Shown here one piece after another: positions 1 through 43,986 of a stretch of DNA of 43,986 bases. Positions within the stretch are counted from its first letter, which is position 1. Every line of letters starts with the position of its first letter. Source of the DNA: Candidatus Shapirobacteria bacterium (lineage in GTDB: Bacteria; Patescibacteriota; Microgenomatia; UBA12405). Below the pieces are notes generated by a model. That model was not told where the DNA came from. It did not search any database and saw nothing but the letters and a program-made list of their open reading frames with translations. The stretch is from positions 1 through 43,986 of the forward strand of contig QKGR01000019.1 of the NCBI GenBank assembly GCA_003250375.1. The letters run 5' to 3'. A program made the translations under genes and the position numbers.

Positions 1-53
1 AAGATCTTTGGACATCGTATCATACAAGAATTTGGTGCAATGATAATTGTAGG

Positions 54-590
54 ATGTATTTGAGGCCGGGAATTGAAGAGCAACTATTGTTTCAAGATTT
101 ACACAACAGAAAAGTTGAGAAACTAGATATTGTTTTGTTGGACGTTAATAATGAATTAACAGATGAACAGATAACTAATTTGGATCAAGAATTAATATTA
201 CGGTATAAAGATAGCAAAGAAAAACGCGATGGTCGTTTTTCGGGGATGATTATGGGAGTTGGTAATAGTATGGCAATTTTCGTAAGAAGGTATAATCCGG
301 AAGAAAGTGAACATATGTTTGAAGATTATCCTGTTCCGGAAGATGAAATGATTTCAACATGGTCGACTCCACAAATGACACTACGTCATGAAGTTGCCCA
401 TTATAATCAATGGGAGTTCAATTATAATTTAGAAGAAGTTGTTGGTATGGATAATTATGGTGATTTGCTGAATGCTGCAGAACGGCAAGAAGGCGACGAT
501 TCGTCGGGTTATTGGGTGGTGATGGAGATGAAAGAGGGGGTAGTGGTGGCTAAAGAGGATTTTATGAAAGATATTCAAGAGATGATATAG
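54..590 (+). CDS. hypothetical protein with an HExxH-type motif (TLRHEVAHY)
   Basis: 178-aa ORF. A GATAAT -10-like hexamer (42-47) lies 6 nt upstream of the ATG. The only recognisable feature is HEVAH, a possible zinc-metallopeptidase motif. No family recognised. Confidence 0.45.
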   Translation: MYLRPGIEEQLLFQDLHNRKVEKLDIVLLDVNNELTDEQITNLDQELILRYKDSKEKRDGRFSGMIMGVGNSMAIFVRRYNPEESEHMFEDYPVPEDEMISTWSTPQMTLRHEVAHYNQWEFNYNLEEVVGMDNYGDLLNAAERQEGDDSSGYWVVMEMKEGVVVAKEDFMKDIQEMI

Positions 591-638
591 ATGTTTGTGT
601 AGGATTTTTTTTGCGGGTGATAAGTACTAGAGGAGAAA

Positions 639-854
639 TTAGACTTGCCTGACAGAGATGACGTCGCCGCTGTTACCAAGGATTACTGGATTTTGACAAA
701 TATTACATCTTTTGCCTTTAACACCAGTTTCTATTGCCTTATTGCGTGCAGTAAACTCATTTTCTTGAACAACTTTGACAGTGATTGTTGAGGGATCAAT
801 TTTGTGATGAAGGTTGTTTGAACAGACAAGATTAAATGAAAATTCGTAAGGCAT
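639..854 (-). CDS. hypothetical small protein (71 aa)
   Basis: ORF only. It is divergent from the manC-like gene and has no recognisable motif. Confidence 0.3.
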   Translation of the reverse strand: MPYEFSFNLVCSNNLHHKIDPSTITVKVVQENEFTARNKAIETGVKGKRCNICQNPVILGNSGDVISVRQV

Positions 855-956
855 GGGTATATTTTACTATACTTTTGATTATTCGTAAATAATTTGGTAA
901 TTCGATTATTTGCTGATAAAATGATGATTATTGGTTTGAATAGAGGAGTTTGAAGT

Positions 957-2051
957 ATGAAGTTTGTAATTATGGCCGGAGGTTTTGGAAGCAAGTTGTG
1001 GCCTTTGAGTCGTGAGAAAGCACCGAAACAATTTATTAGTGTCATTGGAGAAAAATCACTTTTTCAGTTGACGATCGATTCAATTCTGACTAAATATTCG
1101 ATTGATGATATTTTTGTGTCGACAACGGAGGATGTGGAACACTATGTGTTGGAACAGGCTCCAAACTTACGAAAAGAAAATATAACTGTTGAACCAATGA
1201 TGAGGGATACAGGTCCTGCTTCATGCTTGGCGATGGCCAAAGTGGCGGAAAGATATCCGGATGAAGTGGTTTATTTTTATGTTCAGTGCGTGTGTGTTCG
1301 AAGCCCAGCTGAGAAATATATGGAAATGGTGGCTGAGATGGAAAATTTAGTTAAAAAATACGATAAGTTGGTAACTGGGACTTTGATCCCAAAATATTTG
1401 GAAACAGGAAGTGACTTGTTTAAGATGGGTAATTTGATCGAGTCGGAGTCGGGACTTAAAGTACACAATGTAGAAGAGTTTATAAACGTAGTAAATGAGA
1501 GGATGACAATTGAACAAGTGACTGAAATTGCAAAGAATAATGTGGTAGGAACTCATGCGAACCATTATACTTGGACGCCTAAATCGTTTTTCGAAGCCGT
1601 GAGTAGAATTCGACCCGATTGGATGGAAGTAGTTGAAGAATTGCGTGGAATTTTTGGTAAGGAAGATGAGAGGGAAAGAATGAGGGAAGTTTATTCTAAG
1701 TTTAATCCTGCTCGCATAGAAGTGTTTACGACTGAGTTGATTAAAGAAGGAAAAGTTATGGCGATCGAGTTGCCATTTGAATGGGCTCATGTGACTACTT
1801 GGGATGATGTGTATCGATATAGAGAAAATCATGGAATTAGTCTGATGGAAGGCGATGTTTTTCAGGTTGAAGGAGAAGGAAACTTAGTGATTTCAACTGA
1901 TAAAAAGAAATTTGTGTCGCTGATAGATATGAAGGATGTGGTGGTGGTTGATACTGGTGATTGTCTTTTGATTTCTCCAAGGGAATCGTCTAGTAAGGTG
2001 AAGGTTGTGCTCGATCAGTTAAAGCAGGAGGGAAGAGAAGAACTGTTGTGA
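957..2051 (+). CDS. manC: mannose-1-phosphate guanylyltransferase-like sugar nucleotidyltransferase
   Basis: N-terminus MKFVIMAGGFGSKLWPLSREKAPKQF matches the GGxGxRLWPLSR signature of ManC/CpsB-type nucleotidyltransferases. SD GAGGAG lies upstream. 364 aa. Confidence 0.7.
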   Translation: MKFVIMAGGFGSKLWPLSREKAPKQFISVIGEKSLFQLTIDSILTKYSIDDIFVSTTEDVEHYVLEQAPNLRKENITVEPMMRDTGPASCLAMAKVAERYPDEVVYFYVQCVCVRSPAEKYMEMVAEMENLVKKYDKLVTGTLIPKYLETGSDLFKMGNLIESESGLKVHNVEEFINVVNERMTIEQVTEIAKNNVVGTHANHYTWTPKSFFEAVSRIRPDWMEVVEELRGIFGKEDERERMREVYSKFNPARIEVFTTELIKEGKVMAIELPFEWAHVTTWDDVYRYRENHGISLMEGDVFQVEGEGNLVISTDKKKFVSLIDMKDVVVVDTGDCLLISPRESSSKVKVVLDQLKQEGREELL

Positions 2052-2069
2052 TATTTGTTACAATAATTT

Positions 2070-2543
2070 GTGGTTTTCCGATGTCGTAAGAGAAATAGAT
2101 TTCCTGGATGTGGATACAGTGGAGGTTGGTATTTTGTAACCATAAATTCAAAATTTCATGGCGATGTTTTTGGTGTTGTAATTAATGGTAATTTTATTGA
2201 AAATGATTTTGGATTAATAGTTCGTAGGCAATGGTATTGGATGGTTGATCATTTTGGAATTTGGGGTGATGAGTTCGTGGTGATGCCAGATCATGTCCAT
2301 GGAATTGTATTTATTCCAAAGTTAGGGGCAGGTCTAGACCTGCCCGTACAAAAAAGAAATAATTTATCGAAAGTAATCGGTGCATTCAAAACAACGTCGT
2401 CAAAATTGATTCATGAAAAAGGTGAATTTGGATTTGTTTGGCAAAGATCGTTTTTTGATGAAATTATTAAAACGAAAAATCAATATAGGAATGTAAAAAG
2501 ATATGTTCGGTGCAATCCTAGGAACTGGAGGGGAAGTGAATAA
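2070..2543 (+). CDS. REP-associated tyrosine transposase (RayT) / IS200-like HUH Y1 transposase family protein
   Basis: The N-terminus (FPGCGYSGGWYFVTI), the HUH motif (MPDHVHGIVFI) and the C-terminal WQRSFFDEIIK...YVRCNPRNW all fit the RayT/transposase_17-like layout. GTG start in the ORF track. Confidence 0.7.
   Translation: MVFRCRKRNRFPGCGYSGGWYFVTINSKFHGDVFGVVINGNFIENDFGLIVRRQWYWMVDHFGIWGDEFVVMPDHVHGIVFIPKLGAGLDLPVQKRNNLSKVIGAFKTTSSKLIHEKGEFGFVWQRSFFDEIIKTKNQYRNVKRYVRCNPRNWRGSE
2326..2345. repeat. perfect 20-bp palindrome GGGCAGGTCTAGACCTGCCC embedded in the RayT-like CDS
   Basis: Read directly from the sequence. GGGCAGGTCT is the reverse complement of AGACCTGCCC. It encodes the GAGLDLP segment between the HUH motif and the C-terminal helix. 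Confidence 0.9.
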
Positions 2544-2607
2544 GATATTGTAAACTAAATTTGAAAGAAATAATTGATCGGGAATTGCTTTTGAGTAGAC
2601 TGGGAGA

Positions 2608-4215
2608 ATGAAATATATTTTTGTAATTGGTGGAGTGGTGTCTGGTTTGGGAAAGGGGATTGTAGCCTCGTCGGTGGGGTTACTGTTGAAGTCGTCAGGG
2701 TTTAAAGTCAATATGATTAAGATTGACCCGTACTTAAATGTGGATGCGGGAACAATGCGACCACAAGAACATGGGGAAACTTTTGTAACTGAAGATGGAG
2801 GAGAAATCGACCAGGATTTGGGAAATTACGAAAGATTTTTGAATCAAAATTTTTCCAAGGATAACAATATTACTTCGGGGAAAATTTACAAAACGATTAT
2901 TGAGAACGAAAGGGCGTTTAAGTACGAGGGGAGGGATGTGGAGATGATTCCCGACGTGCCAAATGAAGTAAAAAGAAGATTTTATGAAATGGAGAAGGAT
3001 TATGATTTTGTGGTGGTGGAGATTGGTGGTAGTACTGGGGACATTGAGAATTTACCTTTTTTGTATGCGGCCAGAGAAGTAGGTAGAGAGAGGGAGGCTA
3101 TGTACATTTTGGTGTCCTACGTGCCGTTTTTGAAAAATGTAGGAGAACTAAAAACAAAACCAACTCAGCATGCAATCCGGGGATTGCGGTCGACGGGAAT
3201 AAATCCCGATGTACTGATTACCCGAAGTGAAATTGGAATGGATGAACCAAGGTTGGAAACTTTGGCAAAACGATGTTTTTTGGATGAGGATGCAATTTTT
3301 GATGATGCCGATTGCTCTTCGATTTATGAGGTACCAGTGGTTTTGGAAAAACAAGGCTTGGCAAAAAAGATCTTTAAGAATTTTAAAATTAAGGGACATA
3401 GTCCCGATTTGAGGGAGTGGAAAAAATCTATAAGAAAGGGCGGGGAAAAAAAGGCGCATAATAATGCGCCTGTACAGATTGCTCTTGTGGGAAAATATGT
3501 GAATTTTGGGAAGGGGAAGCATGCGGATGTTTATGTGTCGGTGATGGAGGCATTGAGGCATGGGGCCATGGCCAATGATGTAAATTTGAAAATTGAAATG
3601 GTGGATTCGTCGGAATTAAATTTGGAAAAATTAAAAAAATTCGATGGAATCGTGGCGCCACAGGGTTGGGGAAGTAGGGGAACGGAGGGGATAATAAAAG
3701 CAATTAGAATAGCGCGAGAGAATAAAATTCCCTATTTGGGGTTATGTTTTGGGATGCAAATGGCGGTGATTGAATTTGGAAGAAATGTGCTGGGGCTTGA
3801 GGGAGCAAATTCGGAGGAAGTGGATCCAAAGGCAAAACATAAGGTGGTACATATTATGCCCGAGCAAAAAGAATATTTGGAAAAACACCAATATGGGGGC
3901 ACAATTCGACTAGGGGCTTGGCCATGTAAGATTGGGAAAGGGACAAAATTAAGTCAAATTTATGGAAAAGATTTGGTACAAGAAAGGCATAGGCATAGAT
4001 ATGAATTCAACAATGAGTTTAAAGAAAGGTACGAGCAAGCGGGGATGGTGTTTTCGGGGACTAGTCCGGATGGGAAATTAGTAGAGGCAATTGAATTGGT
4101 CGATCACCCATTTTTTGTGGCAACTCAATTTCATCCGGAGTACAAGTCCAGACCTTTGAGTCCACATCCAATATTTGTGGAGTTTGTGAGGAAATCTAAA
4201 AATAAGGTGGTATAA
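2608..4215 (+). CDS. pyrG: CTP synthase
   Basis: MKYIFVIGGVVSGLGKGI N-terminus, a GATase domain with GLCFGMQ, and HRHRYEFN. 535 aa, full length. Confidence 0.97.
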   Translation: MKYIFVIGGVVSGLGKGIVASSVGLLLKSSGFKVNMIKIDPYLNVDAGTMRPQEHGETFVTEDGGEIDQDLGNYERFLNQNFSKDNNITSGKIYKTIIENERAFKYEGRDVEMIPDVPNEVKRRFYEMEKDYDFVVVEIGGSTGDIENLPFLYAAREVGREREAMYILVSYVPFLKNVGELKTKPTQHAIRGLRSTGINPDVLITRSEIGMDEPRLETLAKRCFLDEDAIFDDADCSSIYEVPVVLEKQGLAKKIFKNFKIKGHSPDLREWKKSIRKGGEKKAHNNAPVQIALVGKYVNFGKGKHADVYVSVMEALRHGAMANDVNLKIEMVDSSELNLEKLKKFDGIVAPQGWGSRGTEGIIKAIRIARENKIPYLGLCFGMQMAVIEFGRNVLGLEGANSEEVDPKAKHKVVHIMPEQKEYLEKHQYGGTIRLGAWPCKIGKGTKLSQIYGKDLVQERHRHRYEFNNEFKERYEQAGMVFSGTSPDGKLVEAIELVDHPFFVATQFHPEYKSRPLSPHPIFVEFVRKSKNKVV

Positions 4216-4221
4216 TACGAT

Positions 4222-4869
4222 ATGTCTGAAAGAGATGAGTATGGTAAACATCAGTGGATGTATGAGTTGGCTGATAATATTCCGACTCAACTCGAAGCGG
4301 CGTTAGTTGGCGACTGCAGGAAAATACCGTTTTTTATTAGAGAGGCTAAGGTTCCCGAATTTGAGAAGAGGTCTAAAAAAATTCGTGATGGAAGGTTGCT
4401 TGGTGGTGAAAAGTGCATGTTAGCAATTCCTGTTGTTTTGCCTAATCTTTTAATTGATGGTCCAAACGGTAGGAAGGATTCTGTTGGGGTAGCGAGAATG
4501 TTTTTGGTTGCCGATTCGAAGCTTGATGCTGTTGGTAGTTATCGTATTAATTGTGCAGGATCAGCTGCGGAAAGTATAATCGAGGACTCTCGTTTGAAAT
4601 TAATTCTTGTCGATGATCTCTATGATAGACAAGAAGTTGCTTTAAACGTTGATGATTGTGTAGGTTTGTTGGAAGAAATTCGGAAAGTAATGCCTGTAAT
4701 ATCTAGATTAAATTCAGAAGGAAAAGCCGGTTTTGCAAATGATTTGTTGGAGAGTCTCTATCTGACTGCAATAAATAATCTGGTAATTGGTGGGGCGCAT
4801 TTTCTTTTAACATCAGGTTTTGATGCAAAAGAGACTGCAGAGTATTGTAATAACATGATTACGAGGTAA
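4222..4869 (+). CDS. hypothetical protein
   Basis: 215-aa ORF starting 6 nt after the pyrG stop. No recognisable family. Confidence 0.5.
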   Translation: MSERDEYGKHQWMYELADNIPTQLEAALVGDCRKIPFFIREAKVPEFEKRSKKIRDGRLLGGEKCMLAIPVVLPNLLIDGPNGRKDSVGVARMFLVADSKLDAVGSYRINCAGSAAESIIEDSRLKLILVDDLYDRQEVALNVDDCVGLLEEIRKVMPVISRLNSEGKAGFANDLLESLYLTAINNLVIGGAHFLLTSGFDAKETAEYCNNMITR

Positions 4870-5671
4870 TGATTTTGTAGATTTCGGAGACGAGGGTGGC
4901 GGGGTCGATGGTTTTGAAGTGGTAGTTGGGCATGAGGCGATGGAGGTGCTTGAAAGCATAGGGGAGCTCGGTGCAGCCGACAATAAATGTTTTGTGGCCA
5001 AGTAGTTGGAGGGATTGGCCTAGCTGAAGAATTCTTTGGTCGAAAATTTTGGGGTTGAGTAATTCGTCGATGGAAATGCCAGAGGTGGAAGTGTCGTCGC
5101 CACCGATGGCTTTGACATGCCAAATTATTTGTTGGACTAATTTGGCCAAATCGTCGTGTTTTGATTTGATTAGAGTATTAAATTTTTGGCGAGTTAGGTA
5201 TTGGGTAAGAGGGTAGGTGCCAAGGAAGAGTGGCATGTCTTTTGAAGAAAAAATTATTTTGATGGCGGAGGTGTTGGTGAGGAGGAAGTTTTCGTCGGGG
5301 TGGCGAGTACGAGAATTGAGTGTGTCGATGTTGCGACTGTTGACGAGTGTGAGTTTAATTTTTCGCCATTGGAGAATTCTTTGGAGATATTGGGCATAGT
5401 GGCTATAGGCGGCGGTGTTGCAGGCGACGGCGAAGTTTCGATAGCCTCGGAGGCTGTATTTTTGAATGTTATTGGCAATATCCTGGCCGACGCCGTGGTT
5501 GTCGCGGTTGATATTTATATCGTTGGGAGTAGAGAGAATACGGGGACGGACTTTGGCAAAAACAAGAATACTGTCAGGGTATTTCTTTTTAAATTCATCG
5601 AAATAAATTTGACCTGAAAGTTTGTCGGGAGCGATGACGACTACGGTAGTAAGATTTGGTTGCGAAGGCAT
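4859..5671 (-). CDS. Asp/Glu racemase family protein (aspartate racemase-like)
   Basis: The two catalytic-cysteine motifs VACNTA and VGCTELP are present at the spacing typical of aspartate/glutamate racemases. Confidence 0.75.
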   Translation of the reverse strand: MPSQPNLTTVVVIAPDKLSGQIYFDEFKKKYPDSILVFAKVRPRILSTPNDININRDNHGVGQDIANNIQKYSLRGYRNFAVACNTAAYSHYAQYLQRILQWRKIKLTLVNSRNIDTLNSRTRHPDENFLLTNTSAIKIIFSSKDMPLFLGTYPLTQYLTRQKFNTLIKSKHDDLAKLVQQIIWHVKAIGGDDTSTSGISIDELLNPKIFDQRILQLGQSLQLLGHKTFIVGCTELPYAFKHLHRLMPNYHFKTIDPATLVSEIYKIITS

Positions 5672-5737
5672 TGAGTGATTAATTTTAGGTAATTTTGAGT
5701 CGTGTTACAATTGCTTAAGTTATAAATATAACAAAGT

Positions 5738-6292
5738 ATGCCAACAGCAAAGGAATGTCAGAGGCGTGACAGGGCTGAGAAACAAAGGCTTTTAGAAGTT
5801 GGGAAATTAGGAGCTTTTAAAGACATATTGCGTCGTGAAGTGGCTATGAGGATGACGGCTTGGGGAGATGCGGATATAGGTGTTTTAAATGGGTTAATTT
5901 TTGATCAAATACAAGGTCGACGAGGATTTTCGACTCATCCTGTGCTAATCTCTGGTGGTAGAACATATGCTTATCAGGGTAAAGAGCTGATGCAGAAATC
6001 TAATTTGAATGGTAAGATTGCGTTTGACTACGAAAATAAAATATTGTCTGTTGGAGTAAATTGGTTTGGAGAAGATAGTAGGGCTAGTGAATATACGCAT
6101 GCGAATAATGGAGATGCTTTATCCTATCTTATAGGTGAAAGAAAGTACGGATCGTTTAATGGTTATTATGTTGAGTTGAGTGATCTTGGTATATTGAGCG
6201 CCAGACAAAGAATAACCTTTTTAAGGCTGACAAGAGAAGGATTGAATATGGCTTGTGGGTGGAGAAAAGATAAGAGAGTAAATTTGGAATAA
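5738..6292 (+). CDS. hypothetical protein
   Basis: 184-aa ORF. The upstream sequence TTACAA-16 nt-TATAAC ends 5 nt before the ATG, which suggests a leaderless start. No family recognised. Confidence 0.5.
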   Translation: MPTAKECQRRDRAEKQRLLEVGKLGAFKDILRREVAMRMTAWGDADIGVLNGLIFDQIQGRRGFSTHPVLISGGRTYAYQGKELMQKSNLNGKIAFDYENKILSVGVNWFGEDSRASEYTHANNGDALSYLIGERKYGSFNGYYVELSDLGILSARQRITFLRLTREGLNMACGWRKDKRVNLE

Positions 6293-6320
6293 AAAATCCC
6301 CCGGGGAACCGGGGGATTTT
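6293..6320. terminator. bidirectional intrinsic terminator hairpin between ORF 5738-6292 (+) and rplL (-)
   Basis: AAAATCCCCCGG-ggaa-CCGGGGGATTTT. The perfect 12-bp stem is flanked by A and T runs, so it can function on both strands. Confidence 0.6.
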
Positions 6321-6383
6321 AATATAAATCCTCTTGTTCAAACAAAGTTTGAACTTTCCCCTTTCACAAGGGGATATTAGAAC

Positions 6384-6788
6384 TTATTTTAATTCAACGG
6401 TAGCACCAGCCTCAGTAAGTTTGGCTTTGGCATCGTTGGCGGCATCTTTCTTCATGTTGCCGAGGTTGGCAGGACAGGCATCGACCATGTCTTTGGCTTC
6501 TTTCAAACCTAATTCAGGTTTGAATTCGCGGACGACTTTGATGACGGCGATTTTGTTGGTACCAGCATTGGTAATAACAACGTCGAATTCAGTCTTTTCT
6601 TCAGCAGCAGGAGCAGCTTCACCAGCAGCGGCGGTAGCGCCAGCAGCAGCAACAGGAGCGGCAGCCATAGCTTGGACTCCAAATTTGTCTTCGAGAGCTT
6701 TAACGAGCTCGGAGAGTTCGAGAACTGATAATTCGGCTACAGAATCAATTATTTTCTGTAATTTTTCGGAAACTTTTACTTCTTCCAT
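6384..6788 (-). CDS. rplL: 50S ribosomal protein L7/L12
   Basis: [15 protein letters not shown], an Ala-rich hinge, and [11 protein letters not shown]...[10 protein letters not shown]. Confidence 0.96.
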
Positions 6789-6824
6789 GTTTTTTAATTT
6801 TTTAAATTTATAATTTTTAATTAA

Positions 6825-7346
6825 TTATTGTTGAGAAGCTTTTTGAGCTTCAATAGCTTTAAGAACTAAAGCCAATTTGGTTTGATTGAATTTAAGAGAG
6901 AACACCAATCTTTGAAGAGGATTGGCCAAACCACCGACGAATCTGGAAATAAGAACAGATTTTGAAGGTAGGTTGAGGAAGGTCTTAAGTTCATCAACAG
7001 AGAGAAGTTTGTTCTCGTAAATACCATATTTGAAAAAGGTAACTTCTTTGTCTTTGTTGACTTTATCGATTTCCTTAAGAGGAGCAATTTCGTCCTCGTT
7101 GGAGTAGGCGATAGAGGTCGGACCAGTAAGAACTTCGGGCAACTGAATACCCATTTTCTTGAGTGCACGGGCAATAATGGTGTTTTTGACAACTTCCATT
7201 TTTCCACCTTGGCTTCTGATTGAATCGCGAAGAGAAGCGGTGTTTGCGGCATCTAATCCTTGGTATTGGACTAGGGCGGCAGATTTGGCCTGGCTTAGCT
7301 TGGTGACAACTTCGTCAACTTGTTGAATTTTTGCTTGATTTGCCAT
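6825..7346 (-). CDS. rplJ: 50S ribosomal protein L10
   Basis: The translation is typical of L10, and the gene sits immediately upstream of rplL. Confidence 0.95.
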   Translation of the reverse strand: MANQAKIQQVDEVVTKLSQAKSAALVQYQGLDAANTASLRDSIRSQGGKMEVVKNTIIARALKKMGIQLPEVLTGPTSIAYSNEDEIAPLKEIDKVNKDKEVTFFKYGIYENKLLSVDELKTFLNLPSKSVLISRFVGGLANPLQRLVFSLKFNQTKLALVLKAIEAQKASQQ

Positions 7347-7491
7347 GAATATTAATTTTTAATTTATAATTTCAAATTTTTAAACGAAAACGGCCTCGTT
7401 ACCGAGGCGCGAGATAAATCAGTTTGATATTCCTCGGTGAGATGCTTCGTCTCTGCTGTTTAGCAGATCACTCACTGTCTTCGGTAGGACA
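7347..7491 (-). promoter_or_regulatory. rplJ 5' leader, candidate L10-leader-type autoregulatory RNA with an attenuator hairpin
   Basis: About 145-nt untranslated leader between the predicted promoter and the rplJ ATG. On the minus strand it contains GGCCTCG-gtaa-CGAGGCC followed by GTTTTCGTTT (plus coordinates about 7392-7409). The family assignment is an inference. Confidence 0.4.
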
Positions 7492-7497
7492 GGTTGT

Positions 7498-7525
7498 ATT
7501 ATAGCTTAAATTTGGCGATGGTCAA
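7498..7525 (-). promoter_or_regulatory. sigma70-type promoter for rplJ-rplL
   Basis: On the minus strand: TTGACC (7525-7520), 16-nt spacer, TATAAT (7503-7498). The -35 overlaps the stop codon of the upstream small ORF. Confidence 0.55.
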
Positions 7526-7701
7526 GATCGAGAATTTCTGGGAGTAAAAACTGAAACTAGATGTTTGACTGCTTCTTTAAGAGCGAGCTGAGTGGCTATT
7601 GGGCTTCCGTCGGGAGAAGTAGCTCCTATTGCTTCGATTTTTTGAAGTTGTTCAGAAAAGGATAAGGTAGGGGATTCTTTTTGCTCGGGTTTTGTAGTCA
7701 T
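7522..7701 (-). CDS. hypothetical small protein (59 aa), probably leaderless
   Basis: The start was moved to the internal ATG at 7701 (MTTKPEQKE...). A consensus promoter ends 6 nt upstream of it and lies inside the longer track ORF. Confidence 0.4.
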   Translation of the reverse strand: MTTKPEQKESPTLSFSEQLQKIEAIGATSPDGSPIATQLALKEAVKHLVSVFTPRNSRS

Positions 7702-7707
7702 GTGGTA

Positions 7708-7736
7708 ATTATAACATAAAAATACCATAATGTCAA
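7708..7736 (-). promoter_or_regulatory. consensus sigma70-type promoter
   Basis: On the minus strand: TTGACA (7736-7731), 17-nt spacer, TATAAT (7713-7708). The ATG at 7701 follows after 6 nt. Confidence 0.55.
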
Positions 7737-7880
7737 GTTATAGGATATGTGTGGAAGTTGAACTTTGGGGTGGACATTAGGTGGATTTGAGCCTAAAATC
7801 AAAAGGTTAGAAATTGTGATTTGCAAAATCAGGATAAAATTTATCCTGGCTTTGTAGGGCACAGATTAAAGGAGGCTAGT

Positions 7881-8060
7881 ATGCAAAACAAGGCTGAGGC
7901 GTTGAAGGTAGTTAATGGAATACAATCGAGTTTGGGCGATAAAAAGTTAATGATGGGTGTAGTGGGGAAGGAGTGGGGTGTGGTAAAAACTCTTAATTCT
8001 GAACAATTGGCGACAATGCTTAGGAGTCGACTCGGACGAGGAGAAATTAGGCGGAGATAG
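7881..8060 (+). CDS. hypothetical small protein (59 aa)
   Basis: The internal ATG at 7881 is preceded by AGGAGG 6 nt upstream. The TTG start at 7821 in the ORF track is less likely. Confidence 0.4.
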   Translation: MQNKAEALKVVNGIQSSLGDKKLMMGVVGKEWGVVKTLNSEQLATMLRSRLGRGEIRRR

Positions 8061-8080
8061 TTTTTGGGGATAGAATAGAA

Positions 8081-9160
8081 TTGATGATGAAAAGAATTGT
8101 GGCAGGAATAATGCTTCTGGTGGCATCGGGGCTGGGAGTGTGGTGGGTGTATGGAAATTTGACCTGGGTGGATTCGGGGGTAAGAAGGAAGAAAGAAGTG
8201 CAGGAAATGCCGCTGAGTAAATATAATTATGATGAGCTGAGGGAAAGAGGTGGAATTGCAGGCGAGTTTGAACTGGGAGGGAAAATTCAGGCGGTAATCG
8301 ATAGGCGGGATAATTGCGTGGGAGCAAATTGCCTGCCCGAGGCCGATTATAGTTTTGAAACTAAGCAATTTAAGTTTAAAACTGATGGCCGGTGGATGTC
8401 GGGGATGATAAATATGCCAAATTCGGTGCTAGAGTGTGCGATGAATCTAAAAAATGATTGTAGTGCCAAGAAAGTACCGGCAATAGTAATGGTACGGGGG
8501 TTTGCGGAGACGGCAGGGTATTATTCGGGGTCGGGGAGTTGGCGGATTGCCGATAGGTTGGCGTCGAAGGGCTACGCCACAGTGTCGTTGGATTTTTTGG
8601 GCTTTGCCGATTCGGATATGCCTTCGGAAGATATTTTGGAAGCGAGGTTTGAGAAGGTGCCGGAGCTAATGGATTTGTTGGCGACAGTGAAAAGTTTGAA
8701 TTTTGTGGATAGTAGCAAGATTGGGATTTGGGCGCATAGCAATGGAGGTCAAATTACTTTGTCGGCGCTGGAGACAATGGGAGGGTATTATCCGACAGTG
8801 TTGTGGGCGCCAATGACCAATCCTTTTCCCCAGAGCGTGCTGGAGACGATTGACGACGATGAGGCGGGTAGGATAGTGCGGGCAAAAATTGAAGAGTTTG
8901 GCCAGAGCTACGATTTTCGGCAGTATGCTTTTGAAAATTATTATAATTGGATTGATTCGCCAGTGCTAATTCATCAGGGGACGGCGGATGAGTGGTGCGA
9001 GCTTAGTTGGCAGCAGGAAGTGGTGAGTAAACTTAAAGGATTTGGGAAGACAGCCGAGCTGGATGTGCTAATTGGGGACGATCATAATTTGTCTAAAAAT
9101 TGGTTGGAGGTGGTGCAGAAGGATGTGGAATTTTACAATCAGAGGCTAGGAAATTTCTAA
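8081..9160 (+). CDS. alpha/beta hydrolase (S9 peptidase / dienelactone-hydrolase-like) with an N-terminal membrane anchor
   Basis: Hydrophobic N-terminus (IVAGIMLLVASGLGVWWV). Nucleophile elbow GIWAHSNGG. A C-terminal D...H region (GTADEW, GDDHN). Confidence 0.7.
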   Translation: MMMKRIVAGIMLLVASGLGVWWVYGNLTWVDSGVRRKKEVQEMPLSKYNYDELRERGGIAGEFELGGKIQAVIDRRDNCVGANCLPEADYSFETKQFKFKTDGRWMSGMINMPNSVLECAMNLKNDCSAKKVPAIVMVRGFAETAGYYSGSGSWRIADRLASKGYATVSLDFLGFADSDMPSEDILEARFEKVPELMDLLATVKSLNFVDSSKIGIWAHSNGGQITLSALETMGGYYPTVLWAPMTNPFPQSVLETIDDDEAGRIVRAKIEEFGQSYDFRQYAFENYYNWIDSPVLIHQGTADEWCELSWQQEVVSKLKGFGKTAELDVLIGDDHNLSKNWLEVVQKDVEFYNQRLGNF

Positions 9161-9673
9161 GTCGAGGAGGAGAGTTTGAAATTTTTGGTACTGGTTGGGG
9201 AAAACAAAATATGATTCGATTTGATTTAAATCGATCCATTTGAGGGCTTTTATTTCCTCAATTTGAGTCTGAATTTCGGATACTTGTCCAAGGAATTCGA
9301 CGAAAAATTGGGTGCGTTGTTGGCCTCGTCGCCAAATACCTTTTTTGTGAAAGGTGCTGACGACTACTTCGTCGGGCCACTCATAACAATCGATGATGGA
9401 ACTTTGTTTTAGGATTTTAAATTTAGGGCAGCCTAATTCTTCTGATAGTTCTCGGATGATGGCTTGAGCGGGTGTTTCGTTTTGGTCGACTCCACCACCG
9501 GGCATGTCCCATTCATTGTCCTTAAAACTTTTCTTTTGAATAATCAGTACTTGGTTGTCCTTTATGATTAGGGCGGATGTACTTTGGCGATAGTCGAGTT
9601 GATCTCGATTGAATAGTGAATTGTTGTCCATGTCTGGTTGGAATAGTGTAGTATATTTATATATGAGCCACAA
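9146..9673 (-). CDS. NUDIX hydrolase
   Basis: Nudix box GGGVDQNETPAQAIIRELSEELG. An alternative start at 9631 (MDNNSLF) is possible. Confidence 0.8.
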   Translation of the reverse strand: MWLIYKYTTLFQPDMDNNSLFNRDQLDYRQSTSALIIKDNQVLIIQKKSFKDNEWDMPGGGVDQNETPAQAIIRELSEELGCPKFKILKQSSIIDCYEWPDEVVVSTFHKKGIWRRGQQRTQFFVEFLGQVSEIQTQIEEIKALKWIDLNQIESYFVFPNQYQKFQTLLLDLEIS

Positions 9674-9714
9674 GGTTGTTTTGGTGGATGTGGGGAAGTA
9701 TTTTTTCTGATTTT

Positions 9715-10287
9715 ATGAAAGTAATTTTAGTTAGACACGCAAAAATAGATAGAGGAAATGGTATTGTTCAGGCTGAAGACGACCATATTATTGTAGACGA
9801 AGATACTATGGTAAAGGTAGATAAAGCGCAAGTCGCTGTGTCTGACTCGGATGTGGTCTTTTGTTCAGATTTGAATAGAGCCAAAGAAACAGTAAAACTA
9901 TTGTTTCCAAATAGAAAAGACATTGTATATTCCGAGTTGCTACGAGAATATGTGAGGCCGTCGAGATTTGTGGGTAAAGATAAAAAAGAATTAGTGAACT
10001 TCTGGGAAGTTGAACATAAACAAGACAGATATGATCCTTTTTGGAAACCAGAAGACGGCGAGTCGTATTTTGAATGTGCGAGTAGAGCGGAGAAATTTTA
10101 CAGAAAATTGCTTGAAGTTAAAGAAACTGGAGTCCAGAAGGTTGTGGTAGTAGGCCATGGTACATTGTTTAGACATTTGGTTTGTGCTTTAGTAGGAGTG
10201 GATTGGAAAGAGAATCCTAGAATTGGAATAGATTTGTTGAGGAGTTTTTCTTGGGATAATTTAGAATCAAAGAATTATGAGATTTAG
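9715..10287 (+). CDS. histidine phosphatase family protein (phosphoglycerate-mutase-like)
   Basis: MKVILVRHAK (RH motif) and VVVVGHGTLFRHL (second catalytic His). The start was moved to the ATG at 9715. Confidence 0.7.
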   Translation: MKVILVRHAKIDRGNGIVQAEDDHIIVDEDTMVKVDKAQVAVSDSDVVFCSDLNRAKETVKLLFPNRKDIVYSELLREYVRPSRFVGKDKKELVNFWEVEHKQDRYDPFWKPEDGESYFECASRAEKFYRKLLEVKETGVQKVVVVGHGTLFRHLVCALVGVDWKENPRIGIDLLRSFSWDNLESKNYEI

Positions 10288-10366
10288 ATAGGTTGAACGA
10301 TGTTGGTTTTTAGCGTATCAGTGTGATATTATTGAACATTGAATTCGTTATCTATTTTTCAGATAT

Positions 10367-10783
10367 ATGGAATTACCAATAAAAGTAGAAGGTGTATTGT
10401 TTAGTAAGGTTGATGGTCGTTTTCAGTTTCTGTTGATAAAACGAAGTATTGAAGATGGTGGCTTTTGGCAGCCATTAACTGGAACACTTGAAGATGGTGA
10501 AAAAGTTTTGGACTGTTTAAGAAGAGAGCTAATTGAAGAAATTGGAACTGAAAATCCTAAGGAAATTTCAGAAGATTTTTTTCGATTTGACTGGAAGAAT
10601 AAGCGAGGTGAAACTATAGTTGAATTAGTTTATGGTGTTGAATTGGAGCCAAATTCAAAAGTTGTACTAAGTCATGAGCATACTGACTATAAATGGTGTG
10701 AATATGAAGAAGCAATCCAGTTGTTAGGGAGAGAAAACAATAAAAAGTCACTTGAGGCTTTTGTTGCTGCTTTTTCTAATTAA
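10367..10783 (+). CDS. NUDIX hydrolase
   Basis: Nudix box GTLEDGEKVLDCLRRELIEEIG. Confidence 0.8.
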   Translation: MELPIKVEGVLFSKVDGRFQFLLIKRSIEDGGFWQPLTGTLEDGEKVLDCLRRELIEEIGTENPKEISEDFFRFDWKNKRGETIVELVYGVELEPNSKVVLSHEHTDYKWCEYEEAIQLLGRENNKKSLEAFVAAFSN

Positions 10784-10803
10784 GAATTTTTGATTTAAAT
10801 ATA

Positions 10804-11613
10804 ATGAATAAAATAACCATTTTGGGTTCTGGGGATACATTGGGTACTCCAGTTGTTGGTGATCATATTCAGCAAATTAAAACTAAACGTACTCGTTTTG
10901 GATTACTGTTGGAAATAAACGGTAAGAAAATTTTAATTGATACTAATCCAGATTTGAGGGAGCAATGTCTGCGGCTTGGATTAGATTTGAAAACGATAGA
11001 TAACATATTCGTGACCCATACCCATCCTGATCATGTAAATGGAATGGGAGAATTTTTTTATAGAAAAGAAGCGCCGATACCTACGTATCATTTAGAACAT
11101 CCACTAATCAATAGTCACACTGATTCTTTTAGGTATTTGGAGCGAGAAAAAGTGCTTAATTTTTTGGCGTTTGAGAATTATCAACCAATAAAGTTAGAGA
11201 ATGGTATGGTCGTGACTCCAATCGAATTAAACCATGGTTTTCCTTGTAGTGGTTTTGTAATAGAGTTTGATAACACTAAGATTGGAATTGTTTCAGATAC
11301 GAATCTTAAGTTAAAGGAAAAATCTTTGGACTTACTAAACAATTGCGATATTCTTTTTGCAGATGCGTTTTCAGAAGACTTGGAACAGGTGTCTAGTTTA
11401 TATGATCGCTGTGGAATTACAACGCCAAATTTAGAAAATGAGTGGTTTCATATGACAATTAGTGAGGCTATTGATTTGCAACGGAAAACAAATTCAAAAA
11501 AACTATATACGGTACATATGAGTAGCTTTATGTCATCTCATGACAAGCTAGTTGATAAGTATCAGACGGATAATGTTGTTGTGGGTTATGATTTGTGCGA
11601 GATACAGATTTAG
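10804..11613 (+). CDS. MBL-fold metallo-hydrolase, PhnP-like (cyclic phosphodiesterase-like)
   Basis: ILGSGDTLGTPVVG N-terminus, ILIDTNPDL and the THTHPDHVNG metal-binding motif. The layout resembles PhnP-type phosphoribosyl cyclic phosphodiesterases. Confidence 0.7.
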   Translation: MNKITILGSGDTLGTPVVGDHIQQIKTKRTRFGLLLEINGKKILIDTNPDLREQCLRLGLDLKTIDNIFVTHTHPDHVNGMGEFFYRKEAPIPTYHLEHPLINSHTDSFRYLEREKVLNFLAFENYQPIKLENGMVVTPIELNHGFPCSGFVIEFDNTKIGIVSDTNLKLKEKSLDLLNNCDILFADAFSEDLEQVSSLYDRCGITTPNLENEWFHMTISEAIDLQRKTNSKKLYTVHMSSFMSSHDKLVDKYQTDNVVVGYDLCEIQI

Positions 11614-11689
11614 TAGGTATATGTAGGAAAAGTTGATTAATATTGGAATAACAAAAATGTATATTTATTGGGTATAATTGGAGCGTCAA

Positions 11690-12250
11690 ATGAGAATAAA
11701 TATCATTGGTCCGAGCGGATCAGGGAAAACAACTCTTTCAAAGTGGTTGGCCAAGAAAGAAAGGATTAAGTCGATAAATCTTGATAAGAAGTTTATAGAT
11801 TTAAGAAGATCAAATAGAAAGAAATTTGTATTTTTGGATCAGATAAAGATTGATAAAAATATTGATGAGTGTATAAGTGGAAAGGATTGGATAATTGAAG
11901 GGATATATCCGATTGATAAAGTATTACAGGCTTCTGACTTTATTGTTTTTGTAAAGCCACCAATGATCGTGTCGCTTTGGGGGGTTTGGAATAGATATAT
12001 GAGAAATAAATACCAGCGACAGAAGTTTGGTTTTTTAAGCTATTTAAACCTAACAAAGGTAGTGTTAAAGCAATACTTGTGTAAAAAGAAATTCTTTACC
12101 ATTTCGAATCGAACATACAATTATCCAACTTTATCTACAGTAGAGGAGATTGTGTATGGGAAATATTGGCAGAAAGTGGTTCGAGTTCCTCATGGTCGCA
12201 GTTTCAGAAAAATGATTGAAAAGGACTCTGCCTTATTAAATAAGCGGTAG
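11690..12250 (+). CDS. P-loop NTPase / nucleotide-kinase-like protein (adenylate-kinase or FlaR-like)
   Basis: Walker A IIGPSGSGKTTL followed by INLDKKF. The start was moved to the ATG at 11690, which is preceded by TATAAT and GGAG. Confidence 0.6.
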   Translation: MRINIIGPSGSGKTTLSKWLAKKERIKSINLDKKFIDLRRSNRKKFVFLDQIKIDKNIDECISGKDWIIEGIYPIDKVLQASDFIVFVKPPMIVSLWGVWNRYMRNKYQRQKFGFLSYLNLTKVVLKQYLCKKKFFTISNRTYNYPTLSTVEEIVYGKYWQKVVRVPHGRSFRKMIEKDSALLNKR

Positions 12251-12272
12251 TTTGGTGTGTTAAAATAGTCCT

Positions 12273-12833
12273 ATGAAAGCATATTTTTCAGCATCAAGAT
12301 ATTATCGGGATCAAAACATTGATAACTACAATAAGATCGTAGAAATGTTGAAAGGAAATGATTGTCGCATACTTGAGAATACCTCAAGATTGTTCCCAAA
12401 AGATTCTAGTAAGATTGAGGATAGAGTGAATGGATACAAGAAGATGTTGGACATGATCGATAAAGCTGATTTTTCAGTATTTGAAGCATCTTTTCCATCG
12501 ACCTTGCATATTGGACATGAAATCACATTGGCTATAGATAAAGGCAAGCCTGTAATTGTTCTATACACAAAAGGAAGCGAGCCGATGTTGTTTAGGGGTA
12601 TTCAAAATGACAAAATTGTATGGGTAGAATACAACCTAGATAATTTAGAGGAGAAATTAGCTGAAGCGATTGTTCAGGTAAAGAACATTCAAGATGTGAG
12701 ATTTAATTTCTTTGTGTCACCACAAATATTGAATTTTCTTGATTGGGTAGCCAAAGAGAGAAGAATACCAAGATCTGTTTTCTTAAGATCTCTAATTGAG
12801 AAGGAAATGAAAAAAGAAAAGGAGTATAAATAG
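12273..12833 (+). CDS. nucleoside 2-deoxyribosyltransferase-like domain fused to a C-terminal ribbon-helix-helix-like segment
   Basis: KAYFSAS..., then DKADFSVFEASFPSTLHIGHEITLAIDKGKPVIVLY, which resembles the NDT/Rcl-like fold signature. The C-terminal VAKERRIPRSVFLRSLIEKEMKKE resembles a CopG/RHH strand-helix. This is a motif-level call only. Confidence 0.45.
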   Translation: MKAYFSASRYYRDQNIDNYNKIVEMLKGNDCRILENTSRLFPKDSSKIEDRVNGYKKMLDMIDKADFSVFEASFPSTLHIGHEITLAIDKGKPVIVLYTKGSEPMLFRGIQNDKIVWVEYNLDNLEEKLAEAIVQVKNIQDVRFNFFVSPQILNFLDWVAKERRIPRSVFLRSLIEKEMKKEKEYK

Positions 12834-12836
12834 GAT

Positions 12837-13538
12837 TTATTCGGAAGCGTTGACTTGTGATTGGATAAAAATATCTTTGAAATTAGCTATGTGATTTTTG
12901 AGATATTTGATGTCGTCGTCAGATAGTAGATTTGTGTCGTTGGCTAGTTTTAATAAGTTTTCAAACTTAGAAAGTGAATAAATATCTAATTTGAGTTCCT
13001 TTGATAAGAAATCGTCGATGCCGTAGCTGTAGATACTAATGAAGGATAGATTGTTGTAACCAAGACTTCGAAGGTATTTTAGTGATTTTGACAAAGTGAG
13101 GCCTTTGGCTAATACATCATCAATAATAATGATGTGAGAATCTTTTGATGGGGCTATACCAATAACTTTTCTGAAATCACCATAGGACTTTGATTCTTTT
13201 CGAAGAAAAAATAAGGGAAGTTCAAGTTTGTCAGCTAGAGCGGCTGCAAAATAGGAACCGCCGCTTTCTAAACCACAGATAGTGTCGATTTGTTGATTCT
13301 TGAGGTGTTCTGTAATTTTTGATATGACGATTTTTCGATTGTCGGGGTTGGTGACAAGCTTCTTGATGTCGATGTAGATAGGGGAGAAGAAGTTGGGGGT
13401 TGGCTCGTAAAGTTTGTTTTTTGAGAAGCCAAATGAGCCTGGAGTATTGAGGATGATTTCTTCAATGGGAAAGTTGGAATTCATATTTTTTCGATTATCT
13501 AAAGGACGTATTTTTACATAGTTATTGATAATTGTCAA
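12837..13538 (-). CDS. phosphoribosyltransferase (orotate-PRTase-like)
   Basis: PRPP-binding loop HIIIIDDVLAKGLTLS, FFSPIYIDIKKL and GLESGG, as in type I PRTases and PyrE. Confidence 0.7.
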   Translation of the reverse strand: MTIINNYVKIRPLDNRKNMNSNFPIEEIILNTPGSFGFSKNKLYEPTPNFFSPIYIDIKKLVTNPDNRKIVISKITEHLKNQQIDTICGLESGGSYFAAALADKLELPLFFLRKESKSYGDFRKVIGIAPSKDSHIIIIDDVLAKGLTLSKSLKYLRSLGYNNLSFISIYSYGIDDFLSKELKLDIYSLSKFENLLKLANDTNLLSDDDIKYLKNHIANFKDIFIQSQVNASE

Positions 13539-13548
13539 AAGAAGGATG

Positions 13549-14184
13549 TTAAAGGGTGTTCATATGGATCGATTCGGGGAAGAATTGGTATTTTTCGGTA
13601 ACTATAAACATAGCATGATTGTCGTCAACTTCTTGTAATTTTCCTGAAGCATCGGTAATTTTGTTGATGTCCCACCAGCGGTGTTCGAAGCCGAGAATGG
13701 TAAATTTGCGGTCGTCGTGGGAGTAGTGTTTTTCGGGGTCGGCGATGACAACTTCGTTTTTCATGGTGTCGATGTGGGTGACAATGCTATAGTGGCCGGC
13801 ATCGTCGTCGTCATCCTCGTAGTAGTCGTCCTCATCGTCCTCGTCGTCGGGCCAGTCGAATAAGCCTTGCCATTCGACGCCGACAGGATAGTGGTGTTGG
13901 TTGACGATGCTGGAGAGGTCGTTGAGGCTTGAGTTGAATTTAAACCAAAATTGGAGCTCGTTGGGGAAGAGACGACTTACGGCGAGGGCCAGATCGTTGA
14001 TGGTGGCGCCGTGGACTTTGATTTTGTCCTCAATGCCGGCGGCAGCGACGATTTGAGCTTGGCTAACTTCGTAGCCGAGGAAACCCAAAAGCATTTGAAT
14101 TACGGCCGGTCCACAGTTGTAGACATTGTCTTGGGAAATTCTTTGGAGCGTAGGAAAGTGTTTCCTATTTAAGCTGTTTGGCAT
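13549..14184 (-). CDS. papain-like (C39-like) cysteine peptidase domain protein with a poly-acidic insert
   Basis: YNCGPAVIQMLLGFLGY (catalytic Cys context) and a downstream GHYSIV (His). It contains the insert DDEDDEDDYYEDDDDD. It overlaps the ddl-like stop by 20 nt. Confidence 0.5.
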   Translation of the reverse strand: MPNSLNRKHFPTLQRISQDNVYNCGPAVIQMLLGFLGYEVSQAQIVAAAGIEDKIKVHGATINDLALAVSRLFPNELQFWFKFNSSLNDLSSIVNQHHYPVGVEWQGLFDWPDDEDDEDDYYEDDDDDAGHYSIVTHIDTMKNEVVIADPEKHYSHDDRKFTILGFEHRWWDINKITDASGKLQEVDDNHAMFIVTEKYQFFPESIHMNTL

Positions 14185-15280
14185 ATTTGGTGAGCAAAGA
14201 GGCGACGATGTCCTCGAAGGCTATACCATGCATGGCGGCGACCTCGGTGAAAGGAAGTCCCATGTCGGGGCCGAAAGCGGTGTTGGGGTTGCTGTCGGTG
14301 AAATAGGGAATACCGGTTAGTTCGTCGTAGCGGACATCAAATTTGGCGTAATCTTTGTGCTGGAGAGCGTTGAAGGCTCGGACAGACAAACGGGCAAGCT
14401 TGGTCTGAAGCGGCTCGGAAACATGAGTATATTTGTAGGCTCGGGCGTCTTCGTAACTTTCGATGGAGGTGAAAAAATGTTTGCCGTCGGGCTTGGTTCT
14501 AAAGATTTTTTGGCCCATCCAAACGTGTTTTTTGGTACCATCATCGAAAACACAGACGGTAATTTCGGGTCCGTCGATGAACTGTTCGACGATAACAGGT
14601 TGTTTGTAGGTGGTAATCATTTTGTCGACTTTACGCTGAGCGTCGCGGAGAGTTTCCTTGACGGCTTTGTTGTCGATGCCAACGGAACCACCAGAACCAC
14701 AGAGTTTGACGATAAGGGGAGTGCCGAGGTCTGATTGGACAGCTGTACCAGCACGACGAATGTATTGGAAGGCGGGAGTGGGAACGTCGTAGGCCATTAG
14801 AAGTCTTTTGGTAAGATTTCTGTCGTTGCCAATAACCATGCCGGTCATGCCAGCGCCTGTGTAGGGAATATTGGATAATTCCAGAGCAGCAGGAACTGAA
14901 GTTTGAAGAGTGTCTTTACCTTTGAGGGTGTCAACTAAATTGAGAACAACGTTGGGTTTGTCGACCAAAAGATTAGTAAGAAAGTATTGATTTCCAGGAA
15001 TGGCTTTGACATTGATACCGAGTTTTTTGATTACTTCGGCGACTTCGGCGGCGCGATCCTCAACTTCAACTTCGGCTTCATAGGAATCCTTGGTGGGGAA
15101 CCATTCGCGCTCGACGTGAGAATAGGCGACGGTAACCAAATCGAGTTTTTTAAGAGCTTGTTTGTCGATATTGAGATGATATTTTTGTCTTTTTGGAGTG
15201 GACGGGGCTTTGCTGGCTTCAACTACTTTTTCTGGAGAATCGTTAATTTCAGGCTTTTTTCTATTTAAAATATTGAACAT
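14165..15280 (-). CDS. ddl: D-alanine--D-alanine ligase family ATP-grasp enzyme with an N-terminal extension
   Basis: ATP-grasp layout (IVKLCGSGGSVGI, VIVEQFIDGPEITV, the C-terminal FTDSNPNTAFGP region). It is adjacent to the murF-like gene. Confidence 0.7.
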   Translation of the reverse strand: MFNILNRKKPEINDSPEKVVEASKAPSTPKRQKYHLNIDKQALKKLDLVTVAYSHVEREWFPTKDSYEAEVEVEDRAAEVAEVIKKLGINVKAIPGNQYFLTNLLVDKPNVVLNLVDTLKGKDTLQTSVPAALELSNIPYTGAGMTGMVIGNDRNLTKRLLMAYDVPTPAFQYIRRAGTAVQSDLGTPLIVKLCGSGGSVGIDNKAVKETLRDAQRKVDKMITTYKQPVIVEQFIDGPEITVCVFDDGTKKHVWMGQKIFRTKPDGKHFFTSIESYEDARAYKYTHVSEPLQTKLARLSVRAFNALQHKDYAKFDVRYDELTGIPYFTDSNPNTAFGPDMGLPFTEVAAMHGIAFEDIVASLLTKYAKQLK

Positions 15281-15331
15281 ATAAAAAATATACAGTAAAA
15301 AATCTTGGTAGGGAAGACTTAAATTTAAAAG

Positions 15332-16693
15332 TTACTGATGTTTTGAATCGTAGAAGCTTTGTTTTTGGTGGAGCCAATAGGGAGTTTGGCGACAGAGAAG
15401 TTGTTGGTCGGAAGGATTGCTAAGAATGGTTTTAATTAGTTCTTCAAGATAAATTGTGTTTTGAGAGCCTTTGAAAAGTATAGAAGAGTGAGGGTTATTT
15501 GAAAGATAGTCGAGAAGAAAATCTTTGGCTTGCCACCAGTGTTGGAAAGTTTGGACTTCTTTTGATGGTTTGAAGTATTTTTGGGTTTCGGGGCCAATAC
15601 CAATAATTAAATCGGCAGATTGGAGGGCTTGTTTGAAAAGAGTTTGGTGTTCAATTGGGGATTGGTCGCCAAGTTCGCGCATGTCGCCAATAATGGCGAT
15701 TTTAGGCGATGGAAATTTGGCTAAAAGATGGAGCATTTCTTGGGTTGGAGTAGGGGAGGAATTGTAGCTACTGTCGATGATTAGGGAATCATTGATGCCA
15801 TGAAGCAGAGATGAGCGTCCGGGTGGAAGGTGGAAGTGTTTTTGAATGTTGTTGATGATGGTTTTTGGAGCCAGTTCCAAGGTAATTCCTACAAGGAAAG
15901 CCGAAGCCAAGGAGACGTTGTAAATTTCAGGTAGGACAAATCGGGGAAGTTTGATGGAATAGGTTGAATTTTGAAATTTGAATTCAAAATTGAAACCTTG
16001 GGGACCGGAAATAGTTTTGGTGATTTTTAAATCAGAAGCTGAATTGTGGCTGAGAGTGAGTTTTTTGGCCAAACAAATTTGAGTAGTGGCGACAACGGTT
16101 GGATCGTCTTGGTTGATGATGGCAGTGCCGGTGGAGGGGAGAGAGTTAATTAATTTGGCTTTTTCTTGGCCAATTAATTGAATAATTTGCGATTGTCGTT
16201 TTGGGCCAGTAAGTTTTGAATCGACAAGATGATCGAAATTAAATGAATGGACCGAATTGACGTTTAGAAAAATTCCAATGTCGGGCTGAGCTATTTTGAG
16301 TAAGTACGACATATTTTTGGGAGAATCGGGAGAGTCGATGCCCATTTCGAGAATAAGGATGTCGTATGTTTTCCAATTAAATAAGAGCTGGAGAGGGGCT
16401 TTGATAGCGTTGATGATCCATTTTGAGATATTAAAATTATCCATGTGGAGGTCGAGGATAGAGAGGGGGAGGCCCGATTCGGAATTGCCGCCATAGTTGG
16501 TTTTGACTTTGAAAGAGCTTTGGAGGGCGGATTGGACGGCCAGCATGGTAGAGGATTTGCCGGCAGAACCGGTAATGCCGATGATATTCAATTTTCTGCC
16601 TTGGAGCTTTTGAAGAAGTTTAATTTTGTTGAGCTGGATAATGGCGATTATTCGAATGTAACTAAGAAAGATAAGTCCGATTTTTTGATACAT
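15332..16693 (-). CDS. murF: Mur ligase family protein (MurF-like UDP-MurNAc-tripeptide--D-Ala-D-Ala ligase)
   Basis: IIGITGSAGKSST P-loop and ILEMGIDSPD...IGIFLNVNSVH, typical of the Mur ligase central domain. Confidence 0.75.
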   Translation of the reverse strand: MYQKIGLIFLSYIRIIAIIQLNKIKLLQKLQGRKLNIIGITGSAGKSSTMLAVQSALQSSFKVKTNYGGNSESGLPLSILDLHMDNFNISKWIINAIKAPLQLLFNWKTYDILILEMGIDSPDSPKNMSYLLKIAQPDIGIFLNVNSVHSFNFDHLVDSKLTGPKRQSQIIQLIGQEKAKLINSLPSTGTAIINQDDPTVVATTQICLAKKLTLSHNSASDLKITKTISGPQGFNFEFKFQNSTYSIKLPRFVLPEIYNVSLASAFLVGITLELAPKTIINNIQKHFHLPPGRSSLLHGINDSLIIDSSYNSSPTPTQEMLHLLAKFPSPKIAIIGDMRELGDQSPIEHQTLFKQALQSADLIIGIGPETQKYFKPSKEVQTFQHWWQAKDFLLDYLSNNPHSSILFKGSQNTIYLEELIKTILSNPSDQQLLCRQTPYWLHQKQSFYDSKHQ

Positions 16694-16710
16694 AGTGTAT
16701 TTTAGCTCAA

Positions 16711-16738
16711 AAAACCCTCCAATTGCTTGGAGGGTTTT
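16711..16738 (-). terminator. intrinsic terminator after rplA
   Basis: On the minus strand: AAAACCCTCCAA-gcaa-TTGGAGGGTTTTTT. Confidence 0.6.
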
Positions 16739-16762
16739 AGAAGTTAAGTAGAGTACTAAATT

Positions 16763-17533
16763 TTACTTAAGGACTTCGATTTTGACTGAAGGACCCATGG
16801 TGGCACAGATAGCCAATTTTTTGATTTTGTTGGCTTTTACAGTGTTGATGAGTTCTTGGATGTTGGCAACTAGTTCTTCGGTAGCTTGGGAAGTTTTTCC
16901 GACTACGATGTGAACAACTGGAGCTTTCTTCTCGGTTCTAACGACAGTCTTGGCGGCAGAAAGTTTTTTGACTGCTGCTTCTGGATCGTCGGTAAGAGTA
17001 CCGCTTTTGGGATTTGGCATGAGGCCTTTTGGACCCAAAACACGGGCGAAAGGAAGGAGCTTGGGCATGGTGACGGGAGTAGCGATGAGGATATCAAAAT
17101 CGACTTTGCCATCTTTGATTTCAGCCAAGACAGTGTCGTTGAGGACAACGATTTTCTTGGAAGCGGATTCTAGGTGGGGGAAGGCGATTTCGCCTACAGT
17201 ACCGATGTCGACAATGGTGACATGGGCTTCGATTTTGGCATCGAACTTGGAAAGTGAAGTAGCTTTGGCTAATTCAACAGCCTCGTTGATGGGGTAATAT
17301 TTGCTGACGTCGATTTTGGACTTGGCAGCTTGGTATCGCTTGCTTCGAACTTTGGCTTGTCGAGTTTTTGATTCTTCGATAGGAGTTTCGTTTGTAACTT
17401 CAGTGGAGGTTTCAGGAGAGGTGTTTTCGATGACTTCTTCCTGAGCCTTTTGAGTAGTCTCTTGGACTTGCTCTTCCACTTTTTGTTGCTCTTTGAGAGC
17501 TTTTTTCTTGTTTTCTTGAGTGGTTTTGCTCAT
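16763..17533 (-). CDS. rplA: 50S ribosomal protein L1 with a Lys/Glu-rich N-terminal extension
   Basis: L1-typical core (KFDAKIEAHV..., GKVDFDILIATP, LGPKGLMPNPKSGT). Confidence 0.93.
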   Translation of the reverse strand: MSKTTQENKKKALKEQQKVEEQVQETTQKAQEEVIENTSPETSTEVTNETPIEESKTRQAKVRSKRYQAAKSKIDVSKYYPINEAVELAKATSLSKFDAKIEAHVTIVDIGTVGEIAFPHLESASKKIVVLNDTVLAEIKDGKVDFDILIATPVTMPKLLPFARVLGPKGLMPNPKSGTLTDDPEAAVKKLSAAKTVVRTEKKAPVVHIVVGKTSQATEELVANIQELINTVKANKIKKLAICATMGPSVKIEVLK

Positions 17534-17579
17534 TGTTTGTTTGAAAATTTAAAAATTGTAAATTAAAAATTTACTCGGA

Positions 17580-17594
17580 TATTATCTAATAAAT
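17580..17594 (-). promoter_or_regulatory. candidate rplA promoter -10 region (shared 15-mer)
   Basis: On the minus strand ATTTATTAGATAATA is identical to the 15-mer upstream of rplK (18212-18226). It contains GATAAT. Confidence 0.4.
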
Positions 17595-17621
17595 TAAGCT
17601 AAAAGTCGAGGGGTTAGGAAT

Positions 17622-17648
17622 AAAAACCCTCCGAAGGGTTTCGGAGGG
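17622..17648 (-). terminator. intrinsic terminator between rplK and rplA
   Basis: On the minus strand: CCCTCCGAA-accc-TTCGGAGGG followed by TTTTT. Two further hairpins precede it (GGTAC-gcaa-GTACC and TTCCTTTC-tt-GAAAGGAA). Confidence 0.6.
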
Positions 17649-17716
17649 TTAATTAAATTAAAATCCTTTGGTACTTGCGTACCACCTTTCCTTTCAAGAA
17701 AGGAACTGTTTTATTA

Positions 17717-18142
17717 TTATTCAACAATTTCCAAACCCATGGAACGGGCAGTACCCATAACCATGCGCATAGCAGCTTCAACATCTTTGGTGTTGAGGTC
17801 GACTAGTTTGTCTTGAGCAACTTGCTTAATTTGAGCCATGGTAATTTTACCGACTTTTTCGCGGCCAGTGGTACCAGAACCTTTTGAAAGACCGATGATT
17901 TTTTTGATCATGTCGGAAACAGGAGGTTTTTTAATGATGAATTCGAAAGAGCGATCTTCGAAGATGGTGATGATAGCAGGGATAAGAGATCCGCGCATAT
18001 CTTTGGTTTTTTCATTGAATTCATTACAGAAATCCATGATCTTGATACCATGAGGACCAAGAGCGGTACCGACTGGAGGAGCGGGATTGGCGCTGCCAGC
18101 TTGGATAGCGAGTTTGACGATTGATTTAATTTTTTTAGCCAT
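17717..18142 (-). CDS. rplK: 50S ribosomal protein L11
   Basis: MAKKIKSIVKLAIQAGSANPAPPVGTALGPHGI... The start was moved to the ATG at 18142. The track ORF has a 15-aa spurious extension. Confidence 0.95.
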   Translation of the reverse strand: MAKKIKSIVKLAIQAGSANPAPPVGTALGPHGIKIMDFCNEFNEKTKDMRGSLIPAIITIFEDRSFEFIIKKPPVSDMIKKIIGLSKGSGTTGREKVGKITMAQIKQVAQDKLVDLNTKDVEAAMRMVMGTARSMGLEIVE

Positions 18143-18211
18143 TGTTGTAAAAATATTTAATTGGTCTGGTAGAAGCCTCCGGTTCATACGGAGTCCAGGA
18201 ATTATGCGTTG

Positions 18212-18226
18212 TATTATCTAATAAAT
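18212..18226 (-). promoter_or_regulatory. candidate rplK promoter -10 region (shared 15-mer)
   Basis: Same ATTTATTAGATAATA (minus strand) as upstream of rplA. Confidence 0.4.
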
Positions 18227-18248
18227 AGGGGAAAAAGGCAAGAAGAGG

Positions 18249-18449
18249 CTAGGAGATTTTAATAGTAAAAATTTTCCTGCATCTTGGGCATTTCGTGTCT
18301 ATTTGAGTAATTCCATTTTTCCTTAGATTAGGCAATTCTGAAAGCTCAAATGAGTTGCCGCATTCTCTGTGAAGTACAACGGTACCTTCTTTTAATTGCA
18401 ATCCCGAGGTTTTACCTGATGCACCAAAAGATTCAAATGATCCTGACAT
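18249..18449 (-). CDS. small zinc-ribbon-like hypothetical protein (66 aa)
   Basis: HRECGNSF ... CPRCRKIF cysteine/histidine pairs. Sits upstream of rplK. Confidence 0.4.
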   Translation of the reverse strand: MSGSFESFGASGKTSGLQLKEGTVVLHRECGNSFELSELPNLRKNGITQIDTKCPRCRKIFTIKIS

Positions 18450-18604
18450 ATCTTTATTAAAATAATGCCTTATTATACCACATAATTAAAATATATAAAT
18501 AGATTTTTGGAATCGAACGCTGAGGGAGTAATTATGTTGATACTAAAGTCCTTTTGATTGGAATTATCGGCTATTTATAGAGTATTTGTGATATAATAAC
18601 TACT

Positions 18605-19036
18605 ATGAGATACGAAATTGCTCATTCAGATATTAGAGATCCTGGTTTTTTTGCCACAGTTGCTTTACCTGCGATTGATGATGAAATTGGAAAGTTGCAA
18701 TCGTACGGAAGAGGCTATCCAATGAGGAATTGGGTGGAAATTAATGGAAAACAAAGAGTCTACTTTGTAGAGACAAAAGATTGGAAATTATTAGTACCTA
18801 TCAGTGCTACCGTTCGTGCTGCTTCCGAATTGTCTGGTGTGAGTGAGAAGAAGTATGTAGATAGAATATTTGACTCAGAAATTAAAATCAGAACATCAGA
18901 AATTGTTCCAGATGATCCTGTTAGTTTCGATTATGGTGTTCGTGTTTTGTTTAAAAAGATGTTTGAAACATATTTGGGAAAACCTTACACACTTCCAGTA
19001 TTGAGGAGCAGGATAAGGTCGATTCTGTCGCAGTAA
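18605..19036 (+). CDS. hypothetical protein
   Basis: 143-aa ORF. TGaTATAAT (extended -10, 18589-18597) ends 7 nt before the ATG, which suggests a leaderless start. Confidence 0.5.
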   Translation: MRYEIAHSDIRDPGFFATVALPAIDDEIGKLQSYGRGYPMRNWVEINGKQRVYFVETKDWKLLVPISATVRAASELSGVSEKKYVDRIFDSEIKIRTSEIVPDDPVSFDYGVRVLFKKMFETYLGKPYTLPVLRSRIRSILSQ

Positions 19037-19052
19037 CTTTGTGATTAGGCTT

Positions 19053-19415
19053 CTATTTTCTAGAATTACGGGCGATAAATTCAGTAGATTCCTGGTCGGT
19101 GGTTGGTGAAAGACGATGGCGAGTAGAAAATTGTCTGGGGTCGATTTGATCTTTGGCGATTCTGATGGAATTTGGCTGAGTTCCACGGAGGTAAATACCG
19201 TCGACGGTGTACGATGTAGGAGGTGAACCGGCGATCTTATCGTAGTTAAATTGAACTAGATGACATCTACTGCCTTCTTGCTGACGGACAGGTCGGACGA
19301 GGAGGTGAGCTTGGGCTAATCGATCGGAAACGGGAGATTCCAAACCATTTGAGTCGACATAAATTTGCTTGATGTGATAGATATGACCATCAATAATTTC
19401 GACAAGTTCTGACAT
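19053..19415 (-). CDS. hypothetical protein downstream of nusG
   Basis: 120-aa ORF on the same strand as nusG, 49 nt downstream of it. No family recognised. Confidence 0.5.
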   Translation of the reverse strand: MSELVEIIDGHIYHIKQIYVDSNGLESPVSDRLAQAHLLVRPVRQQEGSRCHLVQFNYDKIAGSPPTSYTVDGIYLRGTQPNSIRIAKDQIDPRQFSTRHRLSPTTDQESTEFIARNSRK

Positions 19416-19464
19416 AAAATAATTATATCAAACTATAGCTAAATGGTTTTTGAAAATAAGGAGG

Positions 19465-20061
19465 CTAGAGCTCTTTGGTGATTTGGAGGAAGTCCAATTC
19501 AACTGGAGTTTCACGCTCGAAGAAGGAGACGAGAACTCGGACCTTGGCTCGCTCGTTGTCGATAGAATCGATGGTACCAATGAAATCGGTGAATGGACCA
19601 TTGGTGATTTTAACGACTTCGCCAATGGAGAAGGCGGTTTGGAATTTTGGTTTGTCTTCTTCAGTGGTCTTGAGAATTTGATCAACTTCTTTTTGGGAAA
19701 TAGGAGTAGGTTTGTTGTCGATACCAATGAAATCGGTGACACCCTGGGTAGTTTTGACGGTAATCCAAGAATCGTCGTCGAGAGCCATTTGGATAAGAAC
19801 ATAACCTGGATAGGTTTTTTCTTGGGTTTTGACTTTGGCGCCGCGGCGGATGATCATTTTAGATTGGACGGGGATGATGGCTTGGAAGATTTTGTCTTCT
19901 AGTCCGAGAGTGCGGATTCTGGTTTTGAGAGCTTCGATAACTTTGTATTCATGGCCTGAATAGGTGTTGATGACGTACCAGGCGGCATCGAAACTAGGTT
20001 CTTGTGAAGATAGTTTGAAAAGGAACTCTTTCTTTTTAGTTTTAGTGTTGGTTTTTGGCAT
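19465..20061 (-). CDS. nusG: transcription termination/antitermination factor NusG
   Basis: NGN domain (WYVINTYSGHEYKV) and KOW motif (GEVVKITNGPFTDFIGTI). Confidence 0.93.
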   Translation of the reverse strand: MPKTNTKTKKKEFLFKLSSQEPSFDAAWYVINTYSGHEYKVIEALKTRIRTLGLEDKIFQAIIPVQSKMIIRRGAKVKTQEKTYPGYVLIQMALDDDSWITVKTTQGVTDFIGIDNKPTPISQKEVDQILKTTEEDKPKFQTAFSIGEVVKITNGPFTDFIGTIDSIDNERAKVRVLVSFFERETPVELDFLQITKEL

Positions 20062-20076
20062 AGCTAGTATTTTACC

Positions 20077-20373
20077 TTATTTTTTGGAAATTGGGGTAGG
20101 TGAGACTAAAATTTCTGGTAACTGAGTGGGAATAGCGTCTTGTTGGGGTTCGGTGCTGGTGTCGGTTTGGATAGTGTTTTGAGCGGGAAGAGAATTACCC
20201 AAAAGGCCGATGCTGTTGACGAAAATGTAGTCGAGGCCACCGAGTAGAGCAGAAATGATGATAGATACGGAAATAATTACGAATGTAAGCTGAATTAAGG
20301 TGTCTTTTTGGGGCCAGGTGATGTTCTTGAATTCAGCGGCGACTTCCTTGAGAAATTTAATAAGTTTTTGCAT
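20077..20373 (-). CDS. secE: preprotein translocase subunit SecE
   Basis: FLKEVAAEFKNITWPQKDT followed by one TM helix, upstream of nusG. TGcTACAAT ends 7 nt before the ATG. Confidence 0.85.
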   Translation of the reverse strand: MQKLIKFLKEVAAEFKNITWPQKDTLIQLTFVIISVSIIISALLGGLDYIFVNSIGLLGNSLPAQNTIQTDTSTEPQQDAIPTQLPEILVSPTPISKK

Positions 20374-20431
20374 GAGGGTATTGTAGCAGAATAATAGCTG
20401 CTGATTGTGCTTTTATTATATAATAGAGCTT

Positions 20432-20944
20432 ATGAGCAGGGAAATATTGAGAAAAGCTACAGAATTGACAGAAGTGGCTTATGAGACTTTGGGTGAGTGC
20501 GAGACAAGTTCAGGAATTGATGAATTTGCTTTTAAGGTAAAAGAGGGGACTTATGCAAGAGTAGTTGTACCGATTGGGGGAGGTTTATATAATTTTTCTA
20601 AAACTGATAAAGAGGCAGCTGATCGTTTGAGAGATAACTTGTGGACAGGCTTTGGTGTTGTTGTTTTTTATTCGTTTGCGGATAGTATTCCTGGGATGCC
20701 AGATGAGTTAGATTGGAATCATTTTGGGATTCGGATGTATGAAGGTAAAGATCAAAAGGTGGTGTCGGATCCACTTCTGTTTAGTCGAAGAGAGATTGGG
20801 GTGATTGTTAACTCACTTGAAAAGGGTGAAGGTTTTGGTTTGACAACAAGGGTAGATTTTTCAGATATGGAAAGAAGAATAGACTTACTTGGTGATGAGC
20901 AATGCGAGATGTTGGTGAGGAGAATAAGCCAATCAAGTGCTTGA
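20432..20944 (+). CDS. hypothetical protein
   Basis: The start was moved to the ATG at 20432 (MSREILRK). TATAAT ends 7 nt upstream. No family recognised. Confidence 0.5.
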   Translation: MSREILRKATELTEVAYETLGECETSSGIDEFAFKVKEGTYARVVVPIGGGLYNFSKTDKEAADRLRDNLWTGFGVVVFYSFADSIPGMPDELDWNHFGIRMYEGKDQKVVSDPLLFSRREIGVIVNSLEKGEGFGLTTRVDFSDMERRIDLLGDEQCEMLVRRISQSSA

Positions 20945-21042
20945 CGAGTTGTAAAAGTCGAGAAGATTATAAGAATGGATTGGGTGTGTGTCTTAGGTAA
21001 AATAATGTGCTTGAATCAAGTGTGTATAGTGTATAAATAGTT

Positions 21043-22677
21043 ATGGTTGCTGATGCTTTAATAAATGTTTTAAATGCTGACGATCTAATTGTGAATTCTC
21101 AGAGAAGGGGATTTGATTTAGATGAATATAAAGAAAAGACTGGGCATGATAAAGTTCACATTTCACCAGCGAGGCTTAGTGAACACTATACTGGACGCAA
21201 GAGGCTCGATAGTGATTTATTAGAAAACTGTAAAAAGATTAATGAAAAGATTGGTACTGTGAAGCATAGGAATAATCCTGATCAACAGGAATATTTAGAT
21301 AGCCAATTAGATAAGTATGTCGTTGAGCATCCACAATGGGAGCTCAGGTTGAGAAATGGAGGGATTGTGGATGTTTTGGGTTTTGGACTTGAGGTAGCAA
21401 AAGCAGGTATGGGGCAACATGATAGTGGTTTTAATCCAGATTTTATAACAGAGGCTTTTGATGTCGATAATCCTGCGCGTACTAAATGCGCTGTGTTTAA
21501 TATGATGTATCAGGTTATTTGTGAACGTACGATTGGTAAGTTTAATCCTGCATTAGGAGAAAGTTATTCTTTTATTCATACTGGTAGTGCCTTTGCGTTG
21601 GATTTACCTAGAAATAAGAATGATTACATAAAAATGATTAGACATGCGTTTGTGACTTTGATTTCAGAAGACGATGATGGAAGATTGAGATATACCCCGA
21701 TTGATCCTTATCATGAGGAGTCGGGCACTTCGGTTGAACAGAAATTAGATTTTTCAGAAACAAGATCACTTGATTCTTTGGAGATGGTTCTTAATTTAGT
21801 GTTTGCTGATTATTGGAATGGGTATAGTTTGGATAAAGCAGGTAAACAAGTTAAGGGTGTTGCATTGACGGAAATGGTGAAATCCGCTCCTGATGCGGTT
21901 AATGCTGGAGAAGTTGCTTTATTGTTGAGTTATCAATGGAGAGGGGTGTTTGAAGACAGTACAAAGGCTCGAGTAAATTTTGAAAGTAAAAGAAAGATCT
22001 TAGCTGAACGAGTACATAATTTCCAAATGGAGTTAGAACGATTTAAATCTGAAGGGAGAGATGTTGATATGAAAACAAGTTCATATTTACGAACTTTAAG
22101 GGATCACTGTGTTTCAATGTACAACCGACAGAATGAAAATTATCAGGAATTAAAACACAAAATGGAATTTGTTGAAAATAATAGAACTGAGTTTAAAGAA
22201 TCAATGAAAACAGCGGTAGGTGGCTTGATGGAAGAAATAGTAAAAGGTGGAGAGGTTAATTCTAAGGCCGCTTTAATATTCTTTGATTTGGTTGATAATA
22301 TTGGAAGTTTTGGAATAGAAATGGATGAAGAAGATTGGGTGAAGATTGTAGGATTTATTGAATCCCAGAGAGCGGAGAACCTAGATGAGTGGAAAAAAAC
22401 AATGTCTCCAGGTGCAAGACGAGAGTGGAAAAGTTACTTAAGAAGGCATTATGAAAATACTTGGGGTACTCAACCTGTTGAGACCGTTGTGTTGAAGGAA
22501 GATAATCTGCAGGTCGATGAAAATGATTCAAGATACGCTTACACACTGTATCGAGCCCAGGTACTCAAATTGATCAGTGCAGCTGGTGTGAATAGCTGGA
22601 AGAAATTTTTACCAAAAAGTCCTCCTGAAGGAAGTTACTCTGACTTGATGGTTAGACTAATACAACAGGAAGATTAA
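21043..22677 (+). CDS. hypothetical protein (544 aa)
   Basis: Long uninterrupted ORF with an A/T-rich -10-like sequence just upstream of the ATG. No family recognised. Confidence 0.55.
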   Translation: MVADALINVLNADDLIVNSQRRGFDLDEYKEKTGHDKVHISPARLSEHYTGRKRLDSDLLENCKKINEKIGTVKHRNNPDQQEYLDSQLDKYVVEHPQWELRLRNGGIVDVLGFGLEVAKAGMGQHDSGFNPDFITEAFDVDNPARTKCAVFNMMYQVICERTIGKFNPALGESYSFIHTGSAFALDLPRNKNDYIKMIRHAFVTLISEDDDGRLRYTPIDPYHEESGTSVEQKLDFSETRSLDSLEMVLNLVFADYWNGYSLDKAGKQVKGVALTEMVKSAPDAVNAGEVALLLSYQWRGVFEDSTKARVNFESKRKILAERVHNFQMELERFKSEGRDVDMKTSSYLRTLRDHCVSMYNRQNENYQELKHKMEFVENNRTEFKESMKTAVGGLMEEIVKGGEVNSKAALIFFDLVDNIGSFGIEMDEEDWVKIVGFIESQRAENLDEWKKTMSPGARREWKSYLRRHYENTWGTQPVETVVLKEDNLQVDENDSRYAYTLYRAQVLKLISAAGVNSWKKFLPKSPPEGSYSDLMVRLIQQED

Positions 22678-22723
22678 TCCCCGCAGAATAATTTAGCTGA
22701 TATAGATTTTTATACTTGTTGCT
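22675..22723 (+). repeat. 49-bp direct repeat, copy 1
   Basis: TAATCCCCGCAGAATAATTTAGCTGATATAGATTTTTATACTTGTTGCT is identical to 23653-23701. Confidence 0.9.
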
Positions 22724-22738
22724 ATAATTAATTTAATT

Positions 22739-23650
22739 ATGTCAGTAGATAACAATACTAATAAACCCCCGTTTGACGGTTTTAAGCCTATTACATTTGA
22801 ACCAGGAGAACTGAGCGAAATACCAGTTGGTGCTCCTAGTGAACTTAAACCATATGCAGGAAGTTTTACGCCTTTAGAAGATTTTAAAAAAGTGGATGCT
22901 AAACCGACAGAAGGAAACCTAGAGGGAGGTGCTGAATTGGTGGAGGAAGGAAGAAGGTTGGTAGATTCTATTGCTGAGACAATGTTTGATTCAGAAGATA
23001 GATTGAGGAGCGCTGCTACTCATTATCTTGACACATATACTGATTATCATGGAGGAGAAAGCTCGGCTACGGCAGATGTTGGAGTTGAGCCGGTGCTGAA
23101 CAATTTGAATAATCATTTGGCGATACATGGTGAGGTTGGCGATGAGTTTGCTAGAGTAGTAGAAAGTGTTCAGTCGGGAGTAGAGCAATCGATGAATTTA
23201 CTTAGAGAATTGAGGGATAGCCCGGCTGTCGATGGAAGGGCTATGTTGGCAGGTACTGAGATTCAGGAGTTGTATAAGCATATGGTGGCAACCGAAAGTG
23301 TTGATGAAGCTAAAAGATTGGCTGGTGAAATTAGTGCTATAATCGAAAGGGAAGGAAATTTTACGGATAGTAGTATAGAGAATTCTACGACAGCAGTATC
23401 TGTGGTGGAAGAAACCGCAGCAAATCAGAGCAATAGTTTTGAAGAATGGAGAAGGGAATATGGTGAAATTCACGAAGATAGACCAGTAGAAACATTAAAT
23501 GCATTCTCATTAGATTTAAGAGCACTTCAAGAAGTTGCACGTAGCAAAGGTGTGGAGTTTGGGGATAGAACTCGCTACTTATCCGGATCTGTGTCTGAAA
23601 TGAAAGCTACGTGGGATCGGTTTGAGTTGAAATATTTTTCGGAAAAATAA
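22739..23650 (+). CDS. hypothetical acidic protein (303 aa)
   Basis: ORF flanked by the perfect 49-bp direct repeats. No family recognised. Confidence 0.55.
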   Translation: MSVDNNTNKPPFDGFKPITFEPGELSEIPVGAPSELKPYAGSFTPLEDFKKVDAKPTEGNLEGGAELVEEGRRLVDSIAETMFDSEDRLRSAATHYLDTYTDYHGGESSATADVGVEPVLNNLNNHLAIHGEVGDEFARVVESVQSGVEQSMNLLRELRDSPAVDGRAMLAGTEIQELYKHMVATESVDEAKRLAGEISAIIEREGNFTDSSIENSTTAVSVVEETAANQSNSFEEWRREYGEIHEDRPVETLNAFSLDLRALQEVARSKGVEFGDRTRYLSGSVSEMKATWDRFELKYFSEK

Positions 23651-23652
23651 TC

Positions 23653-23701
23653 TAATCCCCGCAGAATAATTTAGCTGATATAGATTTTTATACTTGTTGC
23701 T
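23653..23701 (+). repeat. 49-bp direct repeat, copy 2
   Basis: Identical to 22675-22723. Confidence 0.9.
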
Positions 23702-23703
23702 GG

Positions 23704-23733
23704 TTGACCGACACTAAAGGTGGGGTCTATAGT
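23704..23733 (+). promoter_or_regulatory. candidate nrdR-nrdJ promoter overlapped by an ACACTA/TAGTGT inverted repeat
   Basis: TTGACC (23704-23709), 18-nt spacer, TATAGT (23728-23733). ACACTA...TAGTGT half-sites and a further ACGCTATGGGTAGTGT downstream resemble NrdR-box halves. Confidence 0.4.
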
Positions 23734-23838
23734 GTATTGCATACGCTATGGGTAGTGTATATTTGAAATTACTAATATAACCCAAAAATAGTGAAAAATG
23801 ATGAAAATCGGTCTGAAAAATAGCAGGAGGACAGAATA

Positions 23839-24291
23839 ATGTTGTGTCCTTATTGCGGTTTTGATGAGTCGAATGTGGTGGAATCGAGGGATGCTAAGGA
23901 AGGAAGAGCCACCCGAAGAAGGAGAGAGTGTGTGAAGTGTGGAAAAAGATTTACAACATACGAGGAAGTGGGAAACATTGAATTGAAAGTACAGAAAAAA
24001 GACGGACGAATCGAGGATTATAAAAGAGAGAAGTTGGAAAAGTGTATCGACAAGGCTTGTTGGAAATTGAGCAGTGAAGAAAAGAACAAACTATTGGATG
24101 AAATTGAAATGAGGCTTTTAAATTTTAGCTCGGTGGAAATTCCATCGAGGGAGATTGGAAGGATTGTGATGGAAAAACTTAAAGATTTTGATGAGGTGGC
24201 GTACATTCGTTTTGCCACGGTTTATTTGGATATCAAATCAATTAATGATTTTCAGGAATTAGTTAGTAATTTTAAAAAGAAAAATAAATAA
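23839..24291 (+). CDS. nrdR: transcriptional repressor NrdR
   Basis: MLCPYCGFDESNVVESRD...RRRRECVKCGKRFTTYE zinc ribbon plus an ATP-cone. SD AGGAGG upstream. Confidence 0.93.
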   Translation: MLCPYCGFDESNVVESRDAKEGRATRRRRECVKCGKRFTTYEEVGNIELKVQKKDGRIEDYKREKLEKCIDKACWKLSSEEKNKLLDEIEMRLLNFSSVEIPSREIGRIVMEKLKDFDEVAYIRFATVYLDIKSINDFQELVSNFKKKNK

Positions 24292-24293
24292 AA

Positions 24294-26885
24294 ATGAATC
24301 AAGACTTAATGCAGCAAACAAATTTAGGAAAGAGTACTTTGGAAGGGTTAATAGAGCCGAAGTTGTCGGACAATGCAAGATATATTGCAGAGACTCGATA
24401 TGCTATGAAAAATGAATCGGGGGAGACGACAGAAAAAGCTAAAGATATTTTTTGGAGAGTGGCCTACAACATTGCCAAGGGTGACCTTGGATTTTTGGAT
24501 CAAAATTTGGGAGACAACAATAAGGAGGAGTTGGTACTTCAACAAGCCAAAGTGTTTTATGGAGCAATGGCCGAACAAAAGTTTTTTCCAAATACACCAT
24601 GTTTGGTGAATGCAGGCAAAAAACATCAACAGCTTTCAGCTTGTTTTGTGCTGCCTGTGGACGACTCGATGGAGGGGATTTTGGGGACAATGTCGGATAT
24701 GGCATTGATTCACAAGTCCGGAGGGGGGACTGGTTTTTCGTTCACCAGACTACGACCTTATGGTGATTATATTTCGACTTCGGGCGGAACAACGGTAGGG
24801 CCAGTATCCTTTATGCAGGCCTACAATGATGTGACTTCGCAAATTAAACAAGGAGGAGTACGACGAGGAGCAAATATGGGGATGCTGTCGATTGATCATC
24901 CGGATGTACTAAGATTTTCGGTGGTAAAACTGGATGAATATAGCTTGACAAATTTCAACATTTCTTTGGCGGTGACCAATGCTTTCATGGATCGCGTTGA
25001 ATGCGATAAATCTTTTTGTACGGATGATTCAATTCCATCTGAGGTGGTAGATGAAATTAGAATTGCAGAACAGAATCGCGATGTGGATGCCCGACTAAGA
25101 GAAATCGAGGCTGGAGTAAAGAAACTTTATGATTGGGCTGAGGCCAAAAATGAAGGCGAGGGCTATGAGCTGATTAATCCAAGGACAGGAAAAGTAGCCA
25201 AAAAATTGAATGCCTACAAAGTGTTTAATTTAGTAACAAGATTGGCTTGGCAATATGGAGATCCGGGATTGGTGTTCATCGACAGAATGAACGATGAGCA
25301 TAGCAACCCAGTACCCAAAATGGGTAGAATTGAGGCGACTAATCCTTGTGGAGAGCAACCACTACTGCCTTATGATGCTTGTAATTTGGGAAGCATAAAT
25401 GTAAGTCGATTTGTAATTGAGACGCATAGTAATGCGTCTGTACAGGAGAAGGATATCGATTGGGATGATTTGGAAAGAGTGACAAAAGAGGCGGTGCATT
25501 TCTTGGATAATGTGGTGGAAGTTAATGAATTTCCGGTCCAAAAAATTAGGGAGATGGTGTCCAAAACCAGAAGAATTGGACTAGGGGTGATGGGTTTTGC
25601 TGATATGTTGTTTAAGCTTGGGGTGCGCTACGATTCGGAGGAAGGAATTGAGTGGGCCAAAAAGATAATGAAGTTTATCAACGACAAAGCTCATGAAGCA
25701 ACTGTAGAGTTGGCTAAAGTTCGGGGAGTATTTCCGGCTTGGGAAGTGTCGGTGTTTGAGGGGACTGAATATAGACCACGTAATATGGCTTTGACTACGA
25801 TTGCTCCAACGGGAACAATTTCGATGATTGCCGATGCTTCGTCGGGAATTGAGCCGGTGTTTAGTTTGGGATACCAGAAGAATACGGTGGAAGGAAAGAC
25901 TTTGTATATTATGAATCCGGTGTTTGTGGAGGAATTGAAGAGAAGAGATTTATATTCGGAAGGCTTGTTGGATAAGATTGTGAAGAATGGCGGCAAATTG
26001 GATGGTATTGAGGAACTACCAGATGATATTGTGGAGGTGTTTAGAACAGCTTTGGAAATTAGTCCGGAATGGCATATTAAAGTGCAGGCAGCCTTCCAAG
26101 AATATACCGACAATGCGGTGTCCAAAACAATTAATTTCCCCAAAGAAGCTACGTTGGACGACGTGAGAACGGCTTATTTGCTGGCCTACAAATTGGGAAC
26201 TAAGGGAATTACGATTTATCGATCGGGAAGTCGAGAGAAAGAGGTGATTCAGCAAGTGAAAAGTGACAAAAAAGATGTCAGTTCTTCAGATGTCAGATCT
26301 CAGGAAAACAATGTTGTGTGGCAAGAGAAAAAGAAGACTCCAGAAGCAGCCAGGGGAGTGCGGCTAAGAAAAGCTTGTGATATGGGAAAAGTGTACACAT
26401 CGGTATTTTTTGAAGAAGGGGATGGTCCAGTGGAAGTGTTCGTAACTTTGGGTAAATCGGGTGGATACATGGCAGGAGCTGCTGAGGTGACTGGGCGATT
26501 GGCTTCATTGGCTTTGAAATATGGGGCATCCTTGGAAGAAATTGCTGAGGAATTGGTAGGAATTGCTTGCGGCCAAAAAGTTGGATTTGGGCCCCAGGTA
26601 GTGCTGAGTATGTTTGATGCGGTGGGAAAGTCGCTTTTGGAGGTGTCCAAAGGCTCGCAATTGCAGCTATTTGAGGAAGAAAAGGTGAAGTTGGTCCTAC
26701 CTCAGGAAGAAGCAGCAGTGCAAGAGGCTGTGCCGGTGCAGGAAGTGTTGAGTGCGATTAGAAATAAATCGGCTGAGACGGAAAGTAAATTTAGTGCTTG
26801 TCCGGATTGCGGTTCGCCTTTGTATGCTGAAGAAGGCTGTTTTAAATGTTCAAATGCATATTGCGGATATTCCAAATGCTCTTAA
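24294..26885 (+). CDS. nrdJ: adenosylcobalamin-dependent (class II) ribonucleotide reductase
   Basis: Active-site region NPCGEQPLLPYDACNLGSIN, TIAPTGTIS, and the C-terminal Cys cluster CPDCGSPL...CFKCSNAYCG. 863 aa. Confidence 0.93.
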   Translation: MNQDLMQQTNLGKSTLEGLIEPKLSDNARYIAETRYAMKNESGETTEKAKDIFWRVAYNIAKGDLGFLDQNLGDNNKEELVLQQAKVFYGAMAEQKFFPNTPCLVNAGKKHQQLSACFVLPVDDSMEGILGTMSDMALIHKSGGGTGFSFTRLRPYGDYISTSGGTTVGPVSFMQAYNDVTSQIKQGGVRRGANMGMLSIDHPDVLRFSVVKLDEYSLTNFNISLAVTNAFMDRVECDKSFCTDDSIPSEVVDEIRIAEQNRDVDARLREIEAGVKKLYDWAEAKNEGEGYELINPRTGKVAKKLNAYKVFNLVTRLAWQYGDPGLVFIDRMNDEHSNPVPKMGRIEATNPCGEQPLLPYDACNLGSINVSRFVIETHSNASVQEKDIDWDDLERVTKEAVHFLDNVVEVNEFPVQKIREMVSKTRRIGLGVMGFADMLFKLGVRYDSEEGIEWAKKIMKFINDKAHEATVELAKVRGVFPAWEVSVFEGTEYRPRNMALTTIAPTGTISMIADASSGIEPVFSLGYQKNTVEGKTLYIMNPVFVEELKRRDLYSEGLLDKIVKNGGKLDGIEELPDDIVEVFRTALEISPEWHIKVQAAFQEYTDNAVSKTINFPKEATLDDVRTAYLLAYKLGTKGITIYRSGSREKEVIQQVKSDKKDVSSSDVRSQENNVVWQEKKKTPEAARGVRLRKACDMGKVYTSVFFEEGDGPVEVFVTLGKSGGYMAGAAEVTGRLASLALKYGASLEEIAEELVGIACGQKVGFGPQVVLSMFDAVGKSLLEVSKGSQLQLFEEEKVKLVLPQEEAAVQEAVPVQEVLSAIRNKSAETESKFSACPDCGSPLYAEEGCFKCSNAYCGYSKCS

Positions 26886-26943
26886 ATCCACCCCTAACCC
26901 CTCCTTTGACAAGGAGGGGAAATATAAACATAATTAAAAACAT

Positions 26944-27468
26944 ATGTCTGTAACAACCAAAACCGGTGATGATGGAAAAAGTAGATGGAGCCGCCTACAC
27001 CAAGGCTCCGGTGTGCCGAAGTGGGAAAAGATTGAAGTTGATAAGGATTGTGATTTGTTGGAAGCAGTCGGGAGTTTGGATGAATTGCAGGCGATGCTTG
27101 GGGTGGTGAAATTGAAGAATATTATGATAGGAGCGCCGCTGACCGATATTCAGAAAGATTTGTGGCAAATGATGGGTGTGTTGGCTTATGAAAAAGAGTG
27201 GAATGAAGTTGGGGATAGAATCGAATGGTTGGAAAAAGAAATTAAGGAAATGGAGGAGTCTTTGCCAAAAATTAGTGAGTTTGTGCTGCCTGGAGTGAGC
27301 GAAGTAGAGGCTGAATTAAATTTGGCTCGTACAATTTGCAGGAGAGCAGAAAGAAGATTGGTGGCTTTGTCCAAAGAGACTGGGTCTGGTAAAGTTGATA
27401 ATAGTTTGTTGATTTATATAAATAGAATGTCCGATTATTTATTTATTTTAGGAAGAGTTATTTTGTAG
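26944..27468 (+). CDS. pduO: PduO-type ATP:cob(I)alamin adenosyltransferase
   Basis: TKTGDDGKS N-terminal motif, LARTICRRAERRLV, and YINRMSDYLF. An extra roughly 20-aa insert follows the N-terminal motif. Confidence 0.85.
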   Translation: MSVTTKTGDDGKSRWSRLHQGSGVPKWEKIEVDKDCDLLEAVGSLDELQAMLGVVKLKNIMIGAPLTDIQKDLWQMMGVLAYEKEWNEVGDRIEWLEKEIKEMEESLPKISEFVLPGVSEVEAELNLARTICRRAERRLVALSKETGSGKVDNSLLIYINRMSDYLFILGRVIL

Positions 27469-27492
27469 GGACAGGTCGAGCCCCGTCCGTAC
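27465..27492. repeat. REP-like imperfect palindrome beginning with GTAG
   Basis: GTAGGGACAGGTCGAGCCCCGTCCGTAC overlaps the pduO stop. By hand alignment it shares about 22 of 28 positions with the palindrome region at 2322-2349. Confidence 0.5.
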
Positions 27493-27625
27493 GTTAAGGA
27501 AATAATTTAAAAATTTGAATCAGGTGTGAATCCTGAGCTGTGCCGCAATCGTGAAAGATCGCTTTCGTCCCTTTGGGACTACAGCGCATCGAAGCCGAAG
27601 CCTTAAATTCCGCCTCATCGGCGGA
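27493..27625 (+). promoter_or_regulatory. candidate cobalamin riboswitch
   Basis: AATCAGGTGTGAATCCTGAGCTGTGCCGCAATCGTGAAAG (27517-27556) follows the conserved cobalamin-riboswitch core. GAAGCCGAAGCCTTAA (27591-27606) is B12-box-like. TTAAGG (27494-27499) can pair with CCTTAA (27601-27606). The usual GGGAA is TTGAA here. Confidence 0.5.
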
Positions 27626-27663
27626 CTTGCATTGAATGGCAAGCTTTCGAGCAAAAAGTAATA

Positions 27664-28716
27664 ATGAGAGTAAGTACAAAAGAAAACCTAAATGGATTGG
27701 CTGCATGGTTGGTGGCAGCTGGACTTGTTGGTAGGCGGGTGAGGATAGACGATGATGATTTGAAATTATTGGGTAGTGGAAAAGCTGAAGAGGAGATAAG
27801 GCCAAGGTTTAAGAAGGCGACGGATGGACATTTTTTTGATGTAAATTCTAATTCTGCTGAAGAAGTGGCTAAAGTTTATAAAGAGGAGCGAAGAACTAAT
27901 AAGCCCGTAGAACGAGTAACAAGCTCTTCTCCGGTGGGAAGAAACGATGTCGATTTTAGTGAGTATAATGTGCATGCAATGGCAGAATGGGAGGCAACCC
28001 AAAGATCTTTTGATTTGGCTGAACAAAACTACAATTTAATTTTTTGGATTAGTGCTGAAGATGGGGCAATGGGCTTGTCACCAGAAGAGGCTAAGGAAAA
28101 AGGGTGTGTGTATAGCGACGGAAGGTTGAATATTTATTTCAAATCCGTAGACGCTAATGGCAATGTGGCTTTGAAAGGTAAGCATTTACCTTTATCTATT
28201 AATAGATTCTTATCATTTGAACTGGGGAAGCGGCTGGTGGAAATGGGGGGGATTACTCTTGGTAAGATGGAAGATGTTGAAGATCTGAGAGTGCAACCAA
28301 TAGGTTTCCGTTTGGATAATTTGGATGATTGGATAAAGAAATGTAGAGAGATGATGCCAGAGATGGGTGAGTTCTGGGATACGATTGAAAAAGGTGACGA
28401 TGTTCGACATCAGGAGGAGATGGAGAAGGTGGTATCTGAAGTGATGAGAAGATCTGGTGGGGATAATAGATGGTTTCAGATGGAAATGATGAGGAGGGGT
28501 TTTGAAATTAATACGTCTGGAAATCACGGAATGGGATATTTGGATAATGGAGTGGGAGGCCTCGTGCTAAATTTTAAAATTGAAAGGATTGGAGGAATGT
28601 TTTTTACTGAACCGAAAATTGATAGTAGAGGTAATTTGGTTTGTCCTGTTTGTGGTGCGAAAGTGGCGAATGACGATGTGAAATGTCGAGAATGTGGAAT
28701 AGGACTTAAAAAATAA
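27664..28716 (+). CDS. hypothetical protein with a C-terminal zinc ribbon (CPVCGAKV...CRECG)
   Basis: 350-aa ORF immediately downstream of the riboswitch-like leader. No family recognised. Confidence 0.55.
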   Translation: MRVSTKENLNGLAAWLVAAGLVGRRVRIDDDDLKLLGSGKAEEEIRPRFKKATDGHFFDVNSNSAEEVAKVYKEERRTNKPVERVTSSSPVGRNDVDFSEYNVHAMAEWEATQRSFDLAEQNYNLIFWISAEDGAMGLSPEEAKEKGCVYSDGRLNIYFKSVDANGNVALKGKHLPLSINRFLSFELGKRLVEMGGITLGKMEDVEDLRVQPIGFRLDNLDDWIKKCREMMPEMGEFWDTIEKGDDVRHQEEMEKVVSEVMRRSGGDNRWFQMEMMRRGFEINTSGNHGMGYLDNGVGGLVLNFKIERIGGMFFTEPKIDSRGNLVCPVCGAKVANDDVKCRECGIGLKK

Positions 28717-28736
28717 TCTGATGTATAATTTCCCAA

Positions 28737-28973
28737 ATGACAGAAAAAGGATTTGTGCCTTATAGACTTATCCATAGAGTTGTTTGCCCTAATGTAAGGG
28801 GTAAATATTATCTTCTTACCGGTGAGTCTCGTAATATATTGAAGAAGAGACGGGGGTGCAGTGAATGTTCGAATGGGTGGTGTGGTCGTTTGAAACGACT
28901 TTGTTCAATTAATGGTATGTTGTCGCATGAAAGATTTTATGATGGTGTGGAAATGAGACCGATAAAACAGTAG
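28737..28973 (+). CDS. small Cys-rich hypothetical protein (78 aa)
   Basis: ORF only. CPNV...CSECSNGWCGRLKRLC. Confidence 0.3.
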   Translation: MTEKGFVPYRLIHRVVCPNVRGKYYLLTGESRNILKKRRGCSECSNGWCGRLKRLCSINGMLSHERFYDGVEMRPIKQ

Positions 28974-28982
28974 AATTAAGTA

Positions 28983-29729
28983 ATGAAACATCAAAAAGGC
29001 GAGGTAAACCCTGGTGCTATTGTGGTAGGAATTATTCTGTTGGCGGTAGTGGGAGGATGGCTTTTCCCAAAGATGAATTGGGGGAGAGTGTCGTTGGGGT
29101 CGCCGGAAGTGGTGGTGGTTAATGGAGAAGCGAAATCTCAAGAATCGAATCAGATTGCGTCGTACACGGCCGGAGTGGATGCGGTGAATGACAAGAAAGA
29201 AGATGCAGTTAATGAAGTGAACTCCAAGGTAGATGATTTGATAAAAGCAATGAAGGATTTTGGAATTGAACCGGGAGATATTAAAACCAATAATATTAGC
29301 ATTTACCAAAACGAAGAGTCTTATTGGGATAATGGGGTGCAAAAATCGAGAAAAGGACAATGGAGAGTGAGTAATTCGATTGAGGTGACAATCCGAGATT
29401 TGGCAAGAGCTTCGGATTTGACTGGTATTTTAACTTCGAGTGGAGCCACAAATGTGTGGGGTCCAAATTTTAGGATGGACGACACTTCGGAAATTGAAAA
29501 AGGCTTGTTTGATGCGGCGATTGCCGATGCAAAGGAAAAAGCTGAGATTATTGCAAAGTCGTCGGGTAGAAAATTGGGCAAGATTATGTCGGTGGCTGAA
29601 GGTGAAATGATGAATGATATTTCACCAATGTACGCTGTTCGCGATGGAATGGGAGGTGGCGGAGCGTCGATTGAAGCAGGCAGTTCGACTGTGAGTAAAT
29701 CACTTACAGTGACGTTTGAGCTGAAGTAA
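28983..29729 (+). CDS. SIMPL / DUF541-family protein with an N-terminal membrane anchor
   Basis: TM segment (GAIVVGIILLAVVGGWL). DIKTNNISIYQ..., WRVSNSIEVTIRD and DAKEKAEIIAKSSGRKLGKI are typical of SIMPL-domain proteins. Confidence 0.75.
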   Translation: MKHQKGEVNPGAIVVGIILLAVVGGWLFPKMNWGRVSLGSPEVVVVNGEAKSQESNQIASYTAGVDAVNDKKEDAVNEVNSKVDDLIKAMKDFGIEPGDIKTNNISIYQNEESYWDNGVQKSRKGQWRVSNSIEVTIRDLARASDLTGILTSSGATNVWGPNFRMDDTSEIEKGLFDAAIADAKEKAEIIAKSSGRKLGKIMSVAEGEMMNDISPMYAVRDGMGGGGASIEAGSSTVSKSLTVTFELK

Positions 29730-29756
29730 AATCTGTTGTTTGTGATATATTTTGGT

Positions 29757-30125
29757 ATGAGAAAAAACGAGGTTGTTTTTCGGGGCTGGGTGGATATTGC
29801 TAAAGAAGAATTAAGAAAAGCCGTTCGTCCACACGGAGAACCTGTTAGAATTAATTTTGATACTAGAGGAATTTGGGTTGACACTAAACACAGATCTCCA
29901 GATGGGTTGTATAGGGTGGTTACGAATGTATTAACTGGGCAGGCTGAATTTGTCCCAAAAGATTTGGAATTTAATACAAGACCAGAGGTTTTGGTGTGTG
30001 CTTTATTGTCAAGAAGAATTAATTACAAAATTAATACAGGGGAAGGTCTTCAGAATGTGACTTTTGAAGAAGTTCAGGGCGACACACTATTGCTTATAAG
30101 AGAAGCTTATAGTCGTTGGAGTTGA
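29757..30125 (+). CDS. hypothetical protein
   Basis: The start was moved to the ATG at 29757 (MRKNEVV). TGaTATATT ends 5 nt upstream. Confidence 0.45.
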   Translation: MRKNEVVFRGWVDIAKEELRKAVRPHGEPVRINFDTRGIWVDTKHRSPDGLYRVVTNVLTGQAEFVPKDLEFNTRPEVLVCALLSRRINYKINTGEGLQNVTFEEVQGDTLLLIREAYSRWS

Positions 30126-30225
30126 AGAAGAGAAGATAAGGACTTGGCAGAATTACCGCAGTAGGGGGAGTTGATGGGGATTGAATTGGTTGAAGGAAAA
30201 AACTTTTGCGGGTAAAAATTAATAG

Positions 30226-30936
30226 ATGAAAACAAAAGCGATTAAGGTGAGTTTAATTTCGTACACCAAGAATCCTGAAGCGGTGGCGGTGGCAGCAATT
30301 AGACAATGTTATAGCAGTGTGGGAGCCAAAGAATTAAAGCAAAAAACGGACAAGGAAACTCAGAAAAGATTGATTGCCCAAGTACTAGCTTCGGGGCATA
30401 CGTCGACTTTGGAGCACGTGTCCTTTAGCTTTGCGGTGGAAGGAATTAGTAGAATTACGGAAGTTCAGTTGGTGCGCCATAGAATGGCGTCGTATTCGGT
30501 GCAATCGGGAAGGTATGTGAAGCGGGGAAAGGCAACTTATTCGATTCCTGCCAAAATTTTGGCCAACAAAGAAATTCTAAAAAAATATGAGAGAAAATTA
30601 AAGGAAATTCAGGATTTTTATAATGAAATGTTGGACGCGGGAGTGGCAGCGGAGGACGCTCGATTTATACAACCACAATCCTTGCAAACCAAGTTGGTGG
30701 TGACGATGAATGCCAGAGCCTTGTTGCATTTTTTTGAATTAAGATGTTGCCAAAGAGCCCAAAGTGAAATTCAGAAAATGGCTTATTTGATGCTGGGGGA
30801 AGTTCGAAAAGTGGCACCGCTATTGTTTGAAAATGCCGGTCCGAGTTGTGTGACCCAAAAGATTTGCTGGGAAGGAAATTTGAGCTGTGGAAGGTGGGAA
30901 AAAATTCCTGGAGCGGAATTGAGAGCGAGGGTGTAG
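30226..30936 (+). CDS. thyX: flavin-dependent thymidylate synthase
   Basis: ThyX signature RHRMASYSVQSGRY (RHRxxSxxxxSxR). Confidence 0.93.
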   Translation: MKTKAIKVSLISYTKNPEAVAVAAIRQCYSSVGAKELKQKTDKETQKRLIAQVLASGHTSTLEHVSFSFAVEGISRITEVQLVRHRMASYSVQSGRYVKRGKATYSIPAKILANKEILKKYERKLKEIQDFYNEMLDAGVAAEDARFIQPQSLQTKLVVTMNARALLHFFELRCCQRAQSEIQKMAYLMLGEVRKVAPLLFENAGPSCVTQKICWEGNLSCGRWEKIPGAELRARV

Positions 30937-30958
30937 TTAATCAGTTAATCAGTTAATC
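30935..30958. repeat. short tandem array of the octamer CAGTTAAT (about 3 units)
   Basis: AGTTAATCAGTTAATCAGTTAATC starts inside the thyX stop codon. Same unit as the array at 41173-41272. Confidence 0.85.
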
Positions 30959-30987
30959 GGATCGTTATAAGTTTATTTAAATATAAG

Positions 30988-31200
30988 ATGGCAGAACAAT
31001 TGAGCGGACCACAAGCACCAGAGCCAATACCAAGAAGATGGTGTTTTAAGTCAGATGATTTTAATGGTGAATGTACAGACAAGGATTGTGGAACTGTTGA
31101 TTGTATGTGGAGGAGGAGAGTTGGACTGGGTCGTAGTCCGACGGCGGGAAGGGATGGATTGCATATAGATAATAGTGCTAACTTTAAACGAGGAGTATGA
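30988..31200 (+). CDS. small Cys-rich hypothetical protein (70 aa)
   Basis: ORF only. Confidence 0.3.
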   Translation: MAEQLSGPQAPEPIPRRWCFKSDDFNGECTDKDCGTVDCMWRRRVGLGRSPTAGRDGLHIDNSANFKRGV

Positions 31201-31228
31201 AGTAAAATATGATAGTTAAATATTTCTT

Positions 31229-31287
31229 GTCATGATTTTTTTGCTTCACTCAAGTGCTGCGCCTTGAAATTACGCAAAAAACATGAC
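31229..31287 (+). other. long imperfect stem-loop upstream of glyA
   Basis: GTCATGATTTTTTTGC ... GCAAAAAACATGAC, with an inner CAAG-tgctgcgc-CTTG hairpin. Confidence 0.4.
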
Positions 31288-31305
31288 TGCGAAAATAAAT
31301 ATAAT

Positions 31306-31404
31306 ATGGACAAAATTTTTGAATTAATAAAATTGCCCACCTACGCCAAGGCTTCGGCGGGCTATTGTTTGTTTAATGTTAAGATTTGTTTGAAGGAGAG
31401 ATAA
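31306..31404 (+). CDS. candidate 32-codon upstream ORF abutting the glyA start
   Basis: MDKIFELIK... mimics the GlyA N-terminus (MDQIFNLIE). Its TAA stop is directly followed by the glyA ATG. It may be a relic rather than an expressed peptide. Confidence 0.3.
   Translation: MDKIFELIKLPTYAKASAGYCLFNVKICLKER
31335..31362. repeat. REP-like GC-rich imperfect palindrome
   Basis: GCCCACCTACGCC-aa-GGCTTCGGCGGGC, with about 10 of 13 arm positions complementary. Confidence 0.5.
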
Positions 31405-32739
31405 ATGGATCAAATTTTTAATCTGATTGAGCTGGAAGAAAAACGACAGGAAGAAACTTTGATGATGATTCCGTCGGAGAATTATACTTATCCGGAAGTA
31501 ATGAAGGCGGTAGGGTCCTGCTTAATGCAGAAGTATGCCGAAGGCTACCCAAAAAGGCGATATTATCAGGGGAATGAGGTGGTAGATGAAGTAGAGGATT
31601 TGTGTCGAAATCGAGCCTTGGAAGCATTTGGATTGGATGGGGAAAAATATCATGCCAATGTGCAGCCACATTCGGGTTGTGAGGCTAACTTGGGAGTTTA
31701 CAATACAATTTTGAATCCCGGGGATAAAATTTTGGCCATGTATTTGCCCGATGGCGGGCATTTGTCGCATGGGTGGAAATGGAAAGAGGAAAAGACGACT
31801 TTTGTGTCCAAAGTATTCGAGACTGAATTTTATCGTGTGAATCCAAAGACTAATTTGTTTGATTATGATGAAATTGAAAAATTGGCAATGGAATACAAGC
31901 CAAAGCTAATAATTTCGGGTGGTACGGCTTATGCCAGGGAAATTGATTACAAACGAATGAGGGAGATTGCGAAGAAAGTGGGGGCTTATTACCTAGCGGA
32001 TGTGTCGCATGAGGCGGGGCTGATTGCAGCGGGAGTGTGCCGATCCCCGTTTGAATTTGCTGATTTTGTGTCGATGACAACTCACAAGACCTTGAGGGGG
32101 CCAAGAGGGGCGATGGTGATTTGCAAGAAAGAACTTGGACACCAGTTAGATATGGCGATTATGCCAGGGCTGCAAGGCGGGCCACATATGCATTCGATTG
32201 CAGGAATTGCGGTGGCATTGGAAAAGACAAAATCTGAAGAATTTAAGGAATATGCCAGGCAGACAGTAAGGAATGCAAAGAAATTGGCAGAGGTATTGAT
32301 GGAAAAGGGTTATGAGGTGGTGTCGGGAGGAACGGATAAGCATTTGGTGCTACTGGATTTGAGGAAAAAGGATGGGGCCGCCTTCGATAAATCTACGTCG
32401 AGCCGAGGTTGGTTTGTGGCCTGGGCTTTGGAATATGCAGGCATTATTATGAATCGAAATACAGTGCCAAACGATTCTGGATCGCCATTTTATCCATCGG
32501 GACTGAGGATGGGAACACCGGCAATTACGACTCGAGGAATGAAAGAAGGAGAAATGGAAAAGATTGGAAATTGGCTGGATGAAATTGTACAAATTGTGGG
32601 CAAACGAGAGCTTCCCGAAGATGCTGAAGTGCGAAAAGCATACTTGGCACAATTTAAGGAGGAAATGAGGCTGAATAAAAGAATAGGGGAGATTGGGGAA
32701 GAAGTGAGGGAATTGTGCAAAAAGTTTCCGGTTGGATAA
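31405..32739 (+). CDS. glyA: serine hydroxymethyltransferase
   Basis: MMIPSENY, the THKTLRGPRG PLP-lysine motif, 444 aa. SD AAGGAG 8 nt upstream. Confidence 0.96.
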   Translation: MDQIFNLIELEEKRQEETLMMIPSENYTYPEVMKAVGSCLMQKYAEGYPKRRYYQGNEVVDEVEDLCRNRALEAFGLDGEKYHANVQPHSGCEANLGVYNTILNPGDKILAMYLPDGGHLSHGWKWKEEKTTFVSKVFETEFYRVNPKTNLFDYDEIEKLAMEYKPKLIISGGTAYAREIDYKRMREIAKKVGAYYLADVSHEAGLIAAGVCRSPFEFADFVSMTTHKTLRGPRGAMVICKKELGHQLDMAIMPGLQGGPHMHSIAGIAVALEKTKSEEFKEYARQTVRNAKKLAEVLMEKGYEVVSGGTDKHLVLLDLRKKDGAAFDKSTSSRGWFVAWALEYAGIIMNRNTVPNDSGSPFYPSGLRMGTPAITTRGMKEGEMEKIGNWLDEIVQIVGKRELPEDAEVRKAYLAQFKEEMRLNKRIGEIGEEVRELCKKFPVG

Positions 32740-32793
32740 TATTAGTCTTTCGACTGTTTTTGGCCTGTAAATTGCTTTATAATGAGGTGAGTT

Positions 32794-35700
32794 ATGATGA
32801 AATTTGGGATTAAATTTTGGGATTGGGTTAAGAATAAACCATTATTGACTGGGTTGATAATACTGCTAATTGTGATTACAGTGATGTCGATAAAGCCAGG
32901 ATTTTATTTGATGGGTTGGGATAATTACTCGTCGTATCTTAATTTAAATCAGAGTATCTTTAGAACCTTATTTGCCACGTGGAGAGAGTATAGGGGAGTA
33001 GGAGTGCCTTCGGATGCTGAGGTGACTGACGTTTTTAGATTGATTTTTGATTGGATAATACGTTGGGTGGTGCCAGAGGGATGGTTGGATCAGATTTATT
33101 ATATGGTGGCGTTGTGGTTGGGTGTGTTGGGAACATATTTGTTGGGGGTAAAAATAGGTAAAAATTTTGTGGCCAAGGATTGGAGTAGAAGAGGATTGGA
33201 CTTGTTGGGTGGATTGAGTGGTTTTTTGTATTTATTTAATTTAAATACTTTGTCTGTTTTTTATTCACCAATTATTCCTTTTACAAATAGGTATTATGGT
33301 TTACCGCTAGTTCTGTGGGCAGTGCTAAATCATGAGGAGAAACAAAGCAAGAAAAGCCTTTTGGTGCTGATGCTTATAGTTGTGATAACTTCGGGAAGTT
33401 TTATTACACCGACGGTTGTAATCACGACATTGTTGGCTTTGGGAATCTTTTGGTTGTTTAATTTGAATATAAAGAAAACAATTGCTTATGGTGCATTGTT
33501 CTTGGCTTTAAATGCTTTTTGGATGTTGCCGTTTGTGAATTATAGTAAAGAGAAGTCGGCATTAGTACCGTTGGCTAGGACTTTTGTAGAGATTAATGAA
33601 TCGACACTAAATCGTCCGGCGGACACATTTGACTGGACGAAACAAGCGTTGATGTATCCAAGCTTTTTGGATATAAATTTCCCGACTATTAATAAGGTTG
33701 AGGCAAATCTTCATCCTGACTTGGATAATTTTCAAAGTCAGACAGGACAATTATGGTTGATGCTTTTTGTAGTATTTTATGTGCTTGGTTCGGGGCTGAT
33801 TGTGATCGGATGGAAGAAATATATAAAAATGCTATGGGTACCTTTGTGGATATTAGTATTTTTATTTTTATCGATGAAGGAATATGGTCCAGGAGGAAGT
33901 GCGTATATATGGCTTAAGGACCATATACCTTATTTTGGAATAATCTTTAGAATTTCAGATACTAAATTCCATGCATATATAAATTTAGCGGGAAGTTTGG
34001 CTGGAGGATTGATGCTGTCTAGTTTAATTGTCAAATTAGGCAAGATAAAATACTTGAAATTTGCAGCTGCTCTTGTAGTTTTGGTTTTGGTGGGGTATGC
34101 TGTGAATTTCAGAAGTTACTTTAACGGAAATATGCTAGGTTTTTATGTGTATACAGTGATGCCGCAGGCTTATAAAGAAATTGCTAAGGTGGTAAATAGT
34201 GATAAGAGTAGTGGAAAATTGCTGCATTTGCCGATGAGTAATCAACACCATTATTGGAGATCTTTTGATTGGGGGTATATTGGATCGGCGTTTTTTAATT
34301 TTATGATCGATAGGCCGTATGTTGATATGACTTTCGAGCCAGCGAGTATGGAGAACGTGTTTGTCGATAGTAGAATTACGCAGTTGTTGGATAATCAATA
34401 CCTAACAGATGGCGAAGCTAGTAAGCGGAGTGAGGCTGAGAAATTTTTGAAGCTAATGAATCAGATGGGTGTGAGCTACATTATGGTGGATAATTCGATT
34501 GGTTCTGAAGTTGATGTTCGGAATTTGGTGTATACCAGTAAACAGTATGTGGCACGATCGGAATCAATGTTGAAAAGATTGGAGTCGATGGGGTTAGTGG
34601 AAAGGGTTGGAGGCTACAAAATAAATTTGAATGAAATGCTTGAGAGTTATAAAAAGATTTATCCGGTAACAAAAACAGGTTTGCCTGATGGAACTTTTGG
34701 AGATGAGGAAGTGATTCTTTATAAGGTGAAACAAGCAAAGAGTATATTTGAATTTGTACCGGCAGCTGTGGAGATAGATAGTTATTTGGATAATTTGGCT
34801 GAGACAGACTTGGAAAGTTCTGAGATGCTAATGAGGCAAAATAAAGAAGTAGCTGGAATAGTAGAGCCGATGAGTCGGCAGAATCATGAGGTTGAGATTG
34901 GCGAGAATCAAATTTCTTTAAATTATTCGGTGATGGCCGGTAAATATGTGGTGACTACTGGGGATGGAGATGCCGCTGTGGTGGAGGTGCAAGGTAATAT
35001 GAAGGGGAACAATTTAGAATTAGATTTCTATGATAGATATCTTCCGAATATAAATGGGATTGAGTATAGGAAGAAGGCTGGTTCGGTGGAATTTAAGAAT
35101 ATAAAATTAAGTGAAATAGGGGACTATAGCTTAGAAATTGAGGGTATGGAAGTGAACTTGGAGGGAGTAAATGAGAATAACCAAACATTGGCTTTACTTC
35201 TTTTGCATGGAGTAGATCAAAATGTTCGCTTGTACAAAAAAGAAATGAGTGAAGTGGTGGGTTGGGATGATTTTAGCGAAACAGTACCACTTAATTGTTA
35301 TGGTCCGGGCTTGAATGGTTTTGAAGGGAAAATTAGTGAAGTTGGTGGAAAATTGGAATTGGTAGCATCGAATGGTTCGGCATGTTCGAAGTCTTTGGTG
35401 GCTAGTGGCAGCGAGAGGATAAAGATTAAGATGAAGGCTAGTGCGGAAGTAATAAGTAAAGAGATGCCGAGTGGACTGCTTGGTAAGGCGATGGATGGAA
35501 TTGGTACGGTGGTACCTGAAGGTTATTGGTGTGTAAAATCGTCAGGAGAAGTGAATTGTAGTAATAAAATGCGACAAATTAAGTTGGGAAGTGATGAAAG
35601 AGAGTATGGTAGCGGTTGGTTGGATAATAGCTTGGGCCAAGCAGAAATAACTGTAGGCGTGGTTGCTAGTGGGGGAAATAAATTTAAAGAAAGGATTGGT

Positions 35701-36717
35701 GAGGTGGAAGTTGAGGGCTTTGATTTGGTGAGTGAAGAAAAAGTAAGTTTGGACAGGGAATTGGTTAAACTTGAGATTGATTTGAAGGATAACTTTACAA
35801 TAGGTATTCCAAATTTTGAGAATAGTAAGGGAAATACGATTAGTGAAAATGGTTGGTGGAGTATGCCTTTGGAGCAGTGTCGCGGAGGAGAGAATAGGCT
35901 GCAAAGAGATATTGATGGAGTGACGGTGAATTTAATGAATAATTGTAGTGTGTATATGGCCTTACCTTTTGATTACACGGGCAAATATCCATATTTATTA
36001 GCATATTCATATTGGTTGGGTTCTGGCCAGCAACCAGTGTTGGTAATGGGTAAGGAGGGTGACGATTACTTAGTGGAACGAGCATCGTTGTTGCAAGGAT
36101 ATCCTGGGATTGTGGAGAAAACACTCGCTGATCCTGAGGACAAGAAGACAATTGGACAAATTGAGAGTAAGTTGGAAAATATAGAGCTGATTGGTGCTTC
36201 AAGATTGCTGACCAGCGATGCAAAATTGAATAAGAGTGAGGTTGAGGCTAATATTCACATATTTCAAGACAGTGACAATGAAGCAGTAATGGGATTGAAA
36301 GACTTAAAAATTATGGAGTATCCACAGTCTTGGAAAGAGCTTAGGCTGACACCAGTTGCTGGAGCTGAGCAAGACTTCGAATTACCTAATAATTTTGAGT
36401 TTAGACAAATTTTGCCATCGGTGTGGTTGTTGAATATGGCAGAGATAAACAGTAAGGCTTTGTTGTTGTTTAGACAAGGTTACGACAGGCAATGGGGAGT
36501 ATATAAGAATTTGGGTGATTTGATTCTAAACAAAACAGCGGCTGTAAACAGTCGCTGTGATGGGATAAATAATTGTTTTGAAATCAATCAGGGCGGAAAG
36601 TATATCGTAGCTTATTGGCCGGAAGTACTGAGTATGGCTGGTTGGACAATTACTCTGGGGACAGTTTTCTTTGGACTAATCTGGTGGAAAAGATCGAAGA
36701 AAACAGAAGATAAATAG
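32794..36717 (+). CDS. very large multi-pass membrane protein with a large extracytoplasmic region and a C-terminal TM anchor (GT-C-like glycosyltransferase candidate)
   Basis: 1307 aa. About a dozen hydrophobic helices in the first 450 aa or so, then a long soluble region, then a terminal helix (WTITLGTVFFGLIWW). The architecture is reminiscent of AftD/YfhO-type GT-C enzymes, but the assignment rests on architecture only. Confidence 0.55.
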   Translation: MMKFGIKFWDWVKNKPLLTGLIILLIVITVMSIKPGFYLMGWDNYSSYLNLNQSIFRTLFATWREYRGVGVPSDAEVTDVFRLIFDWIIRWVVPEGWLDQIYYMVALWLGVLGTYLLGVKIGKNFVAKDWSRRGLDLLGGLSGFLYLFNLNTLSVFYSPIIPFTNRYYGLPLVLWAVLNHEEKQSKKSLLVLMLIVVITSGSFITPTVVITTLLALGIFWLFNLNIKKTIAYGALFLALNAFWMLPFVNYSKEKSALVPLARTFVEINESTLNRPADTFDWTKQALMYPSFLDINFPTINKVEANLHPDLDNFQSQTGQLWLMLFVVFYVLGSGLIVIGWKKYIKMLWVPLWILVFLFLSMKEYGPGGSAYIWLKDHIPYFGIIFRISDTKFHAYINLAGSLAGGLMLSSLIVKLGKIKYLKFAAALVVLVLVGYAVNFRSYFNGNMLGFYVYTVMPQAYKEIAKVVNSDKSSGKLLHLPMSNQHHYWRSFDWGYIGSAFFNFMIDRPYVDMTFEPASMENVFVDSRITQLLDNQYLTDGEASKRSEAEKFLKLMNQMGVSYIMVDNSIGSEVDVRNLVYTSKQYVARSESMLKRLESMGLVERVGGYKINLNEMLESYKKIYPVTKTGLPDGTFGDEEVILYKVKQAKSIFEFVPAAVEIDSYLDNLAETDLESSEMLMRQNKEVAGIVEPMSRQNHEVEIGENQISLNYSVMAGKYVVTTGDGDAAVVEVQGNMKGNNLELDFYDRYLPNINGIEYRKKAGSVEFKNIKLSEIGDYSLEIEGMEVNLEGVNENNQTLALLLLHGVDQNVRLYKKEMSEVVGWDDFSETVPLNCYGPGLNGFEGKISEVGGKLELVASNGSACSKSLVASGSERIKIKMKASAEVISKEMPSGLLGKAMDGIGTVVPEGYWCVKSSGEVNCSNKMRQIKLGSDEREYGSGWLDNSLGQAEITVGVVASGGNKFKERIGEVEVEGFDLVSEEKVSLDRELVKLEIDLKDNFTIGIPNFENSKGNTISENGWWSMPLEQCRGGENRLQRDIDGVTVNLMNNCSVYMALPFDYTGKYPYLLAYSYWLGSGQQPVLVMGKEGDDYLVERASLLQGYPGIVEKTLADPEDKKTIGQIESKLENIELIGASRLLTSDAKLNKSEVEANIHIFQDSDNEAVMGLKDLKIMEYPQSWKELRLTPVAGAEQDFELPNNFEFRQILPSVWLLNMAEINSKALLLFRQGYDRQWGVYKNLGDLILNKTAAVNSRCDGINNCFEINQGGKYIVAYWPEVLSMAGWTITLGTVFFGLIWWKRSKKTEDK

Positions 36718-37538
36718 ACGAACTTTTTGAGGAGTCGGTAGAAAGCCCAGTTGAATTCGGCGGAGAAAAGCTTACCGGAAATGTACTGGCCAAGCCAGAA
36801 CAATTTGATATACCAAGGGGCTGGGGTGATTTCTTTGTCGATCCAAAGATGCATTTTCCAGGTAACCTCGTTGAGCTTTTTGAACTTTTTGACCGAAGCA
36901 CATTTGGAATGGAATAAGACGTGAACTAGAGGGGTATGGAGGTTGGCTAATTTGCCGACTTGGGCCATACGAATCCAAAGATGGGTGTCGTTGGCTGGAT
37001 AAAATTCTTGGTCGTGGCCACCGACTTTGAGAGCAACGGCACGACTAAACATAACCGAAGGATCGGAAAAAGGGCTTAGGAAATGCCAGACTTTGCGAAT
37101 CTCGGCATCGTTTTCGAGGAAGTTGAGGACTTGGCTTTGGCCTTTTTCGTTGAAAAGAAGAATAGAAGAGCCAAGAGCGACAACTTCGGGGTGGGCAGTG
37201 AGATATTTTACTTGAGTGGCGATACGGTGGGGGAGCATAGTATCGTCCTGGTTGAGACGGCAGATGTACTTACCTTTGGCTTTCTTGAGGGCGTAGTTGA
37301 TGGCGATGCCTTGACCTTTGTTTTTGGCGAAGGCATAGAAGTGAACTTTGGGGTATTTTTCTTCCAATTTTTGGCAAAGAAGCTTGCTTTGGTCGGAAGA
37401 ACCGTCGTCAACAAGAATAATTTCAATATTTTTGTAGGTACTGCGGAGGGCAGAACGGACGGCCTCGAGAAGATAGGAGGCGCCGTTAAAGACGGGGATG
37501 ACGACAGAAACTAGTGGTTGTGAATTTTGATTTTTCAT
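36612..37538 (-). CDS. family 2 glycosyltransferase
   Basis: VSVVIPVFNGASYLLEAVRSAL...IEIILVDDGSSD and RLNQDD motifs. The start was moved to the ATG at 37538 (MKNQNSQ). The 3' end overlaps the convergent 1307-aa ORF by 106 nt. Confidence 0.8.
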   Translation of the reverse strand: MKNQNSQPLVSVVIPVFNGASYLLEAVRSALRSTYKNIEIILVDDGSSDQSKLLCQKLEEKYPKVHFYAFAKNKGQGIAINYALKKAKGKYICRLNQDDTMLPHRIATQVKYLTAHPEVVALGSSILLFNEKGQSQVLNFLENDAEIRKVWHFLSPFSDPSVMFSRAVALKVGGHDQEFYPANDTHLWIRMAQVGKLANLHTPLVHVLFHSKCASVKKFKKLNEVTWKMHLWIDKEITPAPWYIKLFWLGQYISGKLFSAEFNWAFYRLLKKFVYLSSVFFDLFHQISPKKTVPRVIVQPAILSTSGQ

Positions 37539-37692
37539 AAGAGGATTCGCCGGGATTCCCACCACAGGCGGGCAGGGCACCGGCTCATCAGACCCGTTAT
37601 CCTTCGACTAGCTCAGGAGTACGGATTTCCTCTTTTTCTCTTTCTTCTTTCTTTTTTGTTTGTGTGTGTTGTGTGTTGGGCGCCCGCCCGGC

Positions 37693-37726
37693 GTCAGTGG
37701 TGGTCCCCGAAGGGGCCACCACTGAC
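37693..37726 (-). terminator. GC-rich terminator hairpin after the GC-rich lipoprotein gene
   Basis: GTCAGTGGTGGTCCCC-gaa-GGGGCCACCACTGAC, 10 nt downstream of the stop on the minus strand. Confidence 0.6.
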
Positions 37727-37736
37727 TGTGCGAAGG

Positions 37737-38408
37737 CTAGTGGACCGCGACGGCCCAGATTTCGCATTGCCAGACATTGTCGCTGCGCGCCGGGACTTGG
37801 GGATCGAAGATACCCTGGATCCAGATGCGACCGGCATTGTCGTTGGCATAGCGACCATCGAGGACGTCGGAGACGTCGCTCGGGGTGTTGCAGCCCTTGC
37901 CGTTAGGCGCCCAGACGAACCACGCCTTGTAGCTGTCTAACACGAGCCCGCTGCCTTCATGGACCTCGGCGCCAACCAACTGAGCAATCGCTTGCACGAT
38001 GGGGATATCCCGGAGGAAATCTTCCCATGTAGCATTGCGGGGATTGCCAGCATTGTCGGCGTAGCGGAACATGGGGCCGATCAGCACATCCTGACCGATG
38101 GGCAACGGGTCGTTGTTGCTTTCATCGTAGTTCAGGCTTGAGGAAGCACTGGCAGGCTGGGGCTGCGGGGCACCCTGAGGCAGGTTCTGCGCTTCGGGGA
38201 GCGTGGGGACGGGTTTTTCCGCTTCTGCCTTCATATTGGCAACCTGGGTGCTCAGAAGAGCTACCTGGGTAAGCGCAACATCGGGTGTAGCGGTGGGGGC
38301 GGCGGTTGCCGTCACCACAATAGTTTGAGGGGTCGCGGTGCCTGAGCACGCGGCCATCGATAGGGCGAGGATGCCCAAAACCAAAACGAACCAAAACTTC
38401 TTAAACAT
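37737..38408 (-). CDS. putative lipoprotein, compositionally foreign (GC-rich)
   Basis: Signal peptide plus lipobox (ILALSMAAC), a Thr/Ala/Pro linker, SD AAGGAGA 6 nt upstream, and GC-rich codon choice unlike all neighbouring genes. Confidence 0.65.
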   Translation of the reverse strand: MFKKFWFVLVLGILALSMAACSGTATPQTIVVTATAAPTATPDVALTQVALLSTQVANMKAEAEKPVPTLPEAQNLPQGAPQPQPASASSSLNYDESNNDPLPIGQDVLIGPMFRYADNAGNPRNATWEDFLRDIPIVQAIAQLVGAEVHEGSGLVLDSYKAWFVWAPNGKGCNTPSDVSDVLDGRYANDNAGRIWIQGIFDPQVPARSDNVWQCEIWAVAVH

Positions 38409-38855
38409 CGAAATCTCCTTTCCTCGGCCGAGGAAATCAGGTGTACCAGAAGGAGGATTCCTTCATCGGTTTCTTTTTGAGAAACAAACCTGAAAGCTGA
38501 AATAAATCCCTCTCTCCTTCGATAAACTCAGGAGTTCTCCCTTTAAGGAAAGGAAGAAGAAGAGGAAAAGAATTGATTCCAAGTTTCAGGCTTGTTTGCT
38601 AGAAACGACCTAATTAGCGGTCAAAAAAGAAGATTCTATTTGCCATACGAACAATGCACAGGAAAACACCACATTTTACACATAAACAAGGGTAGAAACG
38701 CATTAAGAATTAATCTTAATGCTGAATACTAGCCGTCGAAAGGACGGTGTTCTTCGAAAAAAGAGAAAAATTGTAAAGGTTCTGTACTACCTCCGAGAGG
38801 GAAGCGCGGTGCTTCGAATCAGAAGCAATACAATTTTTGGCTTTTTATAGCCAAA

Positions 38856-38905
38856 GGAGAAAAGAGTTGAGTGTCTTTAGAGGAGCCACCAACCCCTATC
38901 TCTCC
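38856..38905. repeat. 50-bp direct repeat, copy 1
   Basis: GGAGAAAAGAGTTGAGTGTCTTTAGAGGAGCCACCAACCCCTATCTCTCC is identical to 38939-38988. The copies are separated by 33 bp. Confidence 0.9.
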
Positions 38906-38938
38906 TTTAGCTATAAGCATAGGTTGTTAACGGACATT

Positions 38939-38988
38939 GGAGAAAAGAGTTGAGTGTCTTTAGAGGAGCCACCAACCCCTATCTCTCC
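38939..38988. repeat. 50-bp direct repeat, copy 2
   Basis: Identical to 38856-38905. Confidence 0.9.
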
Positions 38989-39026
38989 AATATCAATTAA
39001 TCAAGATTGTTAATGATCTATCCTAT

Positions 39027-39055
39027 ATTATAGATTATATGACCTATAATGTCAA
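39027..39055 (-). promoter_or_regulatory. consensus sigma70-type promoter firing toward the 50-bp repeats and the GC-rich lipoprotein gene
   Basis: On the minus strand: TTGACA (39055-39050), 17-nt spacer, TATAAT (39032-39027). It is bracketed by the inverted repeat CTATCCTA (39018-39025) / TAGGATAG (39060-39067). Confidence 0.5.
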
Positions 39056-39189
39056 GTACTAGGATAGTATTTACTTAAAAGAATACTAAGATTCTGATGA
39101 GTAAGAGATGTGTATTGGATTGTAAATGTACGGAAAGATAGGATAAAAGCTCTTCCTTCGACTAGCTAAGGATAAAGCACTTATCCTAT

Positions 39190-39208
39190 CCCCTCCAAAG
39201 AGGAGGGG
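39190..39208 (-). terminator. hairpin downstream of the LPXTG gene
   Basis: CCCCTCC-aaaga-GGAGGGG, followed on the minus strand by a second hairpin AGGATAA-gtgct-TTATCCT. There is no clear U-tract. Confidence 0.4.
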
Positions 39209-39223
39209 AAGGAGAATTAAGAA

Positions 39224-39862
39224 TTAAACACGAAGCAACTTTTTGATGGAGAAGAAAAGGCCAGTAGCAAGAGTAGATCCTAGGCCAACGAGGGCGAAAG
39301 GATTGGCACCAGTTTCGGGCAAGCTTTCGGTGGTAGTGGTCGATTGACCATTGCCAACGAAGAAATGAGATTCATCACAGTCGGAAGAGCCGGATTCGGC
39401 CAAAACGCAGACTTTGTTGACTTTCTCTGTGAGAGAAGCGGGAATAATAGTAGCGTCTTTGGTTTGAACACGGATGACAGTGGACTGTTCTTCACCAGGT
39501 CGGATTTCGGGGATTTGCCAGTTGATAGTGTAGTTGTCACTATTGAAAGAGGCACCTTCACGTCCGAAAACGTAGCTAAGGACACGGGGTAGGGAATCGG
39601 TGACCTTGACCCAGGTTAAATTGCGATTACCAGTGTTTTTGACGGTAATTTTGAATTCGAATTGGGTATTTGGGCCGAAAACCATGTAGGAAGAAGGATA
39701 ATTGTCCTGCCAGTCGCCTTCGGATAAGCCTTTGATTTGCTTGTCGACGACGATTTGGTTGACTTCCTCATCGGGTTGGTAATAAGCGTTGGCAGCTTTT
39801 GGAGCCATAGAAGAGACCAAAAGGGCTGCGCTAAGAGCTAAAAATTCCACCTGCTTTGTCAT
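39224..39862 (-). CDS. LPXTG-anchored cell-surface protein with a DUF11/CARDB-like beta domain
   Basis: Signal peptide (MTKQVEFLALSAALLVSSMAPKAANA). VKNTGNRNLTWVKVTDSLP. C-terminal LPETG plus a hydrophobic helix plus KKLLRV. The start was set at the ATG at 39862, downstream of a consensus promoter. Confidence 0.75.
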   Translation of the reverse strand: MTKQVEFLALSAALLVSSMAPKAANAYYQPDEEVNQIVVDKQIKGLSEGDWQDNYPSSYMVFGPNTQFEFKITVKNTGNRNLTWVKVTDSLPRVLSYVFGREGASFNSDNYTINWQIPEIRPGEEQSTVIRVQTKDATIIPASLTEKVNKVCVLAESGSSDCDESHFFVGNGQSTTTTESLPETGANPFALVGLGSTLATGLFFSIKKLLRV

Positions 39863-39893
39863 ATTTAGATTTGAATAAATATTATTATGGGGT

Positions 39894-39921
39894 ATTATAT
39901 CAACAATATAGGACATGTCAA
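39894..39921 (-). promoter_or_regulatory. sigma70-type promoter of the LPXTG gene
   Basis: On the minus strand: TTGACA (39921-39916), 16-nt spacer, TATAAT (39899-39894). Confidence 0.5.
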
Positions 39922-40245
39922 GTTGGGGTGGAGGGAGGGTGAGTATTATTGTCAAATATGCAACGAATGGCATCCACCAAGGAACGGGCAAAGAGTCTAC
40001 TTGGACGCTCATTCTTTGGATCGGAGTCATACTGATGCTGGGATGTGTGTTTGTAGAAACAACGGAAATGGAAATTGTCACGATAAGATACATAAAACAG
40101 CCCAAGAGCCTGAGGAGGTTAGAAGAGTGTCGGAGACGGCGGCACAGCTGGCTGGTTTGGCTTGGGCATACCAAATGATAGAAAATGGTGAGCCTGAAAG
40201 AAGGATTAGAAGACTGTTGAATCGAAGACCTTATTGATTGAATGG

Positions 40246-40265
40246 GGGCGGATTGCAATCCGCCC
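40246..40265. terminator. perfect 20-bp palindrome / hairpin downstream of galU
   Basis: GGGCGGATTGCAATCCGCCC, 7 nt after the galU stop on the minus strand. Confidence 0.5.
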
Positions 40266-40272
40266 TTACAAA

Positions 40273-41160
40273 TTATTGGATAGTGCGGATGAACTCATGA
40301 AGTTGCTGGGAATATTTGGGATCCTTGAGAGCGAGAGTGATGTTGGCTTTGAGCCAGGTAAGAGGGTCGCCGCAGGCGGACCATTGGGAGCCGGAGGCTT
40401 GATAGTCCAATCCCATGATGACTCCATCTTGGGCAGCAGTATTGAAGGCGTTGGTGAGCCAAAGTTCACCTCTGTCGATGGCAGTATTTTCTAAAATTTC
40501 GATAATTTTGGGACTAACTATAAAACGAGCACCTTGGCCGTAGTTGGAAGGGGCATCTTCGAGTTTTGGTTTTTCGACCATGGAGTCGACTCGAAGAGGA
40601 TAATTTGGATCGTCTTTGAATTTTAGAATACCCATGGAGGGGATTTGCCAATCGGGAATTTGTTGGACACCGATGAGGGCTTGAGGCTGATATTGGTTGT
40701 AAGTTTGAATTAATTTGGTGACAAAAGAACCGGGAGTGTCCTCGATGGTGAGGTCGTCGCCCCAGAGGTAGATAACGGGATCCTGACCAATGAAATTTCG
40801 GGCAACTAAGAGTGGTGTGCCGTTGCCATAGGGAAAATCTTTGGTCTGAGGTAGGAATTCGATGTGCTTAATGCGGTCCATCATACGACGCCAAGAATCG
40901 AGTTTGTCGGATTTGCCGGTGTCGGCAAGATATTGTTCGAGAAGTGGGTTGGGTTGGAAATAGTCTTTGATGGTAGTGTCGTCTTCGCGGTGGACAATGC
41001 AAAAATCGGTAATGCCGGCTCCTAAGAGTTCTTCAATGACCCATTGAAGCTGGGGACGGTCGACGACGGGGATGAGATGCTTGGCATAAGTTTTAACAGC
41101 GGGAAGAAAACGGGTGGCCCAACCGGCCACTGGGACGACAGCTTTAGTGATGGGTGTCAT
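40273..41160 (-). CDS. galU: UTP--glucose-1-phosphate uridylyltransferase
   Basis: KAVVPVAGWATRFLPAVKTYAKHLIPVVDRP matches the GalU N-terminal signature. 295 aa. TGaTATCAT ends 5 nt before the ATG. Confidence 0.85.
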   Translation of the reverse strand: MTPITKAVVPVAGWATRFLPAVKTYAKHLIPVVDRPQLQWVIEELLGAGITDFCIVHREDDTTIKDYFQPNPLLEQYLADTGKSDKLDSWRRMMDRIKHIEFLPQTKDFPYGNGTPLLVARNFIGQDPVIYLWGDDLTIEDTPGSFVTKLIQTYNQYQPQALIGVQQIPDWQIPSMGILKFKDDPNYPLRVDSMVEKPKLEDAPSNYGQGARFIVSPKIIEILENTAIDRGELWLTNAFNTAAQDGVIMGLDYQASGSQWSACGDPLTWLKANITLALKDPKYSQQLHEFIRTIQ

Positions 41161-41172
41161 TACTTATGATAT

Positions 41173-41272
41173 CAGTTATTCAGTTATTCAGTTAATCAGT
41201 TAATCAGTTAATCAGTTAATCAGTTAATCAGTTAATCAGTTAATCAGTTAATCAGTTAATCAGTTAATCAGT
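41173..41272. repeat. 8-bp tandem repeat, about 12.5 units of CAGTTAAT (the first two units are CAGTTATT)
   Basis: Read directly from the sequence. It begins 13 nt upstream of the galU ATG. Confidence 0.95.
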
Positions 41273-41546
41273 GGTGGTGCCTGTATGGAGAAGAAATGAA
41301 TTTAGAATAATAGTGGTAGAATGGGGTATGGGAGATAATGAAAAAGTTAGCCAGAAACCACAAGAAGGAGATGTTGGAGTAACTGGTGTACCAATTAGTT
41401 CTGGAGATGTCGTTCGAAGAGAGATTCCACCAGGAAGAGATGCTAAAAATCCGCAAAATGAATGGCCTAGAAGAATAAGGAAACCATAGTTAACCTAAAT
41501 ATAGAAGTATAGAAATTCATTTGCTACAATAAGCGGTAGACTTTAT

Positions 41547-41618
41547 GGGCCCATAGTCCCGATGTGTATCGGGATAAACTACGTTGGTAGCGCGGTCCGA
41601 TGTCCATCGGACAGGTCA
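41547..41618 (+). pseudogene. 5' portion of a decayed tRNA-Ala-like copy carrying hairpin insertions
   Basis: GGGCCCATAG, then an insert (TCCCGATGTGTATCGGGATAAACTA), then CGTTGGTAGCGCG. The hairpin GTCCGATGTCCATCGGAC stands in place of the anticodon arm, followed by AGGTC. It then breaks off. Confidence 0.45.
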
Positions 41619-41668
41619 TTATCAACCGAGTCCTTTTTAAAATTAAGTAAGTCCTTGATATTAAATCA

Positions 41669-41741
41669 GGGCCCATAGCGTAGTTGGTAGCGCGTCCCCA
41701 TGGCATGGGGAAGGTCAGGGGTTCGAGTCCCCTTGGGTCCA
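41669..41741 (+). tRNA. tRNA-Ala (anticodon GGC)
   Basis: Hand-folded cloverleaf. Acceptor GGGCCCA/TGGGTCC with G3:U70. D stem GCGT/GCGC. Anticodon stem TCCCC/GGGGA with loop ATGGCAT. T arm AGGGG-TTCGAGT-CCCCT. Discriminator A. CCA is not encoded. Confidence 0.85.
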
Positions 41742-41745
41742 CTTC

Positions 41746-42021
41746 GTGAATAAAGGGGTTGTTTACATCTTGAAATCACAAACGAATGGTAGATATTATA
41801 TTGGAAGTACGGATGATCTTGATCGGCGTTTGAAAGAACATAATTCTGGAAATTCAAAATATACTTCAGAATCCGGCCCTTGGGAAATCGTGTTTTGTCA
41901 AACATATAAATCTTTGAAAATGGCAAGAACTATTGAATACTGGTTGAAAAGGCAAAAAAGCAGAGTCCTTATCGAAAGAATAATAGTAGATAAGGAGATT
42001 AAGAAGATTGTTACAAGCTAG
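41746..42021 (+). CDS. GIY-YIG nuclease family protein (small, UPF0213/YhbQ-like)
   Basis: VYILKSQTNGRYYIGSTDDLDRRLKEHN matches the GIY-(10 aa)-YIG motif plus the R..H.N continuation. The GTG start is 4 nt after the tRNA-Ala end. Confidence 0.8.
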   Translation: MNKGVVYILKSQTNGRYYIGSTDDLDRRLKEHNSGNSKYTSESGPWEIVFCQTYKSLKMARTIEYWLKRQKSRVLIERIIVDKEIKKIVTS

Positions 42022-42022
42022 T

Positions 42023-42074
42023 GCGGTCCGATGTCCATCGGACAGGTCAGGGGTTTTTAGTCCCCTTGGGTCCA
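42023..42074 (+). pseudogene. 3' portion of the decayed tRNA-Ala-like copy
   Basis: It repeats GCGGTCCGATGTCCATCGGACAGGTCA (identical to 41592-41618). It then continues AGGGGTTTTTAGTCCCCTTGGGTCCA, which is a degenerate T arm plus the acceptor 3' strand of tRNA-Ala. Confidence 0.45.
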
Positions 42075-42215
42075 CTTCGACTCGCTTTGCTCGCTCAGTG
42101 TAAACACCTGATTCCTGGTATATATGTATTGAAACCTTGTTTTTTGAAGTGCGCTTAGTCGAAACCCTGAGCGTGGTGAGCGGTAGCGAACCAAAGTCGA
42201 AGGGCTGTAAGTTTT

Positions 42216-42485
42216 ATGTGTGATATGGAGATAACTGAATGGTATGTATATATTCTTCGATGCTCCGATTCTTCCTATTATGTTGGTATATCTCCTGATG
42301 TTGCGAAGCGTGTAATGCTTCATAATTTAGGAAGAGGTGCTAGGTATACAAAAGATCATCGACCTGTTGTGCTAGTTTACTCAAGAAAATATTCAAGTAA
42401 GTCTGAAGCGAGGAAAAGAGAGATACAAATTAAAGGTTGGAGTCGCTTAAAAAAAGAGAAATTAATAAAGGGCGAGTTTAAGTAA
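42216..42485 (+). CDS. GIY-YIG nuclease family protein (small, UPF0213/YhbQ-like)
   Basis: WYVYILRCSDSSYYVGISPDVAKRVMLHN, plus the C-terminal EARKREIQIKGWSRLKKEKL typical of this family. Confidence 0.8.
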   Translation: MCDMEITEWYVYILRCSDSSYYVGISPDVAKRVMLHNLGRGARYTKDHRPVVLVYSRKYSSKSEARKREIQIKGWSRLKKEKLIKGEFK

Positions 42486-42486
42486 C

Positions 42487-43272
42487 TTATGGCTGGAAAT
42501 CGTTGGGGCAAGAATCGGGAGAAGTGGGCATTTGGTTGATGCAAGATTTGATGCTTTTGACTTGAGGATATTGCATGGCTGTGAGGAGGGCAGAAAGACC
42601 CATACATTGGAGGCGAGTGGAACCACCGCCGTAACTTTGAACAGAGTCAAAGTAATTTATGAAGAGAGTGCCATTGGAGTCGAGGTTCACCTCATTGACT
42701 CCACCGATTTGATTCTTAAATTTACTTTGAGTTCTTTGTTGATAATCAGCAATTTCCTTTGAGTTTGGATAAGAGGCGTAGGGCTTGGCGGCCATAAGGT
42801 GCATTGTTTCGAAAATAGGACGAGCATTCTTGGGAATATAGTCAATTATTGGTGTTGGCTGGTAGGATCCTGCGATGTCGATACAATTAAACATGTAAAC
42901 AGGTTTTGTGGTGTCGATGCTTTTAGTAGTTGGTAGGGGAGGGAATTTGACATTCTTTACATAGTCGTAAATTTGGTGAGTTTTGAAGTATTGGATTTGG
43001 TCGGCTGTGTAGATTTTGTCCAAAGAGAGGGTGTTTTTGGTGTCGATAGTGGGAGTGGGGGAGGAAGTGGCTTTGCTGGGGTTGGGGCTAAGATTTTTAT
43101 AGGGAGTGGGGGTAATTAGACCAATGGTGAATTGTTTGGAAATTGGGGTGCCTTTGGAGGTGGAAAAGACGAAAAGAGCGGAGATTAAAATAACTGCTAG
43201 AGGAAGAATAAATGCTAGTTTTGATCCCATGACTGATGGTAGCACAAATTTTGAAATTAAGGTAAAATTCAT
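42487..43272 (-). CDS. hypothetical membrane-anchored or secreted protein
   Basis: The start was trimmed to the ATG at 43272. The first 24 codons of the track ORF are antisense to tRNA-Trp. Hydrophobic segment LAFILPLAVILISALFVF. Confidence 0.5.
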   Translation of the reverse strand: MNFTLISKFVLPSVMGSKLAFILPLAVILISALFVFSTSKGTPISKQFTIGLITPTPYKNLSPNPSKATSSPTPTIDTKNTLSLDKIYTADQIQYFKTHQIYDYVKNVKFPPLPTTKSIDTTKPVYMFNCIDIAGSYQPTPIIDYIPKNARPIFETMHLMAAKPYASYPNSKEIADYQQRTQSKFKNQIGGVNEVNLDSNGTLFINYFDSVQSYGGGSTRLQCMGLSALLTAMQYPQVKSIKSCINQMPTSPDSCPNDFQP

Positions 43273-43278
43273 GCACTT

Positions 43279-43349
43279 GCGGGTGTCGTTCAATGGTAGG
43301 ACTGCGGTCTCCAAAACCGCCAATAGAGGTTCGATTCCTTTCACCCGTG
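43279..43349 (+). tRNA. tRNA-Trp (anticodon CCA)
   Basis: Hand-folded. Acceptor GCGGGTG/CACCCGT. D stem GTTC/GGAC. Anticodon stem GCGGT/ACCGC with loop CTCCAAA. T arm AGAGG-TTCGATT-CCTTT. Discriminator G. Confidence 0.85.
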
Positions 43350-43468
43350 CTAAATAAATCGAGGTTCGATTCTCTGCCTGAGGCGGATAAACTTTTCACC
43401 CGTGCTAAATAAATCGAGGTTCGATTCTCCGCCTCGTCGGCGGATAAACTTTTCACCCGTGCTAAATT
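43342..43468 (+). repeat. tandem repeat (55 bp + 57 bp + a 15-bp partial unit) seeded by the tRNA-Trp 3' end
   Basis: The unit CACCCGTGCTAAATAAATCGAGGTTCGATTCTC[hairpin]GGATAAACTTTT is repeated. Each unit re-creates the T-loop and acceptor 3' end, with an inserted hairpin (TCTGCCTGAGGCGGA or TCCGCCTCGTCGGCGGA). Confidence 0.85.
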
Positions 43469-43706
43469 ATCCTTGGGAACATTGGGAATTTCGTCTAACC
43501 CAAATTTCGGTTCTTTTTTGATCGAAAATAATGGCATCTTGCTCGCCGCAACCTGCACAAGCACTCTTTATTAGATCGGGGAGATCTTGTTCTCGATTGG
43601 CCAAGCCCATGGCTTGGAGGATGGCATTGCGAATATTTAGGCAGGCAGGTGTGCCTGGTGAATTGACTTGAATGTATTCTGTTTTGTTGATTTCGCTAAT
43701 GGTCAT
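43467..43706 (-). CDS. hypothetical small protein (79 aa)
   Basis: The start was moved to the ATG at 43706 (MTISEINK). TATAAT ends 6 nt upstream, which suggests a leaderless start. Confidence 0.45.
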   Translation of the reverse strand: MTISEINKTEYIQVNSPGTPACLNIRNAILQAMGLANREQDLPDLIKSACAGCGEQDAIIFDQKRTEIWVRRNSQCSQG

Positions 43707-43849
43707 ACTTAAATTATATAAGTAATATGTGTAGAAAATACGTATTATTACAGCTTTATTATATTTTTTTAACATTTGAGAAATTTAATTTAGAATGATG
43801 GAATCGTTTTGTTATTAAGTAGGTTTGGGAGGAATGATAAGATTTAAGA

Positions 43850-43986
43850 ATGAAGAGAGATTTGGTGATTATTGTGACGGGGATACATAATGAGAATTTT
43901 GTGCCCAAAGCAATCGATTTGATGGCCTGGAGCTTGAGATGGAGAGGAGTGGAGGCGGAAGTGTTTAGGATGCATTGGCAATCGGA
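43850..43986 (+). CDS. 5' fragment of a CDS running off the window (MKRDLVIIVTGIHNENF...)
   Basis: Open frame from the ATG at 43850 to the window end. Not identifiable. Confidence 0.3.
   Translation, partial: MKRDLVIIVTGIHNENFVPKAIDLMAWSLRWRGVEAEVFRMHWQS

Follow-up and report, generated by a model that had tools for sequence, protein, structure and literature searches.

Gene content of the gap between L10 and L1

The window, meaning the whole stretch of 43,986 nucleotides analyzed here from a Candidatus Shapirobacteria bacterium (contig QKGR01000019.1), contains a run of seven consecutive ORFs at positions 9146–13538. They encode a NUDIX hydrolase (NUDIX1), a histidine phosphatase, a second NUDIX hydrolase (NUDIX2), a metallo-beta-lactamase-fold (MBL) hydrolase, a small P-loop protein, a two-domain fusion protein, and a type I phosphoribosyltransferase (PRTase). 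Each of the seven genes bears the signature of its superfamily in Pfam searches, with fold support from AF2 and Foldseek for the NDT-like domain of the fusion protein, and both Nudix boxes, the HxHxDH, RH...GHG, and Walker A motifs are intact in the translations. The initial annotation described this run as consecutive genes for enzymes of nucleotides and phosphoribosyl compounds wedged into the ribosomal protein cluster. The run is real, its domain calls all hold at the superfamily level (Pfam), and it does lie between the genes for L7/L12–L10 (6384–7346) and L1–L11 (16763–18187), both on the minus strand.

At the left edge of the gap, L7/L12 is encoded at 6384–6788 and L10 at 6825–7346 (Pfam Ribosomal_L12, 4.1e-23; Ribosomal_L10, 3.9e-22), and the genes at the right edge match Ribosomal_L1 (1.5e-24) and Ribosomal_L11_N (2.2e-26). 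A membrane-anchored S9/alpha-beta hydrolase (8081–9160, plus strand; Pfam Peptidase_S9, 2.7e-09) precedes the seven genes, and the cell-wall backbone genes of the gap, which encode a C39-like peptidase, a Ddl-like ATP-grasp protein, and a MurF-like ligase by Pfam, follow them on the minus strand (13549–16693).

The synteny comparison covered 85 non-redundant related loci, 55 of which gave gap lengths. Every related locus (Microgenomates, CPR) in which L10 and L1 are both found has a split L11–L1/L10–L12 cluster, the two halves lying 2.1–14.7 kb apart, and L10 and L12 are arranged as in the window in 63 of the 85 loci. The split is lineage-wide in Microgenomates. The S9 hydrolase gene occurs in 56 loci and in most relatives comes before the fusion gene, frequently with just 4 bp between them; the distance ranges from −31 to 6721 bp (median 580). 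MurF, found in 63 loci, usually converges on the fusion gene, with −4 to +38 bp separating the two. The backbone of the gap is the S9 hydrolase gene followed by the fusion gene, with MurF/Ddl converging on the latter, and the slots between them vary in content.

The whole set of seven is not kept in relatives; only three of its genes recur together. As their co-localisation is not conserved, the clustering can be demonstrated only as an accumulation in a variable slot. In the three closest relatives examined (L088–L090) the order is S9 hydrolase, P-loop protein, fusion protein, and PRTase, with no insert between the first two genes. The run may then be described as two layers: a layer common to the closest relatives, formed by the NMP-kinase-like P-loop protein, the fusion protein, and the convergent orotate-type PRTase; and an insert, probably lineage-specific, in which the genes of four hydrolases of a generic "house-cleaning" kind separate the S9 hydrolase gene from that of the kinase-like protein. 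The five genes from the histidine phosphatase to the fusion protein are co-directional with gaps of 20–79 bp, so they may be co-transcribed in this organism.

Hydrolases of the insert

NUDIX1 (9146–9673, minus strand; Pfam NUDIX, 6.8e-17) likely starts at an internal ATG at 9631, judging from its alignment with relatives. It is RppH-like, below the cutoff (75 bits versus 116), and has one positional orthologue among the 85 loci, in L030 (160 bits). The histidine phosphatase (9715–10287, plus strand; Pfam His_Phos_1, 9.3e-18) is a generic branch 1 member, CobC-like at 49.7 bits versus a cutoff of 162.9. NUDIX2 (10367–10783, plus strand; Pfam NUDIX, 3.8e-16) is NudB-like at 62.8 bits versus 103. 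No homologue of either the histidine phosphatase or NUDIX2 was found in the 85 related loci.

The last gene of the insert (10804–11613, plus strand; Pfam Lactamase_B_2, 1.9e-21) encodes a binuclear MBL hydrolase of the PhnP family (COG1235 type), with a complete HxHxDH/H/D/H metal site in which H72, H74, D76, H77, H144, D165, and H238 are invariant in the alignment with orthologues. Its best PDB match is 6b9v (8.5e-14), a FAD-photoproduct diphosphatase (PMC7599082), followed by PhnP itself (3g1p, 6.8e-06). The earlier call of a PhnP-like protein stands for the family in its broad sense only, as the protein falls far under the PhnP equivalog cutoff (57.8 bits versus 272). It also differs from the family in having no C–P lyase genes nearby, and it lacks a Cys-rich N-terminal insert that its orthologues keep. 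These orthologues (59–63% identity) are absent from the gap in all 85 loci; in four of five contexts they end an operon of epimerase, 317-aa protein, PIG-L, GT20, and MBL (/HAD) genes, in which the MBL gene overlaps GT20 by 4 bp. The window gene is detached from its usual sugar operon. Some of the orthologues are named "phosphoribosyl 1,2-cyclic phosphate phosphodiesterase" by JGI.

A NUDIX and histidine phosphatase fusion exists in mycobacterial MutT1, and the histidine phosphatase and NUDIX2, perhaps with the MBL hydrolase, could by analogy be a small unit acquired together, a two-step nucleotide sanitizer in which a NUDIX diphosphatase is followed by a histidine phosphatase. The three genes are adjacent and co-directional, with gaps of 79 and 20 bp, and have GC3 values that are unusually low and lie below those of all other genes in the window (0.21–0.31 versus 0.34–0.62; histidine phosphatase 0.31, NUDIX2 0.21, the minimum). 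We consider this unit unlikely, however, since the pair of histidine phosphatase and NUDIX2 occurs in none of the 85 loci, the PDB and NCBIfam matches of the former are weak and generic, and the MBL orthologues have other partners; the faint MutT1 match found in the window (E 0.0023) belongs to NUDIX1. The four hydrolases would instead act independently on nucleotide and sugar-phosphate by-products.

The P-loop protein, the phosphoribosyltransferase, and the proposed PRPP route

The P-loop gene (11690–12250, plus strand; motif GPSGSGKT) has a TATAAT box (11672–11677) and a GGAG just upstream. It lies directly upstream of the fusion gene wherever it is present (15 of the 85 loci, plus L092); in the window the two genes are co-directional, with 22 bp between them. 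The only Pfam match is a weak one to AAA_18 (24.9 bits versus a cutoff of 29.4). The AF2 model (pLDDT 82.5) presents the P-loop fold of NMP kinases, its top Foldseek matches being UMP/CMP kinase, adenylate kinase, hCINAP (AK6), and uridine kinase, and weak NCBIfam matches to PRK08118 and PRK07261 (51 and 47 bits) relate it to kinases of the "DNA topology modulation protein FlaR" type. With these kinases the protein shares the Walker A motif and an hhhhEG strand, but it reaches no family cutoff, the TM scores are merely 0.55–0.62, and its C-terminal half is specific to its small clade.

The PRTase gene (12837–13538, minus strand; Pfam Pribosyltran, 2.7e-16) is convergent with the fusion gene and occurs in the same place and orientation in four of the 85 loci (L016 and L088–L090). 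Alignment with relatives indicates an internal ATG at 13484 as its likely start, and a promoter scan found a promoter-like site at 13538–13510. Orotate PRTases (OPRTs) are the best matches in both PDB (1.6e-15) and NCBIfam, which bears out the earlier OPRT-like call, and alignment with PyrE shows the SPIYID, RKExKxYG loop, and IIDDVxxxG PRPP motifs. On the other hand, identity to PyrE is about 30% or less, and the scores stay below the equivalog cutoffs (69.6 versus 106.8 for pyrE TIGR00336; 77 versus 245).

It had been suggested that the genes form a non-canonical ribose-phosphate/PRPP salvage route. In such a route all seven enzymes, or the five co-directional ones, would work in series: ribose phosphates come from the NUDIX enzymes, the MBL hydrolase opens a phosphoribosyl cyclic phosphate like PhnP, the kinase makes PRPP like PhnN, and the PRTase consumes it. 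At the superfamily level all seven do act on nucleotides or phospho-sugars, the MBL hydrolase is of the PhnP family in a broad sense (and so named by JGI in some orthologues), the plus-strand genes are closely spaced, and genes of nucleotide metabolism are abundant in the window. The specific steps do not hold. The MBL score is far from that of PhnP and its Cys-rich insert is missing; the proposed PhnN-type kinase has an NMP-kinase fold and gave no match to the PhnN or guanylate-kinase profiles of NCBIfam; and the window contains neither phn nor ribose-1,5-bisphosphate genes. In addition, the set is not conserved, with three of its members in none of the related loci, and the companions of the MBL orthologues elsewhere are PIG-L, GT20, and HAD sugar genes. 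The route, already weakened by the synteny data, is very improbable.

The DNPH1-like/RHH fusion protein

The fusion gene (12273–12833, plus strand) encodes a DNPH1/Rcl-like domain of the NDT superfamily (residues 1–140; 12273–12692) and a ribbon-helix-helix (RHH)-like C-terminal domain (residues 141–186; 12693–12833). The first scores 23.6 bits in Pfam Nuc_deoxyrib_tr, under the cutoff of 28.8, but the AF2 model (pLDDT 85) finds DNPH1 as its best Foldseek match (E 1.3e-07; target-normalised TM 0.80, range 0.75–0.80), then BcmB, MilB, and NDT, and the profile search against PDB retrieves Rcl (3e-08, residues 3–132). The NDT-like fold of the initial annotation is supported, and DNPH1/Rcl resembles the protein more closely than NDT does. 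The second domain, which lies outside all the solved DNPH1, BcmB, MilB, and NDT structures that were matched, consists of a DVRFNFF strand in an extended segment and two helices (150–163 and 167–180 in the AF2 model), with weak RHH_1, RHH_3, and CopG matches, Pfam RHH being below threshold.

Homologues form a large, uncharacterised family: a cutoff of E ≤ 1e-3 gives 1549 cluster representatives and one of E ≤ 1e-10 gives 794. With few exceptions these are two-domain proteins of about 190 aa, and tandem paralogue arrays reach seven copies. The counterparts of Tyr13, the phosphate-binding Ser87, and the nucleophile Glu93 of Rcl (2'-deoxynucleoside 5'-phosphate N-hydrolase) are kept as Y4, S76, and E83, and are invariant in 37 orthologues of the window protein. 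Given this invariance, the protein may be no more than an enzyme that acts either as a (d)NMP N-glycosidase or as a transferase of deoxyribosyl or ribosyl groups. A tail that serves for dimerization would fit, since DNPH1 is dimeric and so are RHH proteins, and the neighbouring nucleotide-kinase-like protein and PRTase, the latter reusing the freed base, would complete a three-enzyme module for recycling of bases and (deoxy)ribose phosphates. We regard this enzyme-only explanation as possible but doubtful. The catalytic triad of DNPH1/NDT lacks its Asp (Rcl D69, human D80), whose place is taken by M58 at a variable position, and an invariant Pro stands for Ser117. Moreover, across 134 full-length representatives of the family the nucleophile Glu is kept in 79 and lost in 41%, and about 12 of 40 tandem paralogues carry another residue there, whereas R143, F144, and R172 are near-invariant (R143 in 130, R172 in 133; Y120 is kept in all 134). 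A family that often loses this Glu yet hardly varies the basic residues in its RHH strand and helix is more readily explained by DNA binding than by a tail that only dimerizes.

We therefore favour, as the probable reading, a nucleotide-sensing regulator. The protein would be a dimeric RHH DNA-binding protein whose DNPH1-derived domain binds a ligand of the nucleoside 5'-monophosphate type, which the kinase would make or remove; the window orthologue may still cleave this ligand, because it keeps Tyr, Ser, and the nucleophile Glu. A k-mer search for its DNA-binding site upstream of the S9 hydrolase gene in 55 loci returned only AT-rich promoter-like words. Sensors derived from enzymes are known in PurR of B. 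subtilis, with its PRTase-like PRPP sensor, and in PyrR. Like these and NrdR, the fusion protein joins a fold of nucleotide metabolism to a putative nucleic-acid-binding domain, but its folds are others and there is no sequence relationship.

NDT-like and PRTase domains also occur as defence effectors, and the initial annotation named as its second possibility a module for nucleotide-targeting defence or detoxification. Anti-phage systems of the retron or Shosta type, with effectors of these two kinds, would be the parallel. The slot is variable, like defence islands, and there are weak PADLOC matches to PDC-S07 (the NUDIX proteins), ShosT (E 0.001), and VakA (1.8e-05), a Pfam PRTase-CE match of 22.9 bits, and a partial match to Apyc1. 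All of these are partial or superfamily-level, and the OPRT similarity is far stronger. The PADLOC scan returned no defence system; neither a reverse transcriptase, an ncRNA, nor a partner gene of any known defence system is present in the window; and the searches found no integrase, flanking repeats, or phage homologue of the fusion protein. Unlike a mobile defence gene, the fusion gene is a core gene fixed in position across the clade beside murF and ribosomal genes. A defence role is thus extremely improbable.

The domain-level reading of the initial annotation was sound, while both of its functional proposals fail the available tests. The seven genes are probably not one system but a mosaic in which housekeeping genes stand beside accessory ones, and a loose link through nucleotide salvage, or through house-cleaning, is plausible for such a reduced organism. 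Genes for CTP synthase, class II RNR, ThyX, SHMT, and NrdR (23839–24291) also lie in the same chromosomal neighbourhood, a setting of nucleotide metabolism that the fusion gene shares with NrdR itself. In this setting, the fusion protein would couple nucleotide status to the transcription of neighbouring genes.

Protein families encoded by the seven ORFs

Seven consecutive ORFs were recovered by translation between 9146 and 13538. They encode a NUDIX protein (NUDIX1, 9146–9673), a histidine phosphatase (9715–10287), a second NUDIX protein (NUDIX2, 10367–10783), an MBL hydrolase (10804–11613), a P-loop kinase-like protein (11690–12250), an NDT-like protein fused to an RHH-like domain (12273–12833, plus strand) and a PRTase (12837–13538). 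Alignment with relatives suggests that the minus-strand NUDIX1 and PRTase genes start at internal ATGs, at positions 9631 and 13484. The profile searches against Pfam bore out the families proposed in the initial annotation for six of the seven ORFs, although the P-loop protein is counted among these with a score below the cutoff; the NDT-like assignment also fell short, with 23.6 bits against a PF05014 (Nuc_deoxyrib_tr) cutoff of 28.8.

NUDIX1 and NUDIX2 scored 62.2 and 59.8 bits against PF00293 (gathering cutoff 21.1), and the Nudix box GX5EX7REUXEEXGU is intact in both translations (GGGVDQNETPAQAIIRELSEELG and GTLEDGEKVLDCLRRELIEEIG); neither protein reached a specific NCBIfam equivalog. 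The histidine phosphatase, a member of the branch 1 superfamily, scored 65 bits (PF00300 cutoff 21.7) and carries the motifs VRHAK and VGHGT, and the CobC, PspA and PGM equivalogs of NCBIfam were not reached. A MutT1-like pairing of NUDIX and histidine phosphatase was considered and set aside, with one faint family match and no PDB support. The PRTase matched Pribosyltran above the cutoff (59.7 bits), and its description as OPRT-like was right as regards kinship: orotate PRTases are its top PDB matches (1.6e-15), and the SPIYID motif, the flexible-loop motif RKExKxYG and the PRPP motif align with theirs. Its scores lie below both PyrE equivalog cutoffs (69.6 versus 106.8 for TIGR00336; 77 versus 245 for NF001729).

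The MBL hydrolase matched Lactamase_B_2 with 77 bits, and HxHxDH was read in its translation; the residues of this binuclear site (H72, H74, D76, H77, H144, D165 and H238) are invariant. The label PhnP-like holds for the fold and the broad family and fails for the equivalog, as the protein scored 57.8 bits against a TIGR03307 cutoff of 272.25. A genomic association with phn (C-P lyase) genes is also lacking, since the Pfam scans of the window's ORFs detected none. The best solved relative is 6b9v (8.5e-14), a Mn-dependent FAD-photoproduct diphosphatase (PMC7599082), followed by E. coli PhnP (6.8e-06). The window protein lacks a Cys-rich insert, whereas its orthologues retain it. It belongs to the PhnP family in the broad sense only.

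Orthologues of the MBL hydrolase, with 45–65% identity, were viewed in five genomic contexts. In four of these (L092:6058–11437, L093:4197–10825, L175:3850–9254 and L176:500–5244) the MBL gene encodes the last enzyme of an operon with the order NAD-epimerase, a 317–320-aa protein without Pfam match, PIG-L deacetylase, GT20 glycosyltransferase and MBL. A HAD phosphatase gene frequently comes next, and there is a 4-bp overlap between the end of the GT20 gene and the start of the MBL gene. This operon is conserved in CPR and resembles a pathway that would handle an amino-sugar phosphate or a glycoside. The fifth context is unrelated to it. A search of metagenome contigs with the MBL alignment turned up MBLs of no more than 39% identity, all of them distant, and no second homologue of the block lay nearby.

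The P-loop protein contains GPSGSGKT, and its generic P-loop signal (AAA_18, 24.9 bits) is below the Pfam cutoff. A TATAAT box (11672–11677) precedes its gene. Because a homologue search gave only two matches, an alignment of 17 orthologues was built from the related loci. Neither the protein nor this alignment matched PhnN or Guanylate_kin in Pfam or NCBIfam; the matches to AAA_18, cytidylate kinase and shikimate kinase were weak, and the score for the 'DNA topology modulation protein' was 51 bits against 215. Structure prediction with AF2 followed by Foldseek gave folds for both this protein and the fusion protein. The kinase model (pLDDT 82.5) matched UMP/CMP kinase, adenylate kinase, hCINAP and uridine kinase with TM scores of 0.55–0.62. 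The lack of a family match and this UMP/CMP- and adenylate-kinase-like fold rule out the PhnN-type kinase proposed earlier, and the protein is predicted to be NMP-kinase-like.

The split ribosomal protein cluster

As the initial annotation had described, the block is wedged into a ribosomal protein cluster, between the minus-strand genes of L7/L12–L10 (6384–7346) and L1–L11 (16763–18187). The same gap holds an S9 alpha/beta hydrolase gene (8081–9160) and the genes for a C39-like peptidase, a Ddl-like ATP-grasp protein and a MurF-like ligase (13549–16693). Loci around the fusion gene were collected from species-representative genomes and assemblies, and their ORFs were searched with the window proteins, leaving 85 non-redundant loci for the gene counts. 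L10 and MurF were each found in 63 of the 85, L1 in 62 and the S9 hydrolase in 56; the splitting of the ribosomal cluster thus extends across the lineage. The P-loop gene occurs in 15 of the 85 loci, always directly upstream of the fusion gene on the same strand, and the PRTase gene in four, always directly downstream and convergent. An orthologue of NUDIX1 was present in one locus (L030), with the position and orientation seen in the window, and the histidine phosphatase, NUDIX2 and MBL genes in none. Thus only part of the gene order recurs in related genomes.

The slots within the split cluster are plastic. The distance from L10 to L1 ranges from 2063 to 14650 bp (median 7052; window 9417), that from the S9 hydrolase to the fusion gene from −31 to 6721 bp (median 580; window 3113) and that from the fusion gene to MurF from −18 to 3646 bp (median 38; window 2499). 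In L092 the sugar operon occupies the slot between the S9 hydrolase and the fusion gene, so this slot accepts different cargo. Across Microgenomates, the break between L11–L1 and L10–L12 is conserved and serves as a gene slot of plastic content.

The closest relatives examined (L088–L090, 60–65% identity) present the order S9 hydrolase, P-loop protein, fusion protein and convergent PRTase, with no gene separating the S9 hydrolase from the P-loop gene. The window therefore differs by an insert of four genes, namely NUDIX1 (minus strand), the histidine phosphatase, NUDIX2 and MBL. GC3 is lower in three of the four than in any other gene of the window (0.21–0.31 versus 0.34–0.62), which is the sole positive sign of a mobile island. 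Such an island, carried by an integrase, was rejected: the repeat search around the insert gave nothing above chance-size matches, no integrase was found in the region from 7 to 18 kb, no mobility genes were seen, and the tRNAs lie 28 kb off.

Other features were noted in the gap. The C39-like papain-fold peptidase and Ddl-like genes (13549–15280, minus strand) overlap by 20 bp, and this pair occurs in only four of the 85 loci; a further Ddl, of the canonical type, is frequently found. The identity of the Ddl-like protein in three related loci (L001, L011 and L021; 74–83%) matches the conservation of ribosomal L11 and L12. The 734-bp spacer from L10 to the S9 hydrolase (7347–8080) contains a perfect consensus promoter, TTGACA-17-TATAAT with TG, on the minus strand (7736–7708). 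It also holds two small ORFs, one of about 59 aa on the minus strand with an ATG near 7701 and one of 59 aa on the plus strand (7881–8060) preceded by AAGGAGG. Neither ORF has a Pfam match, and Rfam found no L10 leader in this spacer. The promoter and terminator scan of 7.3–14.3 kb returned 21 sites versus 18.8 expected, which is chance level.

Composition of the block and its neighbourhood

Taken together, the region is a mosaic and not one functional island. One part is a conserved module of kinase, DNPH1-like/RHH fusion and OPRT-like PRTase within the conserved backbone, and the other consists of four generic hydrolases inserted into the plastic slot. A single ribose-phosphate/PRPP salvage route, as first suggested, finds no support: the MBL hydrolase is not a PhnP equivalog, the kinase is not PhnN, and the gene set is not conserved. 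A pathway linking all seven genes is not supported; the recurrent position of the kinase gene a few bases upstream of the fusion gene is the only well-supported functional link in the block. As a seven-gene 'system' the block is of little importance, being made of common hydrolases accumulated in a variable slot.

Nucleotide-metabolism genes are clustered around the ribosomal, NusG and SecE genes (2608–4215, 23839–27468 and 30226–32739) and encode CTP synthase, NrdR, a class II-type RNR with a TSCPD domain, a PduO-type cobalamin adenosyltransferase, ThyX and SHMT. The arrangement of NrdR–RNR beside SecE–NusG–L11–L1 is kept in relatives. With CTP synthase, NrdR, RNR, ThyX and SHMT in the same neighbourhood, a theme of nucleotide economy is, in general terms, a reasonable one.

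The strand disparity in G and C is extreme across the window (1–43986; G 11910 versus C 6031, skew +0.33, A about equal to T). It persists at third codon positions whichever strand carries the gene, and the C-rich strand carries the ribosomal protein genes. Among 94 related loci oriented alike (L001–L094), the median skew is +0.30 and the maximum +0.46. Such disparity is already known in Microgenomates of the order UBA1400, with 29.8% C versus 15.0% G, for which unidirectional replication was proposed (PMC7143001). Elsewhere in the window, a plus-strand ORF between the NTP-transferase and CTP synthase genes (2070–2543) has a weak Pfam match to the IS200-like Y1_Tnp (2.4e-06). No Pfam match was obtained for the 1307-aa ORF at 32794–36717 (plus strand), or for several further ORFs of 300–540 aa (21043–22677, 22739–23650). 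A search for RNA-seq runs gave DNA metagenomes only; these came from a hydrothermal vent, the kind of metagenome in which the window DNA occurs.

The DNPH1-like/RHH fusion protein

The fusion protein has the NDT-superfamily fold proposed for it, and among solved structures its nearest counterparts are DNPH1/Rcl. In Foldseek, residues 1–140 of the AF2 model (pLDDT 85) match DNPH1/Rcl best (E 1.3e-07; TM 0.75–0.80 normalised to the target), ahead of BcmB, MilB and true NDTs, and a profile of 37 orthologues matches Rcl at 3e-08 over residues 3–132. A precomputed PF05014 match is present on some homologues. The DNPH1/Rcl active site comprises the triad Tyr13, Asp69 and Glu93 with the phosphate-binding Ser87 and Ser117 (rat numbering). 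Y4, S76 and E83 align with Tyr13, Ser87 and the nucleophile Glu93 and are invariant in orthologues. The triad is incomplete: the position of Asp69 is taken by M58, which varies, and that of the phosphate-binding Ser117 by the invariant P104.

In residues 141–186, the model places an extended stretch, DVRFNFF, ahead of helices at 150–163 and 167–180, which is the ribbon-helix-helix pattern. Profile matches to this domain are below threshold (RHH_1 E 0.012, RHH_3 0.03, CopG PDB 7by2 0.88), a paralogue also has a weak RHH_1 match, and R143, N145 and R172 are conserved among family representatives.

Full-length homologues number 587 and, where named, belong to Shapirobacteria, Woesebacteria or Microgenomates. 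The family is large: among representatives of 50%-identity clusters, 1549 belong to it at E<=1e-3 and 794 at the stricter E<=1e-10, and almost every one is a two-domain protein of about 190 aa. Conservation was scored in 134 full-length representatives: Y120 is present in all 134, and the RHH residues R172, R143 and F144 in 133, 130 and 125. The nucleophile E83 is kept in 79 of the 134 and is L, I, Q or K in the others. Tandem paralogues occur in relatives, with a maximum of seven copies in L092 (11468–15428), four in L006 (3183–9738) and further arrays in L017, L018, L030 and L036; the RHH motif persists in many copies from which the nucleophile Glu has been lost.

A constant DNA-binding-type module joined to a catalytically dispensable, enzyme-derived one is what would be expected of a regulator that senses a ligand. 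The fusion protein is therefore read as a putative nucleotide-responsive RHH regulator in preference to a plain enzyme, and the candidate regulator is possibly still catalytic in the orthologue group of the window. When the sequences ahead of the S9 hydrolase gene in 55 loci were searched by k-mers for a possible RHH operator, only AT-rich, −10-like words emerged.

The initial annotation had also raised a nucleotide-targeting defence or detoxification module. PADLOC gave partial matches at the superfamily level only, the phage database contains no homologue of the fusion protein, and the fusion gene is a core gene at a fixed position, so the defence reading is not supported. A retron or Shosta-type system was likewise discarded: no RT domain occurs in any ORF scanned in the window, and the only ncRNAs that Rfam detected are two tRNAs some 28 kb from the block.

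The uncharacterised DNPH1-like/RHH family is the region's only novel element, and a literature search for DNPH1 or NDT domains fused to RHH found nothing relevant. One orthologue has a set place in the split ribosomal cluster, with the S9 hydrolase and murF on either side, and is often accompanied by the NMP-kinase-like partner. It is possible, if somewhat doubtful, that these proteins represent a large, undescribed, Microgenomates-specific family of nucleotide-responsive transcription factors or enzyme-repressors. If so, the paralogue arrays, where many copies lack the catalytic Glu, would serve to vary ligand specificity. CPR bacteria depend on scavenged nucleotides, and with such regulators these salvage-dependent symbionts could read the nucleotide supply of their hosts. 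Its fixed position beside nucleotide and cell-wall genes makes the DNPH1-like/RHH family a testable candidate for nucleotide sensing or processing in CPR bacteria.

Follow-up and report, generated by a model that had tools for sequence, protein, structure and literature searches.

On the plus strand of the window (that is, the whole 43,986-nt stretch of DNA analysed here), four genes follow one another in the order nrdR, nrdJ, pduO and an open reading frame of 350 codons that we call X (Table 1). The initial annotation had placed nrdJ and an adenosyltransferase gene upstream of an RNA leader, and Pfam agrees (NrdR, class II ribonucleotide reductase (RNR) NrdJ and Cob_adeno_trans); the reductase ends in a Cys-rich tail of its own, CPDC...CFKC...C...C. 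The leader occupies the gap of 195 nt, counted correctly in that annotation, between the pduO stop codon (27466-27468) and the ATG of X at 27664. As had also been stated, the surroundings of X contain no gene for B12 transport or biosynthesis; X lies in a deoxynucleotide neighbourhood with thyX, tmk, tdk, dcd, prs and glyA. Given that most genes in the window have no Shine-Dalgarno sequence, the ribosome-binding site (RBS) of X cannot be pinpointed.

Table 1 Genes and leader elements of the nrdR-nrdJ-pduO-X block, in window positions
Feature	Positions	Strand	Basis or remark
nrdR, zinc-ribbon and ATP-cone repressor	23839..24291	+	Pfam PF22811 6.6e-19, PF03477 2.9e-18
nrdJ, class II (B12-dependent) ribonucleotide reductase	24294..26885	+	Pfam Ribonuc_red_lgC 7e-133, lgN, TSCPD
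pduO, PduO-type ATP:cob(I)alamin adenosyltransferase	26944..27468	+	Pfam PF01923 (Cob_adeno_trans) 8.9e-43, full length
GC-rich hairpin directly after pduO stop	27469..27488	+	Fold -8.0 kcal/mol
TTAAGG, possible 5' strand of outer closing helix P1/P3	27494..27499	+	Constrained fold; partner 27601-27606
J3/4 GAA, P4 (TCAGG/CCTGA), T-loop-like L4 TGTGAAT	27517..27536	+	R1 alignment
P5 (TGT/GCA), L5 GCC	27539..27547	+	G[TG]GCCGC in all loci
P6 (TCG 27549-51 / CGA 27596-98)	27549..27598	+	CGG/CCG, CCG/CGG or TCG/CGA across loci
J6/3 (AG) and CCTTAA, end of B12-box-like AGYCnGA(G)CC segment	27599..27606	+	Aligns with RF01689 consensus AGUCcGAGcGCC in relatives
Two linker hairpins, TCCGCC-TCATC-GGCGGA and CTTGC-ATTGAATG-GCAAG	27609..27643	+	Fold -15.6 kcal/mol
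P13 regulatory hairpin CTTT-CGAGCAA-AAAG	27644..27658	+	Ends 5 nt before ATG
ORF X, 350 aa, conserved, C-terminal CPxC...CxxC zinc ribbon	27664..28716	+	12 close relatives, ~45 family representatives

The same leader lies between pduO and X in 17 of 17 distinct related loci. Wherever a locus continues beyond the 5' side of the leader, pduO is the gene directly before the X homologue, and contigs that reach further have an RNR gene upstream of pduO. Homologues generally free of B12 context, which the initial annotation had named as an outcome contrary to its reading, were thus not encountered. Leader and gene order persist down to 23-26% protein identity of X, and nrdR is the first gene of the conserved block, a position that it keeps in L001, L002, L022 and L024. 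The leaders of the related loci measure 80-90 nt and are homologous to the aptamer core of the window, and in compact loci the RNA element fills the whole pduO-X gap, leaving no room for a promoter.

At gathering thresholds, Rfam reported two tRNAs in the whole window and nothing at the leader. A permissive scan (321 nt) matched the class-I cobalamin model RF00174 to the leader over its full model length at 17.4 bits (gathering score 31.5, E=0.018), a match that is no more than suggestive, and RF01689, the model of the class-II cobalamin aptamer, scored lower on the window copy. Whereas the window copy thus falls below the gathering score, RF01689 matches the leaders of 7 of 7 relatives tested over its full length (28.6–38.8 bits), two of them (L013, 38.8; L015, 37.9) above its gathering score of 36.5 and the other five at 28.6-35.7. 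The decisive evidence, weighing above the permissive Rfam scan, is comparative: a covariance model, R1, built from 12 related leaders with the window left out, finds a single strong match in the 44-kb window, at 27505-27609 (36 bits, E≈3.9e-10), the second-best across the whole window being the P13 hairpin at 11.6 bits; aligned over the full leader (27505-27666), it scores 46.2 bits. Over 153 kb of loci R1 makes one match per locus, each between pduO and X, and the loci outside the model score 83.6 (L022), 75.8 (L024), 71.6 (L016) and 67 bits (L019). Through this homology to the relatives' leaders (R1, 36-46 bits) the window copy joins the cobalamin clan (Rfam CL00101). The RNA element belongs to an already known kind of riboswitch. 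Matches to P9 sRNA on the minus strand (23.4 bits against 43) and to Acido-Lenti-1 were discarded as chance resemblances to the spacer and insert hairpins.

Among the relatives the structure that matches this clan is conserved and covaries; its absence there was the other outcome that the initial annotation had named as contrary to its reading. The MAFFT alignment has compensatory changes at 7 of its 15 pairs, and pairing holds in 91.6% of cells (32-54% in slid controls), a level that none of 500 shuffles attains; the model-based alignment gives compensatory changes in 8 pairs and 95.5% paired. These changes fall in P4, P5, P6 and the terminal hairpin P13 (92–96% paired versus 32–54% in slid controls): four of the five P4 pairs are affected, 13 loci have A-U and 5 have U-A as the outer pair of P5, the inner P13 pair is A-U, U-A, G-C or C-G, and in L024 the 3' strand of P13 reads GGAG. 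The L4 T-loop (GGUGnnAAUnCC), J4/5-L5 (GCnGnGCCGC) and the B12-box-like AGYCnGAGCC form invariant or nearly invariant columns over 15-18 sequences, all of them present in the window. Both a MAFFT alignment that included the window and the global model alignment A5 misplaced the 3' strand of the window P6; a model from the compact leaders and the local R1 alignment were used instead. A plain minimum-free-energy fold of the leader is of ordinary stability (z = -0.91) and misses the aptamer, the unconstrained fold (-54.9) being lower than the homology-constrained one (-49.6).

The initial annotation had read the leader against that of E. coli btuB, and its quoted btuB sequence is exact (in each of 5426 E. 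coli genomes it recurs at 100% identity within an annotated riboswitch). Its cobalamin-riboswitch reading is supported, but the class is the compact class II of RF01689 rather than the btuB-like class I. Class I (RF00174) shares the core GGUGnnAAUCC, GCnGnGCCGCAA and the B12-box, yet carries a multi-helix P6 extension (P7-P11) where the window has only a single 34-nt hairpin and most relatives have none. RF01689 (AdoCbl-II, formerly AdoCbl-variant; model member env8HyCbl) has the same compact four-way core without a large P6 extension, the same consensus in L4, P5, P6 and the B12-box-like segment, and a like short P13 next to the start codon, with a loop that could pair with L5 around an unpaired purine (PMC5028336). 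The window family differs from it in that a clear P1/P3 or J1/3 is missing from most copies, which reduce GGGAA to GAA, and in that the window element is intercistronic, following pduO, instead of forming the 5' leader of a transcript. RF01689 derives from marine sequences, whereas the loci here come from AT-rich metagenomic bacteria of small-genome style.

Relative to the compact form, the window copy carries three insertions. The 40-nt core string described earlier is present, one base downstream of where it had been placed (27518-27557, not 27517-27556), and GAAGCCGAAGCCTTAA (27591-27606), TTAAGG and CCTTAA lie where they had been reported. The hairpin CGCT..GTCCC-TTT-GGGAC..AGCG noted after the core is present and stable (-14.5 kcal/mol for 27552-27595), and it is an insertion in the P6 loop, which holds a window-specific 34-nt hairpin (27557-27590; a 38-nt insert by R1) in addition to the B12-box-like GAAGC; L019 independently carries an insertion of its own at this position. 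The absent GGG of GGGAA, correctly seen as a deviation, is no defect of the window copy, since most relatives share it. The closing helix postulated between TTAAGG and CCTTAA, in contrast, does not stand out from chance (-6.0 kcal/mol versus -3.7±1.8 for shuffles, 13% of which equal it): its equivalent is absent in most relatives and clearly above chance only in L004 and L015, and neither an outer P1/P3 helix nor a J1/3 element could be shown to be conserved among the loci. Hairpins analogous to the one directly after the pduO stop lie upstream of the aptamer in L016 and L022. The linker from aptamer to P13 is structured in the window and, at 45 nt, longer than that of L016 (30 nt, with one hairpin of the window's type), of compact relatives (10-12 nt) and of env8 (7 nt). 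A linker of 45 nt is expected to slow kissing-loop docking (PMC5028336), unless its two hairpins compensate. P13 abuts the start codon of X in every locus and its loop, L13 (CGAGCA), is nearly invariant.

We conclude that the stretch from about 27494 to 27663 is probably a compact, env8-like class-II cobalamin riboswitch (RF01689) that lies within a polycistronic transcript and controls only its last cistron, X. The transcript would be nrdR-nrdJ-pduO-X, with the riboswitch between the pduO and X cistrons; the aptamer core would comprise J3/4 GAA, P4/L4, P5/L5, P6 and the B12-box-like J6/3, to which the window would add its P6-loop and linker hairpins. Class-II riboswitches work through a cobalamin-dependent kissing loop between L5 and L13, in which L13 contains the RBS and unpaired purines are conserved (PMC5028336). 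Here L13 CGAGCA could pair with L5 UGCCG in 5 bp around one bulged A, a pairing that covariation cannot probe because both segments are invariant. If it works as other class-II switches do, bound cobalamin would stabilize this kissing loop and lock up the region where translation of X starts, such that X would be translated only at cobalamin scarcity while nrdJ and pduO would be made regardless. A B12-dependent translational OFF switch on the last cistron is the likely mode of action. The comparisons establish homology, covariation, conserved placement and synteny, and from there we infer cobalamin as the ligand, the L5-L13 kissing loop, the OFF polarity and a function of X at cobalamin scarcity. 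The logic would be that of the cobalamin riboswitches on nrdAB/nrdEF, btuB, btuFCD and metE (that is, a gene for B12 scarcity placed under an OFF switch in a NrdJ-using organism), although X is none of these products but a soluble protein of 350 aa with no transmembrane segment.

The X family is small and unannotated, and the AlphaFold model of X is confident (pLDDT 86.7). In agreement with the earlier view that X falls into no recognisable family, searches with Pfam, NCBIfam and PDB sequence profiles (13 + 44 sequences) and Foldseek comparisons with the PDB (two models) and with BFVD returned only the C-terminal zinc ribbon, and no relatives occurred in the named species genomes scanned. The ribbon itself scores 21.6 and 18.8 bits with PF13248 and PF13240, under their cut-offs of 27 and 25; among 44 family members, however, C327, C341 and C344 are invariant and C330 nearly so, and PF13240 matches 24. 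Several identities were rejected: rubrerythrin (the JGI name for P0005), as the 44 members contain no rubrerythrin/ferritin-like four-helix domain and the ribbon alone matches; a PAS, LOV, GAF or TagF-like fold (best Foldseek E-value 0.078, TM-scores 0.17-0.24); and, by inspection only, a membrane protein (maximum 19-residue hydropathy 0.94), a substitute for a missing NrdJ zinc-finger tail (NrdJ carries its own), a PD-(D/E)xK nuclease, a P-loop kinase and the canonical DxHxxG...SxL...GG B12-binding motif, whose spacing and fold context are wrong. Neither sequence nor predicted model of X gives an indication of corrinoid binding.

From its regulation and synteny, our best guess is that X is a corrinoid scavenging or handling protein that feeds PduO and NrdJ, with a B12-independent route to deoxynucleotides as second choice. 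We lean, with some reserve, towards the broader view that X founds an undescribed family of cobalamin-related function and is the sole riboswitch-controlled gene of a minimal B12 regulon of nrdJ, pduO and X in small-genome bacteria not yet cultivated. That X is instead a B12-independent deoxynucleotide backup, or a regulator of DNA metabolism for times when NrdJ is without cofactor, seems to us rather unlikely but deserving of weight. Cobalamin riboswitches repress B12-independent isozymes, the neighbouring deoxynucleotide genes would suit such a role, and the conserved polar residues of X (E108, S130, Y150, R209 and H288) look enzyme-like; X nevertheless resembles no RNR or salvage enzyme in sequence or fold, pduO is always adjacent, and nothing separates a backup from a corrinoid-handling role.

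As to the RNA, a cobalamin riboswitch that acts by transcription termination, mRNA decay or ON switching rather than by occlusion of the initiation region is improbable. GC-rich hairpins do lie between aptamer and P13 in the window and in L016, and P13 alone is very weak (4 bp, about -1.6 kcal/mol) beside an RBS that is not pinpointed, but no terminator-like site was found on the plus strand of the leader, no U tract follows the spacer hairpins, the 10-12 nt between aptamer and P13 in compact relatives leave no room for a terminator, and the feature conserved is P13 against the ATG. Variant subclasses in other riboswitch classes have switched ligand, and a descendant of the cobalamin aptamer with a changed ligand might be suspected here, given that most copies are without the GGG of GGGAA and a clear P1 or J1/3 and score just under the RF01689 gathering score. 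We consider this very improbable, as the L4, J4/5-L5, P6 and B12-box-like segments stay close to the RF01689 consensus, the genes just before the element encode a cobalamin adenosyltransferase and a B12-dependent RNR at every locus that reaches far enough upstream, and class II already includes members in which no J1/3 can be identified (PMC6158498). Hardly credible is a decayed, non-functional relic or chance resemblance, to which the 17.4 bits with RF00174, the lower score with RF01689 and three insertions relative to the compact form might point, for the window copy retains every invariant core column, matches the independent model R1 (E≈4e-10), has P13 and L13 intact and correctly placed, and has insertions that fold into hairpins of their own, at positions that accept insertions in L019 and L016 as well.

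The preferred reading, a class-II cobalamin riboswitch on X, would extend a well-understood class: its aptamers can be intercistronic and can accommodate hairpins in both L6 and the J1/13 linker, and Rfam thresholds miss such insertion-bearing copies. Our literature search combining Patescibacteria, cobalamin and riboswitch found no report. X itself is a sharply defined lead, a conserved family with a confidently predicted fold and no known relative, subject to a B12 sensor at each of the 17 distinct loci and beside the only evident B12-using enzyme and the enzyme that activates its cofactor. Riboswitch-guided discovery has earlier identified B12 transporters and handling proteins. If our interpretation is true, X might be a new cytoplasmic factor for corrinoid scavenging, processing or delivery, or a B12-independent bypass to deoxynucleotides. 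To our knowledge, little is known about how small-genome, host-dependent bacteria acquire and manage B12, and X would provide a concrete candidate for a part in these processes.

At its gathering thresholds, Rfam matched two tRNAs only in the whole window and not the leader (the RNA of the gap between pduO and X, the gene for a 350-aa protein). A permissive scan of 27400-27720 returned RF00174 (Cobalamin; gathering score 31.5 bits) as a full-length match at 27480-27619 with 17.4 bits (E = 0.018), and the minimum free energy of the leader is not unusual (z = −0.91). Taken alone, these results leave the cobalamin-riboswitch match of the window leader plausible and unproven. A sub-threshold Rfam match to the Pseudomonas sRNA P9 (27605-27668, minus strand; 23.4 versus 43 bits) stems from the CCGCC/GGCGG linker hairpin, read here on the opposite strand, and is almost certainly due to chance. 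The sequence strings that the initial annotation listed for this 195-nt gap, which separates X (27664-28716) from the PduO-type adenosyltransferase gene (26944-27468), are present, with the 40-nt core at 27518-27557 rather than 27517-27556. The E. coli btuB sequence quoted for comparison is exact (100% match inside the annotated riboswitch in 5,426 of 5,426 complete E. coli genomes).

Among 5.8 billion protein clusters, only 12 close relatives of X were found, and the DNA surrounding these and more distant relatives was compared. The same leader is present in 17 of 17 distinct loci. In each locus whose sequence continues 5′ of the leader, a Cob_adeno_trans gene directly precedes leader and X (L004 starts just upstream of it, and only the 3′ end of this gene is visible), and nrdR and a class II RNR lie further upstream wherever the contig reaches that far. 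This synteny is kept at low identity to X (34% in L016, 26% in L022 and 23% in L024), and the linkage of X homologues to the leader and to B12 genes is borne out. In L002 (5045-7980), the RNR is of a different class II type (ATP-cone plus PF17975 RNR_Alpha, 755 aa) and a DUF1653 gene lies between it and pduO; given that pduO, riboswitch and X are all retained there, the linkage follows B12 use and not one RNR lineage.

In most loci, the entire pduO–X gap consists of an 80-90-nt element with the order GAA, hairpin, GCnGTGCCGCnA, small helix, AGCC..AAAT, CTTn-CGAGCAA-nAAG, 3-8 nt and ATG. In a MAFFT alignment of 12 such compact leaders (window excluded), the core helices P4, P5 and P6 and the regulatory hairpin P13 are 91.6% paired, with compensatory changes in 7 of 15 pairs; none of 500 shuffles reached the leader value, and slid controls were 32-54% paired. 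Variants include CTAGG/CCTAG, TCAGG/CCTGA, TCGAG/CTCGA and AGGG/CCCT in P4 and CGG/CCG, CCG/CGG and TCG/CGA in P6, and every one of the four Watson–Crick forms occurs at the inner pair of P13 across loci; a conserved, covarying structure in relatives, as the initial proposal would have it, is therefore found. An 18-sequence model-based alignment, which leans towards the model and misplaces the P6 3′ strand of the window, has 95.5% of cells paired and 8 pairs with compensatory changes. R1, a covariance model built from the 12 leaders, was searched against both strands of the full 43,986-nt window with filters off and gave a single strong match (27505-27609, 36 bits, E ≈ 3.9e-10), aligned with a 38-nt insertion in the P6 loop; the second-best match is P13 itself (27641-27658, 11.6 bits) and all others fall below 10 bits. 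Over 153 kb of loci, R1 matches exactly once in each locus, every time in the pduO–X gap. RF01689 (AdoCbl-II, the class-II or 'AdoCbl-variant' aptamer) matches the leaders of compact relatives full length in 7 of 7 loci tested (28.6-38.8 bits), with its gathering score of 36.5 exceeded by L013 and L015. The R1 match, the RF01689 matches of relatives and the covariation support both the original observation and its cobalamin-riboswitch interpretation: the leader RNA belongs, as a new member with insertions, to the known family of class-II cobalamin riboswitches.

Features of the leader and tRNA genes in the window
Feature	Position	Energy or score
Post-stop hairpin	27469-27488	
Possible outer helix TTAAGG/CCTTAA	27494-27499 with 27601-27606	
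GAA, J3/4	27517-27519	
P4/L4	27520-27536	
P5/L5	27539-27547	
P6	27549-27551 with 27596-27598	
Hairpin inserted in L6	27557-27590	−14.5 kcal/mol for 27552-27595
B12-box-like GAAGCCGAAGCC	27591-27602	
Two linker hairpins	27609-27643	−15.6 kcal/mol
P13, CTTT-CGAGCAA-AAAG	27644-27658	
ATG of X	27664	
Two tRNA genes	41669-41741, 43279-43349	Rfam 64.7, 59.1 bits

An independent insertion occupies the same L6 site in L019 (GCAA loop cap), and L016 has one linker hairpin. The proposed closing of the domain by TTAAGG/CCTTAA is not supported, being equalled by 13% of shuffles, and in most relatives no such helix exceeds chance expectation. The deviation from GGGAA is present, and the absence of GGG is common to most relatives and so no peculiarity of the window. 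Extra GC-rich hairpins follow the pduO stop, ahead of the aptamer, in the window (27469-27488), L016 (1236-1290) and L022 (7890-7927), the latter two having CCCGAT...ATCGGG and GGGGATAAACCCC in common; such hairpins could serve as an alternative P1–P3 region, or mark an mRNA end or processing site. In L001 (8001-8078) and L002 (8001-8066), the starts of the X homologues P0004 and P0006 were called inside the riboswitch, yielding spurious N-terminal extensions (MKKGVIPSQCRYG... and MIPSQCRYG...); the real ATG follows P13. In L003, L005, L006, L007 and L019, the contig starts 65-162 nt ahead of X, within the aptamer or only a little 5′ of it, and a near-identical riboswitch core common to co-occurring strains may break assemblies there.

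The published RF01689 mechanism is a cobalamin-dependent L5–L13 kissing loop, with the RBS in L13, strictly conserved unpaired L13 purines and slower docking with longer J1/13 linkers (PMC5028336). Here, P13 forms a weak hairpin of 4 bp (about −1.6 kcal/mol alone) and stops 3-8 nt short of the ATG (in L024, GGAG makes up its 3′ strand), and L13 CGAGCA and L5 UGCCG are almost invariant. Judged from sequence, the two loops could pair as U-A, G-C, C-G, bulged A, C-G and G-C, and we infer that a kissing loop dependent on cobalamin, the putative ligand, would lock the region before the X start. Occlusion of positions −6 to −20 would plausibly block initiation, given that most window genes lack a Shine–Dalgarno sequence (a similar motif lies ≤25 nt from the start codon in only about 6 of the 23 genes identified with confidence; strong ones precede nrdR, glyA and one NTP-transferase gene). 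The element would presumably be a translational OFF switch on X. Since a promoter would not fit into compact loci, X is co-transcribed with pduO, and the switch would gate the last cistron (X) only. The two linker hairpins may, speculatively, offset the 45-nt length of the linker by holding P13 near the aptamer.

The window is a bacterial chromosome fragment (40.8% G+C) with rplJ, rplA, rplK, nusG, pyrG, murein ligases, ddl and many nucleotide-salvage genes. Going by the genes present, its source may belong to the candidate phyla (Patescibacteria-like). Pfam agrees with the reported gene context, with nrdR, nrdJ (class II RNR), pduO, X, SIMPL protein, thyX and glyA, and, as first stated, the window has no recognisable gene for B12 transport or biosynthesis. 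Pfam and NCBIfam match neither of the ORFs immediately 5′ of nrdR (21043-22677, 544 aa; 22739-23650, 303 aa), and the 1307-aa ORF directly 3′ of glyA (32794-36717) has zero Pfam matches; at the equivalent site, L002 and L022 carry unannotated ORFs of ~870 aa on the opposite strand. An IS200-like Y1 transposase ORF (2070-2543; PF01797, 2.4e-06) is flanked by pyrG and a nucleotidyl-transferase gene. The otherwise divergent L001 (2921-3411) and L022 (3627-4126) have a PhdYeFM/ParE toxin–antitoxin pair just 5′ of nrdR, and a 544-aa ORF in L024 (12837-14471), annotated only as Thy1 (ThyX), is roughly double the normal length and may have arisen by fusion or duplication.

When 1.84 billion representatives were searched exhaustively with a profile, ~45 full-length members of the X family (280-350 aa) emerged, all other matches covering the zinc ribbon only; scans of named genomes found no relatives. 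E108, S130, Y150, R209, W238, G289 and three ribbon cysteines are invariant over 44 members, and E74, W128, R154, H288 and the fourth ribbon cysteine, C330, nearly so. The AlphaFold model (44-sequence alignment; pLDDT 86.7, pTM 0.72) comprises an alpha/beta core (residues 60-215), a helical bundle (220-277) and the C-terminal ribbon. X lacks transmembrane segments; NrdJ has a Cys-rich tail of its own. Pfam recognises no family besides zinc ribbons among members, NCBIfam and PDB profiles do not match X, and Foldseek gave nothing significant against BFVD or the PDB (best E = 0.078, TM 0.17; weak PDB matches to PAS, LOV, GAF and TagF-like structures), in line with the initial view that X has no recognisable family beyond its ribbon. 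The name 'rubrerythrin' for some relatives is unsupported, the other source names being 'hypothetical protein'.

The regulation and the 17/17 synteny point to a role for X when cobalamin is limiting. Our tentative preference is that X scavenges or handles corrinoids for PduO and NrdJ; that it adds to the deoxynucleotide supply independently of B12 comes second, and we consider this rather unlikely. Beyond the RNA, the interest lies in the orphan family X itself, singled out by the switch as B12-linked.

Follow-up and report, generated by a model that had tools for sequence, protein, structure and literature searches.

GIY-YIG enzymes are hydrolytic nucleases, not conservative recombinases. In fungal mitochondria, GIY-YIG ORFs are accompanied by small G+C-rich hairpin elements, and Paquin, Laforest and Lang reportedly described in 1994 a free-standing mitochondrial ORF of this type in Allomyces, located at the end of atp6 together with a replacement copy. 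Hairpins also figure in the REP/RAYT and IS200/IS605 systems, in which HUH/Y1 transposases act on single-stranded DNA hairpins. SegB of T-even phages is a free-standing GIY-YIG homing endonuclease encoded within a tRNA gene cluster (PMC2330249, PMC13096335); it recognizes the DNA of the T-psi-C stem-loop (PMC2330249) and drives tandem amplification of tRNA plus segB through microhomology that the tRNA 5′ end shares with the segB 3′ end (PMC13096335). Integrative elements that target tRNA genes are 9–23 kb or more in length, encode integrases, and have partial tRNA copies as attL and attR (PMC9897764). In rRNA genes of the CPR, GIY-YIG ORFs occur in insertion sequences that are not introns; tRNA is unmentioned there, and the authors doubted a spread by homing (PMC11270868). 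An association with tRNA genes is likewise unmentioned in the 2006 survey of the GIY-YIG superfamily (PMC1564403), and our full-text literature search brought up no account of bacterial tRNA genes in which a GIY-YIG ORF is nested, an absence that is no proof of novelty.

Here we analyze a 43,986-nt contig of a Candidatus Shapirobacteria bacterium (QKGR01000019.1; this whole stretch is referred to as the window), in which a GIY-YIG ORF lies between an intact tRNA gene and palindrome-bearing partial copies of the same tRNA. We consider it probable, although far from certain, that this layout marks a selfish element resident in tRNA genes, the core of which is the gene for a minimal, single-domain UPF0213/Slx1-like GIY-YIG nuclease with putative cleavage and homing activity. 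An element of this kind, which would enter tRNA genes while sparing the cell a functional copy, has seemingly been undescribed so far.

The locus resembles that of SegB in that a GIY-YIG gene stands among tRNA genes (segB co-localizes with tRNAs across phages). Moreover, the recognition core of SegB is the T-psi-C stem-loop, and the 5′ pieces described here break at the T loop; the microhomology-driven amplification of segB has its parallel in an ORF 3′ end that overlaps a tRNA 5′ end and in the tandem units of loci L033 and L059. However, the phage protein SegB has a DNA-binding region at its C terminus, whereas the proteins described here are catalytic-domain-only polypeptides of 81–113 aa encoded in cellular genomes, and neither an anticodon-arm palindrome nor an in-tRNA stop codon has been described at SegB loci. 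Sequence likeness to enzymes of the intron and Seg types is limited to the N-terminal motif. As in the tRNA-targeting integrative elements, a partial tRNA duplication flanks the insert and the tRNA stays functional, but the insert here measures ~0.3–0.4 kb, contains no recombinase, and has a repeat centered on a palindrome that is foreign to tRNA. The rRNA insertions of the CPR come from the same bacterial radiation and place small GIY-YIG ORFs in stable-RNA genes without recognizable ribozymes, yet they concern rRNA genes only. With the fungal mitochondrial ORFs the locus shares the apparent entry of a nuclease ORF into a gene, a partly duplicated target, an intact gene that persists, a displaced fragment beside it and accompanying hairpins; those targets are organellar protein-coding genes, in contrast to the bacterial tRNA genes, TAG-borrowed stop and specific palindrome found here. 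Short palindromic hairpins cluster around a small nuclease-type gene in REP/RAYT and IS200/IS605 as well, but the window locus has no HUH/Y1 enzyme and its hairpins are confined to tRNA-like DNA. Finally, the single-domain architecture is that of UPF0213/COG2827/Slx1-like proteins (1ZG2, 1YWL; PMC1564403), to which the window’s subfamily adds a tight context of tRNA genes, tRNA pieces and palindrome.

Architecture of the tRNA-Ala locus

Along the window, a 5′ tRNA-Ala-like piece, an intact tRNA-Ala(GGC), a 91-aa GIY-YIG ORF and a 3′ tRNA-Ala-like piece follow one another, with these features:

41522..41530, + strand: extended −10-like motif TGCTACAAT, putative function; the 5′ piece begins 16 nt downstream
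41547..41618, + strand: 5′ tRNA-Ala-like piece, approximately tRNA positions 1–49 (sequence; repeat families D3, D5)
41557..41579, + strand: hairpin TCCCGATGTGTATCGGGA plus TAAAC, the D-arm insert of the 5′ piece (8-bp stem, 4-nt loop)
41595..41612, + strand: 18-nt palindrome GTCCGATGTCCATCGGAC, left copy, in place of the 17-nt anticodon arm (inverted repeat I2)
41619..41668, + strand: A+T-rich spacer of 50 nt between the 5′ piece and the intact tRNA (sequence)
41669..41742, + strand: intact tRNA-Ala(GGC) (ARAGORN; Rfam RF00005, 64.7 bits, E = 4e-13)
41746..42021, + strand: GIY-YIG ORF 1, 91 aa, GTG start (PF01541, E = 5.9e-16)
42019..42074, + strand: 3′ tRNA-Ala-like piece, approximately tRNA positions 20–76 (sequence; repeat families D5, D7, D10)
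42026..42043, + strand: right copy of the 18-nt palindrome, with the same sequence as the left one

A sequence-only reading of this DNA had described an intact tRNA-Ala(GGC) and a 91-aa GIY-YIG ORF nested between the two halves of a split tRNA-Ala copy. The sequence of the 5′ part (41547–41618) was confirmed, as was that of the 3′ part with CTTCG after it, the piece being taken here as 42019–42074. The 404-nt separation of the exact-repeat pieces (41619–42022) and its content of tRNA and ORF also held (ARAGORN, Rfam, PF01541), and the reported 27-bp direct repeat is exact (41592–41618 / 42023–42049), reaching 31 nt with one mismatch (41588–41618 / 42019–42049; repeat family D5). Both pieces are indeed tRNA-Ala-like; however, they overlap (positions ~1–49 and ~20–76) and therefore need not be the halves of one gene.

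The 5′ piece comprises the acceptor 5′ strand, a hairpin-interrupted D arm and the palindrome in place of the anticodon arm, and ends with AGGTCA directly before the T stem; it reads GGGCCCATAG, hairpin TCCCGATGTGTATCGGGA (41557–41574), TAAAC, TACGTTGGTAGCGCG, hairpin GTCCGATGTCCATCGGAC (41595–41612) and AGGTCA. Hairpins of the class found at 41557–41579 take the place of T arms in L020 and L036, and a ‘hairpin + ATAAAC’ module is also seen at the tRNA-Trp pieces of the window and in L115. The 3′ piece runs from the D-stem 3′ strand through the palindrome, which stands in for the anticodon arm, the variable loop and the T arm to the acceptor 3′ strand, and its T loop is altered (TTTTTAGT vs TTCGAGT in the intact gene). 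Its sequence is TAGTGCG, the hairpin already seen in the left copy (42026–42043), AGGTC, the T arm and TGGGTCCA. CTTCG follows directly after this piece and likewise after the intact tRNA-Ala. ORF 1 starts 3–4 nt past the tRNA-Ala end, and its TAG stop (42019–42021) is the D-loop TAG of the 3′ piece. The motif CCGATGNNATCGG has only three sites in 44 kb, those at this locus, against 0.12 expected; chance is therefore excluded.

Neither outer piece was called as a tRNA by ARAGORN or Rfam, and neither qualifies as a functional tRNA, which would need a cloverleaf with an anticodon loop of 7 nt and a T loop of conserved sequence. When the pieces were joined in silico and the D-arm hairpin was removed, ARAGORN with a relaxed threshold read a tRNA-like gene with an 8-nt anticodon loop; the T loop of this joined copy is TTTTTAGT. 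A functional frameshift-type tRNA with such a loop was considered and rejected, as the palindrome center varies or flips and the T loop is decayed.

Among 89 related loci, 77 have the motif TGNTANAAT 9–23 nt in front of tRNA-Ala(GGC), with a distance of 9–17 nt in 76 of the 77. In the window, a motif of this type precedes the 5′ piece and none precedes the intact tRNA-Ala; the one at 41522–41530 is presumed from this conservation to be the native tRNA-Ala promoter. A generic sigma-70 and terminator scan did not report this motif, returned no terminators and was uninformative, so the promoter argument rests on the conservation of the motif across related loci. With the presumed native promoter in front of the 5′ piece, and the intact gene devoid of one, these data suggest that a resident tRNA gene was disrupted and functionally replaced. 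The spacers equivalent to 41619–41668 measure 0–8 nt in L003, L004, L013 and L024, while L094 and L095 present an ORF-less form, ‘5′ piece + spacer + intact tRNA’, with the promoter motif within the spacer.

ORF 1 encodes a minimal GIY-YIG protein

PF01541 matches ORF 1 with 59 bits and the second GIY-YIG gene of the window, ORF 2, with 67.7 bits (curated cut-off, 22.6). Alignment of 40 ORF 1 homologues showed that Y7, Y18, G20, R28, H32 and E64 are invariant; because these are the catalytic Tyr, Tyr, Gly, Arg, His and Glu positions, the nuclease is likely active. The alignment further indicated a stand-alone catalytic domain without an auxiliary domain and with a C-terminal tail of only ~20 aa, and neither the profile match nor the alignment revealed a DNA-binding extension as in I-TevI or Seg proteins. 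The closest solved structures by sequence are the UPF0213 proteins 1ZG2 (E = 5.5e-15) and 1YWL (E = 2.8e-11), followed by SLX1, in agreement with the UPF0213-type assignment that had been made initially, whereas the match to TIGR01453 spans residues 3–36 only (27.7 bits vs a cut-off of 56). Judged by sequence similarity, ORF 1 is a UPF0213/bacterial Slx1-like minimal GIY-YIG protein.

Database searches yielded 149 homologues of ORF 1, and family ORFs, at 81–113 aa, are mostly 85–91 aa long; an exact-sequence look-up of the 91-aa protein matched no record, and for the neighboring proteins only short Logan contigs from the sample of the window were retrieved. Among 2.9 million viral contigs, there was no full-length family member, only matches of 27–43 residues to the N-terminal motif. 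A phage origin is unsupported, given that the viral contigs lack any true family member. In the nuclease tree, clades track tRNA identity with occasional switches, and both orientation types are mixed within clades. Vertical inheritance could be part of the cause of the correlation between clade and tRNA.

Recurrence of the layout beside tRNA genes

Species-representative genomes contained 433 relatives of ORF 1, of which the best 80 loci were taken and 79 complete ORFs counted. Among these, 71/79 have a same-strand tRNA within 100 nt, located upstream only in 18, downstream only in 51 and on both sides in 2; by our own estimate, based on roughly one tRNA per 20 kb, adjacency of ~1% would be expected by chance. 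GIY-YIG genes of this subfamily are overwhelmingly linked with tRNA genes, fragments of them and junction repeats; of the two conditions that the sequence-only reading had named as refuting its idea, a lack of such a link elsewhere and a lack of insertion polymorphism in related genomes, neither was borne out. With no intron match and with these 71 of 79 adjoining a tRNA, the ORF lies outside any intron or intein and beside its presumed target. More than 15 tRNA identities, in several phyla, are represented among the tRNAs with this layout, and it is seen in >70 independent assemblies, including a complete chromosome (L080, OZ246412.1). The hosts are ultra-small uncultivated bacteria, namely Patescibacteria and also Elusimicrobia, Omnitrophota, Acidobacteriota and KSB1.

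Of the 79 ORFs, 56 end with TAG, and the stop codon of 30 falls within the first 25 nt of a tRNA called by ARAGORN, either at U8-A9-G10 or at the D-loop TAG. ORFs with an upstream tRNA have their start codon 1–7 nt past the tRNA 3′ end. The arrangement ‘stop in D-loop TAG + palindrome + T arm + acceptor’ is found 3′ of the ORF in L004, L005, L013, L019, L024, L028, L053, L076 and L161. Most of the ORFs that adjoin a tRNA are also accompanied by partial copies of it, which in most loci show 100% identity with the local tRNA. The 5′ pieces end −6 to +7 of T54, and 3′ pieces begin at positions 9–21. In the 5′ piece of L013 and the 3′ piece of L024, the acceptor strand mismatches the adjoining intact tRNA, and we count as support that these two pieces appear to differ from it in ancestry.

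Tandem arrays are present in L033, L059 and L003, and tandem pieces also in L004, with a period of 59 nt in the L003 and L004 pieces and of 89 nt in the four L059 copies. The first three of these are in line with recombination between tandem tRNA copies, which the sequence-only reading had offered as its alternative, but such recombination leaves the whole pattern unexplained. Several paralogous nuclease ORFs lie within 1 kb in the window and in L033, both from tiny genomes, and copies are decayed or lost in L115, L127 and L013. In these uncultivated bacteria, tRNA genes thus seem to have been invaded, duplicated and degraded repeatedly.

A conserved palindrome replaces the anticodon arm

In the partial tRNA copies, the anticodon arm is swapped arm-for-arm for a conserved 18-nt palindrome, GTCCGATG-NN-CATCGGAC, with the family consensus GTCCGATGnnCATCGGAC; in L028, an 18-mer identical to that of the window, GTCCGATGTCCATCGGAC, adjoins tRNA-Ile. 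The CCG/CGG core never varies and the outer pairs show covariation, while the center is freely variable and can be flipped. The palindrome occurs near the ORF in 67/79 loci, at a density of 7.5 per kb near the ORF vs 0.33 per kb far from it. Exact replacement of the anticodon arm, with both flanks matching the local tRNA, was seen in 31 loci, and 26/36 such hairpins are 18 nt long. Of the strict copies in 1.17 Mb, 48/49 lie within 450 nt of a tRNA; shuffled sequence contained none. Seen in occupied loci only, the palindrome travels with the nuclease family across tRNA identities and phyla. Because its symmetric TG..CA positions are conserved though they would be unpaired in an RNA tetraloop, recognition at the DNA level is suggested.

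The hairpins that had been noted in the D and anticodon arms of the outer copy are present, but their attribution to decay does not hold, the anticodon-arm hairpin being the conserved palindrome of the family. The 27–31-nt direct repeat is centered on this palindrome, which is foreign to tRNA, and is not an ordinary target-site duplication. Another hairpin of the window, at 17629–17646, passed a loose filter and was rejected as an ordinary intergenic stem-loop without a TG..CA core, outside the palindrome family.

Occupied and empty alleles at tRNA-Ala loci

For comparison, 95 metagenome stretches identical in the window’s 56-nt tRNA-Ala core were collected, of which 74 were evaluable. The site is empty in 23/74, with tRNA-Trp within 90 nt of tRNA-Ala and no nuclease gene, and occupied in 8/74, which carry a GIY-YIG ORF 36–55% identical to that of the window, in either orientation type. 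Empty sites, proposed by the sequence-only reading as a check in related genomes, do exist, although they consist of a normal single tRNA-Ala and not of the ‘uninterrupted paralog’ that was envisaged. Over 423 nt of left flank, the occupied loci L085 and L148 are 94–97% identical to the empty loci L092, L172 and L114, and their allele is composed of the promoter, a 15-nt tRNA 5′ relic with an inserted hairpin, the ORF and an intact tRNA. Insertion polymorphism among related genomes is thereby found at tRNA-Ala(GGC), with presence and absence at the same site (L085 vs L092, L172 and L114). Together with the promoter motif at the 5′ piece, this polymorphism speaks for the initial proposal of insertion into, and functional replacement of, a tRNA gene, with the reservation about the repeat given above. 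In the cleanest occupied/empty pair, L085 vs L092, the GIY-YIG gene belongs to a sister subfamily that lacks the anticodon-arm palindrome. L127 seems to have arisen from the L086 type by loss of the ORF.

Proposed mechanism and alternative explanations

We propose a plausible course of events for a selfish element at this locus. The resident tRNA-Ala(GGC) gene would have been broken in the window’s past; its promoter-proximal part would survive as 41547–41618 and its 3′ part as 42019–42074, with the leader of a second, older nuclease gene still behind it. Between the broken parts there would now be a complete tRNA-Ala copy and the nuclease ORF, and the cell would keep a working tRNA. In this process, the nuclease may break tRNA-gene DNA at conserved blocks of the D loop or of the T loop, where phage SegB cuts, and the break would be repaired by recombination with an element-bearing copy, which would install the ORF plus a duplicated stretch of tRNA. 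The palindrome-centered 27–31-nt repeat would represent the joint of this recombination event. The tRNA promoter would transcribe the whole unit, and after 3′ processing of the tRNA the 5′ end of the ORF would be nearly leaderless; in the mirror-image form, with the tRNA downstream, the RNase P cut would remove the stop codon and so couple nuclease output to tRNA processing. Several points weigh against a selfish element: because the occupied locus keeps an intact tRNA, a nuclease aimed at tRNA genes should cut its own locus; a catalytic-domain-only protein would have to recognize its target without a DNA-binding extension; the palindrome is restricted to occupied loci; the left-hand junction of the window is singly assembled; the best occupied/empty pair comes from a sister subfamily; and the link between clade and tRNA could partly be due to vertical inheritance.

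More speculatively, and with considerable doubt on our part, the mobile element may have a dimeric, domain-minimal GIY-YIG nuclease that is guided by its own 18-bp palindrome. Such an enzyme would bind the palindrome that stands in for the anticodon arm and nick on either side of it, in D-loop and T-loop DNA. Filling in of the long staggered break would yield the ~30-nt palindrome-centered direct repeat, and a ‘tRNA replacement cassette’ (the ORF and a fresh tRNA) would be installed or amplified. By tRNA punctuation, 3′ processing would expose the start codon, and a stop codon borrowed from the tRNA would be removed by RNase P, which would tie nuclease dosage to tRNA maturation. If true, palindrome guidance would give the UPF0213 family its first biological role.

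Other explanations need no mobile element. The pieces could be functional RNA elements (processing or stability signals, or decoys for enzymes that act on tRNA) of a module that benefits the host, with the GIY-YIG protein as a cellular factor expressed with the tRNAs. The arm-for-arm swap by stable stems of 7–8 bp with 4-nt loops, in which cloverleaf spacing is preserved, fits such a module, as do hairpins placed directly past the stop or 30–50 nt before the start in the manner of stabilizing stem-loops, the cellular nature of the nearest solved relatives (UPF0213, SLX1) and the 2.9 million viral contigs without a full-length member. We nevertheless regard it as unlikely, since the unit is absent at tRNA-Ala(GGC) in most related genomes, copies decay and get lost (L115, L127, L013), tiny genomes (window, L033) hold several paralogous nuclease ORFs inside 1 kb, most pieces are truncated and unable to fold as tRNAs, and the TG..CA positions suggest recognition of DNA. 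Nor do we give much credence to a purely local history, in which unequal crossing-over duplicates tRNA-Ala, the spare copies decay and the GIY-YIG gene is a passive neighbor, with nothing mobile. Tandem piece arrays (L003, L004, L059 and the window tRNA-Trp) need no element, and flanking pieces are frequently 100% identical to the local tRNA; such a history, however, is at odds with one ordered layout at >15 tRNA identities in several phyla, with a replaced anticodon arm that is a single conserved palindrome, unlike random decay, with the near-identical flanks of occupied and empty alleles, with diverged nuclease lineages at one and the same tRNA-Ala gene, and with pieces whose acceptor strands are foreign to the adjoining tRNA.

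Partial tRNA duplications are the classic signature of tRNA-gene islands (PMC9897764), and the repeat is centered on an inverted repeat, like recombinase core sites; the pieces could in principle be attL/attR scars of an integrase island, with the repeat as recombinase core, or the 404-bp insert a self-splicing intron with a homing endonuclease. Both are very improbable. The insert encodes a tRNA and the 91-aa nuclease only, a recombinase gene being absent from it and an integrase absent nearby, and att sites were rejected for this reason. Hydrolytic GIY-YIG nucleases are, moreover, not conservative recombinases. Group I/II intron models gave no match at E ≤ 10, and the Rfam search at this threshold over 41000–43986 returned two tRNAs and chance matches only, which disposed of introns and other known RNAs; a group I intron in a tRNA gene was also rejected, as in the outer copy the anticodon arm is replaced, the T loop is altered, the D arm contains an insert and no usable anticodon loop is left. 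An assembly artefact arising from repeated tRNA sequence in a metagenome bin can hardly account for the locus either. It is true that Logan contigs of the same sample break at the repeats, at 41217 and 41712, and that the left-hand junction (41218–41711) is singly assembled. However, Logan contig L002, an independent assembly, is 100% identical to window 41712–43368, which confirms the right-hand junction across the tRNA 3′ part, ORF, 3′ piece, leader and second ORF, and the layout is present in the >70 independent assemblies, including the complete chromosome.

The strict genomic context, with its tRNA genes, tRNA pieces, family-specific palindrome and an ORF that has boundary codons in common with the tRNA, gives UPF0213/COG2827, a large family of minimal GIY-YIG proteins with solved structures, a testable hypothesis, namely cleavage of tRNA-gene or palindrome DNA, and extends the recently recognized SegB–tRNA relationship from phages to cellular genomes. 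It also affects tRNA annotation, in which pseudo-tRNAs with 8-nt loops get called, and MAG assembly, in which contigs break at tRNA–nuclease units. The pair of palindrome and nuclease is a possible source of compact sequence- or structure-specific nucleases.

Second GIY-YIG gene and the tRNA-Trp region

Downstream of the 3′ piece, the window contains these further features:

42075..42215, + strand: conserved structured leader of the second GIY-YIG subfamily, TTCGACTC...CGCTCAGTGTAAACAC...GAGTCGAAACCCTGAGCG...GTCGAAGGGC, starting directly past the tRNA 3′ end
42216..42485, + strand: GIY-YIG ORF 2, 89 aa, 34% identical to ORF 1 (PF01541, E = 1.1e-18)
43279..43350, + strand: tRNA-Trp(CCA) (ARAGORN)
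43351–43405 and 43406–43462, + strand: two tandem tRNA-Trp 3′ pieces (repeat families D2, D4)

The PF01541 match substantiates the second GIY-YIG gene that had been placed at 42216. ORF 2 belongs to a different subfamily from ORF 1, also tRNA-linked, and this second subfamily had only 3 matches among the loci already collected. We found 263 homologues of ORF 2, and a same-strand tRNA ends 80–190 nt upstream in 4 of the 5 examined. The leader has a fold z-score of about −2 and no family match in Rfam; the same leader also follows tRNA-Val, tRNA-Arg, tRNA-Gly and tRNA-Leu in L190–L206. Each of the two tRNA-Trp 3′ pieces contains a hairpin plus TAAAC where the T-stem 3′ strand is expected, and these pieces are probably relics of the same process as the tRNA-Ala pieces. 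Comparable tandem pieces follow tRNA-Trp in L005 and L012.

Organization of the tRNA-Ala locus

The tRNA-Ala region of the window holds an intact tRNA-Ala(GGC) and a GIY-YIG gene (ORF 1) between two partial tRNA-Ala copies, with a second GIY-YIG gene (ORF 2) behind. The pieces, intact tRNA, ORFs and junction repeat are as the sequence-only reading described them.

Features of the tRNA-Ala locus (forward-strand coordinates of the window)
41547-41618: 5' tRNA-Ala-like piece; acceptor 5' strand GGGCCCATAG at its start, AGGTCA at its end
41557-41579: D-arm insert of the 5' piece; 18-nt hairpin plus TAAAC, then the remaining D arm (..GTTGGTAGCGCG)
41595-41612: 18-nt hairpin GTCCGATGTCCATCGGAC in the position of the 17-nt anticodon arm of the 5' piece
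Between 5' piece and intact tRNA-Ala: 50-nt A+T-rich spacer
41669-41742: intact tRNA-Ala(GGC) (ARAGORN; Rfam 64.7 bits)
41746-42021: ORF 1; GTG start, 91-aa GIY-YIG protein (PF01541, E = 5.9e-16)
42019-42074: 3' piece; TAGTGCG, the GTCCGATGTCCATCGGAC hairpin of the 5' piece, AGGTC, T arm with altered loop, acceptor 3' strand
42216-42485: ORF 2; 34% identity to ORF 1

The TAG stop of ORF 1 is the first triplet of the 3' piece, and CTTCG directly follows both this piece and the intact tRNA-Ala. The junction direct repeat is exact over 27 nt and reaches 31 nt with one mismatch. Both hairpins of the 5' piece fold into 7-8-bp stems with 4-nt loops, and the hairpin motif is confined to this locus in the 44-kb window (chance expectation 0.12). 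Over 41712-43368, the window is matched at 100% identity by an independent assembly from this sample; the left junction is known from one assembly only. About 13 tandem octamers TTAATCAG (TTATTCAG at the start; 41171-41274) separate the NTP-transferase gene from the tRNA locus, and an independent Logan contig ends within them. GC skew is positive throughout the window (1-43986; +0.1 to +0.56 per kb), independent of gene strand and unusually high for a bacterial chromosome arm.

A nuclease family associated with tRNA genes

The ORF 1 protein has 149 database homologues, the majority from Patescibacteria (CPR) and the majority 85-91 aa long, with the catalytic Tyr, Tyr, Gly, Arg, His and Glu residues invariant. 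Among solved structures, 1ZG2 and 1YWL, both UPF0213 proteins, are nearest and SLX1 comes next; by sequence, the protein is a UPF0213/Slx1-like member. A species-level scan (one genome each) returned 433 ORF 1 relatives, from which the best 80 loci were taken.

tRNA features of ORF 1 relatives (79 loci with a complete ORF among the best 80)
Same-strand tRNA within 100 nt of the ORF: 71/79 (upstream only 18, downstream only 51, both 2)
TAG as ORF stop codon: 56/79
ORF stop codon within the first 25 nt of the called tRNA: 30/79
Palindrome-type hairpin near the ORF: 67/79

The tRNAs beside the relatives are Ala, Val, Asp, Thr, Ile, Gly, Arg, Pro, Glu, Asn, Met, His and Leu. Partial tRNA copies lie on the far side of the ORF, the majority 100% identical to the local tRNA when each tRNA is compared with its own locus. 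The window locus is a single case of this general layout.

The layout occurs in two mirror-image forms. In type A, the window's form, the intact tRNA is followed by 1-7 nt, the start codon and the ORF, which takes as its stop codon the D-loop TAG belonging to a tRNA-like copy that lies downstream and reaches the acceptor 3' end. In type B, a 5' tRNA-like copy cut off in the T stem or T loop precedes the ORF and then the intact tRNA, and the stop codon is the U8-A9-G10 TAG of that tRNA, or the D-loop TAG where the first is out of frame. Pieces flank the tRNA and ORF on both sides, as in the window, at many loci, among them L003, L004, L013, L014, L024, L029, L030, L035, L069 and L082. Breakpoints cluster at the two most conserved tRNA blocks, with 5' pieces ending -6 to +7 of T54 and 3' pieces beginning at tRNA positions 9-21. 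At L013 and L024, one flanking piece has an acceptor strand that mismatches the intact tRNA, so piece copies can differ in ancestry, a point against simple in-place duplication.

One type-B unit (L103, metagenome contig Ga0194063_10000004) sits in tRNA-Trp, between tRNA-Ala and tRNA-Trp. Its Trp-like 5' copy, with D and T arms replaced by hairpins, is followed by an ORF with a TAG stop that runs into the first base of the intact tRNA-Trp; a duplicate of the 11-nt Ala-Trp spacer is also present.

A conserved palindrome replaces the anticodon arm

The sequence-only reading took the hairpins for decay. We found instead a conserved palindrome that replaces the anticodon arm exactly in 31 loci, where the left flank had to match the local D-stem 3' strand and the right flank the local variable loop plus T stem, each at no fewer than 5/6 positions; 26 of 36 such hairpins measure 18 nt. 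In the consensus, GTCCGATG-NN-CATCGGAC, the central two bases are free, CCG/CGG is invariant and TG..CA is found in most copies (about 75-85%). The two outer pairs show covariation (GC, UA, CG, AU), and a compensated variant, GTCCGGTG..CACCGGAC, occurs in L005, L010 and L161. The window 18-mer is identical to a copy beside tRNA-Ile in a Parcubacteria genome (L028) and equals the commonest form (L003, L004, L007, L013) reverse-complemented at the centre only. Hairpin density falls from 7.5 per kb beside the ORF to 0.33 per kb at distances above 600 nt; of the 49 strict copies in the 1.17 Mb scanned, 48 lie within 450 nt of a tRNA, and shuffled sequence contained no strict palindrome. Because bases unable to pair in an RNA tetraloop are symmetrically conserved, the pattern suggests that the palindrome may be recognised as duplex DNA.

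Related hairpins (TCCCGATG..CATCGGGA; CCCCGACG..) sit in D loops or substitute T arms of spare tRNA copies, and the window's D-arm hairpin belongs to this class. A G+C-rich hairpin ending in GGA, then TAAAC or TAAAT, recurs as a small insertion module (window 41557-41579, 43373-43393 and 43429-43450; L115; L094, L106 and L152, GGCGGATAAATCC); confined to spare tRNA pieces or inter-tRNA gaps, it looks like a miniature mobile hairpin. Behind the window's tRNA-Trp(CCA) (43279-43462) stand two tandem copies of its 3' part, 55 and 57 nt, whose T-stem 3' strand is swapped for a hairpin (TCTGCCTGAGGCGGA or TCCGCCTCGTCGGCGGA) plus TAAAC. L005 and L012 have similar tandem 3' pieces behind tRNA-Trp, indicating persistence across diverged relatives. 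A complete palindrome-type copy at L008 (3835-3911) is called 'tRNA-???' with a 4-base anticodon (gaac) by ARAGORN; palindrome-type copies are thus open to mis-annotation as tRNAs with 8-nt anticodon loops. In L011 and L039, the anticodon stem of intact tRNA-Val(CAC), GTCCG/CGGAC, is the palindrome's stem, a hint at a tRNA-Val anticodon arm as the palindrome's possible origin.

Occupied and empty tRNA loci

A 56-nt core of the window tRNA-Ala(GGC) is identical in 95 metagenome stretches, 74 with sufficient flanks. In 23 of these 74, tRNA-Trp(CCA) starts within 90 nt and the nuclease gene is absent, 20 of the 23 lacking any relic; in 8, a GIY-YIG ORF abuts tRNA-Ala (tRNA-Trp in L103). At the other evaluable loci, the stretch between or behind the tRNAs holds ordinary genes or nothing. 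Identity of the occupying ORFs to ORF 1 is only 36-55%, and both orientations are represented, indicating that diverged lineages entered the same tRNA gene repeatedly. Several loci retain the window's upstream NTP-transferase gene at 65-75% nucleotide identity and are therefore orthologous.

In the cleanest set, occupied L085 and L148 match empty L092, L172 and L114 at 94-97% identity over 423 nt of left flank, a stretch that includes the promoter and ends 7 nt into the tRNA. Beyond this point, the tRNA runs on in the empty alleles; in the occupied allele there follow a 15-nt relic of the tRNA 5' end bearing a 40-nt hairpin insert, the ORF (of a sister subfamily without the anticodon-arm palindrome) and an intact tRNA. 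Elsewhere the ORF is absent, leaving a relic of the L086 kind (L127) or a palindrome-type 5' piece, spacer and intact tRNA (L094, L095), or is decayed or truncated (L115, L013). Together, these loci resemble the cycle of gain, decay and loss that selfish nuclease genes pass through. The sequence-only interpretation is supported in part: mobility and tRNA targeting hold, and the nature of the junction repeat, like the decay reading of the hairpins, needs revision.

Which tRNA copy is resident

Of 89 related loci, 77 carry an extended -10-like motif, TGNTANAAT, ahead of tRNA-Ala; the distance is 9-17 nt for 76 of the 77. The window's motif, TGCTACAAT (41522-41530), is 16 nt upstream of the 5' piece, and none precedes the intact tRNA-Ala; the 5' piece thus stands where the 5' end of the resident gene lay. 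Directly behind the 3' piece come a 141-nt leader (42075-42215) and ORF 2. In ORF 2 relatives, the same conserved leader begins right where an intact tRNA (Val, Arg, Gly or Leu) ends, so the 3' piece appears to be the 3' end of the resident gene, with an older ORF 2 unit attached. The nested picture of the sequence-only reading, an intact tRNA plus ORF 1 inside a disrupted resident gene, fits both the promoter position and the leader. A two-step history is nonetheless as possible as nested insertion, because the 5' and 3' pieces overlap by 31 nt, the empty alleles hold a normal tRNA in place of a palindrome-type paralog, and 5' pieces lacking an ORF are known from other loci.

The leader of the ORF 2 subfamily (about 80-145 nt; window 42075-42215, L190 1366-1500, L191 1422-1560, L194 1358-1500, L195 1411-1530, L201 1357-1500) opens with TTCGACTC straight after the tRNA 3' end, includes CGCTCAGTGTAAACAC and carries GAGTCGAAACCCTGAGCG...GTCGAAGGGC close to the ORF. 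It contains complementary blocks (TTCGACTC/GAGTCGAA and CGCTCAG/CTGAGCG) and matches no Rfam family; possibly it is a structured element in its own right, either RNA or DNA.

Relation to known systems and proposed mechanism

ORF, PF01541 and Rfam searches of the locus ruled out integrase island and intron readings. Fungal mitochondrial GIY-YIG ORFs bring a replacement end for the gene they enter, a likeness to the present element. In its working, the element would be most like free-standing homing endonucleases of the SegB type. T4 SegB lies in a tRNA cluster, and its 27-bp site has the T-psi-C stem-loop as conserved core (PMC2330249); in T6, SegB makes breaks within tRNA genes, and segB co-localises with tRNAs across phages (PMC13096335). 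Unlike the Seg/I-TevI family, the element's protein has no DNA-binding extension, and so misses one feature of membership. No full-length family member was found in viral contigs. The 2006 GIY-YIG survey (PMC1564403) leaves tRNA-gene context unmentioned, and a 2024 study of CPR rRNA insertions (PMC11270868) reports GIY-YIG ORFs in non-intron rRNA insertions without mention of tRNA. In the searchable full-text literature we found no description of the GIY-YIG/tRNA-piece layout; nor did we find described the arm-for-arm palindrome replacement, ORF boundary codons shared with a tRNA, the two mirror-image forms or a cellular host range over several phyla.

On balance, we lean towards a selfish tRNA-resident nuclease element. 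The minimal nuclease would break tRNA-gene DNA, and repair from an element-bearing copy, using as homology either the conserved D and T blocks or longer parts of the tRNA, would install the ORF and a duplicated tRNA segment, leaving one tRNA copy intact. The palindrome would mark, and perhaps direct, the joint. The unit could be transcribed from the tRNA promoter; in type A, tRNA 3' processing would expose a near-leaderless start codon, and in type B, RNase P cutting would remove the stop codon.

Tandem arrays of tRNA pieces also occur. Upstream of tRNA-Thr(GGT), L003 and L004 carry palindrome-bearing pieces with a 59-nt period, and L059 (3230-3524) carries tRNA-Val positions 1-28 four times with an 89-nt period. 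These arrays resemble the segmental amplification of phage T6, in which tandem tRNA+segB amplification is SegB-driven and uses microhomology of the tRNA 5' end and segB 3' end (PMC13096335).
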